From: Gonapodya sp. JEL0774
Lineage: Eukaryota
NCBI GenBank assembly: GCA_027604505.1
Contig: JADIIX010000116.1
Location: 1 to 64,000, forward strand
Direction of reading: 5' to 3'
Length of the DNA stretch: 64,000 nt
This document shows positions 1-64,000 of this stretch, one piece after another (the stretch's first letter is position 1; each line of letters opens with the position of its first letter). A program made the translations under genes and the position numbers. A model generated the notes under the pieces. It saw only the letters and a list, made by a program, of their open reading frames with translations. It was not told the origin of the DNA and did not search any database.

Positions 1-24
1 CCCCCCGCCCCACAACAAACCCAC

Positions 25-826
25 CAAACCCCTCGCCCAGCTCCACACACTGCATCTCCCTGACGCTCCTTGCGTCTGCCGAGACCTGACCGGTGATCTC
101 GAGGAAGGAGGACCTGTGATCCACCGGGGGGTGGGACAGGGTGGAGACGGTGATGTGGCCGTGGTCGGAGAGGGATAGAGTGATAGCGGAGGTGCCGGTC
201 TGGGGGGGGGCGGTGGGGGGGTTGGGCGGGTTGGGGGGAAGGGCAAGGGGTGAGAAGAGGGAAAGACGGAGACAGGGAAAGGTGAGGGAGGGTGAGAGTG
301 TGAGAGGTGCGATGGGTGAGACAACAGCGGCAGGCAGAGCGATTTTTCGATCGTGAGGAGGGTGACGGTGACGGGTGGGCTGGACGGGATGGACCCTCCG
401 CTCTCCACAACCACAGCACGGTTGAATGACCGGAGAAGTCAAGCGAGCGGGACGAAAGGGACACCAGGCGTGGAAAATATGGAAAAATATGAAAAAAGGG
501 AGGGGAAGTGGGAGGAAGGGGGGTTGTGATGGGCCGAATCAAGGAGATGGAGTGTGTGGACTGGAATAGTCAGTGTATGGCCGGGATGGCCATCACACCA
601 ATACCATCCCTCCGCCCGCCACGTGCCACTCCGCAAAACAAAGGACAGTAGAGAATGGCAAATAGGGAAAGGGGGAATGTATTTGAATCTCCAGCTCCAT
701 ACTCACAGAGACGAGTTTGCCGACGACCTTGACAGTCTGGTTTCTGTAGTTTGCGAGCATGGCCGAGTTTACACGGGGAGTTGGTTTGTCGCCAGAGCCG
801 CCACCGCCTGCAACATAGGTGGACAT
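25..826 (-). CDS. RPA3: Replication protein A 14 kDa subunit (RPA3/Ssb3), 3'-partial; exons ~826-707 and 199-25, continuing off the window edge
   Basis: Exon 1 MSTYVAGGGGSGDKPTPRVNSAMLANYRNQTVKVVGKLVS matches the RPA3 'PRvN..mL..y.g..VrlvGkv' N-terminus. Exon 2 reads ...SSFLEITGQVSADARSVREMQCVELGEGF, the OB-fold 'vEi.G.V' segment. GT-AG boundaries are present. Confidence 0.75.

Positions 827-828
<2 letters not shown>

Positions 829-860
<32 letters not shown>
829..860. repeat. (GA)n microsatellite in the short divergent intergenic region between RPA3 and RTC5
   Basis: About 16 perfect GA units seen directly. Confidence 0.9.
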
Positions 861-865
<5 letters not shown>

Positions 866-970
866 GAGGGAGGGGGGTGGGTGGGGAAGGCGAAGACAGG
901 TGGACCGTGCACAAGGTGGGCTCGGGTGTGGTGGGTGGGTCCGGAGTGTGACCGCAGCTGGGATGATCGG

Positions 971-3900
971 ATGGGAAACGAGAAGAGCAGACCGGGCAGG
1001 GACAGCAGGGACAGCAGGGATGCAAGGGCTCCCAGGGATGCAGCTGCGGCCTCGCCCACTCCCCGCTCCCGGGCTGCGTCGACTGTCTCCCACTCGTCGC
1101 CCTCTCCCTTCCCCGCCTTCCCCCCCTCCCACCCCATGACGTCACTGCCTCCCCTCCCTCTCCGCAATCTCGCCCATCTCAAATCGCTCTTCTCCCCTCT
1201 CGAACTCGCCGCTCTCAACGACATTTTCAACGGGCTCGCCCGTCACTCCGCCAGACTCGCAGCCAGGGCCACTCGCACTCGCAACGACTCCCCTGCTCTG
1301 TCCCCAGCTGTCTCGGCCACTGATCTTGCTGCCCACTCCGCGCCTGTGACCACAGACACCGAAAAAACTGTCTCTGAAGAAGCCTTTGTGGTGAGTCGCC
1401 CCTTTGCCCCCTCCACCGCTGTTGTGTGTGGGGACTCGCAAAGCTCCCGTGTGGCACAGTGACAGTGCCGTGATGCGGTTGTGGACGGGGGGGAACGGGG
1501 GGGGATGGGAACCGTCTTACACTCCACCTACGAGTGCCCCCCAAGTTGTCCCCACGGGGTGTTCAACCACTCTGATCACCCCCATCACACACCACCAACC
1601 TCACCCGTGTCAATGTCAAATGTTGTTGCCACTTTTGAAAGTGTGCAAATATCTCCCCATCACACCGTGGCCCAGTGAGACTCGTGGCGCCCTGTGATCT
1701 TGGTGGCTGGCCGGCTTTGCCCACCAGACTCTGGTTGAATCGAGTGCATCGTGCTGGCTGATGGTGTGGACTTGTTATGTGGTCCGCTCACAGGAGCCCT
1801 GTGCTCACAAATCGCCCGTCGAGGGCGTCCTCCTCGGGGTGCTCAGAAAAAACGTCGGGTTGGCAAAGTTGCGTGTTTGCACAAATGAGTCGCGGACATG
1901 CCCACCGCGGTGCTCTCAGCGCCGCCCGAATCATTACACACGCTGTCGCTGTGGTGGTCCGTGGTTGTGGTGATGCTCTTCGAAGAGTGAGGCGCGGGAC
2001 ACAGGACGCAGGTCAGGGTTGGGGATTGGGGTTGCGCGAGGGCAGTGCTCTCTGGTGTTATGTTGGCACTCCGGCTGGTCTTTCCCACCAATACCTTACA
2101 CCATCGCACCCCATTCCCATTCCCACTCTACCCCTAAAGGACTACCTCAACCTCCCCTCCGTCACCCTCGTCTTCCCATCCTCACCTCCCCCACGTCCGT
2201 CCACCTCATCTCCCTCCCCCACCCCCACCACCACCCCCACCACCACAATCACCATCAACCCCGCCTCTGTCCTCTTCCACTGCTTCCGCAACGTATCACT
2301 GTTTCCACCAGCACCCGCAGCACCACCCCAGTCCCCTCCGACGGCCCCCACACCCCCACTCCGCCCGGGCCTCACCTACCCCCAGTTCCTCCAATCCGTA
2401 TGCTTCTTCTCCCCTGCCATCGAGCACATCATGCCCCAGGACTCGAAACTGTGGGTCGCCGTGCTGTGGATGGCGGGGGCCGTGGCGGGGGCGGTGGAGG
2501 TGGGGGCGGCGGGAGAGGGCGAGGGGGAGGGCGAGAAGAGCGGGACGGCACAGGGCGACGCAAGCGCAGACGCAGACCCACGTGCAAGTGTTTCCGACCC
2601 CGCACCTGCACCTGCACATGCGCCCGCCGACCCTCCCCGTCCCCACCACCCGTCCACCCCACCCACCGACCCCCACCCCGACTCCGCTCCCGCCGACCCC
2701 GACGACTTCGACGCCCTCCTCCGCTCCTTCGAGGCCTCCATACCCTCGTCGGCCTCCTCGTCTCCGTCCCGGGCCACCGCCACCTCGCTCGCCCCCTCCC
2801 CTTCTCCTTCCCCTGCTCCCGCCGCGAATACCACCACCACCACCACCACCCCAGCCCTCGTATCACCCACGCCCACACCAATCAAGAACAAGTTCCCGTT
2901 CGTGAAGGGGGCCGCGGCGGTGTTGAAGACGGCGGGGGGGGGCGGGGTGGGCGGTGTAGCACCGGCTCAGACCGCAGGCACAGCCACACCCAACCCAACC
3001 CCCTCCCCCACCCCATCCGGCCCCCGCACACTCTCACCCTCTCTGCCCATCTCCCCGTCGCTGATTCCGTCGCTGTCGTCGCTCTTCTCCCCCGCACCCG
3101 CACTCCCACCGCACCCCGCGACGCACACAGTCCACTACCTCCTCCCCCCCACCACCCTCACGGCCCTCCTCGCCGCCTGCGCGTGGTCCCTCGCACTCCA
3201 CATCCACCACGCGTCGGTCGAGGCTGATTCAGGCGGGCAACGGGCAGGGTCCGCCGCACCGGTACAGGGGGGCAGGGCGCGGGGCATCAAGCAGGAACCC
3301 GTGCCCGCGCCGTCTGTGACGACCGATCCGGCCGTCATGGCGCTGTTCGGGCTGTCCGCAGTGGAGGCGGCGGAGGCCGAGGCCGAGGCCGAGACGCGCG
3401 ATGCACCCCAGACCACCCGGGCGCTGCTCAAGTTGCCGGCGCAAGATCCGACCGGGTTGGTCCCATTTGATACGGAGGGAGTCACGGCGCTCGTGGGCGC
3501 CGTCGGGGGGGCCGGCGGGGGGGCCGGACGGGGTGGGCCCGTCGTCGTGCCCCGCGTGGTGGGACTCGCACCACCCACCACCACCACCACCCCGCCGCCC
3601 ATGCCCCTGCCTCCGCTCCACCCCAACCACGGCATCCCCTTCGCCGTCTTCGCCGACTGGGTCAACACGTACGCGCCGAATTTTGTCCATGTGCTGCGGG
3701 CTTTGGTGTGCTCGAGGTTCCTCAAGGGGGACGTGTGGAATTTGCCGAGGGGGACGGGAGAGGGAGCGGGAACGGGAACGGGAACGGGGACAGAGGACAC
3801 TGTGGCAGGCGTGGCCGTGGCCGTGGGCGCAGGTTCGGGTGGGCAGAAAGGGCAGTTGAAGACGAGGCCTGTGGCGTGGCGGTTGGGGATGCAGGAGGGG

Positions 3901-5409
3901 AGCGGGGGTGGGGTGGCGGGGACGGGGACGGGGACCGGTGTGCCCGAGTTTCAGTTTCCGTTCGCGCCAATCGTCATCCCCCCACCACCACCACTTCCCG
4001 TACCGACCTCCACATCCACACAACCATCCCCCTCGTCGCCCCCCTCCCCGACCCCCCCGTCCCCGCACATGACCGCCTCGTTCGCCGCCTTCCTCCACCT
4101 CACATCGCCCGCGTTCCTCCCTGCCCACCCTGCCTCCCTCCACCTCCTCTACCACTCGCCAACCCACGGGTCCTCGCTCAACAGGTTCCTGACCCACGTG
4201 GGGAGGTACACGGCGGGCACGGTCGTGGTCGTGCGGGGCACGGTGGGCGGCGCGGGTGGTGGGGGCGGTGGTGGTGGAGCGGGGAGGAAGGTGCCTGGGA
4301 TCGACTACGGGGAGCCCGGTGCGGCCGTGGTGGTGGTCCTGGTGGTGGACGAGATGTGGAAGGAGAAGGCGGCGTTTGGGGGGATCGGGACCAGGGTGGG
4401 CGTGCTGGCGGACGGGAGGTGGGATGTGGTGAGGCCGTTGGGGGCCGGAGGGGGGGCGGGGGTGAGGGTGGAGAAGGACGGCAAGTCGAAGTCCGGCGAA
4501 AACCCGGTGGACTTGAAGTATGTGACGGTGCACAAGGATATGGGAGTGTGCGTGGGGCCGCGAGTGGCGATGGGTGCCCCTGTGGGTGGACAGGGCAGCG
4601 TGAGAGCCTTGACGCCCTCGGTGGACTCGGGCGGAGGCGGAGGAGGGGGAAGGGGAGTAGGCGGTGGAGGCGGAAGCGGGACGACCGCCTACTCGTACGT
4701 GATGACCATCAACCCAAACTTTTCCGTCGCGACGTTTTCGTCGGATGTGTTGACGCCGTCGAGTTTCACTAGGCCGGCCGTGTTGACCTCGGCCAGGACT
4801 GGAGGCGCTTCGGCTTCGGCTTTGCGATCTGGTGGGGGACCGATGAAGGCGGCGGTGCAGCTCCAGGGTGTGCAGTGGACGGTGGACGTGCAGGAGGTGA
4901 CGGCTTTTGGAATGGGGGGGTGGGCGGGGTGGGAGAGGCAGAGGCGGGAAATGGAGTTTGAGAAGTCGGCGGCCATGAAGAGGGCAGAGGTGGGTGTTTT
5001 GGAATGGCGGCTGGCGGGGTCACAGAGTCAATGCCGGCGGTTTGTGGTGGTGCTGGTGGTGGTGGTGTGATGACTGTGATGATTGTTGTTTCTTTCGGGG
5101 GTCGTGCGGTAGTGTGCATGTTTGTTGAGGGCACCACTCAACAGCACTCAATCTTGCTCTCTTTCCCCGCAATCCGCCCACCGTCCCCACCACCCCCACC
5201 ACGTCCTACCAACTCAATCTCGTGTCCAACCAACACGAAAACCCTTTTCCCCGTTCGTGCCCGGACCGGTGACCCAGGTCAATGTGCGGAAAGCCGGTGG
5301 CGAGATCGACCGGGAAATCCTCAAGATGGCCGGTCTCTTGGACTCTGCGGTGGATGAGCATGGCATTGAGAGGTACAGGACGGAGAAGGAGAAGGAGAGG
5401 GAGTGGTGA
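971..5409 (+). CDS. RTC5: TLDc-domain protein, Rtc5/MEAK7 family, probably N-myristoylated; exons ~971-1390, 2140-4989, 5278-5409
   Basis: N-terminal MGNEKS fits the MGxxxS myristoylation motif. TLDc start is LLYHSPTHGSSLNRFLTHVGRY and end is VQEVTAFGMGG. The family-type C-terminus is QRREMEFEK...DREILKMAGLL. Many Pro/Gly low-complexity insertions. Confidence 0.75.
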
Positions 5410-6356
5410 ACGGAGTCGGTGGTGGGGTTCGGGGAAATTGTATCACGGCTCGGGACGGTCAGGAGGAACCAGAACTACGTGGAGTCAATTCAACTGGAAC
5501 ATGCAAACGGAGGTGTGCTGGCAAGGGAAAGAAGCCATTTCTTACCAGTGTTCTAGGAGCGACTTTAGAACAGGATAAGGTGACATTGACTGATTCTGAT
5601 TCTGATGAATTTTCCAAGCACAATTTTATGCAAATAAATTTTCTGCAAAAGTTGATAGAATGCGGATAAAGTGAATGAGAGAAACTATGTTTCTTTGGGG
5701 CGAAACCATCACAAAGCGTTTTGCAGATATGTGGTATACTGGGCACCTTGTCGCATTTTGCAAACCCCCCCACCTCCCTCTATTTGTGGACACACATAAA
5801 AGGCCGGTGCCACTTCTTATTTGGCGGCCCCGGTTCGTGGTGGCGACAGACCGGGGCACGCCACGGAGAGCCGGGGCAGAAGAAGAGATGGCAGCGTTGT
5901 TACCGTTGCTACGAGTCTCCGCCATTGTCCCATGGAGGGAATTTGGTGGGTTTTGAAAAATGTGAAAGCGATGACGACACCTGCAACCCTTGTCAGCACT
6001 TTCGGCAAGCACACCGTTCGGCAACAGACCGTCAGCTGCTTTTTGAACTGTACGCGAACAACGATTCACTTGAAACTTCCACCGAAAAAGCATATTCAGA
6101 AGCACGTATTTACTCCCAAATGTTTCGTACCCAGAACGTTGTGGCATCGCTAGTCCGCAATCGCATCGCGGGAAGCGCGAGAAAGGTGGGCGTGGGCCGG
6201 CTCGCGCGAGGACGGTCAAGGGGCATCCCACGGGGGAAAAAATCGATACAAGTGCCAGGAGTGCTGTTGCTTGATGACGAGTTGCTGGACTTGAATGGCT
6301 GGTCGGAGGGGTCTTGTGGGGATTTCGAGTTGGTGACGGACGCCAGCCCTAACGCA

Positions 6357-8671
6357 ATGATTCGCTCTGTTTCGGTTTCGTTTTGGAGAAAAGATCAACG
6401 CGACATTAGCAAAGCGGTCGATTGCTCATGATTCATACAACGTCCAAGTGTGAGTGTTGAGTGCTTTCGGGGTGAAGTCGATCTATTGTGACTCATCTCC
6501 ATTCTGCTCTGCTTCATCCACTGGGCGAATTTCTTCATAGCGCGGGACTCCCTCCAGCTGTAGAAGAGGTCAGACATTGTCACATTGTTCCCCATGATCC
6601 GTTTTCCACCCACCCCACCGAGTCTGACGGACCTCCAAACTCTTTATCAGATGCGCCAAGTCGCCCACGAATGGGCTCAGAGGGAGTTGGCACCCATTGC
6701 TGCAGAAGTAGATCGGACCAACCAATTTCCCATGGACATGTGGAAGAAGATGGGGGATATGGGATTCTTGGGGATAACGGCACCTGGTGAGCGTTGGGTG
6801 CATTTGCAGCTAGAGCAGGAGAAAGACACCCCTCCTCGCGTCACCCACCCCTCCACCTCCCCCATCTCTCAAGAGCAATACGGCGGCACACAGATGGGCT
6901 ACCTCGCCCACGTTGTCATCATGGAAGAACTTTCCCGCGCCTCTGGCTCTGTCGCTCTCTCATACGGCGCCCACTCCAACTTATGCGTCAACCAGCTCGT
7001 CCGGAACGGCAACGAAGCACAAAAGAGCAAGTACTTGCCGGATTTGATCGCGGGAGATAAAGTGGGCGCGTTGGCCATGTCCGAACCAGGGAGTGGGAGC
7101 GATGTGGTGTCCATGAAGTTGAGGGCGGATTTCAAAGGTGTGTATGTGTATTTGTGGGTGTGGGATGGATTGGGACGGGAGGGAGGGGTGGGGTGACCGG
7201 TGTGTGGGTGATGATGAGCAAGTTTCCCCAGCGAGGAACCTAATCACCCCCGAACGAGCTAAAATTTGACAATTCCAAACTCTCTTCGTCAAGGTGATCA
7301 CTACGTTCTGAACGGAAACAAAATGTGGATCACCAATGGGCCCGATGCGGTGAGTAAATGGTGTCCCCTGAATCAGTTCTATAGGCATCACCACGACTTC
7401 ACAACGCATGTCACCCGGGTTACTGTCTCCCCCAGGACGTTCTCATCGTCTACGCGAAAACGGATGTCACCAAGGGACCCCACGGAATCACTGCATTCAT
7501 CATTGAAAAGGTACATGATGAACCAGCCCGGTTTCGTGTCGTATCTGGCCACTTCTTTCTCTCCAACGTTGCAAACCCTCCCTTCCACCAACCACAAACC
7601 CCCCCTATGCACACCGGGCGTCCACTTCTTCTTCCCTCTAGGGCATGAAAGGCTTCACAACCGCGCAAAAGCTCGACAAACTCGGCATGCGCGGGTCCAA
7701 CACGTGCGAGCTCGTCTTCGACAACGTGGAAGTCCCCGCAGAGAACGTGCTGGGCAGTGTGGGGAAGGGTGTGTACGTGCTCATGAGCGGGTTGGATCTG
7801 GAAAGATTGGTTCTGGCCGGCGGGCCACTCGGGTATGTGCAATTGCGACGACGCTCTGTTATCGCTTTCTGGCGCAATTGCTTTTGTACGACATTGTACA
7901 AATCCTCCTTCTTGTTCTTCCAACTCTGTAGACTTATGCAGGCATGTTTGGATGTCGTTGTACCTTACGTGCACGACCGAAAGCAGTTCGGGCAGCGAAT
8001 CGGCGAGTTCCAGGTTCGCGTCCGTCGCGCTCGTCCAAACACATCCCCTCTCCTCACGCACCACCCATTGGCCTCACCCGCCACCGCTCCCCCATCTCAC
8101 CGTTTGTGCCCTTCCAGTTCATCCAAGGGAAACTCGCGGACATGTACACGAAACTTGGTGCTTCCCGCGCCTACACGTACGCCGTCGGTCGAGCCGCAGA
8201 GGCCGGCCACGCATCGAACAAGGATTGCGCGGGCGTGATTCTGTATTCGGCGGAGAGGGCGACCGAATGTGCACTAGGTTCGTGATTTGTTGTGGTACGC
8301 ATGACCAGGCCCTGGTCAAACGGGGGATTTCGGCCGTGCGAGGGGTTGCTCATGCCACCGTCAAATTTTTCCTTCCTACGGCATCTCTGTTCTCAGATGC
8401 TATTCAATGTTTGGGTGGTAACGGTTACATCAACGACTACCCGACCGGGCGGATACTGCGAGATGCCAAACTGTACGAAATCGGCGCCGGAACGAGCGAG
8501 ATCAGACGGATGCTTATTGGTCGGGAATGTGAGTTGGGCGCGTTTTGGGTTTTCGAAACTGGCACTTGTGCACCCCCATGACATTACTTTCCACAACCCC
8601 ACCTCCCTTTCCTCGCCCTTTCGCGTGGTGTTCTCTCCACAGTCAACAAAACATTCAGTAAGTCGAAATAG
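6357..8671 (+). CDS. IVD: Isovaleryl-CoA dehydrogenase, mitochondrial; multi-exon, 5' exons approximate
   Basis: Motifs [93 protein letters not shown] and [40 protein letters not shown]. Confidence 0.95.
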
Positions 8672-8771
8672 CGTGTGTAATGACCGGTCTCTCGGTGACA
8701 CCGTTGGCACCTCGCCAGAAGAAAAATAAATCGAATATTACATACACCGACGCCTATGTTACCTTTTGTAA

Positions 8772-11700
8772 TTAATGCAAATACGATGACGGTCCCACTG
8801 CATCACCCCACGCCCCGCCACTTGCCATTGCCGGACTGGTCGCCGCGTACCCCTGATCCAGCAGACCTGCCGCACTCGCACCCGCACCACCAGGGATCGC
8901 TGGCGGGGATCCGTTCATTGCGTTTTCTTTTTGGAGGCGCTCGAGGACGCGCTTTTTGTGCGAGGATATGAGGACGTAAAGAAGGGAAGGTACTGTGGGG
9001 CACGAGAGGAAACCCCAACGAAAGGTGTGTGATTCTTTAATTCTCGCACCATCCATTGGACTAGCCCACCAGCGTTGCAGTTTCAATCCTCACCTATGAG
9101 TACGATGCCCGCAATACCTGCAATTACACCGTACACCAGTGCGTTGTTGGTTGTATACACGGGTTTGTTTGGATCGACGGTCGTGGTGTTGGTCACGTTG
9201 GGGAAGGTGTTGTTGTTCTGGATGATGGGTATGGTGATGTTCAAGGTCGTATTTGTGAGAGTGGTGTCGGTGGGGGGTATGTATGGGGCCACGGGGGGTT
9301 TGATGTCTGGGGAGGAGTCGCAGCAGGATGTGGAAGGGGATGGGGGATGGGGGGCGGGGCGATTCCAAGAACAGAAAGTGAGCAATAGACACTGAATAGA
9401 AATGTCGAGCGAGAGATACTCACATGTTTGTGGCACCGTGTATGTATACACGCAATCCTAACGACGGATCGATTTCAGCGCCACCCCACCGATCACCCTC
9501 CACGGTCGCGACCCCGCTCACCTCCACCGGCGCCCCCACCACCATCGCCCACCAATTCACGCTCAGCCCGACCCCGAAATGATCCGGACTGTAACTCGAC
9601 CCCGCGGGCGTGGCGGCGCTCTTCTTGAGCGACGCGACCCGTGCGAACGAGTACCCGTACGTGGCCGACGACGCGCCCGTGGACACGTTGGCGAAAGCGC
9701 CCGCAAGGAGCTCGTCCCCGATGCTGGGCTTGACGCCCCTATAGTACACGTGGGCCTCTCCAGACCCGGTTGCGTCGTTGACGGGGTCGGTGACGACCAG
9801 GAACCGTGCGTCTGGCGTCATGGCCAGACTTGCGCCGAAAAAGCTGTGGTCACGTTGGTAGTGTTTGCGGACAGGTGTGGTGGACGTCCACGCTGCGTCG
9901 CCTGGTGCTCGGTAGAGCCCGTGGACGCGGGTGGATTCCCTTGGCGCGGCGATCTGGACGTGGACGCGGCCCGAGGTGGGGTCGGAGGCCATGGCGATCG
10001 CGCGGCCAAAGTAGTCTTCTTGTTTGTAGGACGATGTGGAGGAGAGGTTTGCGGCCCATATGGTGTCCGAGGATGGGGCCAGGGCGAAGAGACCCGAGGT
10101 GGTGTTGTACCGGAAGATTTTCACCACACCGGCGGGGGACATCCATGTCGGGTCTGTGACGACGTAGTCGCGGAGGGCGAGGGTCAGGTTTGCCAAGGAT
10201 GTTCCCGATACGGTGAAGTCCACGCCCAGAGTTCCCATCGCCACGGGGCTGGCGATGGCCAGCTGTTGCCTGTACGAGAACCCCTTTGCGGCTGTGGCGT
10301 TGCGTTGAAAGACGTAAACGCCCGATCTGACCACGTCGGCGGGTATGCGGTTGGTGTTCCAGGATTGGTCGCACAGGTTGGCGTTGTTGGTGTTGCACTG
10401 GTACCCGTCGGTGCCGCCGTTGACGGCCACGAAGAGGAAGGTGGAGTTGGGGTCCGTGGAGAAGAGGACTTTGGAGCCGAATTTGTCCCAGACCTGGGTG
10501 GGTGGGGGGGGGGGGGGGGCGGGTTGGGAGGGAGGGGCGAACAAAGAGGTATTGGGCGAGGTTACGTGGGATGGGGTAGGAGCGACAGGCAGCGAGGGTC
10601 CCCTGTGACGTTGTATCGGGATTTAGCACCTACCCTTTGAGTGACGCCGACGTCTGTGATGAGCAGCTCGTTGTTCGTGAGGTTCGTGACCGTGGCCCCG
10701 CTCACGGAGTAAATCTTGACCGCCCCGACTGTGAACTTGAACCCGGATGAATCAGCGTTCGCGCCTCGTCCCGGCACGCCCACCGCGAGCAAGGACGAGT
10801 CTGTGGACCAGGCGAGGGACATGCCAAAGAGGGACCACTCGAAGGAGGAGAACGTGTTGTTCCACGATCGGGTGGACCACACTGTGCTGGCGACCAAGGG
10901 GTCCACCATGGAAGCGAGCTGGGTCCAGGAGACGGAGGAGGGCATGGACGTGATTTGGGAGGCGACGGTGTCGACGGGGACGCAGACGGGTACGAGGGTG
11001 GACGAGTACGGGACGGTGCAGTTCGTGTAGAATGTAGAGGGGTCGAGGGAGGAGGTGGCGTCGGGGGAGGTGATGTTGGCCAGGCAGGTGGAGGAGACGA
11101 GTTGGCCGGTGGCGTTGTTGGGACACCAGGCGAAGAAGACGTTGCTGGTGTTGGTTGGCGAAGGGGTCGAGGTGGAGTAGATGTGGACCTGGAACGGGGG
11201 AGGGGAGTGGGCGCCGTGATGATGAGGCCGGTGAGGAAAGGGAAATCGTGAGTGTGGCCGGGCGGCGGTGCGGTGCGCGAACAAGAGGTGTAACGACGCA
11301 ACAAATCTGCACCCACGCTGCTGTCCCAGGGCTTTCCAACAGCCTAAACGATTTAAAAAAAAGTATCAGCGAGGCAGCGCGACAAACGAGTGGTTTGGTG
11401 GGGGGGCCATATTCGCGATCGCGATCCGAGACGAACCAGGAGGGTCCTGTTTTGCATGCCGTTGGACAAGGCGACAGAATAGCCAAACATTCCACCACCC
11501 CAGCTACGCTCTCCAACACCAAATCCCGTGCACGTTTTTGAACCAGCGTTGGCGTCGACGGAGTAAAGGAGGATGGGATCGTTCACGGCGGCGTGGCAAG
11601 TTGGGGCGAGACAAGCGAGCAGCAGAGCGACCACAGCCCCTGATGTCAAAGAAGGAAGGGAAACAAAACAAGGCCATGAAGTACAGTTGGGGGGGTCATT

Positions 11701-11831
11701 GGATGATGAGACAGAGAAAGCAGAAATTGAGCAAGGTACAGACAGATAAGGAGAGAGTAGCGAGGACGGATGGAAGACAGCAGAGTCCAACGATTGAAGG
11801 AGAATGGAAGTAGCAAGGAGCGAGTTCGCAT
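8772..11831 (-). CDS. Type I membrane protein with a seven-repeat FG-GAP (integrin-alpha-like) beta-propeller, a T/N-rich stalk, one TM helix and a ~65 aa tail; start may be 11867
   Basis: Signal-like segment AVVALLLACLAPTCHA. Repeats: MFGYSVAL..LAVGKP..VHIY; LFGMSLAW..LAVGVPG..GAVKIY; KFGSKVLF..SGVYVF; TLGVDFTV..GVVKIF; YFGRAIAM..IAAP; FFGASLAM..VVTDP..GEAHVY; HFGVGLSV..VVGAPVEDCVYIH. TM is ALVYGVIAGIAGIVLIVPSLLYVLI, followed by SSHKKR. Confidence 0.8.
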
Positions 11832-12060
11832 TCGAAGGGGAGCTGCGGTTGTGGACAGATTCAGCATGTGGTTGATGTGGTGTGGTGTGGTGCGGACTGT
11901 GGCCATTGTTGGGGGTGCTCTGTGGCCCGATCATGACTTCGCCGATCATCTGCGTCCCAAGTTCCTATCCCTGTCGCCTCCCCCCCATTCTCTGCTCTCC
12001 CCCTCATTCCTTCCTCGAACTCCAATCTGATCTCCTCCTGCCTGCATCGTTTCCCTCCCA
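11832..12060. promoter_or_regulatory. Putative bidirectional promoter shared by the FG-GAP and PA14/NPxY receptor genes
   Basis: Divergent start codons about 200-230 bp apart, with pyrimidine-rich leaders on each strand. Inferred from geometry only. Confidence 0.5.
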
Positions 12061-15000
12061 ATGCGCCACTCCCTCTCCCTCTCCCTCTCCTCTCTTCCCC
12101 CGACTCTTTCCCTCCTGCTGCTCTGCTTTCTCCATCAATCCGCACGCGCTCAATACCCGCAAAACGTCACTGTATCGGGATTCATTCGAGGCAGGTCTTC
12201 TTCTTCTTATTCCGATTCCCTGTTCTTGCCCACTCCTGCCCACACCCCACGCTCTCTTCTCTTTATTCTCCCTCTCTTCTTCTCTCCTCCAAAACCCAAT
12301 TCAGACATGCCTCGACTCCATCCCGATTTCGAGCTGGCACATGCCGCTGGCATTCAACAGGGCTGGTTGTCTCAGTACCTGCTCTCTTCTGGAAAGGCAC
12401 TCGCTACTCCGTATCAGCTCCGCGGAAACGCTTCCTTCGCCGCACCAAATGGAAACACTGGTCCCTACACCGTGTGGCCCGCAACCTCTCTCACCACAAA
12501 CATCACCAACTATTTCCACGGCTCTTTCTACTTTGAAGAGGTGCGTACTCTGTAAGAGAACTGTTTGCTCTTGTTGTGTTCGTGAAGATGACTCCACGTC
12601 TTCGTGACCCACTGTGATCGCGGCTGCCGCCAACCTCTTTGACGGCCTACGATCCTCCAAAAGTGGTGAGTCCTCACCACAGTTCCACCTCGCCGTGACA
12701 TGTTTCTCTGAAACCCACCGCGTCTGCCCTCCCACTCCCCCCACCTCCCCCATCCAAGGTTCCAAGACACACCCTACATCAACATCCTGTACCCCGTCAC
12801 CCTCACCTTGACCCTCGCCAACGCCACCACCGGCACCTACGTCTACGACAGTAGCGTCGCCGACTCCACGGGACGGAAGGGGTTCTTCCCTGTCGACGTC
12901 AAGGGGTACGGCTTGCGAGAGGTAAGAAAATTGTGCCCGTGCGTGTCCGGGTGGGAAGCGGGACGAGACAGTCAAGAGTGATGGTAACAAGAGCGGGCGG
13001 TTGCGCGTACCCCTTTTTAGACCGACACCAGCGTCGACCCCAACACACCAGGAAGCTCGTACCCTAACCGAAACTTTGCCTTCACGTCCGAGTTCCGATA
13101 CAAGTTCTTCTACAGAGGTGCAATATTCAGATGAAGCATTTCAGGACCTCCACCAACCAACCACTCAATCCTCCCGCGCTGGGGGCCGCCGGGCCGCGCC
13201 CCCGGGCGGAGCGGGGCGGCGCGNNNNNNNNNNTCCTCCCTCCCTCCCACCCTCCCCCCGACCCCGAACGCCCCCCCCCCCCCACCCCGTATCCTTCCAT
13301 CCCCAAAGGCGGCGAAGTTTTCTCCTTCTCGGGCGACGACGACCTCTGGGTGTTTGTCAACAACCGGCTCACCGCGTGCGACCTCGGCGGTCTCCACGCC
13401 GCCGCGACCTGCAGCTTCGCACTCGACAACATTAAAACCACCCACAATCTCACCCTGAATAGAGCTTGTAGGTGGTTTTTGTTTTTGTCCCCCCCTCAGT
13501 CATCACGGACATGGCTTGGTTGCTGTTGTTGCACACCACACGGGTTCTTGCTATACTAATGGGCCGGTTTCACACTCCCGTGGCCCATCTCAAAACTACC
13601 CCCGCCGCTGTTCCCCTCCCGCTCCCGCAGACGACATCTACGTCATCGGCGCCGAGCGGCACACCACGGCGTCCAACTTCAAGATCACCACATCCATCCT
13701 CCCCAGCAACACGGCACCCATCGCCTACAGCCAGACCGGTGACAAGGCCGTGTCCCTTTTGGAAAACAGCGACCCGGTCACCGTCACCTTGGCCATTTCC
13801 GACCCCGATCCGTGGCAACAGACCTTCACAGTCGTGGTGCTCACCGGGCCGCTGGGGGGCACGATCAACGTGCCGGTCGGAAGCAATATCACGATCGGGG
13901 CGAGTGGGGGCGCCGGGTCGCAGAGTTCCATGTATTACTACGGGATCACGGTGGGTTTTCGGGGCGGGGGGTGGGTCACACTCAATAGAGGAGCAGCGTG
14001 AAAAAAGAGTTGGAACGGGCAGCGGCACGAGACACACATTTTCACAATTACTTTCTTTCTTGTTTTGTTGTGTGTGTGGATGTGTGTGTGTGTGTGTGCA
14101 GTATCAACCAAACAAATACTTTTACGGAGTCGACAACATCACCTTCCAAGCCTCGGACGGCACCGACACCTCAAACATCGCGACGGTCCAGTTCGCCGTC
14201 CAGTTCGTGGACCGTGAGTGGTTTGTACTCTTGTTCGTGAAGTAAGTTTCTGATCCGTTCCACATGTCGCACCCCACCTCCCTCCTGTCCAGAACCCCCC
14301 GCCCCGCTCACCAACATGTCCATCAACGCGACCATCCCCACCCCCGTTTCCATCACGCTCAACGCGACCGACATCGACACACCGGCCTCACAACTCCGGT
14401 ACTATGCGGGGCCCGACAGTCAGCTCGGAACCTACACCGTCGACTCCCAGTCGGGGAACTTGACGCTGTACCCGGAGCTCGCCGGGTCGGGAACCATACC
14501 CTGGATCGTGAGCGATGGGACGTACAACGTGACGGGATATGTGAACGTGACGGTGTGGCCGGCTCCGAATGGTTGAGTATTGGAACGGCACCCCGAGAGT
14601 GATTGATGCGGCCGTGCAAAGTGCCCAAAGATTCACCCCGCGACTCGGTTTTTTCTCACACCTTGTCTGCACCCACCCACGCAAAGTCCCCCCCACGGTC
14701 TTCAACTCCTCATTCAACTGCACCGTCGGCGACACTGTCGTGAGGAAGCTGAATGCCACCGACCCCGACACCCCAGATGCCTCGATCGTGTTCTTTGCGC
14801 TCAAGTCCACCTCGATCGGAAACATCGAACTCGACCCAAACGGAACGCTATCGTTCTACTGTGGGATGGAGGGCAATGATACGCTTTTGTACAGGGCGAA
14901 GGATGTTGTCAGTGTTTCGGACGTCGCGTACATCTTTGTCAGGGTGTTTCCGGCACCAGGTGAGTTTTATTGTACGGAACGATGACACAAACCCGAACCT

Positions 15001-15352
15001 CTGGTTAGCTGCAGTTGATTTGACTACTTTTGCTTAAAACACGTTCATTTTTAGCCGGCGGTGGCCTCCCTCTACCGGTTGTCATTGGAATCGGTGCAGG
15101 GGCTGGTGTAGCACTGATTGTCGGCACGGTACTGGGGGCATACTTTCTTTACACGACCGTGGCTGCAAAGAAATTCGAGGACCTGTGGAGGAAAGAGTTT
15201 GCAAGTGCTCAGATCAAAGAAAATCCTCTGTGAGTGCCACTGCATCGATTCGCCTGTGACCAGACCCGCTCGCTCATTCTCTTGGCTTGTACGGCAGGTA
15301 TGCGGCCACCGGGGGAGGAGAGCGTTCAAATCCACTATACAATGGAAGATGA
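12061..15352 (+). CDS. Type I membrane protein: signal peptide, PA14/fibro-slime domain, three cadherin/Big_9-like repeats, GxxxG TM and a double-NPxY cytoplasmic tail
   Basis: Signal MRHSLSL...LLLLCFLHQSARA. Fibro-slime motifs GFIRD..HPDFE, GTYVYDS..GFFPVD, RNFAFTSE, GGEVFSFSGDDDLWVFVNN..DLGGLH and AERHTTASNFKITT. Repeats carry N.AP/DPD/SDG-type motifs. TM is LPVVIGIGAGAGVALIVGTVLGAYFLY. Spliced tail (intron 15230-15297) is KKFEDLWRKEFASAQIKENPLYAATGGGERSNPLYNGR*. Confidence 0.85.
14070..14098. repeat. Interrupted (TG)n microsatellite at an intron 3' end
   Basis: gtgtgtgtggatgtgtgtgtgtgtgtgtg seen directly. Confidence 0.8.
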
Positions 15353-15468
15353 TCAAGAACAAGATTTTCGTGTATTTGTATGACCGAATTTAATTAAATT
15401 TACTCGATAATTCATATTTTGGAGAACATGCCGGCCTTTCCTCCTTTGTGGGAATGGCACAAAGAAGT

Positions 15469-18400
15469 TCACATTTTCACTTCCAACCGACATCTGAAAC
15501 GAGAAGCGTAAAAGCAATCAGAAATGTTTTCGTCAACGGCATCGACCTCCCAATCGTATCACTCACATGGGACACACGCCGTTTCCCCTCAACCAATTTT
15601 TGACACAATCTCCATGATAGCTGTGCAAGCACGGTAACACTGCCAACTCCTCCCCGTCGACGAAATCCTCCAAACATACTGTACAACGACTTTCGTCACT
15701 CCCATCACTCCCCTGCCCAGTTGGAGCGACCGCACGGTACTTCTTGGTCGGCAAACCTGCGACGGACCGCTCATCAAGGCCCCGCTGCTTTACTTCACCC
15801 ACTCGCTCACCAAGGGCAAGCAATGTTTCATAGTCCGCGCCCTCTATCGCATCGTCGGGCAAGTAGTTCGCGATGTTAAATGCCACTCCCATTCCACCGC
15901 CGTTGCCGAATTGCCGGCCCGGCATACCTGGGAACGGTAACTGAGGTCCTAAAATGTCCGCAACGTCAAAGATACCCATCTCATGCAAAGCGTGAACCAT
16001 ATCCGGATCTATCACAATGTTGTGATGTCTGCTCTGCCGCAGTGGACGGAAGTCACCTAAAGGCTCCTCCAGCCCAATATCCTCATCCGCAAAATGGACC
16101 AGATGGTCCACAGGGGGGTTCATTCTTCCATTCACCAAAAAGCCGTTCCCACCGCCTCTGCGGCTGCCCCTGCTACCCCTTCTAGGTCTCAATGACCTGC
16201 CAACACCCCCAAATATCTCCTCCACTCCCTCAACTCTCACGCCCATCCCCTCGTACTCCTCCATCTGCAACCGCATCGCCAATTCCTCATCCGTCAAACC
16301 CACTTCCGCATTCCGCTCCGACCCAACGGCTTCTCGTGTAATTATCACCCTGTCCCGGCCCCTCTGCGATTCCACACTTGCTCCCCGTATCATCCGTGCC
16401 GCCGTCGGCTGCATGGAAGGTGAGACGAACCCCCGCACCCGGCCTGCAGGAGACACCCTCCGTCGAGAAGCAGGTGGCACTGGAGGTGCCACAACAGTTG
16501 CTCTGGAGGACGTCCCAAGTCTAGGCCGGGTTGAATGGCCCCGCACAGACACATCCGCTACGACATCTCTCGATATGTCCCCAAACGTCCTTGAAAATTC
16601 CGATCTTCCACTGGTAGTCCCTCTTGATCCACCAGCGCGAAGTTGAGTCTCTGCTACGGCACTCCCCCCCCTTCTGGCAGTCCCTAACGTAGTCCGCACC
16701 ACTCTCCTGTTCACTGTCCCCCGTGGCAATCCTTCGTCAGTATCAGAATCCGAGTCAACCTCGATCACTTCTCGCTCTTCTTCCAACTCCCGTCTGGCCT
16801 GTCTGTCTCTTTGTGCTCTTCCCGCCCCCGACACCGCTCCATCTGCTCCAGTCGGCGCCCTCCTCGGTCTCGAAAAAGCGTTTCCTGACCTCACTGCAGC
16901 TGGACGAGTCACCGTGGACCTTGTGTCCACCTCCCTCGCGTAGTAAGCAGCCACACCTTCTATCCGGTCCGCCCTCCTCGTAGTTCGCTCTCCACCATTC
17001 ACAGACGCCGCAGACGCAGTCGCGTCCGAGCCAATTATCGATGACGTCCTCTGAGGTAGTATTGGCGGCCTGGAAAGTGTGACCACGTGTCTGCGCTGCG
17101 GTGGAGGCGGGGGTGGGGAGTGGGGCCGTGGTGGCGAAAGCGGACTGTCGATGTCTGGTCGAAGGTATGAGAAACCGGGATAAAACGTTTCCATGGGCTC
17201 ATCAAACCTGTCGTATGGGGGAAGATCATCGAATGGCGGTGCTGCCGCAGCTTCAGCCAACACAACGTCGGCTTCAGCGGCCTCGTCTCGTTGCAGGCGA
17301 GAGCTTTCACGCCAAGAGGGTGAGCGTGGGATGGCGGAAGCAGCCCACGGTTCGTCGCTGTTATCGGGGGGATTTGAAGGGGAGGAACGAGGCCAATCGT
17401 TGGTTCCAAGCTCCAGCAACGCATTGCCAAATCCGCTCATGCGCTCGGAAGAGCCATTTACAGGAGACCAAGGCACTCGTCGGTCCTCCTGTGCGCCGAA
17501 AACCTCGCCATTAGTTCTCATCCCATGTGTGCTTCTCCAGCCCCCGAGAAGTTGCTCCAGCGAGAACCCATTAGACGATTCGACCCTGAGATCTATCACG
17601 GGAGGAGACGAGGAGAGTGAGGCACGCTGTGTAGTCGCAGCGGTAGACAGCCCGTCCTCGGATGAGGAGCCATCAATAGATTCTGCTCTGGCTGGATCAC
17701 CCAAAGCGCCTTGCAACTGGTTGGCGCGACTCCAAGATTTGTCGCAAGAGGTACCATTCAAGGTGACGACTAACCATGCAGATATCATAGGATAAGAGAA
17801 TAACTGAGACGCCGTATGAATGCAGGCACTCATGAACCCACCAGTATTCCCTTCGTGGGGTATTTCCCGCTCACGTGGCTGTGCCAGTCCACGTAGCCAG
17901 TTCCGTCTGCCAGAGCCACTTTGCGGCCCTTGTCCATCATCGGTTTCAGATCCGCTCGCATCATCACTGACTATTGGGTCCTTCTGTTTAAGTGCGATGC
18001 TGCCACGTTCTTTCACCTCGTGTGTGGTACGGGAGGACCTGTTGTTACGGACTATACTGGTGTCCAACGTCGGGAGCGGATCACGATTCGGGCTACTTTC
18101 CACAACCACATGCGCTTTCGATTGAGTCACGCTCGCGACGATTGCGAACGGTTCGTGCGCTAGTGGGCTTCCGGTATCGGAATCGTCATTGATGACGGGA
18201 GTGTGGTCACGGGGAACACGAGGGCGGTTGCCGGCTGAGGAAGTGGAGTGTTTTCCAGACACAAAATCGGAAGTAAAAGAATTGCGGGTTTTAGCAGATG
18301 AGGAGATGGTGGGGCGAGTATGAGTTAGCGCAATGGACGGCGGCACAGATGATGAGGAGGAGTGTGTGGGGAATTTAACTGCGACATGGGTGGTAGCACG

Positions 18401-18853
18401 AGATGCGGGTGCACCGGCGGTGGAGGAAAATGAAGTTGGGGACGTATTGGACGAAGGAGTCTTCGCATTCACATTCAGAGCTGACAAGTCCGTAGAATCA
18501 CCCGTCCGTTTCCTTTTTCTTTGGACGTCTCGCAAGTTTGTAGAATGTGGATCGGAGGAGAATCCACCATATTTTGACAGGGAAGATCCTCCTCTGAGCG
18601 CAGAGGATTTGTTTTGGAGTCCATCGACATCGAAGGAGTGCGCTTTGCTCATTCTTCCTGTTCGATGGCCATCACCGGAACTCTTACCCTTGGAAGGCAA
18701 GGTTCCCCCAAACGCCAGATCCTCCTTATCTGTCCAGCCGGTTGCTCCATGATCGCTCATGTTGCCGGTTGGCTGAGAGTGGCCATTTTCGTCCGTACCG
18801 GGGCCGTTTCCCAAACGACCGTTGCGCCGCATTTCCACTGCAACCGCGCTCAT
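15469..18853 (-). CDS. C-terminal RING-H2 E3 ubiquitin ligase (RNF38/RNF44/Arkadia-like C-terminus) with a long disordered N-terminus
   Basis: YETLLALGERVGEVKQRGL precedes CTVCLEDF..LPCLHSYHGDCVKNWL....CP. The last small exon gives ICRLEVKM*. UIM-like DEELAMRLQMEEY is present. Confidence 0.85.
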
Positions 18854-19489
18854 AGCGGGAAGATGAGAGAACTTCCTCGCAATTCCCTTTATCCGCGATC
18901 TGCTTGTGGAAGTGATTCCCCGCTGTCAGGAGACCACCGCCCAAGTCAAACCACCGCCTGGTGGACTGTAGCAGAGGCGGATTTCCTTCACAGAATTGAC
19001 TTGTTGAAGTCGAATGAGTATTCTTGCACGTGTGCTTTCGGTGGACTGAAACGATCGAGACAGTCGAGTTGCGCAACCGATTGTCGGTCGTCCAATTGAA
19101 CTCCCTCGCTCGAGTGGCACTAAATAATTTGTATGAAGATCACCCCAAAGCAGTTCACTATTAGATCAAACTCTGTATCAAACACCCAGACAAGCCTAAC
19201 GTCCTTATTTTGTGGTGCTTCGCTAGTTTTGGCGGTGATCTGACTCCGTGGGATGCTGTAAATGGGAGAGCTTGAGGGCCCGAGTTTTGATCCTGGCTCG
19301 CCCCTCTTGGGAATTGCAGTGCAAATAACTTCCTTGGAGAAGAATGTATTGAGACAGATAATGAATTCTACAGAGTTCCCATGGGCTGCCAGTGTGACTC
19401 CAGCTTATGTTAACCCAATTCAACTCAACCGAACTGTGTCGTGTCGAAAAACGCATAGGGCCACATTAGCTGAGGAACATGTTATTCCT

Positions 19490-21876
19490 TCATTGATCGC
19501 GAATCACACTCACGTTGTGGCTGACCAGCTCAGTCACCAAGGCCCCATTCACCAGCTTCGTCCGGAGCTGCTCAGCAACGGGCTTCTCCACCCAATCATC
19601 CCCCACTTGGAAGCTGACGTTCATCTCGGAACTCTTCGAGGACAGGATTTCAACGTCACGAGAGTCATTGCTCAAGTAGATCTGGAAGCCGTCGGTTTTG
19701 TCAACGGAGATGGTGGGAAGCTTGCCAGTCACTTGCAGCTGAATAGACTTGCAGTTCACGGATTCAACTGTGGCAACGACAGATTCGACCACGACACCGC
19801 ACTTCTTGCAGTTATCTTTGGGAGTGACAAGGGCGAGCCGCACGGAAAATTCGATCAGCACCACACGGGAATCATGCACTCTATATGCAAGGAACTCACC
19901 AATGGTTACCCCATTACACTTTCCCTTGATCTGAACAGTGCATCCTGCGAGGTTATAAAGGACCACGCCCTGACGCATGTCAGTGATCTCCACGACCAGC
20001 TCGGTGTTGTTCGTGTAATTTTCCTGATGTTTGTGATTCTCTTGCCAAATTCGCCAAACAACAGTGACCATGATTGCAGCTCACCACAAACCACTTGGAT
20101 CCATCCAGCTCCATGCGCGGGGGTTTAGCAATTGTACTGGGCTTGCCGGCCGCCGACGTTGGCGCACTCTCAGATTCTAAAGTCAAGAGAACCAGGATCA
20201 GGGTCCACTCCCACATGTGCACTCCATAACTTCCTCCATCCCCATCACCGCAGCTCAAAGTGACATAAGAGACTCACTCTTGTCCCCAGGTACCACGCTG
20301 GCCCCCCTCAATGCTGGGTTCTTGTGTGTCATCTGAGATTTGTCCACGTGCTTCAATCCGGCGGTCACTGCTTCACCCTTAGATAACTCGGCGAACATCG
20401 ACATACGCGCCGCGCCATCATCGGGCTTGCCGGAGTCGGCGGAAGCTGGCGCGGGTGGTGGAGGAGGGGGAGGGCCCGGGGGAGGTGGAGGTGCCCCACC
20501 CGAAGGTTTGGTGGCGGTGGGTGCGGACGCGGCGAGTATAGACTTGGCGTCACCACCCTGAACAGTGAGAAGAACAGCATAGCAGAGTATAATGGAGAGC
20601 CCGGGATATTTGGAGTTAACCGGAACTGATGAGGCACTGGCAACTTTGACAAGATTGGATAACACAACCGACTTTCGGGTTCCACACCAATCCTGTAGTG
20701 TGATGTTTTTTGACGTACAGGTGCAGTTCCGAGAGGAGGTCAAGCAGAGACTTAGCCCAGTCAACGTGCGATTTGTCTCTGTTGTGTGATGAAGTGCGAC
20801 AAAATACAAGGAAGGGGTCAAGAAAGAGTGCAGAGCCCGCACAAAGAGAAAGAGAACCATAGATGTTAGAATGTCGTTTCCCACAAGCCGTCTCTCATAG
20901 ACTCTTTATGAAGAGTCAAACAACTCCACAGCCGAACCAAACAACACCCACTTGTCCTTAAACTCCTTAAGCACTCTGTTGGTATAGAACTGGGCCGCTT
21001 GCTTCATTTCCTCGACATATGGTGCTGGTTTGGGTTCCTTTTGTTGATGACGAAGAACAGGGATGGTGTGAGTGCGTGGAATAAACGCTCACAACCTTCG
21101 CTACAGCGTAGAGATTGACAGCAATAGCCTCCTGCATTAAATCATGAGAACCACTCTGAAGATATCTCACAAAAACGACAACACTGAGCCCTGTGATCCT
21201 CCTGGGTGAGGGATTTATCCCCCTACCAAAGGTGTGCCATCCAAGATTCTCAGAAACTCACGATCATGACCCACCCCAGTCCAGGAGCTCCCTCCGCAAC
21301 TGCACTCAAATGATTAAACAAGGGGCTCGGCCTGTTCTTGTCCTTTATCTCCACCACTTTCTGGAGGGCCGGCTGCAAGCCCGACGAGACAACCAGAGTC
21401 TGCAGAGTAGGGGCATCGGGTTTCTTCGCAAGGGAGGCGGTGGATATGATTTGGAGCTGGGAGGCGAAGGCGGTTTGGATGTGGAGGGACTGCAAAAGGA
21501 GACGAACGGTGGTTGAAACGAAAGAGTGTTTGCGGGTTCGCAGAGCGGTGGGTTTGTTCCATATATGGGTGTCGCGCCACTCAAACCTCTCATTTCGACT
21601 GTCCAAGATCCTCACCTGCTCTTTTACCAACCCTCCAACACTTTCACTGGCTGCTAAAAACGCCCTCAGCTGAGTCTTGATGATTTCATCGTAGGCCTGC
21701 GCCGCAGGACTCATAGTTTCGGCTTCTACCAAGGCCTTCTTATCTGCGGACGCAGTGCCAGCAGGGGAGCGGGCTGAGGGTGGAACTGGAGCTGGTCCTT
21801 TTGAGAGGGCTTCGAGGCGAGACGTGGCGGTCTCCAGTCGCTTAATTAGCTCTGCAAGAGTTGCACTAAAGGACAT
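19490..21876 (-). CDS. SRV2: Adenylyl cyclase-associated protein (Srv2/CAP); multi-exon, exact 3' end uncertain
   Basis: LIKRLETATSRLE N-terminal motif, FNHLSAVAEG..LGWV, AQFYTNRVLKEFKD, poly-Pro, WH2 GLKHVDKSQMTHKNPALR, and CARP beta-helix IKGKCN..DNCKK..PTISVDKTDG..SSKSSEMNV..EKPVAEQ. Confidence 0.95.
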
Positions 21877-22680
21877 GAGGTATGCAGGAACGGAAGGGGG
21901 TGAATTTGATGAGATACTGCAACAATTGGATGGGTTCACTGATTCGCGGCGCACTCCTTTCCAATCCGTTCAAATTGTATTTACGCGTCGACGGTCAGAA
22001 ATCAGGTGCTCCAAAAGCAAAGCAGACATGAAACCCCGTCATCGTTGGCCGCGTTCATTCATGCCCTCACTGTCGTCGCATCCCAGTTGAAACAATGCAA
22101 CTCAGTTTTATGAGTTTACATATGTCAAATGCCACGCCCTGAGAGAGAGACTGAAATCTCCATGTAAAATGCACGTGATTTTGGCAGGGATTCCATTTGA
22201 GTGTGAATGAGAACTCGACGGCATTTCGGACATGTGAACGCCTGTCACAATCCCGCCGACACTGAGGCGACTACCCCCCATCGTAGCCGATACTACTACG
22301 GAAATGCTTCCCGATTTCGCAAGGGGATAGCAGTATGGGGCATTGATTGAACTCACCTTTATAAAACGGATTCAGGTTGAAAGATTGGTTGGGATTGTGT
22401 TGGAGAGCAGGAAGGGAGCCAGGGGAATGAGGAGACCCAAGCGCATGAAAAAACCGCGAGCTCAGATGAACATATTGGAATCAGAAGGAGGACTCGGGAG
22501 GCGGCAACGCACGCTTCAGCCATGGTGGTAAAATTGAGTGCTCGCTTGAAATGTTACTATAGTGTGATTACCACTGCACTCTGCAGACTGCTACACACCC
22601 CCCCTCCCCACCCCCACCCCCGAGTGCATTCTCCAACTGACTTCAGGGATGGCCCCAATCAAAGAAACTGATTCCATTCT

Positions 22681-23331
22681 CTAGTGCATTATAAAGCAGC
22701 CGCTAGTTTTCACGGCTTTCTCCTGCCGCGCATCTGTGTGAACGATTGCCCTAAAACCAAGCTGCAAAAGTATCTCACTGGAGCTCACACATTGCCTTGT
22801 ACCTGTGCACCCAGTATAGGAGAAAACCGGAGAAACGGTTTTGGGTGCCATGGAATGTCCACACGAACCCTTCACAACGAGATATTCCAACGGACTCAAC
22901 AAAATGGCATTTCGCCAGATTGCTGCGTGTATACGCTCTCGATCTTCTTCGTCTCTCTCTTCGTTTTCATGGACAAGCGGCGCTCCACTGAGTGCCTGGG
23001 CTTCTCCGCCCTCATCCTCATCCCCTTCCTTCCTCTCCACTGCAACCACCGCATCAGCCCAGAAATCCACTCTCCTCTCATTATCGATTGCTTCTTCCTG
23101 CCGTCCAGCTGATGGTGCTTCTTCCCTCCGGCCCTCCCTGGTCTCGACATTGACCTCCACTCTCTCCTCCTCACGGTCCTTTCGGCAAAGTTCCTCCCAA
23201 CCCTTTTTCTGGACTTCTGGGCTTCATCAGCAGAGATTCTTTTACCAGTTGCCCAGACAAAGGCGGCGCACGAACATACAAAAGACAATGTTAAAGGTTG
23301 GTTTGGGAGGGGAATCATTCATGTTTCGAGA
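22681..23331 (-). CDS. Possible small acidic hypothetical protein or degenerate gene
   Basis: Glu-rich open frame (KKGWEELCRKDREEE...RIHAAIWRNAILLSPLEYLVVKG) with plausible splice sites. No family recognised. Confidence 0.3.
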
Positions 23332-25818
23332 CGAACAGGAATACATCTATCCTCACGGTGAAGCACCATAGAATTGCAACATAATGCATTTCACGGCTGG
23401 TTGAAAGGAATCGAGTGTTGGAAGGGGAAAGTGAGATGTCAGAACACGGGCACCTCCTAGTTTGTCGAGTTTGCTCGTCGCAGCGCCTGCGACCGTTCTC
23501 TACTAAAATTTCGAATCTTGATTCGCGCTTTTGGTTCCTGGTTCACATGCACTGCACCTGACCTGCCTTACCTTGCGCACATATGCCATCCGCCACTGTC
23601 CCACCACAGGCGAAACTCCGCCGCCAGCGCAAGAACCGAACAAACTTTTTGAAGAAGAAGGTGCACTACGGCTGAGAGCCATTGAGATAGTAGTGAGATA
23701 GTGGATGGCGGACCTTGGAAAGAACTGCATCTGACGGAGTTTTACGCTCGCGTGTGCCTGCCGGTTGGTCTGTAATTTTGAACATTGATGTGCCACGCAC
23801 GCGGTGATGTGTTTGGGGATTCGTCACATTTTCATGGAGATTACATAAATAAATGTATTCACCGTTGTTTTTTCCTTCAGTCCACTTATTTTCTTTCCAG
23901 TGGGTGCTTTATGCCACACTATGGTTTCATCCTGTCAGTTGTTATGATCTGGAAGCCAATATTCCCTTGCCCACACGAGAATGAAGAAGCTTGGAGAGAA
24001 GGTGTTGGAGGCAAACTGCCTGATAAGGTTTACCACAAGAGGGCTGCCCCATCTTTGATGAGAAAGGATAAACTGGAGAATGGACTGGAAGTCCAGGCAT
24101 CTACGAAGGCCAAGCAGATTGCCTAATGTCTGCCAAAGAAGGCGGCCAAGGCAGTGAAGGAATGAAACAAACTCTTTATTTATTGGTGAATGTGGTAGTT
24201 TGAAGAGTCTGTCGTGAGTTAATTTTATTTAATTGATATTTTGAGACTATCGGATTCAATCAAACAATCTGAGAATGACTTGTATCTAGTTCAGCACCCT
24301 CAGTGGTGAAACAGACGAATTGCTCAGAATGCCAAGCAATTGTTCCCCACTTGTCCTTGTCTTTTACATACTATTCCCGTCCACTGTTCCCACTCCACTC
24401 CGTTCGCCCCAATGCTTATGCAGCCACACCAGCCCCTCAAGCCTCACGGTCTCGATGCCAACCTCGATGAACCGTCCCACATCCCCATCTCCCCAGCTGG
24501 ACCAACATCCTGTGCAGCCGCCAGCCATTGTATTCGGCACTCACTGCTCACTGCCACCTTCTACTCCTCACCCATGTCACACACTCACCTAGCTCACCAT
24601 CTCGATTCTCATGCCTGCTCCGCTCCTGCATCCAACGCTCCATTATTTGGTCCCCTTTCACGATCCAAATCGGTACAATTGACGAACAACGGTCGCGACA
24701 GTTGTATGTTTACTCACCTGAGCGGTTAGGCGGAAGTAGCTGGCGGTGGAATGAGGAGAGAGAGGGGAAGGAACGGCTCTCCGAATGGGTCAAGAGGCAG
24801 AGGGAAGGGGGTTTGGAGGGTGAGACTGACCAAATCAAAATCAAGAAGACTGCGGAGGTACGAGGTCTTTTGGTGCGGTTGGATGAAGACGCTAAGCGGG
24901 AAGGTGCTTTCGAGATCTAGCGAGTGAACCACACGGTACAGAACACGAACACTTTACATTCGACATTTTCAAAACCATCTGTTGTCTCGAAGACTGAGCA
25001 CCTTTCGTTATGCTCGTTCTAGAATCTAGATCTCCCCCAACCTTCTTCCCCGACCTAGTAGCCTCAGAAAGTCGTCTGTAAAGAGCCGCTCAGTTCAGAG
25101 ATACTTGAGTCCAGTACGGGTGGGTGATGCGGATACGAGGGAAGTGCAACGACGGCGCAGGTTGGTTCGGAGAGGATCGGATGTATGGATGTGAACCCTG
25201 ATCCGCCTCGCCTCCCGTCCCTCTGTTCCCCACTCGAATCGGACTGGAACTGGAAATACGGTCACACTAGTAGCGATGCCCATTATACAATCGGTCCAGT
25301 GTGATTTTTGTAGGGAACATCCAGAGGCAGAACAGGGTAGAAAACAGTCAGCTGCGAGTACGAAGGTCAGGACAATGAAGGAAAACACGAGCAGAAAACA
25401 CACAACCTCCTCGACATTCTTTTCATCCTCGAACGCCGAGCCTTCCGCATCTGCACACGTTCTATCCTCCCGTTCCACCTCGTTCACCCACTCTCCACGG
25501 CCCATCCATCTCGCCGAAGATAGACATCCTGATTATCCACAGCGTGCCTTTGGTATGTACTTTCATTCGATGTGTCACCATGTCGAACGGCGAGGCGGAT
25601 CGACGGTATGGAACGCAGTAAGCGAGGATTGGGGTGGAAATCCGAGGATTGGGGTGGAAAAGGAGACAAAAACTGGCGGGAGGTTGGAAAAACTCAGAAA
25701 GAAAGGCGAGGTTGGGCAGGGGGGAAGGGGGAGTCGGGGAGGGACCCCGCTGTGGGAGCCATTGGAGAAGCTCGCACACTGCACACACAGTGCGTTCACA
25801 AACACAAGCGACGGACGG

Positions 25819-27688
25819 ATGATGACGATGTCCCCACCGCCCGCGTCAACTCCCACGTTGCTCTTTGACCGCCTTCTTACTCTTCCCGACTTTGTCTTCA
25901 AACCACTCCGTCTTGGCGAATCCGAACCTTCTTACGAAACGAAACTCTCCACCATGCAGAAGACGTTTGATGGCGATCCGGCTCTGTTTTTGCAGAGATG
26001 GGGCCGATTCTGTAGCGAGGCGGAGTTGCGAGAGTGGTTCGGTGGAAGGCAAGGTGAGTTTTACATACCATGGGGTTTCGAGGTTTGCTCCTCAAAATCC
26101 AGATTCAATGCCATGGACTCAATGCCACTACCGTGACTGAACAGCTGACTACGAAGTGCGGCATTTTCTCTCCACTCTCCTCCCTTCTGCTCCTTCCAAC
26201 CCGCCCTCGAACTCTCAAACCCATAAAAGATCCACCATCGGCAGGTCTCCATTCCCACACCCTCCAGCTTCGAAACGAATTGCCAACCGGCGTTTTGCCC
26301 ATCTACGCCGCTCCTTACATGCACCTGAGTCAGACTATTTTTCTGACGAGGCTATGCGGATGAGGGATCCGAGCATGTATGAAGAGTTGGTTGGGAGGTT
26401 TGAGGACAAGACGGAGCAGAAGCCGTTCAAAGAGGATCAAGTGAGGTTTCTTTTGTGGCTGCGCTTGTTGTTGTGGAGTTTTTGTCTCAAAAGTTCCGTT
26501 GGTTCAGACCCTTCTCGACCGCGTCTTCCACAACCTTGACACAGCGCGATATCAGGAGGCACTCGAGGAAGCACGCTCGGTGGAGCGAGCACAAATACGT
26601 ACTCTACGGAAGGAACGGGGTCAAATTGGTACTGCTAGCGGGTACGAAAGTGAAGACGACGAGGGAGTGAGAGATATCCAGGCAGGAACTGAGACGGAAC
26701 TGGAACGAGGGACAGAGGGAGACTATGATGACGAGGATTATGATAGTGCGGGTCGCGTACCCGGACTATCGTGGGCGACTTCCTCTCGGCCTAGTTTAGT
26801 TCCACTGGGGAAGCCGGGTGACAGCGAGGATGACTTTGAAGAAGAGTTTGAAGAGGAGGAAGAGACAGACAATGATGGAGATGAGTCTATGGGAGGACCT
26901 GCTGCGGCAGTACCTCTCAAGCCCGCACCGGCTTCGCGGCCACCTCCTCGCCCTGTAGTTGCGCCTCCGACAATCCGGAAACTTCCAATTCCCGCCCGTA
27001 TGGCACCCCAAGCGCGGAAAGCGCAGCGTCTCAGAGTATCTCCGAGCACGAACGTCGCAAATGCGGATGCACGAGGTGCACAACGTATGCCTCGATCAGC
27101 TGTTCCCACCTTCTCCCCAATTTCAGTTAGTGAATCCTTCGCGCCAGCTCGCACCACGCGCCCTTCTGCTTTATCGTCGTCCTCTTCCTCTCAAAAACCA
27201 CCTACCACTGTAGGTCATGGTCGTCTCTCCGAATCTGTTGGGGAGATTGACCTGCTAGAAGCCCTTGACGAGTCATCGAATCTGGAGGCCGCATTGGACA
27301 TGGTAAAGGAACAGGAACTGGCGAGAAGAGTGGGAAGAGAGGACTTGATTAGGGTGATGGAGCAGAGATTCTTGGGTGGAGGCGATGTGAGTTCGGATGG
27401 TGTTGAGGTCCCTTCCGCGCATGATTATGGACTGACGATCCCCCTCCCCAACAGTTGGACTTCAACTACGCTTCTGTTGATAATGACCCAGAGCTCGATG
27501 ACTTGGCTGCGGAGGAGCGAGACCTGCAGGAGCGATATTTTGCCGATTCAGCAGAGGAGGAGGACACGTTTGACGAGGGTGACATCGAACAGCAAGGGGG
27601 AGACAAATCGGGGAACCAAAAGAGGGAGAACTGGCTGGGTATGGAGGAGAAACGAGCAAGTCAGTATACCGGGAGGTTGGACTATTGA
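25819..27688 (+). CDS. CCDC97: CCDC97 / DUF2052 family protein
   Basis: DPALFLQRWG; NRRFAHL...YFSDEAMRMRDPSMYEELVGRF; MEQRFLGGGD..DFNYASVDNDPELDD..ERDLQERYF. Confidence 0.85.
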
Positions 27689-27916
27689 TGGAGTACATTC
27701 ACAACATTCACGATTTCATGACACGAGTAGTTGCATTTAGCTCAAGTACATCCACAGAATTGATGCAAAAAGATGGTTTCGATGCGAATCGGCCAAAGCT
27801 TTGCCGTCATCCGACTGCCACCGCCCCAGCCATCCTTCCCCCGTATCCTTTCCACTTCCCACCCCATCACACTCCACGTCCAAATCAGCGAGGAACAAAT
27901 CCATCCGACGACTGAC

Positions 27917-29411
27917 ATGTCTTACCCTCCTACAGCTCGCCAGTGGATTGTCAAATCATATCCCGATGGCGATCTCGTTCCCGAGAAGGTTTTCGAAGCG
28001 CGGACAGCCAAAATTCCTCCGTTGAAGGACGGAGAAGTGCTCGTGAAGCAGCTGTACTTGTCTCTGGATCCGGCAAGTGAGTTTTTCACAATGAGCTTTC
28101 GTCTATATCTCTCAATGGATTTCTCCACTCTCCAGTGCGCGCCGTTGGTCTAAGTGAGTCCAACCACATAAGCCCTCCTCACGATTTCCAACATTTGTTG
28201 ACCCTAACCCAGACCCCAATGCACGGGGTTATGCTCCCCCTAATCCCATTGGCTCAATCATGGCTGGCGGCTCCATTGGCCAGATTGTCGCCTCTCGCAA
28301 TCCTGCGTTCCCGGTTGGTGAACGTTTGAACACAGGAATGGGGTGGCAGGAATACTTTGTCATCGTACCCAAGGAAGGTATGAGATCTGTGAAAGGTGCC
28401 GCATCGGTGGATTTGATGAGCGTTTTGGGTGGGACGGGGTGGGTGGTGGTGTGCCGATTTGCACTGGCTTGTGGTGCATTTGGAAAATAATAGCCACTCT
28501 TCAGAATGACAGCATACTTTGGTGTTTTTGATATTCTAAAGCCAAAACCTGGCCAGCTTGCCATTGTTTCTGGGGTGAGTACATTTCCAAGTTGCGCGCA
28601 ACGTGTATACTTCACAATGGACCTTTGATTCCCTCGCAAACGCAACTAGGCTGCCGGAGCGACAGGTCTCATCGCCACTCAGTTACTCAAGATTGCGGGT
28701 TGCACAGTGATCGCTATCGCTGGTACCAAGGAGAAGTGCGCCGCCCTGAAGAGCAAATACGGCGCAGATTATGCTTGGAACTACAAAGAAGGGAGGGAGG
28801 CCATCAAGCAGAAGCTCAGAGATCTTGGTAGATTCGTGGATCTTTACTTTGACAACGTTGGGGGGTATGTATGGGCTTGTGTTTGTACTGTGGTAGAAGC
28901 TCCTGCCGTGCTTACCGACTTTGAGCGAAGGTGGATTCTTGCCGAGATCCTTGAGCGAATCGCACTGAATGGTCGGATTGCTCTTTGCGGACAGATCTCT
29001 CTGTAAGTGGTACTCTGGGAGTAGAGTGCTTTCTTACCTGACGAAAGTTGATGGAATGTAGATACAACTCGAAAGATCCAGCCTACCCCCTCAACACAAT
29101 GCTTCTAGTGACCCAGAGGGCGATCATGCAGGGGTTCCTCGTGTTAGATTATGTTACGAAGTTTCCGGAAGCTCGGGCTAAAATGGCGAACTGGATTGCG
29201 GATGGCAAGCTCAAGGGAGAGCAGACGATTGTCGAAGGGTGGGTTGGCCTAGTGAAAGCAGCTTTCTCGAAAGCCTCCTGACCTATTTATTATTGTTGCG
29301 CTAAGTTTCGAGAACATTCCCCGACACTTTCTGAAGCTCTTCGACGGAAGCAATACCGGGAAATTGCTCGTCAAGGTTGGTGAGGAGATTCAACAAGGGT
29401 CCAAGTTGTGA
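27917..29411 (+). CDS. NADP-dependent alkenal/enone reductase (PTGR1/CurA-like MDR family) with a C-terminal PTS1 (-SKL)
   Basis: LKDGEVLVKQLYLSLDPAMR; GWQEY; TAYFG; VSGAAGATG; YFDNVGG; GRIALCGQIS.YN; last exon LFDGSNTGKLLVKVGEEIQQGSKL*. Confidence 0.9.
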
Positions 29412-29601
29412 GGGATGGGTCTGTGTGAAACGGGGGAGGCAGAATTCCCTATTCCTTCCACAGTGTAGTGTCAGTCTATAGTTGTGTGATGCTGAAAACA
29501 CACGGCACCGCGACCACAGTCAGTTTATAAACGTGACGTTCTCGGGAATAGTTAGATGAATTGGAGTTGATAACTTCAAATCCACTCTTCAGCCTGTCTC
29601 G

Positions 29602-32262
29602 ATGGTAATCTATCGATCTCCCTTTCCACCTGTCGATGAAATTATTCCGGATGTGAACCTCTACGAGTGTGTTCCTCCTCCTTTCTGTGCGCCCCTCTTG
29701 GTATATCACTTTTAATCCGTGAACGCGACGCCGTTCAGTTTTCTCTTGGGCGGTTTGGATTCAGCCTCCTCTCCCAGTGCGGCTGCGAAACTCCCCTCTG
29801 ACCTTGATCCCAATTATGAAAGACTGTTTCGGTGGATCCGGAGCCGAACTTTGAACTTCAAATTCCATCCAGCAATCGTAGATGCGACTTCGGGCAAAAC
29901 TTACACTTACCTGGAGTTGCGGACTCGCACAGAGGAATTAGCTCGGGCTATGAATGATCCAAAAGCGCCGTTAAAACTAGTCGCCGGTGACAGAGTGATT
30001 CTTTTCGTGAGTTTTGAACGCATGTATTTCCTAGCGTCCGTTCGACCGTCTTGATTTTCTTTGTTATGTGGAGTACAGTCTCCAAATCATGTGGGTGAGC
30101 CGTGATTCCAAGATCATGATCGCATATGTTCCCATTCTGCTCCCACCGTCTCCCCAGATTGAGTTACCGGTCGTGCTACTCGCAGCAGCAAGAATAGGTG
30201 TTGCAGTGTCAACAGGTGTGACGATTTCGTGCGATATCTGATTTTGCATTTTCTTCCACTGCAACACCTATTCGTGCTTCCGAATTAGCACACTTCTCGT
30301 TTACCGTCGACGAACTCACCAGCCAACTCAAAGTATGCGACGCAAAGGCCATTTTTACCCACACGAGCTTGCTCCGCGTCGCTCTTGACGCGGCGCGCAA
30401 TGTCGGGATTCCTCGGACCTCTATTTTTGTTCTCGACGGTGAAGCACCCCTTTCTTCGCAGCCGCAAGGACCCGCAGGGCTTACCAGTGTCAATGAACTT
30501 GTGGAAAGAGGGAAGGAACTTCCCTTCACCCAGCTCACAAATTTCGCACTGCTAGATTTGAAGCGCACTCCATTGTATATTCCTTTCTCTTCGGGAACAA
30601 CGGGTCGCCCAAAAGGTGCGAATGCAGCCTCGTTCTCAGCTCCTGATTTTTCATGGAGTTGTCAATTCACTGGCTGTCAACAGGGGTCGTGCTGTCTCAT
30701 TCAAATATCGTCAGCAACGTTGTCCAGTTGCTCGCGGCCTGGCAAAGGCAGCCTCGCAGCGCGAAACAGACAAACACAAATATCCGTACTCTTCGTGAAG
30801 AGTACGACTTTTTCTTCCACGAGAACGGGGGAAAAGATGCATTTTTGGTGTTCCTTCCGTTGAGCCACGCATATGCGCTCTCCATACTCAATCTGGCGCT
30901 TGCAGTTGGGGGAAAAGTTGTGATCATGCAGCGTTACACTTTGGACTCGATGTTGAGGGTGATTCAGGAGGTGAGTATCGCCTGTGCATGGACGCCCCCT
31001 TTCTGAGACTTACCAAGCTATGGTCGGTTTTCAAAGCACAAAATCACATTTGTGAGAGTGCTAGTTGCAAGGTTATCCACCAACCAGGCATTCTGCAATC
31101 AATTTTGTTTTCTTTTTATCAGCTTCCGGTGGTCCCTTCCATACTACTGACAATGTCTCAAAGCCCCCTTACGGATCCGAACAGCCGGTCATATGATTTG
31201 AACTCACTTCGTGTCATCCATACCGCTGCAGCTCCGTCCTCTTTGTCTGTTGCCAAAGAAGTAGAGCGACGGATGAATTCGGTGATCGTCGATGCATACG
31301 GAATGACTGAAATGTCTCCAGGAATAACACTCACAACTTATACCAACCCGACTAAAGACGCAACAGGATACTCTGGAGTGCTGAATCCCAGTACAGAGGC
31401 AAGGGTGGTCTCTCCCGGCGACTCGGCAAAGGACGTGGGCATCGGCGAAGAAGGTAGGAATACTGATGATTTCAGAAGCTATTTTTCTCACAGCTTGAAT
31501 CAGGTGAAATTCTTGTGCGAGGCCCCCAACTGATGCAGCAATATCTCGCAGTGCGTTGAATTATTGAAGTTTGTGTGTCATCAGCCGTGCCAGTCCGTGC
31601 ACAGACATCCCCACCTCCCAACCTCCCCCCCCTACTACCCCTGGCCACAACCCCAACCTCATCCCACTCACCCCTACATTGCTACTAAATAGGACGATAC
31701 CGAAGCGGCTAGGGAAGTAATAACTAGCGATGGTTGGCTGCGTACAGGGGACTTGGGGCGAATCAACGCTGAGGGTTTGGTCACAATAACGGAGCGATTA
31801 AAAGAGTTGATTAAGTACAAAGGGATCTCAGTACCACCGTAAGTTCACATCCCACCCTTCATGCATCTTGACTATGACTGACTGCAATTCAGGGCCGAAC
31901 TCGAGTCTCTCATACTTCTCCATCCCGGTGTCGCCGATTGTTGTGTTGTCGGTGTTCCTGACGAATCAGCTGGAGAACTACCAAAGGCATATGTTGTGCC
32001 CCGGGATCCAAAGGGTCGGTCAGACCAACAACTTTCAGAAGATGTTGCATCCTTTGTTGCAGCGCGTGTGGCTCCGTTCAAGCATTTGCGAGGGGGTGTG
32101 GAGGTGGTTGCGAGCATTCCGAAATCACGTACTGGAAAACTGGAGCGGAAACTTCTCAGAGATCAGGAGAGAGAAAAATATAAACTTCGGCTTTCAGAAA
32201 CAAAGGTGGGCAAAAAAACAACCCCGACGAAGAAGAGGGGAGGATTGAAATTGAAACTTTAG
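29602..32262 (+). CDS. 4-coumarate-CoA ligase-like acyl-CoA synthetase (AMP-binding enzyme)
   Basis: MVIYRSPFP start; IPFSSGTTGRPKGV.LSHSN; LPLSHAYAL; AYGMTEMSP; GWLRTGDLG; RLKELIKYKG; GELPKAYVV; IPKSRTGKLERK. Confidence 0.92.
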
Positions 32263-32346
32263 TAGCATATGAACACCATCCTATTCAGTAATACGCTCTC
32301 TGCTTGCATCAATAAAATAGTCAATACTATTGTGCGACTAGCGATC

Positions 32347-35293
32347 TCACAATTGATCGGTTGTTCGTCCAAGAATATCTGTTTCACGAACAGGAATTAT
32401 TCTCCCAACTTCTCTGTCCAGTGGGGTATGTCGTGCGAGATGGGCAAGTGTCCCAAGGAAATCGTCAGCCGGATAACGGTACGTGAGAAGACTTAAATGG
32501 GGAAGAAGTGAGCGCGCATGCTCCAGAAGTTCCGTGTCACTTGTGATGGAGATTTTTGGTGAACGGAAACGAATCAATAACGCAGCAAGCTGGAAAAGGA
32601 AGCAGCACTGGGTTAGCATCGGAAGAACTTAGAAAAAGCACTTCGAGCACTTACTTCACTCTCCACCCGATATTCCCTGGTTGGCATGAACCGCTGAAGG
32701 AGGGCAACGAGAGAAGTTCTGATCAACCACACGGTTGCAGCAACTCTGTGAAACAGACTCACACGCTCGTTCTCCTTCTTGCAGCACTTCCTACATTTCC
32801 ACAACGCACCCACATCATCTGCTTCGGGTTCCTGAAATCCTTCGCAAGCTGCATGATGAAACGAGTGGCATGCAATGCATCGGAGAACGAATCCCGTGTA
32901 CGATACCACAGGCAGAATATTTTCACACGAACAAGAAAATCGTGCACCCCGTTCTAAGAATTCTCGTTTTGGAAGCCGAGGTCCCTCAACCGCAATGGGA
33001 ATCGAATCTTTAATTTCAGAGGGAACTTTACCAATCGAGAATTGAGGTACTCCAAAATCGCCCTGAATGGTTTGGAGCGGTTCTCGGTGAACGGAGGATG
33101 TGCCAGCCGTCAGACATGGCGTTGTGCTCGTTTTCACAGAGCAAATGGAAGAGATTGTCGGCGCATGTTCCAAGTACTCGGTCACAACTGTTGGTTCGGG
33201 AGGTGGTGCTGAGCGAATGTGGTTCTCTTTGTCCTCAGACTCAGATTTGCTCATAGACACGTCCACGTCCATTTGACCCTCTCTCAATTTAGCACGATGA
33301 CTTGAGCCCTTGTCCGACTTTGCTAAAACCGCTCCACCTCTGGAACATAAGGCCAAATCCGCAAATGTCGGAGTTCGTTTCTGTTGTCCGATTCCCGATG
33401 AGAATAATGGCTTAGTAACTTTCACCAATCCTCTTGAGCTTCCGTCTCTCCTCCGCCGACTCGGCATTTTAGGTGTCCTGACGGGACGAGTATCCAGGAG
33501 ACTTTGTCGCACCGGTGAGCCATGCCCGGGAACCGCAATGGATGAAGATGTGTTAAGTGAGCAATTAAGGCGTGGTGTTGGTGGACCGGAGGGTGGAGGA
33601 GAGTCAAGACGGACCGAGCGGGAGGAACTATCAACAGGGAGAACTGAACGGGGGAGTCGAGATGCTTGGTGACGGATTTGATAGGTCAATTGATCAGCAG
33701 CTGACAAGTGCTCAGAGGGTAAACGAGAGAAGTTAGATGCCGGGTTTTGGTGAGGCAGAGGTGGCATCGGTGAAGGAGTGGGGGTTGGTGTCGCACGAGG
33801 TGGTGTATTGTGACTTTCTGGACGGGGAACTAGGGCAGGCGCTCTTGAGTAGTTCGATTGCAATTCCAGAGGGGAGAAGCCGTCATGGGAGACGGCAGCA
33901 GGACTAGCGCTGACAGGCAATTGTCTTGGCGAAAGGAGGCGCGGCCTTCGTGTTTGGTTTACCCTCGTTTCCGGCGACAAAGCTTCGCAGTTCCGTATGT
34001 GACCCCTAGGCGAAGAGAAAGTGTTGGGCCTGGTTTCTATTCGAACTTCGCCCGGCTGAGGCTCAGTGGGATATTTCGGATCGATCAACTTTGATGAAGG
34101 TGCGTCGTAGAGACTGGATGAGGTATGCTCTGCGGAAACTCCACGTGTGGATATACCTTCAGGCAGATACCGCCCGAGGGTCTTCCGATCGCGAGGCGGT
34201 GATTTGGATTTCAACTCAACAACAATCTCGCGATCCGTAGCTGGCCGTTTTCTGGCGCGATGACTTGACTTTTCAGGGTCCAGCTTTTGCAACGCTCTTG
34301 AACTTGCCGCAGTCGTTTCAACAACAGGAGGTAATGCGAAACTTGAGTCCCCTTTGCTGCGCGTTTCCAAAGTGTCCCTTATCCACTCCTTTCCCTTTCT
34401 AGTACTCTGATTCCCTACTTTGACCTTGGTGCTGCTCTGAGCGAGAAGCTTGGCTGGGTCATATTCTTCGTCATCGTCCGAGTCGTCGATGGTGCAATTT
34501 TTCGCCAAAAGCGTACTCCGCAGGACTTTCGAGCCTCCACCCTCCCCTTCCGAGTCACTGTCACTACTCCCGGGAAGGAGCCGAATGTTGAGTGCAGTTT
34601 TGCGGGATCGATGTGATGTTGCTTTGGAAGAGTGATGTGTCAGTCGCGATTTGGAGGCAGGCTTCCGCCTTGGTTTTGAGTGCCGAGAGAGTCGAAGATT
34701 GCCCGCACTCCCATCACTGGGGTTGGAACCTAGAGACGCCAGAGAAGATTCCTCAATGTCGTCGCCACTCCCGCTTCGTTTGAATGATTCGCCCGAGCTA
34801 CTAGAGCCCGTATCCTCTTCAGCATCATCAGGCACCACGAAATTACCAAGTTCGGACAGGATCCTTTCGTCCTCTTTCGTGTTCTGTCGAACCCGGTTGG
34901 TGGAGTTGTAGTCAGGAATGATATTGCCCACACCTGGCATTGCAGATATATGGTGTTTCAAAGGCTTCTTGTGACCTTTACGTCTGTTTTGGAGGGAGAA
35001 GGACGAGGGAAAGGAGTCAAATCGCGGGTGACTCCTTGGTTTCCAAATCTCTCTCACCCATCAAAGCCGCCACTACTTTTGCCCATCGACTCCTCTTCAC
35101 AACTTTCACCATCAGAATCTAATCGTTGTCTTTTTCGCCTGGGGGGCTTCACCTCGTCCGATCGCCCCTTCTTCCGACGTCCGTATGTTTCGTTGTTCCT
35201 GGCGATTCGATCATAATTCCAATCATTCTCCGATTCACTCGTATTTTCCATCTCAGAGTCACTGGTCTCTATTCGATGGCCTCGTATCGGCAT
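32347..35293 (-). CDS. Nuclear hypothetical protein with a PHD-finger-like Cys/His cluster near the C-terminus
   Basis: NLS-like RRKKGR..PPRRKRQR. The zinc-finger pattern reads CSC...RCIACHSFHHAACEG...WKCRKC. The middle is long, S/P-rich and disordered. Confidence 0.65.
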
Positions 35294-35431
35294 CGGATGG
35301 TGTATTCTGGACGCAAGCTTTTCTTCGCAAATTATATACACACTGTTAACCTGTGCACGGACCCACACTTTCGATATTAGGGGCACCGCGACACGTTTTC
35401 AGTTACAGACGATGTATTCTGGTTTGTTCCG

Positions 35432-36826
35432 TTAACAGAAATCCTCGGCAGTGACTTCGGTTTGCTTCCGCACGCGGCATTCCACACCTTGTTCCCGAAG
35501 GTTTCGCTTCAGCTTCCGAGTATCTTGCTTATGACGATCCGAATGCCTACTACCCTCATTCACACGCAAAGTCAATGTTTTGAGGCACTGCAGGTGCTCA
35601 ACGAGTTCCACAATCAGAGAACAAACGTCTCCCCAGTTCCAACACTCTTTACCAGGTGCAAAAAATACCAGGTCAAGGCTTTCAAGGTTTGGAAAAGTTA
35701 TAGGTGCCACATGGCAAAACATGCGCAGGCTTTTCACATTGCGATGATCCCAACGGATGCCAAGGTGAGTGAGAGTCGGTCTGACCAGCCTCCCACCAAA
35801 CTCTGTATCACTTGTAGCAAGCGCGTGCCAATCTGCTGCTGAAGCTCCGACAAAGCCGAGGCGCTCAAGATGAGGTAAAGCATGCAACGTCTCGACGAGT
35901 CTCCACTGTTGACGTGAACGCCAAACACGCACTAAGTTGGCGCCACAACATGCGAGGTCAGACGTCTCATGAACAGTCACTTCGGACAAATTCGGGAAAA
36001 GATAGAGGAGGTCCGCGAAACACGCAAGGTTGTCCAAGTTGACCACCGTGATCTTTTGTACACTGGAGATGGGCGCGAAATGGCTCTGAGGTGCGCTCAA
36101 GAGTCCTCCTCCCAACCATTGAGTTGGAAATCGAACCATGCATGGACGGAGTTCCCGTAAGATAGGAAAGGCCGACATTGCTGCAGACGCATCAGCAATC
36201 TCGAACCGAGCACAGCGATTGAATAGGAATCGCTGCTTTGTAGATCCAAAGCGGCGTGCGAACAGATGTGCAAGGGTATCTGTCCATGGTTGTGGTTGTA
36301 TGTGTATCCACTTGTCTGACACAAAAAGCTGCGCCTCCAGGCAGTATATGTGAGCAGTGCCATCCTGCTGCTTGAACACACTTAGTGTATCCGCAATAGA
36401 GCAGTTCTTGAAGGAGAGCCCAGCCCTAGTGGGAAACTTTGGGCCAGAAGTGGGGGATAATGCGGCCCTTGAGAGTGGACGCAAACCTCTTGCGAAATTG
36501 TGGGAAAAGCCCATCAAGAATGTAACATCCACGACAACAGGAAAAGCTGTACACATTTGAGAGCAATCAATTGGCCGAACGATCGCAAGTAACGTACTTG
36601 AAGTCAAGTCGAGAGTGGCGATTCTAATGACTTTGTTTACGCGCGGAAGTGCGAGATAGATGGAACTTGGTGGACAGTAACTTGCGATATGTGTCAAAAG
36701 TTCCCGTGGCAGTCCCTGTATGCTCACTCCTGTTTTGTTCGCCGAAAACTCAACAGAAGGATCGTCCCCATCCGAATCAATAACCCTACAGCGCTTTAAA
36801 CGGCGAAGCACTGGTTGGTCTGACAT
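35432..36826 (-). CDS. F-box protein with an LRR-like C-terminal region, apparently single exon
   Basis: IQGLPRELLTHIASYCPPSSIYLALPRVNK is F-box-like. FPNLSEV, LPHLERL and FPNLESLDL are LRR-like repeats. Confidence 0.7.
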   Translation of the reverse strand: MSDQPVLRRLKRCRVIDSDGDDPSVEFSANKTGVSIQGLPRELLTHIASYCPPSSIYLALPRVNKVIRIATLDLTSSTLLAIVRPIDCSQMCTAFPVVVDVTFLMGFSHNFARGLRPLSRAALSPTSGPKFPTRAGLSFKNCSIADTLSVFKQQDGTAHIYCLEAQLFVSDKWIHIQPQPWTDTLAHLFARRFGSTKQRFLFNRCARFEIADASAAMSAFPILRELRPCMVRFPTQWLGGGLLSAPQSHFAPISSVQKITVVNLDNLACFADLLYLFPNLSEVTVHETSDLACCGANLVRVWRSRQQWRLVETLHALPHLERLGFVGASAADWHALATSDTEFGGRLVRPTLTHLGIRWDHRNVKSLRMFCHVAPITFPNLESLDLVFFAPGKECWNWGDVCSLIVELVEHLQCLKTLTLRVNEGSRHSDRHKQDTRKLKRNLREQGVECRVRKQTEVTAEDFC

Positions 36827-37288
36827 TTTTTTACTGGCGGTCGCAGCCCCGTTTGGGAGTGCACTGCTCGGGATATGTGGGCGAACGAGTATGATTGGAG
36901 GAGCGAATGCCGTAGTTAGGTGTTTGATCGTGTCACAATGCTGTGTAGGGACGGAAAAGGGACGTTAAATGCATATTCGCATATTCGCCAGCAGTTGCTC
37001 GATGATTATATTTCTCTCACCGCCCTGTGGGGACGTCCGGGGATCCCCGAACTCGGCCCACCCTTCTTTTGATGGGGAGTTTTGTCTACATTTGTGTCTC
37101 TTCTTTATTACCGATTTGCTTGTGAATTAGATTGTCGCTTACGTGTACTCAACTAACGTGACACTATTCATTTCCCATTGTACAACTTTTTACGTGTCCC
37201 AGCTCATTCTTCTTGACTCACAACAGGGCAGTTAACCAGACCTCGCCTGTAGAGGTTCTCCAGTGACATTCCAAAGTCCATCTCTCCC

Positions 37289-39541
37289 TCATCCCTTTCG
37301 GTAGCCAATTACCAGAACACTGATATAACTCATCACCAGCAGAACAACAGTCAAAGTCACAAATAGGACAGGGACCCACAGTGATGGAGCCACCATGACT
37401 TCTTCTGCCCATTTGATCACCACGTCCTGCGATATGGGTTCCGCAGTCTCATGAGAGTCGTCTGGCAGCCGAGTAACGATTCGCGGCCCTGCCGAAGAGC
37501 TGCTGTGCCGGTCCTGCGAATACTCCACCGCATGCGCCGCGTCATCTAAAAGACGACTCTCTTCACCGTCGGCGTCGCTGGCATTTGTGTCTTGCTTTCG
37601 AAGCTCCTCCACGTGTGCCCGCGCCTGCCTTTTCTCCCAAGCCACTGTCGGACCCAACTCAAGCAATCCTCCTTGTGACTTATCCACTGACCATATAACT
37701 GCACTGAAAGCAGCAGCGACAATCGACAAAATGCTGAACAGCGTCACGACGGGAGCGTATGAATCTCGTAGAGGGCCGCCCACTGTGTCCTGAAGTTCTC
37801 CAACGAGAGGGTCAAAGATGGATGCCCCAAGATTGAGGTAGCACTATCCGGTTCAATCAACTTTGCTGAGCCAAGCATTAAAACCGAAGGAAGTGACATG
37901 TCCACGAACCTTGTAAATCCCAAGCGCTGTCCCAGTCGACGACTCAACAACCAGGAGAGGAATGGAGCTTAGCATTGCCAACGGGGCGACGGTGTAACCC
38001 ATTCCGAACAACGTCATGCCCGCCGCATCCCACACCGGCGAGAGACCCCACCCTACAACCCTAATCCCCATTAGGATTAGCAGTGCACCCATAAACATTA
38101 AAGTGGCTCGACGCGAGAAGCGGTCTACTAGGATCCCCGAGATGGGAGAGAGGAGGAAAGGGATGAAAAAGAGGAGAGATGCCACCCAGCCGGCAGATTG
38201 ACCAGGGCCCACATCGGGGGTAAGAGGATTGTTCGGAACACCCGAGTGAGAAGAGACTGAATGACGAGGGAATCAGTGATGACTTCCGGACAGCTCCCTG
38301 TGCATTCGATTCCCTCAAGTCGGAGACCCACTCAGCTCAGTGGCCGTGTGGCCGAACGGAATTAGAATGCCGTGGAACAAAAATGTCGCCAATACTGTAA
38401 GCCAAAACAGGACCGGTAGACACAGTACATCCTAGGAACAGAGCAGTTCTTGTAACTACGGCCTTCAAGACGCAACATGTGGTTATCATCTCACCCGCGC
38501 TTGAAATTTTTTACCTTCAGGTGGTCGTTCAAGAATATCTCGTCCCACAGTGGCCAGGAAGAGAAGGTTGACAAGCCAACTCAGCCCACAAACCCCAAAG
38601 CTCACCTTTAAAGTACCAAAATGTTGCGTTAAAACATGCCTGCGGACAAAAAATTAAATCGAATCCAGTCTCACCCAAAATGCCACCCCGTAGAATCCCC
38701 ACGCTTCTGCCAACGGAATCGCCGTGCCGAGAGCTAACACTCCACTTAATCTCGCGGTGGCGATTTGCACGCCCAACGCCACTCCTACACCAAATACACC
38801 GTCCCTGTCTCTACCAAACACCCTAGCAATAATGGATTGCTGAACAATGGTAACTGAGCTAGCTCCCACAGCAACCACCACCCGCCCGATGACCATAAAG
38901 CAAAAGGGGGAAATGGGGGAGTCGGCGGGAAGGTAAGGAGCGAGGGCGAAGAACAGCTCGCCTAAGGTGATCAGGGTCGTTGAGGTGAGCGAGGCACTTG
39001 CCGTACTGATTCGGTCTATCCACTGCAGCAGGATATCATGGTCACTCAATCAACGGTAAGGCACGACGTATGGAGCAAAGAACTAACAATACCAATGAGG
39101 ATCGGAAGAGTTGTTCCCACTAAAGTATAAGTAGCGTTGAGAACGTGAAACTGGGCATTAGTGATCCCCAATTCCCTTTTCAAAGTTGTTTTCAACGACG
39201 AGAGCTTTGGGACGAGCGTTGCAGGAAGCATCAATCAGCGAAGAAAGAGCCGCATGGGTGGCATATAGAGACCAATCAAGATCGGGCATAGCTGCAAGCC
39301 GAAGGACTTCCCGACTCACAATGTTCGCCGCAAAGTGGCTTCCCAGCGCAAGAAACGCAACACACAAGAGAGCCAGCGCCCGGGTGCCGATGGAAGGAGC
39401 TGGCGGTCCTCTTTGAGGGCTCGTTGGTGATGGTGAAGGAGAACGGCTGTAAGTCCGCGCAGGCCGTCGGGGAAGCGATGAGGACGAAAAAGATAAGCGA
39501 TCCCGTGGTGAAGGTGGGAGTTCGTCTGTGGGAGGTTCCAT
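37289..39541 (-). CDS. Major facilitator superfamily transporter, MFSD1-like
   Basis: ALLCVAFLALGSHFA; LGITNAQFHVLNATYTLVGTTLPILIG..IDRI; FMVIGRVV; GVALGVQIATARLSGV; LSPISGILVDRFSRR; LSSIPLLV...GTALGIYK. Confidence 0.85.
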
Positions 39542-39718
39542 GGTTCTCGGGGCTACGGAAAGTTCGTGACTGTCACTGTAATACATACATTCAGGGAATC
39601 CCTCAACACAGCCGATCTGGCCAGTCAGTTCATCATCTGCGGAGGCAATGGCCTCATCATTATGATCCGAACCAAAATCATAACATTGTGAAAGGAAATC
39701 CAGAAAATTAATTAACAA

Positions 39719-41493
39719 CTACTCTTTTTCCTCTCTCTCCCTTCTCTCCACTTTTCGCCAGGGCAGATGCGCCCTCTCCTTCGCCGCATTTTTCTTTCGC
39801 CGCTTCTCAATAAACTTCTCAAGCTTCTTGGAGTCCTGTGCAGCCTCAGCGCTCGTGCTTGCTCTCGACCCGGCACGGACAGACGGGACGACCCGTCCAC
39901 CATTGGTGAGGGTTTTGAACTTCTCCACGGCCTCCATGCGCTTGAGATCGGCTGATTATTGGTTGAGGAAGGAGTACAGAGGGAGCAACAATGTTTCGCA
40001 TCTAAAGCAAGGCAATAGTTGTACTCTGCAACACTTACATTTCTTGAGGAAGTAGGGGGTCCCCCCTTTCCGCACATTATCCTCCTGCTTTTTGCGCCAC
40101 TCGCGCTTGATCTCCTCTCGCCGGCGCTGGTCCGCGAGAGAACGAGCACGGCTTTCCTAAATTACAAAAGGGGCCCAGCAGTGATGGGGAGTTCCGAAAC
40201 ACATTACTATCAAAAAAATATGTGACTTACCATACTCGAGAGAGCTTGCCTGTAGCGCTCCTTCTCTTCCGGGTCCTTTGCCTTTTTAGCAATCGCCTTA
40301 AGCTCTTCCATTTCCCTTTTCCTCGCTTCTTCCACGAACGCGTAGCTCTTGCGGACTAGGTCCACATTTAGCTTGCCAGAATGAGGATTAAACCGGGGGT
40401 CGAGAGGTTTCTAAGTCCAAGTGAAAGTGCTAAGTGGGCTGGGCGTCAGCTAGCAGAATGGGGTCGGAAGAAAACCTTACGGGGGCGACGACAGCGATTG
40501 CGGGACGATAACGTGAAACTGGTCGTTTAGATGACATTTCGACAGGTCTGGGGTTAGGCGAACGCGAGGGGCATGTAAGAAGCCGTGAGTGGCATGCGAG
40601 AATCGCGGAAGAGGGATTACTCTTGGCGAAACCCGCTGCTTTCCTAACCCAACGAGATAAATGCGCGGCCTCCACTCACCTGCTTTTGGAACGCTTTTCA
40701 GTGATTTCTGATTTCCCTGTCGCTTTGCTCTTGGTCTTATCTAGTCTCTTTCCCACTCCTTCCGTGTGCTCCTTCCTCCGATTCTCGTGATATCCCTTCG
40801 AGCTCATCGTAATGTTCCCAGGTGTCCTAATGTTGCTTTCCGCACTCGATTTTAAGCGTGCGACAGCTAACTTGCCCTGCAGCTTGACGAGCGTACCAAA
40901 TGGCACAGTGGAGAGTTCTAAAGTGGCAAAAGTTCGATAGTAGGCAAGAATGGCAACCTGTGACTCTGTTCACCTCGCTTTAGTATTTCCTCATCTTCGC
41001 CATTGTCTTCCTCTTCCTCCTCCTCCCCACTTCCAGCGCCACGGTGTGCGGCGGCCTGATCCTCGTCACTGTCAGGATAAAATTCTCGTACATCTTCGTC
41101 TGAGCGATCCTCGTTATCAAAGGCATCAATATCACTGTCATCGCTCAAGTTGTCATCCTCGCCAGATCCAGCACTACTATTGTCCTCATCTTCGTCTTGC
41201 CCTTCTTCAGATTGGCTTATTTCCTCGCCATCTTTGTCGCCAATATCATCAAACGCTCGCTTCTTGTTCAACCCTTTATGTCCCGCCCGTTCAGTTGCCT
41301 TTGTATTTGCGTCCAAGCGAATCTTTTGACGACTGAGTCTGGCATTCCCTGTATGAGATTGGGCCTTTGCGAGAACTCCTCCGGGTTTGGCCACAACCGA
41401 AGGACCGACATTCTCTGGTCGGAGCTGATATGGGCGTGACGCATCAGTTTTCTGCCGTTTCCAGCTTTGCAGGGTATGTGAGATTGGAGCCAT
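39719..41493 (-). CDS. RRP36: rRNA biogenesis protein RRP36
   Basis: PVEMSSKRPVSRYR, LDPRF, KGGPPYFLKK and LEKFIEKRRKKNAAKE C-terminal motifs; acidic N-terminal region. Confidence 0.85.
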
Positions 41494-41601
41494 AGATATT
41501 TTCTCATGAGAAGCCGCCTAAACCCCATTCAACCGCCCCAAGGCAGCTCATGCGTTGATTCACACCGCGGAAGACAACGCGACCCCCACCATAGCCTTCC
41601 A

Positions 41602-43863
41602 ATGGACGTGCTACCAGGCGCATTTCCGAGTGACATTTTCCCGGAAAAGGATGTGGAAGTTTTCTTTACTTCTCAGCAAGACGCTCAAAGTCCTCCCAGC
41701 GCGGAAGCTGCGGGAGCCGACCTCAATTCGGGGGAATGTCATGGAGCACCGCCCATGGGAATCGACCTGCTGTCGCGCCTTCCATACGAAATCGCTACTC
41801 AGATTCCGCTCTGTCTAGTTCCCACCGATCTAGAGTATTTCCGGGCTTTGTCCAATCGGAGTCCGGAGCAGTCGACGCAGTCGAATGTCACCAGCTCTTC
41901 TGGGGGAATATTTCAATCGTGGTTTACTCCTCAGAGCGCTGCGGTATCTCAAGCAACCGTCAGGGCTGAGCAGGCGTGCTCCACTCTCAGGAAAATGGCA
42001 ATGGTTTCGAGGAGCTGGAATGCTCTTGCGAATGAGCCCAGGGTCTGGAAGCATCTTTAGTAAGTAGACACACCACGAAACGTTTACTCGTGAAGTGCTT
42101 TGAATTCAAGTTCACTCCACCCTTCCCTCAAAGCCGGCTACTCCTGTCTGATAAACACCGATCGGCGACCCCGCCGTCAGCCCACCCCCACCATCTCTGC
42201 AATTTCACCCTATCGCCACCACATGCGCCCTTTACCTTATCGTCTCCTGCCCTCGTATCTAATCTTGTCCCGCTATCCCTGACCCCTGCTGACATTTGTG
42301 CTATTCTCCGCGAGCGCGTTTATCGAGGGCTTTGGAAACCATCAGATTTGGACGCGCCATACGGGGGTATTGCACCAGAGAAAGGCGGTGAGAGGTGGCT
42401 GTGGAAGAAAAAGGTTGTGGATGGTGTCCGAAAGATGGTGCTTCAGAGGGGAGTTCGGGTCGGAAGACTCGGCGAAGGTGCTGCAATTGTTTTGCTACGG
42501 GTTGCATGTATTGGCATGACTCTTACGCAGTTAAGCAATCCTACTTTTTTCACTCAGCGGATCTTCCCCTCCTCCACCACCTCCTGGAGGTCACTTTCCC
42601 CCGCCACTTTGCCCCGCTACTACCTGTCGACCTTATCTTCCGAAACAAGTGGAAATGGAGCTATGCAGTCGCAAAAGCGGATTCTAGTAGAACGTGAGCG
42701 TTCCGCTGGGTATGGCACGTTGGACGGCTGAGAACCTTCTGTCTCCGCGACGTCTCAGCTTCGTCACCATGGATGAGCTCACTCGCATGACCTGGGCGGT
42801 TCGCTTTGCCAATCCTTCCTGGCTATGGGGCTGGGATGATACAGCCGGCACGTCCGACAGGAGGATACGGGCAAGGCACTTGAGGGATGGCCACCTTTTA
42901 TGGGAAGATGAGGTGGTTCTGAACTGGCGTTTTCTCGGTGATTCCGAGGGTCCGCAGCCTACTTTACCGTCAGCTTCGATTGAAGTCGCTGTTTCTCAAG
43001 CACCTGCACAAGCAATCACAGTGTCCACCGCCAACGGGCTGCCCCCACCTTTACCGCCTCACATCATCCCTCTCCACCTCACCATTTCTGCAAATGTTGT
43101 TCCTCTATCTGCAGGTAGTCACCGTCGAGTGGCGATGGGAGGTCGTGGGCCTGCTGCTGGTGGTGGATCTGCGGACCCTGTGATGTGGGAAAGGATAAAA
43201 TGGCATGTCACTGGGAGGGAGAGATTCGTGCAAGTGGAAGGGTATCCAGCAAAGCTCGTACATCGCACAGCTCATTGGGCGTGGATTTTAGCCAACAGGA
43301 ATGTCGGTGGGTGACCTCTTCTGTCATTAGATTTATCATAGAGACAAGTGATGATCCCTGCTTTAGCATATGAGCCACAATCGGTGACGGATCCGCAACC
43401 ACTACCCAAGAAACGTTCACGTCGTTCCGAGGCTGAAGGTACACGAAAGGACAAGGCCAAATGTGACAGCCATGAAGACCACAATTACGATCGGGAGCGT
43501 CCCCAGGGTCGCAAGAGATACAATTATTCGTACGACAATGATGCAGAGGAAACTGAGTATGAATCAACAGATTCGGAGTCTGTGAGCACTGAGAGCCCTC
43601 TGGACGAAACGGAAGCTGGCGATTTTGACTGGGAAAGGGAGGTGGAATTCAAAGCACACAGGCGTGCAGTGACCGCCAGAATTGTTGAAGCGGCGGTTCA
43701 GGCAGCTGCGGCGGCAGCAGCTGCGATTCCGGCAGTTCAGACAACAGAAGGGGACGAAGATGATGCCGCATTGGATGAAGACGACGAAGATGGCGAGGAG
43801 GAAGAGGATGACGAAGAGAATGAGGAAGAAGACGACGGGGACGACGGTTCCATCAGTCATTAA
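41602..43863 (+). CDS. F-box protein with a Trp-rich C-terminal domain and an acidic tail
   Basis: DLLSRLPYEIATQIPLCL...MAMVSRSWNALANEPRVWKHL is a split F-box. Later segments read WAVRF..WRFL..VQVEGYP..VHRTAHWAW. Confidence 0.7.
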
Positions 43864-44010
43864 TTTTATTGTAAAAAGGCTACGAATGTTTCATCTTCTT
43901 CTCATGGACCAGTTCAGTGACAAGATTTATCACGTTCATCGGGTTGATCCTGCCCTCTCTTTCTCAGCAACCAAACGCCCACACCGCGATCGACCCATCT
44001 GTTGGTCCCA

Positions 44011-47000
44011 ATGTTTGCGTACTTGGCAAAGAAGGCTGGTGTCTGAACTCATTTCTGAACGAACTGCCCGTGGCGCAAGTTTCGGGGCTAATGCTACCAT
44101 CCCTCATCCCCCTTGAATCCATCGTGATCCACAATCAACGATTTCCGGTCTGCAACAATCGTTTTTGGCTGCAACACATACTCTCGTATTCAGGTTGGGA
44201 TCCCCAACAACTCGCGTGTGCTTTCGCTGGGATGGGAAAACGAAGGAGGTTACATTGCGTGTGGTGGTGACGCCGGACTTCTCAAGGTCATCAAGCTGGA
44301 ATCAGGAAGCGGCACGGCCACCTCAGGAGGCTCTACTATATTTTCTGCCTCAGAGCCGGGGGTCTTGAATGAAAAACCAACGGGATCTGCCGAAAGGATC
44401 GCATCTGATGCAACGGCACAGGCGTCTGGAGGACCTTTCTCCTCTTCCACTTCGTTGACAATGAACCAAACTCTCACTGGGCATAGCCAGCATGTCACTC
44501 TTATCCGTTGGAATGCGATCTACACAAAACTCACTACTGCTGACGCGTCTGGTCTGATAATCGTTTGGATCCTCTACAAAGGCGCGTGGTATGAAGAAAT
44601 GGTGAACAATCGAGGGAAGTCCACAGTCGCAGATATGCGGTGGGACCCTGAAGGTCGAAGAATTTGCATTGCTTATCGAGACGGAACCGTCATTTCCGGG
44701 TCAGTTGATGGCGCTCGATTGTGGAGCAAGAATCTGGGTGGCTCTCCGACCAGCTTGGTGTGGTCTCCGGACGGAACTCAGCTCCTTTTTGCAATGGACT
44801 CAGGCGAAGTACAATTGTGGGACTACAATGGTGGACGTGTTGGTGTCCTGGAATCCCTGTCAAACCTCTTTGCAGGACCCGCAAAATCCTCCAACCAAGG
44901 GGCCATCACCATCTCCTCAATGGAGTGGTTCCCATACCAGTCATCATCTCCCTCTCCTTTCAGTTTAGTGACATTCCCCTCACTTGCCATCTCTCTCTCT
45001 TCTGGCACAATTCTTCTCCTCACATCACAGCGTGACCTCAATCCACTCACCATTTCAACCCCACTCTCATCCCCACTACTTGCATGGAGCTCGTCTGGTA
45101 CCGTTTTGGCAGCAGCGGGTGTGCCTCTCATCGCGACACCTCAAAATGCAATGCAAGATTCCAAAGCTGTCCCGCAGCTGCTCCTCCTTTCCCGGAATGG
45201 GACTCTCCTCCGCCACCTTCGGATTCCTGGTCGCTGTATAACCAGTTTAACGTGGGACACTTCCACGTGTGATCAACGACTAGCTGTCGGTGTGGACTCT
45301 TCCCTCTTTTTCGTGAACGTCCGATATGACAAATGGGATCAATGGGGTTGGTGCGAAGAGATGGATACCCGGCACGGTGGAGTGACACGATCAGGTGTTG
45401 GTGGAGGAACAGTGGTGTATTCCTGGAACCGAAGTAGAGAGCGACATGGAAGTCGAAAGACTGCAGATGACAATGATGCTGGGTGGGGCATCGGGTGGTG
45501 GAATGTGGAGACAGGAAGCAAAGTAGTCAAGTGAGAATTCCAAGAGTTCTGCTTGATACGGGCGGGGGCCACGTTTAAACAATCGCTCTTGTAGGTCTAT
45601 CCGCCACTTCCATTTCCTGTGCACCTCCCCCTCCTCGACACTCATCATTCACTCGTCGGCTGGGTCATTGGCTCCGCTGGCATCACTTTCCCAACCTCTA
45701 ACAGCGTCCGCGACCGCCCTGGCTAACTCGATCCCAAAAACAACTGCCACAATTACCAACCCAAACGGCACAACTGTGACCTCCCTTCAACTCGCCCCAA
45801 CCTCGTTTGTCCCCACTGCTGCCACTTTGACTTCCACACATGCTCATATCGCGTCAGGACCTTGGATTGTCTCCTGGGAGTATCGAAAACCCAAGCAAGC
45901 GTCTGGAAGTGACCTTCCAGCACCCGGAAAGAGAGCTTCAGTTATTGCCCGGATCGCGGCTTTAGATGCTGCAAGGAGGGGATCCTTTGCAGGCCAAGGC
46001 CAAAGCAATGTAATGAGTGAGGGTGTACGATGGTGGACAATCGGCGATGCATCAGAGAAGGGTTGGAATGCGGGAGCGGGCCTTGGTGGATGGACTGAAG
46101 ATGTGTGAGTACCTAGGCATAACTGACTATGTAAGCCACGAGCCCCTCTGATTCCCTTCGGCTTGCATGATCTTCTTTTCAGAACTACGGATGATCCGAT
46201 TGTCGCTCTCACTGCCTGCGAGACCACACTGATTGTAGCACGTTCTTCTGGGACACTGGTTCAGTTCTCTCTTCCAACAATAACCTTGCAACACATGTAC
46301 TCTGTTGGTTCTTCCCCCTTGCACATTTCTGTTAATTCTACAGCTACTCTCTGCGCGGTGCTCGATACCTCTAATGTCTGCCGAGTGGTTCAGCTCTCTC
46401 CAAACTCCAGCACAGCGACGTCGTCGAGTGAATTGGTCCCACTGCCGGCCGCCATGCTGCCACTAGCCCAAAAAGATGTGACATCCTTTCTCTGGTCTTC
46501 AGACCCCGACTCTCCCGAACACCTTGCCATGGTCGATAAGTCAAAGTTACTTGTCTTTAATGGGTCTCAAATGAAGCCCGAGGAGCCAGTAGCATTCAGC
46601 GGATGGCTCTTGGGGTTCAAAGGACTGGAAATTCTTGGAGTTGTGGGAATGGAGCAAGTAGCGAGGGATCCAGACGACGGTTGGGACAAAACCGTTATTG
46701 CGTCTAGAGAAACAGAGGCAATTAGGAAAGTCCGAGGTGAGAATCCTTAACAACTTTTCACTACGACATATGGTGGGATGCTTGTTTTAAAAAAAATTAT
46801 TTTGTTTCTCCAGAACTTATCTCAGATCAGGGCGTATTGGAGGCCCACGCATTTGTCGAGGCAAACCCACATCCTCGTCTTTGGAGGCTTGTAGCTGACG
46901 CTGCCCTGGACGGACTAGACTTTAACACCGCAATGAAAGCGTTCGTAAAGTGCACTGATTGGGGTGGAATAACGCTCGTGAAACGTGTTTCTAAATTGGA

Positions 47001-49036
47001 TGTGAGTACGCAGGGGTCCAGTGACCGTATTGCAAATTTCACACCTCGGATTGTGCAGGACAAACGAAAACAGCGCGCCGAAATTGCGACATACTATGGC
47101 AACTTTCACATAGCTGAATCGATCTATCTTGCCATGGAACGCCCCGATCTCGCATTTGACATGCATGTCGAAGTGGGAAACTACGAACAGGCTCTGCGTC
47201 TTGTGGAACCAAGTAAGACTACGACGTCAGGGATACCCGTACGTGAGCCTTCGCTACCGAAGCGGACCATGAGCGCATCGGTGACTGTTTCAGACAAGCA
47301 AAAATTGGATCTCTACGATCTCATGGGGGATCAATGTCGTGAGGCGAGCAATTGGAGAGAAGCGGTTGGGTGGTACAAACGTTCCAACAATGTAGCTATG
47401 CAAGTGGAAGGTCTCTATATGTCGCAGGACTGGGAAGGTTTGTCGAAAATGGTGGATGTTGTCGAGGATGGGGATGTGCTCAAGGTTTGCAAGAGAACAT
47501 CCATAGCAATGTGACGCGGTCGTTGGTGCTCACTACTTGACTTGCTCCTTAGGATTTGGCAGTTAAACTAACGACTGTGGGTATGTGGGAATCGGCAGTC
47601 GCGGCTTACCTGAAAGCTGGCGATCAGAAAGCCGCCGTTGACGCGTGCATATATCTGAATCAGGTAACTTTTGCGACTGCTTCGTCGGCTGTATAACACC
47701 ACTGTTGCTGACATTGTGGACGTATTGAAAGTGGGCCGAGGCGCTTCGACTGGCCCAAGGCGCACAAGCTGTCGAAGTACGAGGGAACCTGGAAAAGTTC
47801 GCGTGCTACCTTCTGGATCGTGGGAGGAGAATGGAATGCGTGGAACTCTATCGATGTGCGGGTATGCCAGGTCGATCAGCCACGATGCTCTACGACGTGA
47901 GTCGATCGTAAATTTCATACAACTTCATGGAGAAGGTTATCGCCGACGACAAGGACGATGGAAGCATCTGTTTATTCTGACCGCTGCTTTTTAGATGGCA
48001 AATGAAGTTGCACAAGATCCGAACGTGGAACCCCTGTCCGCGAAGAAAATGTTTGTCTTGGCGGCTCTGGAGGCCGGCCGGTACAAGGATGGGAAACGGG
48101 GCGTTGATCATGCCACAATGGCAAGTGGAAATAGCCCTGAAAGGCTTCCGACAGCTTTTGATCCACGCCAAATCTCCCTGTTAGGACGGTGGTCATGCGA
48201 CGCTCGATGCGCTGTTGACGGCGTCGGACCCGGTGGCAACTGGCCAGACAGTAAGACTACCGGAGAATCTGTGGAAGGCGGCTGAAGCGTGGCATTACTA
48301 CATGTTGGCACAAAGTCAGTTTTACGCCGGGGATGTTGAACCTGGATACGTCACGGTGAGTCGGTCACTCCTCCTGAGCTGGTCAAAAGCGTAGTCACAA
48401 GAAAGTTAAATCTTTCCACTGACAGGCCCTCCATCTGAAATCATTCGACGATGTTCTGGACCCTCGGCGAATATTCGCCCTGTTGGCTATTCTGTCATTT
48501 CAGACTGGACGCGTGGCAACTGGTGGGAAAGCTTTGGGTAAGCTCGAGAGCATGGAGAGGGCAAAAGGGGAGGCTGCAGGAGGCGAAGTGGGGAAATGGA
48601 AGGCGATGGCGAAAGAGATTTTCCAAAAGTTGGTTTCACTTGTATTGCTCCCACCTGGTTCCTCCCTCCACGACTCATACACTTATCCGTTCCCACACCT
48701 GCGCCAGATATCCCCCAAACGATGCACCTGTTCCCACATCCCTGTGCTGCAACTGCGCCTCTGAAATTCCCAGCACCAGCACCGCATGCCCGCATTGCTT
48801 TTCCACATTCTCTCTGTGCGTGGCCACGGGCCAACCCATTATCGAAGACGCGGACGTGGCTGGGCAGTTTCTGTGTGCTGGGTGTAGGCATAGGGTTGCG
48901 GGCCGCGAGTGGGCGAGGGCGGGGTACCGGTGGTGTCCTTTGGTGAGTGATAGTGAGATTGTGAGGTCTTTAGGGGAGATTTGGGTTTTGATGCTCGTTT
49001 GTGTTCCTCACTTTTTAGTGTCATACGCCAGTGTGA
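44011..49036 (+). CDS. WDR35: Intraflagellar transport complex A subunit WDR35/IFT121
   Basis: MFAYLAKK..IPNN start; GYIACGG..GLLKVIKL; MNQTL.GH; KLTTADASGLIIVW..YKG.WYEEMVNNRGKS.V; GSVDG.R.W; FVEANPHPRLW; WKAAEAWHYYMLAQ; C-terminal zinc ribbon ending CPLCH. Confidence 0.95.
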
Positions 49037-49225
49037 ACTCAGTCGAGCGAAAATCTCATTTTCATCACGGCGTAAATAGTATCATTAAGATTAAATGTAA
49101 TGGAAAGAATCTGACGTCAATCTGGACACCAATCTGCCCCATTTTCCGCTGTCCAATGCTTTAGTATATTACACTCTGTAAAAGTTAACAATGTCCTGCA
49201 TGCTTCACAAGAGTCCATCAAGTGC

Positions 49226-49585
49226 TCAACGGAAGCCCTCAAATGTGATCCAGGCCCCCACCGCGCCCAATGCGAGAGGCCCATAAACCAGTGTGGTCTC
49301 GGATGGGGTGGCCTGGACCCCACGAAGCACCCATTCGGGCCACACCATTCGGACAAGTCCCATTGTAACACCCGCCCATCCGAGCAAAGTCATAGACGCG
49401 GGCCACCCACGCCATACATTGTGGTTCTGTACAATGGCGAGTCCCGCGACGAAGAGGACGCATCCATTGAAGTGAACGCCAGCTGCAGTGTTCCCGCGCC
49501 ATATGTGGTGATTTTTGGCTTCCGAGACTGTAATAGCCAGGAATGCAGGGCCCAAGATGCGCGCGAGGGATTTGGAGTCGAACAT
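49226..49585 (-). CDS. Small intronless integral membrane protein (about 4 TM) of a family that looks bacterial
   Basis: LARILGP...NG..LFVAGLAIVQNHNVWRGWPASMTLLGW..V.MGLVRMVWP. I recall the HN.W..W....TLLGW motif from uncharacterised prokaryotic membrane proteins; not verified by search. Confidence 0.65.
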   Translation of the reverse strand: MFDSKSLARILGPAFLAITVSEAKNHHIWRGNTAAGVHFNGCVLFVAGLAIVQNHNVWRGWPASMTLLGWAGVTMGLVRMVWPEWVLRGVQATPSETTLVYGPLALGAVGAWITFEGFR

Positions 49586-50033
49586 GCAGTGATTCGAGGG
49601 CCACAGGTGTAGGTATCCTTCTGAAGATGTGAAGGACGCAAGTACGGATGTTTGCGAGTCCGGGACAGGACCTAAAGTAGTCCAGGGGCAGGTGGGGATA
49701 CGCGGCTGGAAACCAAGTGAGTCATCACCAGAATTAAGCCGGTCGTAAATTCAGCCGAAGCGTTGAGAATTCAGTACTACTTCTGTAAATGTAACACAAG
49801 ATGGTAATGTAACACAAGATGAGAAGTAAGTTCATGTTAGGAATCTATGTTGGTATTTGATGTAACACCAATTCTCCCCATTCACGATCAATATTTGACT
49901 GGCTCCCTCACTCTGTTAAATAATCTATACTCTATTGAACCACCTCTTTCGCGGTTCTTTCTGTTGTTCCGTTGTTGAATTTCATTGTGAAGATACATAG
50001 TGTGGAAGACTCACAGCTTCCTCAATCTAATAA

Positions 50034-53000
50034 ATGACGAAACCATCCAAAGGAACTCCAAACGGGCCAAAATTGGTGCAAAAATCGATCAGTAGCTTCT
50101 TCACGGCAAAGCCCCCACCTGCCCAGACCCCAGCTCCGGCCTCGAAGAAATTATCGAGTTCGAAGAGGAAGCTTCTGGATGATGATTCGGACGATCCCGA
50201 TTCCGAGAACCGTGAACGTGAGTGTCAATAGTTCGGACAAAATGTTGTGATTGCTCTGTTATTGACCCATTTTCGCGGTGATGGGTCCCCGAATCAATTC
50301 GCTACCTTCCGTTTTGTGAGACAGTCTCCTCATCCGAACCCTCTGCACCTCCCCGACCCACCAATCCAACTCCCAAACGCGCAAAGGTGCGCAACTTGCC
50401 TACTTTTTTCTCATCTTTTAGTTTGAGCTGGACATGGCAAGCGATTTGGAGCTGACACGGACATACTCCATAACCTCTTCCCCTCTCCCATCATACTACC
50501 CCCAGACACACGACCAATTCGATTCAGAACTTGCTCGGTCATTCGGATGGTCGCCGGTCAAAAAAGGAAGCGATGTGGCTTTATCCCACGACTCAATGAC
50601 GGAACACGATCTCACCAGCGAATGCACCACCAACAACGACACCAGCAAGGACACCACCACCGACGAAATACACATGGACCTCGACTCCACCCGACCCGAT
50701 CCTCCCGTCGCCTCACCCGCAAAGTCTGCACCCCCACCCACACCCACCAAACCGCCAATCGTGAAAACCGCCAAAGCTCGCTTGGAATGGGCAAAACGAC
50801 TCGACCTTTCGTTCCAATCGCGCTCCCCCTCTGCAGACCCCACGGCCACTTCTTCAGATCTCATGGATCTCGATGGTGACAGCGATGGTGATGAAGCAGG
50901 GTACTCGTCCAAGACCAAGGGCAAACAGCCCGCCAAGAAAAAGCCCAGTGGTTCAAAGTACACCCCCTTGGAGGAGCAGTTCGTTGAGCTGAGAAAAAAG
51001 CACCCGGACGTGCTGCTCATCATTGAAGTCGGCTATAAGTTCCGATTCTTTGATGAGGATGCCAGGGTGAGTGATGACTGCCCCCAAACCACACTCGAGT
51101 TCTATTGCCGCAAAATTACCAACCATCATCTTCCTGCCCCCGCCGACCGCCCATCGTTGGCTTATCACCACCGCTCCCCAGACCGCCTCTAAACACCTGG
51201 GTATCGTCGCCTACTTGGACCACAACTTCCTCACGTGTTCCATCCCAACCCACCGACTTCCCGTACACGTCAAGAAGCTCGTACATGCCGGATACAAGGT
51301 CGGAGTTGTCAGACAGATGTAGGTACCTCGAACAGGAGTGTGTTGGTGTGGGTCCCGCATGGACGAGGCCACAGGTCATTCTTCGCATCCCACACCACAC
51401 AACTCCAGGGAGACCGCCGCGTTGAAAAAAGCCGGGGACAACCGCAACACCCCCTTTGTTCGCAAACTCACCAACCTCTACACAACATCAACCCTCGTCG
51501 ATGACCTCGGACTCTCAGAACTCAACCCCTCTGCAGAAACCGCCGATGCCGGAGTCGACTTGCAACCCGTGGCAGGGTTCTTGGTGTGTCTGTGTGAAGA
51601 CACCGCCAGCGCGGCGGCGGCGGGCAAAGGTACCGCCAGTGGGGTTTTGGACAGGGAGAAGGTCAAGGTTGGAATCGTTGGGGTGCAACTCGCAACAGGG
51701 GATGTGGTATTTGACGAGTTTGAAGATAATGGAGTTCGAAGTAAGTCGTTGATGTGCATGTAGTGCACTCGCTCTAAAGACCACCACACGCACTAACTAC
51801 CCTCTTCGATAAGACGAACTCTCAACTCGGCTCTTACACCTCCAACCCGCTGAGATTCTCCTCCCCTCAGACCCTCTCACGGACGCCACCGAGAAACTCG
51901 TCAAGGACTACGCCAAGCGGTCGATCGCTGTAAATGGCGGTGAGGACGCGTCACGGGTTGAGCGTTTGAAGGACCCAGTGTGGAGACGAAATAGGTGCGT
52001 ATGGTGTTGTGCGGGCACGTGAAAGTTGACCAGTGTATCGGAGGCCACCATTCCTGAAATGTGCTGTAATCAACAGGGCCAAGGATTATCTGGCTCAGTT
52101 CTACACATCCTCCGACACCTCTTCACCCACTTCGACTCTCCTCATGGGGGCTGCCAGCTCTCTCCCCGACACCGTGCTGATTTGTCTGGCCGCGCTCCTC
52201 CGTTATCTGGAGGACTTCGGTCTCCGTCACGTTTTCAAGACTACCGAAAGTTTCCGCAAGTTTACAGAACGAGTTGAGATTTGTCTAAACGCAAACACAC
52301 TTCACAATCTAGAGGTGGGCGTTGCTATAAAAAAGTATTCCTTAATATGATTTGGTGAGATTCAATGCTGCAAATGTGATTCCCCACAGATATTTAGGAC
52401 ACAAGAGGGAACGGAGAAGGGTTCCTTGTTTTCACTCATGGATAATACCGTCACGGGGTTTGGAAAACGTATGCTCCGCAAGTGGGTGGGAAAGCCTCTC
52501 AAAGACAAGACGTGAGTTTGCATCCTCGAGACTGTTCGAGTGGTCATTTAAGCCTTGTGGACCGGTCAACTCATTCTCAATGGGGACGTGACTCAAAAGC
52601 GCTTTGCAATTGCGAATCGATGCTGTGGAAGAACTGGTCAGTGGAGAGTTTGGCTCCAGCGATTTTGTCTGCGGTATCGTTGTCGCCCTTAAAAGGGCTC
52701 CAGACCTAGAACGCGGGGTCGCACGAATACAATACGGCCGTGTGAGTGGAATCCCCAGAAATTCACTCTCGCAGACACTGGACTTAACTGTGTGGTTGTA
52801 CGTACAGTGCTCGCCTGCCGAGTTGTTCGCCACGCTCGTCTCATTTCAAACCCTCGCCGAGGAATTCAGCCCTTCAGATGGCAATGCCGGTTCTGTCTAC
52901 TCACCACTCATCAGAGGTATACTGGACACTGTGCCAAAAATTGCGGGAGTGGTGGAACCTTTTCTCGATGACATTGTTGGAAAGGCTGCTTTGGCCAATA

Positions 53001-54798
53001 ATAAGGAGGATTTATTTAAGGAGGGCGGTGAAAGAGAAGAGAGATGGACAGCGGTGAAGGCCGAGAAAGATGTGAGTTGGAATGAAACTAACCAGCAGCA
53101 GTCGTATTTGCTCTCTCGCTGATGGCCGGAACAAACACCAGTCGATATCGATGGTTGAATTTGAGCTTGATGAACACCTGAAAGAGATCAAGAAGAAGCT
53201 GAAGCGACCAGATCTGCAATACGTAACCGTGTCGCAAATTGATGTCAGTTGAGTTGTGAAAGCTTCGGTCTTGTATGTACGCAGAATTTACATTGTGTTC
53301 CTCCATGGCAGTACCTCATTGAAATTCGAAATAACCTGCTTTCGTCGGTGCCGTCTTCGTGGATCAAATTAAGTTCAACGAAAAGTGTCTCCCGGTTTCA
53401 TACTCCCTTCATTGTCGAGAAGATGCAGGAGCGTGAGCGGCACAAAGAACTCTTGAAGGCAGAAGCAGACAAGGCATACAAGGGGTTCCTCGAAGACATA
53501 GCCTCCGTTGGTGGTGAAATGCGTACCTGTGTTGAGAAGATTGGGACGTTCGATTGCTTAGTCAGTCTAGGTAAGTTGAGAACTAAGCAGATAATTTTCC
53601 CGGATCTTAATCGTCGGACCTTCTTTTTCTCGATTTAGCGACTGTTGCTCAGCAAACTGGTTACACGAAACCAGAATTTGTGGATGCAGCTGTGATCGAG
53701 GTCGTGCAAGGTCGACATCCGATGGTATGGTTATTGTCCGAGACCACACGAAACATTTTATTGTGTGGAACCTTTGCTTCTCAGGTGGAGGCGGTTGTAT
53801 CGAACTACGTGCCAAACGACATTCATCTCACAGGCGAGGAGCGCTGTCTCGTTGTGACTGGTCCCAACATGGGCGTGAGTCGATCAAATCTCCGATGAAA
53901 TCTGGAACGAGTGAAAGCACATCTGATGTGATCCGTAATAAAGGGGAAATCTTGTTACATCCGGGAGGTAGCCCTGATTTCCATCATGGCGCAGATTGTG
54001 AGATTGCTACAACACGCGTTTCCTCCTGAGTAAAGTTGCTCAGTTCCTTTACAACAGGGCTCTTATGTACCTGCAGAGTCCGCAAGGCTTGGACTGGTAG
54101 ATGCTATTTTCACCAGGATGGGCGCTTCAGGTACGCTCAACTGGTGATGCCCATGTGAAAATGGGTGTCTTATCAGCATTGTCCTCTTTCAGACAATATT
54201 CAAAAGGGACAATCGACCTTCATGACGGAACTAGTGGAGACTTCGGAAATCCTTCAACTCGCGACTGAACGATCCCTCGTAATTCTAGATGAGTTGGGAA
54301 GGGGCACAGTGAGTCCAAAAACACCTGATGATTTTTTCGAAATCAATTCATAGCTGATTTCTCGTCCCCTCTCTGTTGCATTAGTCAACACACGACGGAC
54401 AAGCAATTGCCATCGCAACGTTATCGCACCTTGTCCTGAGTGTGCGGAGCCTAACCTTGTTTGTCACACATTACCCCTCAGTGGGTTCTCTTGAGAAACA
54501 GCACCCCCGTATTGTACGCAATGCCCACATGGGATACCTTGAAGCAGAAAACGAAGAGGTGGTCTTCTTATACAAGTTAACTCCAGGTCTAGCTCACAGG
54601 TCCTATGGACTAAATGTGGCTCGCCTGGCTGGTTTACCCAAATCTGTCTTAGAAAGTGCCGAAAAGATGTCAAGTGAGATGGAACACGACGTTGAAGGAA
54701 GGAAAGCCATCGTGTTGTGCAAAGCATTTGCAAAATTGCTTTGTGGGGGTCAGTGCACCCAAGAAGTTTTGGAGAGACTAAGATCAATGATTTCGTAG
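50034..54798 (+). CDS. MSH3: DNA mismatch repair protein MSH3
   Basis: PIP box [119 protein letters not shown]. Confidence 0.96.
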
Positions 54799-54886
54799 GG
54801 AATCAATCATATATGCCTAAAAATTATGGACAAAATTGCAATTGTAGTATTATATTCCAGTAATTGATCGTTCAGTCCCCGAAATG

Positions 54887-57053
54887 TCATGTTCCGCCTG
54901 CCGATCCAGTTGCTGTGCTATGACTTTCATCGGTGCGATTATCCGTCTGAGCTTCGTGATACATTTGCCCGTTGCCTCTGTTGATGGAGTGTCTGTCTTG
55001 AATCGATGATTCTGTTCCACTCGTGGGGGCTGTGTCGTCGATGGATGCCAAACCGCGGGCCGTGTTGGAGCTACCGGCGGATACGGTCCGATGCGTTTGG
55101 ATCTCCTGGCGAGCAGACAAGCTGTGTTCGGCATGAGAAGATGACTCGACGGCAGCACGTGTTTCAGCCGGTCCCGGAGAGATTTGGTTTGGTTCTGTGC
55201 ATCAAATTCATAAAGTTACTGTTGCGTCTAGCCGATAAGCACCAAATCAAATTGTTCACCATTGACCCGCGGCTTCTTCAACGGCCGCTGATCGTCGACA
55301 CGTTGTCCAGTGGGATTTTCGCCATGGCTTTGCAAGCCTTCACCACTTGCACCCCCCAAGTTCATATTACTGTTTTCTTGTGAGTCTCTTCGGCGCTTTT
55401 TTTGGTGCAGGACCTGATACAATAGTTCAGTCAGCTCACTGGGTTTGCACAAATGGACAGCGACACATCATTGACTCACACTAAATTTTTTTAGCTCAGC
55501 ATTGATGCGCTCTTCACATCTTCGGGTATAGGCTTCGAGGGAAGCATCAAGAGAACTGTAAAGCGGTACGAACAAATGCGTTCGGAAAAAATCGAAAGCC
55601 ACGAGATTTGTTCCACTCACCTTAGACTGGAAGCAATAACATTCTCGTTGTATTTCTGTAAGGTGTCCCAGTTGTCCTCGTCATGGGGTACTTTTATCAC
55701 TCCTCGTAAACGTTCTTCAACTTCGTCTACTTTCTCGGTTAAGGCGTAAGTATCTGTGTCCAGCTTTTGCTGCAAACTTCGGAGCAAGGAGTTTGTCTCA
55801 TTGAGCGCATCTTTGAACTTCTTTCCCTCAACTTCAAACATCTCTCTTGTGTAAGATTTGACTTCGTCCCGAGCCGACTTTCCGATCTTACGCAGCTCTT
55901 CGACCCCTGCCTTCACATCGTTCTGCTCCCTTGACAGCCGTGAGAGAGAATCTTCTGCGTGAACAATCTTTGTGCTGAATCCTTGCTGCTTGCTTTCAAG
56001 ACTCTCATACTTCTCGTTCAATTTCGAGAGTGCCATCAATTTCGATTCTAATTTCTCCGCAGTAGAGGCAAGACTCTTCAACTTTTCCACATGGGTTGGA
56101 ATCTCAGTCACTCTACTTTCCAGTTCTGTCAGTTTTTTCTGGAGCGAATCAACATTGGACCGTAAGTGAGTTTGCTGTGACTGATTGGCCTGTTGTAAAT
56201 CTTTGACGGACTTCTCAAGTCTCTGAATAGTCTCTTGTTGCTTAGCGAGTGCCGCAAAAATATCTGACTTGTCCCTATCCTTTCCCGCATCGACAACCTT
56301 ATTCATCCCACCAAACAGCTGGCTGATAGCTGAAACTGCATCCAGGATAGTCATCTTATTGTCTCGTAAATGCTTGGCGAATTGGTGAGATCGTTGCCCG
56401 ACCACATCCTCGAGGTCAAGAGCCAGTGTCCCGAGGTCCATTTTCCGTTGCTGCAAGGATCTCATGTCCTTCTGACTTATCATCAAGTCCAGCCCATCCT
56501 GAAACTTTCGAATATCATCCTGCACATGCAACAAATCCTTTCGCACAGCACTCTCCAGGTCCTCCTTAGTCACCAAGCGAGCCGCATTCGCTGACAGAGT
56601 GCTGACAATTTTTGCATCCAAAATCTCACTGAGATCGCTCAGCTTCCCGCGGCGGAGAGTGTCCATGCGAGATTCTAGTTGTTGGATTATTGTACCTGGC
56701 GAGATTCCTCAATGGTCAAGTCTGACACAACACAAGTAATTCCAAAAGACATGGCCAATATAAGAAATCTACTTACTGTAGCGATCCTTGGCCTTTCGAT
56801 TGCAGGAGAGCAGTGAAATCGGATTGATTCATGATGGGAAGTTCGGTGTTCACAAAGTGAAGATCCAAGCGGAATCCTTCCCGGGCGGAGATTCGGCGAG
56901 GCAACTCACCGGATTCCCTTCAAGGGAGGCTACCATTTCCTTCATCGCAATCATTTGCCTCCGTTGCGAGTCCAAACGAACGTACTCCGTCCATGACGTT
57001 TGAGCCGCGAGCAATCGCTCCAAGAAGGCGTCCGGGGGGGCAGCAGGGGGCAT
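54887..57053 (-). CDS. Hypothetical coiled-coil protein; multi-exon, with NLS-like motifs
   Basis: A 349 aa heptad-rich exon (55617-56666) is flanked by exons that splice in frame. KKRRR and KKPR lie near the C-terminus. Confidence 0.55.
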
Positions 57054-57206
57054 TGCCACTTAAAGCAATGGTTTGAACCTTTGTGAAGCCGCCGAGAAAT
57101 AATACTGGGGCAGAATTGTTTTGTAACAAGGAATGACGACTTTGGGTGAGAGAACACAGGGCGTGGGACTGACAGACTCGGATAGCACATAATCATCAAA
57201 AATTAT

Positions 57207-60200
57207 TCAGGGAAGCTCTGCTGCCACTAATTTTAAAATTTCTCCAGTAGTCCGTCCAAAGTTCTTTAAGTTCTTTGATACGACCTGCCACACTTCCCCA
57301 TGCTTCGGTTCTGCCAACGCACACCTCTCCAAGACCTCCTCGGCCATCCCTGCATTACTCTCGCCCTTCTCATTCACAGCCGTTTTTCCCGTTCGCAATT
57401 CAAAGCGATACCAAAAGGCCCACCCATCTCCCCAGTCAGGATCGATCTTAACGGCTCGAGAATACCATGTTCGAGCCTTCTCCACCTTTCGTTCAGTCTC
57501 GAACAGCTCTGCTACCGCCGCTACTATTCTGGGATCATTCTCTAGCCGCTTGAGCGCGTCCGTGCTCTTCGATTTCTTTTGTGGTCGTGGGGCGTCCCGA
57601 ATTTCCAGCCGCCAGAGGATGCCGGATGTGGGACATTCCTGGAGGGCTTTCGCGCGCAGTGTTGCCCGCATCGTGGACCCAACCGGCTCGTTTTCCACTG
57701 CGGCTGCCCACAAAACGTCACTTTTTGGCACCATCAGACGCGCACGTTCGAGAACCGCGCGTGCTCGAATCGGCTGTTGAGCCTTCACGCGCTCCAGATT
57801 CGCCGAGTGGAGCCACAGAGGAATGGACTTGGAGCAAGATTTGAGACCCTTGTTGTAGGTTTCTCTAGCTGCAGCCACATTGCCCATTTCCATCTCCTCG
57901 ATTTGTCCTTTGATAAGCCACAGCTTATCAAACGCAGGCCACTTCTCAAGGGCCTTATCCAGTAGCTCCAATGCCTTCTGAGGCTCGCCAATCCTCCTCT
58001 CAAATACAGCAGCCTTCATCCACACCCTCTGGGCACCAGCCTCTGTCATGGCTTGCCCAAAGAGCGCACGAGCCCGATCTACATCCCCGCTTTCCGATTC
58101 AAGCCGTACGGCTTCGAGCCATATCTCCTCAGAAGAGGAGTTGGACCGGAGCGCGTCGGCAAGCAGCCCGCGCGCACCGTCCATGTCCCCGGCTGCCCAC
58201 TTTTCCCGAGCACCCATGAGCCACAGAACCTCGGCCTGTGGACAGTATCGAACAGCGCGTTGTAAAATCTCTTCGAGGCTCTCTTTTGTGCCGTGTTGCT
58301 TCTCCAGGAGCGCCGCCTTGTGCCACAGGTTCTTGCGAGTCGGATGGCTCTTTACAGCATGGGCGTAGATGGCTCGCGCAGTCTGCACCGCTCCTTGCGC
58401 CACGGCCCTGTCTGCGTCTTCGGTCCAAATCTTGCGCGAGTCTTCTTCCTCCAACCCGAGGTCCATCGTCGCCCTGACAATGGTCTGGCAGGTCACCACG
58501 TTCCCTTCCTTCTCGCATCGTTCCGCTTCCCGAAGCCACTGCTCCCGATCGAGCACACTGCCAGTCTTTGACAAATTATCCACAGCACGATTGATGATGC
58601 GCTCCACCATCTTTTCGTTCCCCTGAGTCTCTTCCAGTGTCGCCGCAGTGATCCAGATCTCGTGCGAGGTGGGCACGGCCTTGCGAGCGTTGTTGAGAAC
58701 TACTTTCGCCTGCTCGTAGTTCTCAAGGCGGGCCAAGGCCAACCACAAATCCACCGACAATGGTACACATTCGACCGCTCGACTGAGCAAGATCCGTGCG
58801 TCGTCGGGGTCGCTCTCCAGGGACACAGCGGATTTCCAAAGTGAAACTGAGTTGGGAATGTACTCGAGAGCGCGACGTATGACACGCTTTTTGAGCTTCG
58901 AGTCCGTTTCCAAATCCAGAGCCCTGAGCCAGATGCGCACGGACTGCGGTAAGTGGCGAACTGCCTGAGCCAATATGACCTTGGCATTTTCCGGTGTATT
59001 GAGTCGAGCAGACTCGAGCCAGACATCTTCGGATTTTGGGCACTCTTCGCAACCCTTTGCGATCACCTCGCGGGCTTGGACGAGCTTCCCCATGACCTCC
59101 TCCAACCTCGCCGCGGCGATCCACCCAGGGGGGTGTTTGGGATTGGTGAGCGTGACGGATCGTAGGAGTTGTCGTGCCTTTTTGTAGTCGGAGACGTCGG
59201 CGGAGGATTTGATGTTGATGGAGGAGAGATCGGTGAGGTAGCCCTTTGGGTCCACCGTGGTTTGTCCCGAGACCGAGTCCGACACTTGGTCGAGCTTGAG
59301 TCCGAGAACGGTCCCCCGAGCTTGCCCAAACTTGACAAAGTCGGTCAGCGTGCCGTCGGTGCCGGGGACGGCCGAGTCGAACCCGCCATTGACCTGCTGC
59401 TGCGGATCCAACGCGCTGTTGAACCCCGTGTTCTCGTGAGCCCGCATGATCACAGAGTCTGGGACGGGCATGAACCGCTCCTTCATGTTGCCCGTTTGCT
59501 TCTTGGTCCCTCCCTTTCGCCGGGACAGGTCCCCCACGTCGGGTATGGCGGCCCAGTCGTCCTCGGACAAGGTCCCCAAGCTGCGCTTGATGTCCGAGAA
59601 CTGCGCCTGAATCTTTGGCGCTGCGGCTTTCGCGATTTCCATCTCCTCCCTTTCCCGAGCCTCCCGACGCACCTTGCGCCGTTCGTCCATCTTCTTCTCC
59701 ACCGCGTCCCAGATCCGGTCCGCCTCCTCGTCGTCCGCTTCGTACGGTAAACCCGCGAACAAGCCCGTCTCATTCTCCGGATCCTGGAACCGCTCGGCGT
59801 TCCCATCGTCCCCCCCGCCGCCGGGCGCGGCGCCCCCCCGCCCCGCGGGGGGGGCGGCGGGGCGGCCGGGGCGCGGGGGGGCGCCCGGCGGCNNNNNNNN
59901 NNCCCCCCCTCCTCCTCCCTCGCCCCCCCCACCCCCGTCGTCCCCCCCACCCCCCCCACCGTCGTCCCCCCTGCCCGCACCACCACCACCCTCGCCACGA
60001 CCCCGCCCCCGCCCCCGCCCACGACCGCGCCCGGCTCCGTCGCCGTCCTCGAATGCGACGGTTTCTCGGGCCGGACCGAGGTCGGACCGTGTGGTGAACC
60101 CAGACGCTCCGCGACCGAGACCGGCGACGTAGCCTGGTGGTGCCTCGCGTTGGAGAAAGTCCTGTAGTAGGAAAAAAGAGGGGGGGCGGAGGGGGGGCGG

Positions 60201-60323
60201 GGGGGAAAGGGGGATTGTGGTTGGTTGGAGAGAGCTTGTGTCCAAAAGGGACGATTCACAGTGAATGGCGGCAATGGGTACCTTGTAAACGACGAAATTC
60301 CCAAAGATGGACTGCTGAGCCAT
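57207..60323 (-). CDS. PRP6: Pre-mRNA splicing factor PRP6 (U5 snRNP); spans an assembly gap at 59893-59902
   Basis: [77 protein letters not shown]; many HAT repeats; [12 protein letters not shown]. Confidence 0.97.
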
Positions 60324-60734
60324 TTCGCCTGGGGACGGGGAACAGACGCCGGATTCAAAAGAAAAGTAAATCGGTTTCTGAACAGGTTTGAGATGCTGCT
60401 GCGCTTGGGCACGAACGAACGAGGACACCACAGAAATTCCCCCAATTCAAATTCCATTCACATTCCAACATGACCAGCAAATTCCACATGGGGCAGGTGT
60501 TGTTAGTTCCACAGTTGTTGCAAGTACTAAAATATTACATCGGAATCATCATTATAAGAATAATCTCTCGTTTCACAATCGAGACCCCGAAGAGAGGAGA
60601 GGGGGGCGGGGTGTCCAAACCACACCAGAGTCCAGGAAATGCGACCCCCGTGCCATGTGCCGTGTGCCGTGTGCAGAGAAATACCATTTTACGACCACCG
60701 AACACAAAAAACCCCATTATTCCTCTCCACCGGG

Positions 60735-63291
60735 TCACCTCCTCCCCCCGACCTTAGTCTCGGCCATCCGTGCGACCCTATCGAACTGGTGGAGACCACG
60801 ACACAACGGAAACGTGTACCGGAGCGGGACGAGAGCCGGGGGAGGAGGCCGATGAGGATCGCATCGCAATCGACGGCGAACCAATCGCGACGCGACGCGA
60901 CACAACGGAAAGGTCGTGGCGGGACCAAACGTCAAACCGTCAACTCAATGAGTGCTCGAGGCCCCTCACTCCCCCGTCCCCCAGAACCACCACTCACCTC
61001 CTCGAAAAACGCCTCGCCCGCCGACCTCTTCCTTACCCCGACCCCTGCAAGAGCCCCACTCTGTGCCCGAGCGACGGGGACGGGCACGGGGACGGGGAAG
61101 GTGTGCGTGTGCGTGTGCGTGTGCGTGTGCGTGTGCGTGCCGAGCCCGACGCCCCCGCCCCGTGGGGGCGCTGGGTTTGGGAGCGACCTGGGATGGTCGT
61201 GGGCCCCTGTGGAGAGCGGTCCCTGTCCCGGTGCTTGACGGGTCGCGGATGGCGTTGGCGTGGGTGCCGGTGCCGGTGGAGGGATCTGGCCCGACGGGCG
61301 TGGGGAGGTGCAAGTGCGGCACGAGGCGGCGGGGGCGGGGGCGGGGGCGGTGGCGGTGGGGATCCGTCGCCCCAAGTTTGAAGGTGCGGGTGCGGGTGCG
61401 GGTGCGGCGGCGGCGGCGGCGGCGGCTTCGATCTGGGTCGGGTGGGGGTGGGGGTGGGGCTGGCATGAATGGGTGGGTTGGTTGGTTGGTTGTTTGGTCG
61501 TTGGTTGTGGATGTGAGCCCGAACAAGGTCGGATCGAGTCACAAAAACAAATCAAAAAAGTGAAAGTAAAAATAAAGTCCACCGGAACCAGGGGCCAGCG
61601 GCCAGCGGCCAGCGGCCCCAGTCGACGTCGAACAGGTCGGTTGAGAAGTACCACCTCCCCCACTCGCTCGCTCGCTCGCGTCCGTCCGTCCGTCGGGTGT
61701 TTTCCCCCCGTCCGTCCGAGCCCACCGCCCACCGCCCTTTTCCCCTCTCCGTGTTCATAATCGGACCCAAGCTTGACCACGTGTTCCGACCCACTTGAAC
61801 CCACACACTCCCCAGTCCCCAGTCCCCAGCGCCTCCCCCCCCCCCACCCCCCGCGACCCCGCCCACACGAAAACCCACCTCGTCCAAAAACGCCTCCACG
61901 GCCGTCCGCTTCCTCCCCGTTCCCGTCCCCGTTCCCGTCCCAGGTCCCGTCGGGGTCGGTGTCGGTCTGGGTATGGCCCGATCCGGTGGACGCGGGGGCG
62001 GGGGCGGGGGAGGGGGAGGGGGCGGGGGACGGGCAGAGAGGAGGTGGAGGTCAGGGCGGGTCGAGTGGTGGAAGGTGGAGGTGGAGGTGGAGGTGGAAGT
62101 GGACTTGACACGGGACAGGGGGGCAGCGGGAGTGGATGTGGTGGTGGTGGGTTTCATGGGAGTGGGGGTGCAGCTGGTTTTGTCGGTGCATCGGGAACGG
62201 GGGATGGCGGTTGGGGCTCTGTATGTTGTGTGGGAACAAGTGTACAAAGCCCGGAAATGAATTTGAGGAGAGGTGACATGAGCAGGTGCAAGTTCAATTT
62301 CAAACAAAACAATATTGAACAACAAGGAAAAACCCCTACCCCCGCACCCGCACCCCCGTTCCCCGGTGACATGAGCAGGTGCAAGTTCAATTTCAAACAA
62401 AGCAATTTCGAACAACAAGGAATAACCCCTGCCCCGCACGCGCACCCGCACTTGCACCAGCACCCCCGTTCCCAAGAACGAACGCACCTCAACCTCCCAG
62501 CCTTGAGGATAGCCGTGATGGGGTTGGACTTGTCCAAGCTATCCAGTGCGTGGGGTCCACCACCACCGACGTGACTCTTGGTCCTGCGCCTCTTTCCCGA
62601 GGGGTACAGGTCGAGCTGGTGGACGTCGTCGATCTGGACGACGGTGTTTTGAGCCCTGGATCGGGCGAGGGAGGCGTACATGGCCTCGAGTTTCTTTGAG
62701 GTGGAGAGCTTCTTGGACTCGAGGAGGTGTTTGGAGTGGAAGTAGAGGGAGCGCCAGTCTGTGGGGGTGGTGGGCGGGGTGGGCGAGTGGTGGGAGGAGA
62801 GGGCGGCAGAGGCGGCGAGGGGGAAGTCGCGGAGGCAGTGGGATTTCCAGAGGTCGGAGGTGCGGATGTCGGCTTCGAATTGCTGGGGTGTGTGTGTGGG
62901 GTGTGGTGGTGATGGAGGGGAGGGGGGGATGAGGGAGAGTGGATACATTGGGAACAGTAGGAAATAATTAGGAAGGGGGAGCACAACAAAAGAGAGAGAA
63001 AAAGAGGGTGGGGTGGGGTGGTAGGGAAGGGAGGAAAGGGGGGCCAAGCCGATCGAGGACAAGGAAACGTACTGGATTGTGCTGCTCTATTCTTTGCAAG
63101 TTTTCAGGAGAGCAGGCCATGAGGACAGGTTTGAGAAGGAGAAAGGGAGCGTCGCCGACATGGTTTATTGAATTAGCACAGGAGCGGAGAGCGGCCTGGC
63201 AGAGAGAGACGAGAGAGGGGACGAGGGAGACCGTGGGTGGAGGGTGGGAAGGGGATGGGGAAGGGGAAGGGGAAGGGGGGTTGGAGGTCAT
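60735..63291 (-). CDS. ELA1: Elongin A (Ela1)-like protein; 3' exons low-complexity and uncertain
   Basis: BC-box/F-box VPSLVSLCQAAL....I.HVGDAPFLLLKPVL..CSPENLQRIEQHNP; DLWKSHCLRDF; DWRSLY. Confidence 0.8.
61101..61140. repeat. (GTGTGC)n hexamer microsatellite; encodes (HT)n if inside the ELA1 exon
   Basis: About 6.5 copies seen directly. Confidence 0.85.
62272..62472. repeat. Imperfect tandem duplication with 93-bp period in an ELA1 intron
   Basis: ggtgacatgagcaggtgcaagttcaatttcaaacaaa..caat...gaacaacaagg starts at 62272 and again at 62365. Confidence 0.85.
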
Positions 63292-63620
63292 TGGGAGACA
63301 GAGGGACCAATGGGGTGATGGGGTGGCAGATGCAGAGTGAGGGAGGGGGAGAGGGGGAGGGGGGAGAGGGAGAGCGGAGGGTGCGGATGAACACTTGACC
63401 CGCTGTGCTGTGGTCGCCTGTGCTGTGGTCGCCTCTCGTCCCACTCACCACTCACACTCCACTCCACTCCACTCCCCACTCCCCACTCCCTCACTCCATC
63501 CCCTCCATCACCTCACCCCCCATACACCCCCCCCCCCGTTAACCCCCCGCCCCCCCCGGGCCCCCGGCGCCGCGCCCGCGACCGCCACAGGGGGGGAGAC
63601 ACCCCGACACNNNNNNNNNN

Positions 63621-63902
63621 CCTCAAACCCCCAATCCTGGACCCGACCCCCCCCTCCCCCCCCCCCCCTCCCCGCAACTCCAACACCAAAAACCAACCGT
63701 CATCATCGTCATCGGAATGGCGGGCTCCGGAAAAACTTCCTTCATTCAACGCCTCTGTGCTCACTTGAACGCGAATCGTGATCCCTCTGCTCAATCGTCC
63801 AATTTTTACGCCATAAACCTCGACCCTGCAGTTCCCAACGTGCCCTTTCCTGCAAATATAGACATTAGGGATACCGTCAATTACAAGGAAGTCATGAAAC
63901 AG
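63621..63902 (+). CDS. GPN1: GPN-loop GTPase 1 (GPN1/Npa3), partial; start lies at or before the gap and the gene continues past the window
   Basis: [21 protein letters not shown]...[31 protein letters not shown], then a GTGAGT donor. Confidence 0.92.
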
Positions 63903-64000
63903 TGAGTTCCAACGGCCCGAGGTGAACGAAGCGAACCGGCCGGAGGTGAGCAAAGCGAACAGGAGGTCGGCCTCGCCCAAGCGTCAGCGACGGGCAGAGT

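What the first reader, a model, noticed from the sequence alone, without database searches (positions are those of the whole stretch)
8772..15352. Head-to-head pair of alpha-like (7x FG-GAP) and beta-tail-like (double NPxY) receptors: a candidate integrin-like adhesion system in a probable zoosporic fungus
Seen: two divergently transcribed single-pass membrane genes whose start codons are about 200-230 bp apart. The minus-strand gene has seven FG-GAP repeats and a GxxxG-containing TM (GVIAG). The plus-strand gene has a PA14/fibro-slime domain, three cadherin-like repeats, a glycine-rich GxxxG TM and a short tail with two NPLY motifs. Established: integrin alpha heads are 7-bladed FG-GAP propellers; integrin beta tails carry two NPxY motifs that bind talin and kindlin; fungi are generally considered to lack integrins, although some early-diverging fungi retain intracellular adhesome components such as talin. 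Inference: the two genes are co-regulated subunits of a heterodimeric adhesion or sensing receptor in which a PA14 lectin-like domain takes the place of the beta vWA domain. These are not canonical integrins: no thigh/calf domains or GFFKR in the first, no vWA/PSI/EGF in the second.
Basis: partly seen in the sequence, partly recalled or inferred. Interest (0 to 1): 0.9.

Follow-up and report, generated by a model that had tools for sequence, protein, structure and literature searches.

The report
Integrin-like receptor pair in swimming fungus
A water fungus (Gonapodya) carries, head to head, one gene for a surface protein predicted to fold like the head of an integrin alpha chain and one for a likely sugar-binding surface protein ending in the two NPxY motifs that dock talin in integrins and amoeba adhesins; together they likely form the long-missing adhesion receptor of early fungi, but binding is untested.

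Summary
Both genes are real. The window is Gonapodya (Monoblepharomycota). The minus gene (8 exons, 754 aa) has a signal peptide, a predicted 7-bladed propeller with weak FG-GAP motifs, a ~50-residue low-complexity stalk and one TM. It belongs to a family, apparently undescribed, in Gonapodya, Blastocladiomycota and an aphelid, whose tree follows phyla and whose TM is conserved. The plus gene (about 666 aa) has a fibro-slime/PA14 domain, three Big_9/cadherin-like repeats, a Gly-rich TM and two NPLY motifs. Its head and tail resemble Dictyostelium PA14-repeat membrane proteins, not integrin beta. Neither gene passes an integrin membership test: no cation motifs, legs or GFFKR; no vWA/MIDAS or EGF. 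The G. prolifera orthologues have consecutive accessions. Head-to-head is the published layout of Capsaspora and Corallochytrium integrin pairs. Against: 229-bp spacing is ordinary here, linkage is seen only within the genus, no PA14 partner was found in other fungi, and talin in Gonapodya is unchecked. Best reading (0.45): an integrin-like, talin-coupled heterodimer. Main rival (0.38): a stand-alone SibA/Psi-type adhesin beside a separate propeller receptor.

The parts
8772..11831 (-). FG-GAP-type 7-bladed propeller receptor gene (8 exons, 754 aa): signal peptide, propeller (about aa 31-610), Ser/Thr/Pro/Asn-rich stalk, TM, tail of about 50 aa
   Evidence: Gene model; orthologue KXS17707.1 75%; AlphaFold pLDDT 74, pTM 0.72; Foldseek integrin alpha E 7.5e-11
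8949..9142 (-). TM helix (GVIAG at 9130-9116, mid-helix Pro, split by the last intron) and HKKR juxtamembrane motif (8960-8949)
   Evidence: in 23 family members Pro 22, H[RK] 21, small-xxx-small 22, strict GxxxG 13
11317..11343 (-). 27-nt exon encoding the first-blade AVGKPWDSS motif
   Evidence: present in P0001 and conserved in the family
11832..12060 (.). 229-bp divergent intergenic region, likely a shared promoter (inferred)
   Evidence: other divergent gaps in the window are 309 and 108 bp
12061..15352 (+). Fibro-slime/PA14, three Big_9/cadherin-like repeats, Gly-rich TM and double-NPLY tail gene (11-12 exons, about 666 aa)
   Evidence: Model; annotated protein P0002, KAJ3337578.1; domains
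12191..12304 (+). Likely GC-AG intron 1 (in frame; retained in the public annotation)
   Evidence: Removing it joins the first strand to the HPDFE motif; P0002 keeps 38 extra residues; not checked with RNA
12664..12665 (+). Likely 2-nt micro-exon (TG) supplying the conserved Trp of the fibro-slime F-x-x-W-[YF]-x-D motif
   Evidence: Flanked by AG and GTGAGT, with a TTGAC 24 nt upstream of the acceptor; that column is W in 47 of 51 aligned rows and V in 2; not checked with RNA
12163..13700 (+). Fibro-slime/PA14 domain with GDDD motif
   Evidence: TIGR02148 E 1.6e-25; model of the orthologue matches PA14 sugar-binding domains, Z 8.4, rmsd 3.6, 143 aligned; three Asp invariant in 51 rows
13701..14959 (+). 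Three Big_9/cadherin-like stalk repeats
   Evidence: Pfam
15078..15146 (+). Gly-rich TM helix (GIGAG, GAGAG)
   Evidence: Hydropathy peak 2.36 at aa 599
15222..15301 (+). Membrane-proximal NPLY (split by intron 15230-15297)
15329..15340 (+). Membrane-distal NPLY

Best explanation
Two divergent genes encode a predicted seven-bladed FG-GAP-type propeller membrane protein and a PA14-headed membrane protein with two NPLY motifs, which likely act as the two chains of an integrin-like adhesion receptor that would link a surface sugar to actin through talin. Shown: the gene models, domains, motifs, the propeller family and its conserved TM. Inferred: co-expression from the 229-bp spacer. Inferred: the PA14 head, held about three Ig-like repeats from the membrane, binds a glycan through a Ca2+ site at its Asp-Asp motif. 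Inferred: the proximal NPLY binds the talin FERM domain as in SibA. Inferred: the propeller chain pairs with it, most plausibly through its conserved TM and juxtamembrane helix and possibly head to head, and tunes ligand choice or activation during zoospore or gamete attachment and crawling. It would work like an integrin without being a member of the family.
For: (1) Seven-bladed fold; all 45 Foldseek rows shown are integrin alpha chains, best E 7.5e-11; the family profile's best PDB sequence is integrin alpha-L, E 0.016, weak. (2) The family is old: 50 hits including the query; of 20 clusters looked up, 6 are named: five Blastocladiomycota genera and Amoeboaphelidium; the 8 named blastoclad rows form one group at 100/100. 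(3) The TM is conserved: Pro 22 of 23, H[RK] 21 of 23, small-xxx-small 22 of 23, as expected if it packs against a partner (inference). (4) The double NPLY is beyond chance (3 of 200,000) and its TM-tail is closest to Dictyostelium-type proteins; SibA's proximal NPxY is needed for talin binding (PMC9197732). (5) Orthologues KXS17706.1 and KXS17707.1 are consecutive, with the same 559,505-bp longest contig. (6) Integrin alpha/beta genes are head-to-head in Corallochytrium (1 pair) and Capsaspora (4 pairs), and the Capsaspora pairs co-express (PMC5560861). (7) Basal fungi keep talin and other scaffolds with no known anchor (PMC5042518; bioRxiv 2020.06.12.142943). (8) Rough chance estimate (inference): G. 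prolifera has at least 8,946 proteins (EukProt numbering), so with n double-NPxY receptors a given upstream neighbour is one by chance at about n/9,000. I could not count n.
Against: (1) Linkage is seen only in two congeners about 75% identical, where synteny is expected anyway; orientation in G. prolifera and synteny of the flanking genes were not tested. (2) The G. prolifera PA14 model (483 aa) stops at an exon boundary before the third repeat, so its TM and NPLY tail are not on record. (3) No PA14-TM-NPxY orthologue from blastoclads or aphelids among 90 hits. This is weak: only 7,995 candidates were scored and bacteria crowded the list. (4) The spacing is ordinary in this compact window (gaps 108, 309; stop-to-stop 100, 116). 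(5) By Z-score WD40 propellers tie with integrins (29.9 vs 28.9), and FG-GAP_2 propellers are common in bacteria, viruses and diatoms. (6) No integrin cation motif in 50 of 50 proteins and no GFFxR; the tail matches neither Pfam nor a PDB integrin beta. (7) Dictyostelium uses NPxY receptors yet lacks integrin alpha. (8) Talin in Gonapodya is unchecked; neither cited fungal paper names Gonapodya.
Confidence: 0.45

Rival explanations
1. The plus gene is a stand-alone Psi/SibA-type lectin adhesin that couples to talin through its NPLY motifs. The propeller is a separate receptor. They are neighbours by chance, or share a promoter because they act at the same life stage, without binding.
For: Three dictyostelid or dictyostelid-like proteins among 88 non-Gonapodya hits have the same PA14 head, Gly-rich TM and KK-x-x-D-x-W...NPLY tail, and Dictyostelium lacks integrin alpha. 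The propeller family spans three phyla while the PA14 partner was found only in Gonapodya. The spacing is ordinary.
Against: It needs a coincidence: an alpha-shaped and a beta-tailed receptor head to head, the layout of unicellular holozoan integrins. It leaves the conserved propeller TM without a named partner.
Confidence: 0.38
2. The NPLY motifs are endocytic sorting signals (as in LDL-receptor-type tails, recalled), and the PA14 protein is a glycan uptake or sensing receptor rather than a talin anchor.
For: NPxY motifs are general PTB-domain ligands (PMC9197732). The tail lacks the HDR[KR]E motif of integrin beta. Dictyostelium PsiA and DicA1, with PA14 heads, are secreted signals (PMC3325183).
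Against: The Gly-rich TM plus paired NPxY layout is that of the talin-binding Sib proteins, and talin is kept in most chytrids.
Confidence: 0.12
3. The double-NPLY tail or the membrane anchor is a gene-model artefact, and the PA14 protein is secreted.
For: The first NPLY depends on a splice, and the G. prolifera annotation ends before the TM.
Against: The public annotation P0002 has the same last exons; those splice sites are canonical; the spliced tail aligns with Dictyostelium-type tails at both NPLY motifs.
Confidence: 0.05

Closest known systems
Integrin alpha/beta pairs of Capsaspora and Corallochytrium (PMC5560861)
   Same: Head-to-head genes for a type I FG-GAP propeller chain and a type I chain with NPxY tail.
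   Different: No cation motifs, Ig-like legs or GFFKR on the alpha-like chain; PA14 plus Big_9 repeats in place of vWA/PSI/EGF on the beta-like chain; pairing not demonstrated experimentally.
Dictyostelium PA14-repeat-TM proteins (Psi-type; DICPUDRAFT_97110, ACTA71_001083, and an unnamed Logan protein P0080)
   Same: Fibro-slime/PA14 head, repeat stalk, Gly-rich TM and KK-x-x-D-x-W...NPLY...NPLY tail (second motif NALF in P0094).
   Different: The stalk is Cys-rich Dicty_CTDC repeats there and Big_9/cadherin-like here. The head domains are not sisters in the tree, though a common clade is not rejected (p-AU 0.258). The label 'Psi-type' is mine, from the architecture described.
Dictyostelium SibA-E (PMC9197732, PMC12686525)
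   Same: Single Gly-rich TM and two NPxY motifs; adhesion receptor in an organism with talin but no integrin.
   Different: SibA has a vWA domain and no PA14; no alpha-like partner is described in the passages read.
Amoebozoan ITGA-like proteins (bioRxiv 2020.04.29.069435)
   Same: Membrane FG-GAP propellers, mostly without GFFKR, some with Pro-rich stalks.
   Different: All of those carry at least one cation motif; this family has none in 50 of 50 proteins.
PA14 adhesins: Myxococcus TraA, yeast Flo5/Epa, RTX-adhesin PA14
   Same: PA14 head on a repeat stalk; predicted fold match Z 8.4 to an RTX-adhesin PA14 and 5.9 to Flo5/Epa6.
   Different: Those are anchored by GPI or sorting tags, with no cytoplasmic NPxY tail.

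Membership tests
Integrin alpha | Seven-bladed beta-propeller head | tested here: met
   AlphaFold model of the orthologue, residues 33-610; Foldseek; VIA Z 28.7, rmsd 3.4, 354 aligned to alphaM, tied with WD40 propellers
Integrin alpha | FG-GAP repeats | tested here: met
   Weakly: FG-GAP_2 E 1.8e-4, 22 bits vs cut-off 23; 32 of 47 family members match at E<=0.1, best 5.3e-9; no match to the integrin-type FG-GAP models was listed
Integrin alpha | Cation-binding motif D/E-h-D/N-x-D/N-G-h-x-D/E in blades | tested here: not met
   0 of 50 proteins and not in the window model (pattern)
Integrin alpha | Ig-like thigh and calf domains | tested here: not met
   Only about 50 residues lie between propeller and TM, pLDDT under 50 over 625-660
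Integrin alpha | KxGFFxR juxtamembrane motif | tested here: not met
   0 of 50; H[RK] plus a short helix instead
Integrin beta | vWA (beta-I) domain with MIDAS DxSxS | tested here: not met
   No DxSxS; the head is fibro-slime/PA14
Integrin beta | PSI and Cys-rich EGF stalk | tested here: not met
   5 Cys in the whole protein, no CxC; Big_9 repeats instead
Integrin beta | GxxxG TM and two NPxY motifs | tested here: met
Integrin beta | Membrane-proximal HDR[KR]E motif and sequence similarity to integrin beta tails | tested here: not met
   Motif absent; no Pfam or PDB integrin match at E<=10
Integrin heterodimer | Stable alpha/beta pairing and talin binding | not testable with these tools
   Needs co-purification and pull-down experiments; no genome was held to look for talin
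Unicellular holozoan integrin loci | Head-to-head gene arrangement | tested here: met
   Window; precedent; in G. prolifera adjacency by accession only
Dictyostelium Psi-type PA14-TM receptors | Fibro-slime/PA14 head | tested here: met
Dictyostelium Psi-type PA14-TM receptors | Cys-rich Dicty_CTDC stalk | tested here: not met
   Big_9/cadherin-like repeats instead
Dictyostelium Psi-type PA14-TM receptors | Gly-rich TM with KK-x-x-D-x-W and paired NPLY tail | tested here: met
   phmmer of the 72-aa TM-tail against the session's proteins: best three non-self hits are these, E 4e-5, 9e-5, 0.012 (small database)
Dictyostelium Psi-type PA14-TM receptors | Common descent of the head domain | tested here: inconclusive
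   Not sisters in the tree; one clade not rejected, p-AU 0.258; Gonapodya on a long branch
Sib proteins | Extracellular vWA domain | tested here: not met
   definition
Ca2+-dependent PA14 lectins | Asp-Asp calcium/sugar site | tested here: inconclusive
   GDDD is invariant and the fold matches, but its register to the Flo5 site was not checked

The most novel reading that the evidence does not exclude
Fungi did not wholly lose integrins. Aphelids, blastoclads and monoblephs keep an eroded integrin alpha, and in Gonapodya it still sits head to head with, and pairs with, an NPxY-tailed chain whose vWA/EGF ectodomain has been replaced by a lectin on Ig-like repeats. This would be the missing membrane anchor of the fungal talin adhesome and a relic of an ancestral opisthokont alpha/beta locus.
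Probability: 0.2. Interest if true: 0.95.

Novelty: new variant of a known kind. Interest (0 to 1): 0.75.

Why it matters
Early-diverging fungi keep talin, vinculin, paxillin and the IPP complex but have no known receptor for them; PMC5042518 states this as an open question. This locus names two concrete candidates: a SibA/Psi-style double-NPxY receptor in a fungus, and a conserved integrin-alpha-shaped receptor family that includes the laboratory organisms Allomyces and Blastocladiella. Even under the main rival, a fungal talin-type adhesin and an old FG-GAP receptor family would be new. If they pair, the loss of integrins in fungi needs restating, and the deciding first test is a look at five annotated genomes.

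Tried and rejected
Complex prediction (G. prolifera propeller 28-612 with PA14 11-256; ESMFold2, my alignments not used): verdict 'no answer'. Scores were 0.59, 0.60, 0.59; controls 0.00, 0.45, 0.00; the 0.20 margin was not reached. Not used for or against. RNA: no RNA holder was listed, so no reads were laid. No whole genome is held, so talin, kindlin, ILK, PINCH, vinculin and paralogues were not searched. Neighbourhoods of distant orthologues: metagenome scan 147 pattern matches, none confirmed; DNA pattern scan 1 match, L001, unrelated on reading its ORFs; viral contigs 78 matches, none confirmed. A pair imported together from bacteria got no support: 0 of 2,238 ORFs (150 aa or more) in 80 bacterial and archaeal fibro-slime loci (835 kb) hit the family profile at E<=1, while 6 of 6 generic FG-GAP controls did; a regex flagged 1 ORF in L059. 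My first minus-gene model missed a 27-nt exon and an intron and was corrected. Single-sequence PDB searches gave nothing useful. ESM Atlas hits were all under 0.9. The AlphaFold model of P0003 is poor beyond the PA14 domain (mean pLDDT 57), so it says nothing on the stalk. The bacterial promoter scan is not applicable to a fungus and found nothing. Earlier findings: three look-ups, nothing. The script stopped on an error after printing the counts used. An RKEFA stretch in the tail recalls the integrin beta3 proximal helix (from memory); I treat it as chance because it lies too close to the NPLY and no profile supports it.
Full report
1. Observation. The window holds two intron-containing genes that diverge from a 229-bp spacer (start codons 11831 minus, 12061 plus). 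A search with plus exon 6 returned a 100% identical protein annotated in Gonapodya sp. JEL0774 (P0002) and a 76% identical one in G. prolifera (P0003). A search with minus exon sequence returned G. prolifera P0001 at 76%. Gonapodya is a monoblepharid, and the window also carries the flagellar gene WDR35/IFT121. The corrected minus model has 8 exons, canonical introns and 754 aa, 75% identical to P0001 over 740 columns. The plus model has about 666 aa. By inspection P0002 differs from it only in keeping intron 1 and in the exon 2/3 junction. All gene models are from sequence and homology, not from RNA.

2. The minus gene. Sequence signal for FG-GAP is weak (22 bits against a cut-off of 23). The AlphaFold model of P0001 (47-row alignment, pLDDT 74, pTM 0.72) gives seven four-stranded blades over residues 33-610, a low-confidence stalk and a TM helix. 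All 45 Foldseek rows shown are integrin alpha chains (best E 7.5e-11, TM-score by query about 0.4). VIA-align ties them with WD40 propellers (Z 29.9 vs 28.9), though integrins give the longer alignments, 354-384 residues against about 300. The fold is therefore integrin-alpha-like but not diagnostic; FG-GAP_2 propellers also occur in bacteria, viruses and diatoms. HMMER over 1.84 billion representatives gave 50 hits including the query, 16 at E<=1e-30; the weakest look like generic FG-GAP proteins. I looked up 20 of the 49 non-self hits. Six clusters carry organism names: Sorochytrium, Allomyces (three species), Blastocladiella, Catenaria, Coelomomyces and Amoeboaphelidium occidentale. Fourteen are unnamed (taxonomy). 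In a tree of 31 family proteins plus the window model, the 8 named blastoclad rows, the 2 Gonapodya rows and the 2 aphelid-cluster rows each form a group at 100/100, which fits vertical inheritance (inference). A C-terminal TM was detected in 27 of 50 (many hits are fragments). I dropped 4 of these, truncated or distant (P0007, P0016, P0046, P0050). In the other 23 the TM has a mid-helix Pro in 22, H[RK] at its exit in 21, small-xxx-small in 22 and strict GxxxG in 13. None of the 50 has the integrin cation motif or GFFxR.

3. The plus gene. It has a fibro-slime domain (E 1.6e-25) whose model best matches PA14 sugar-binding domains (Z 8.4, rmsd 3.6, 143 aligned; middling), three Big_9/cadherin-like repeats, a Gly-rich TM and two NPLY motifs (3 of 200,000 tail shuffles). 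It has no MIDAS, EGF or HDR[KR]E motif, and its tail matches no integrin beta in Pfam or PDB. Among 88 non-Gonapodya hits, 3 have a TM and an NPLY tail: two Dictyostelium proteins and an unnamed one with Dictyostelium-type repeats. They share the PA14 head and a KK-x-x-D-x-W...NPLY...NPLY tail (second motif NALF in one) and are the best non-self matches to the TM-tail. So the beta-like chain resembles an amoebozoan class of NPxY receptors. In a tree of 78 of 90 head domains (12 fell below the score cut) Gonapodya sits on a long branch beside mostly myxobacterial-type sequences. A clade with the Dictyostelium-type proteins is not rejected (p-AU 0.258), so the origin is open.

4. The pairing. 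For: KXS17706.1 and KXS17707.1 are consecutive and share a longest contig length. PMC5560861 reports head-to-head integrin alpha/beta genes in Corallochytrium and Capsaspora, co-expressed in the latter. An alpha-shaped gene beside a double-NPxY gene is unlikely by chance unless such receptors are very numerous (about n/9,000; n not counted; inference). Against: the linkage is only within one genus, with orientation and background synteny untested. The G. prolifera PA14 model ends before the TM. No partner was found in blastoclads or aphelids (weak). The spacer is no shorter than two other divergent gaps in the window, 108 and 309 bp. Dictyostelium uses SibA with talin and lacks integrin alpha. 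I could not obtain DNA around any distant orthologue.

5. Mechanism. Most likely (0.45) the two chains form an integrin-like receptor. The PA14 head would bind a surface glycan with Ca2+ (by analogy to Flo5 and the TraA model, PMC3325183). The proximal NPLY would bind talin (by analogy to SibA). The propeller chain would pair through its conserved TM and perhaps its head. All of these steps are inferred. Rivals: a stand-alone adhesin next to a separate receptor (0.38), an endocytic glycan receptor (0.12), a tail artefact (0.05).

6. Comparison. Neither chain is a member of the integrin families: several defining features were tested and not met. What the pair works like is a separate question, and the layout, fold and tail all point to integrin- or Sib-like adhesion.

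7. Literature. Seen: bioRxiv 2020.04.29.069435 (passages and part 2 of 7), PMC12686525 (passages), PMC5042518 (passages and Introduction), bioRxiv 2020.06.12.142943 (passages), PMC9197732 (passages), PMC3325183 (passages), PMC5560861 (passages). Searches listed no paper describing this family or pair. The library lacks most subscription journals and I read no supplements, so tables in adhesome surveys or aphelid and chytrid genome papers could already list these proteins.

8. Verdict. Observation confirmed; interpretation partly supported. New variant of a known kind, interest 0.75: it gives a stated open question, the talin anchor of early fungi, named and cheaply testable candidates, while the heterodimer itself remains a hypothesis.

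Noticed in passing
window 12664-12665 (+): Likely 2-nt micro-exon restoring the conserved fibro-slime Trp; both public Gonapodya annotations have Val in that column, where 47 of 51 rows have Trp.
   Followed up: partly
window 12191-12304 (+): Likely GC-AG intron, retained in the JEL0774 annotation; the G. prolifera model has a different N-terminus at the same point.
   Followed up: partly
window 13224-13233, 59893-59902, 63611-63620: Three 10-base N runs beside GC-rich simple sequence; the first lies in an intron of the plus gene.
   Followed up: no
window about 6500-8671 (+) and 15469-18925 (-): Flanking genes are an acyl-CoA dehydrogenase and a RING protein, with stop-to-stop gaps of only 100 and 116 bp.
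   Followed up: partly
window 19493-21969 (-): CAP (cyclase-associated protein, an actin regulator) lies two genes from the pair; probably chance.
   Followed up: no
window 44128-49161 (+), 50422-54795 (+), 57210-60446 (-): WDR35/IFT121, a MutS-family gene and, by my reading of the ORF, a PRP6-like gene.
   Followed up: no
P0011, P0014 (unnamed Logan proteins): Propeller-family members with an insertion of about 150 residues after blade 2 and a Cys-containing stalk.
   Followed up: no
Propeller family, alignment A2: A Cys in the last blade is invariant and one before the first blade is common; they could close the ring by a disulfide (inference).
   Followed up: no
bioRxiv 2020.04.29.069435: A PA14 gene is reported adjacent to an integrin beta gene in Mastigamoeba balamuthi.
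   Followed up: no
P0084: Unnamed protein with fibro-slime head, TM and no NPxY tail; looks eukaryotic, so PA14-TM receptors also occur without the motif.
   Followed up: no
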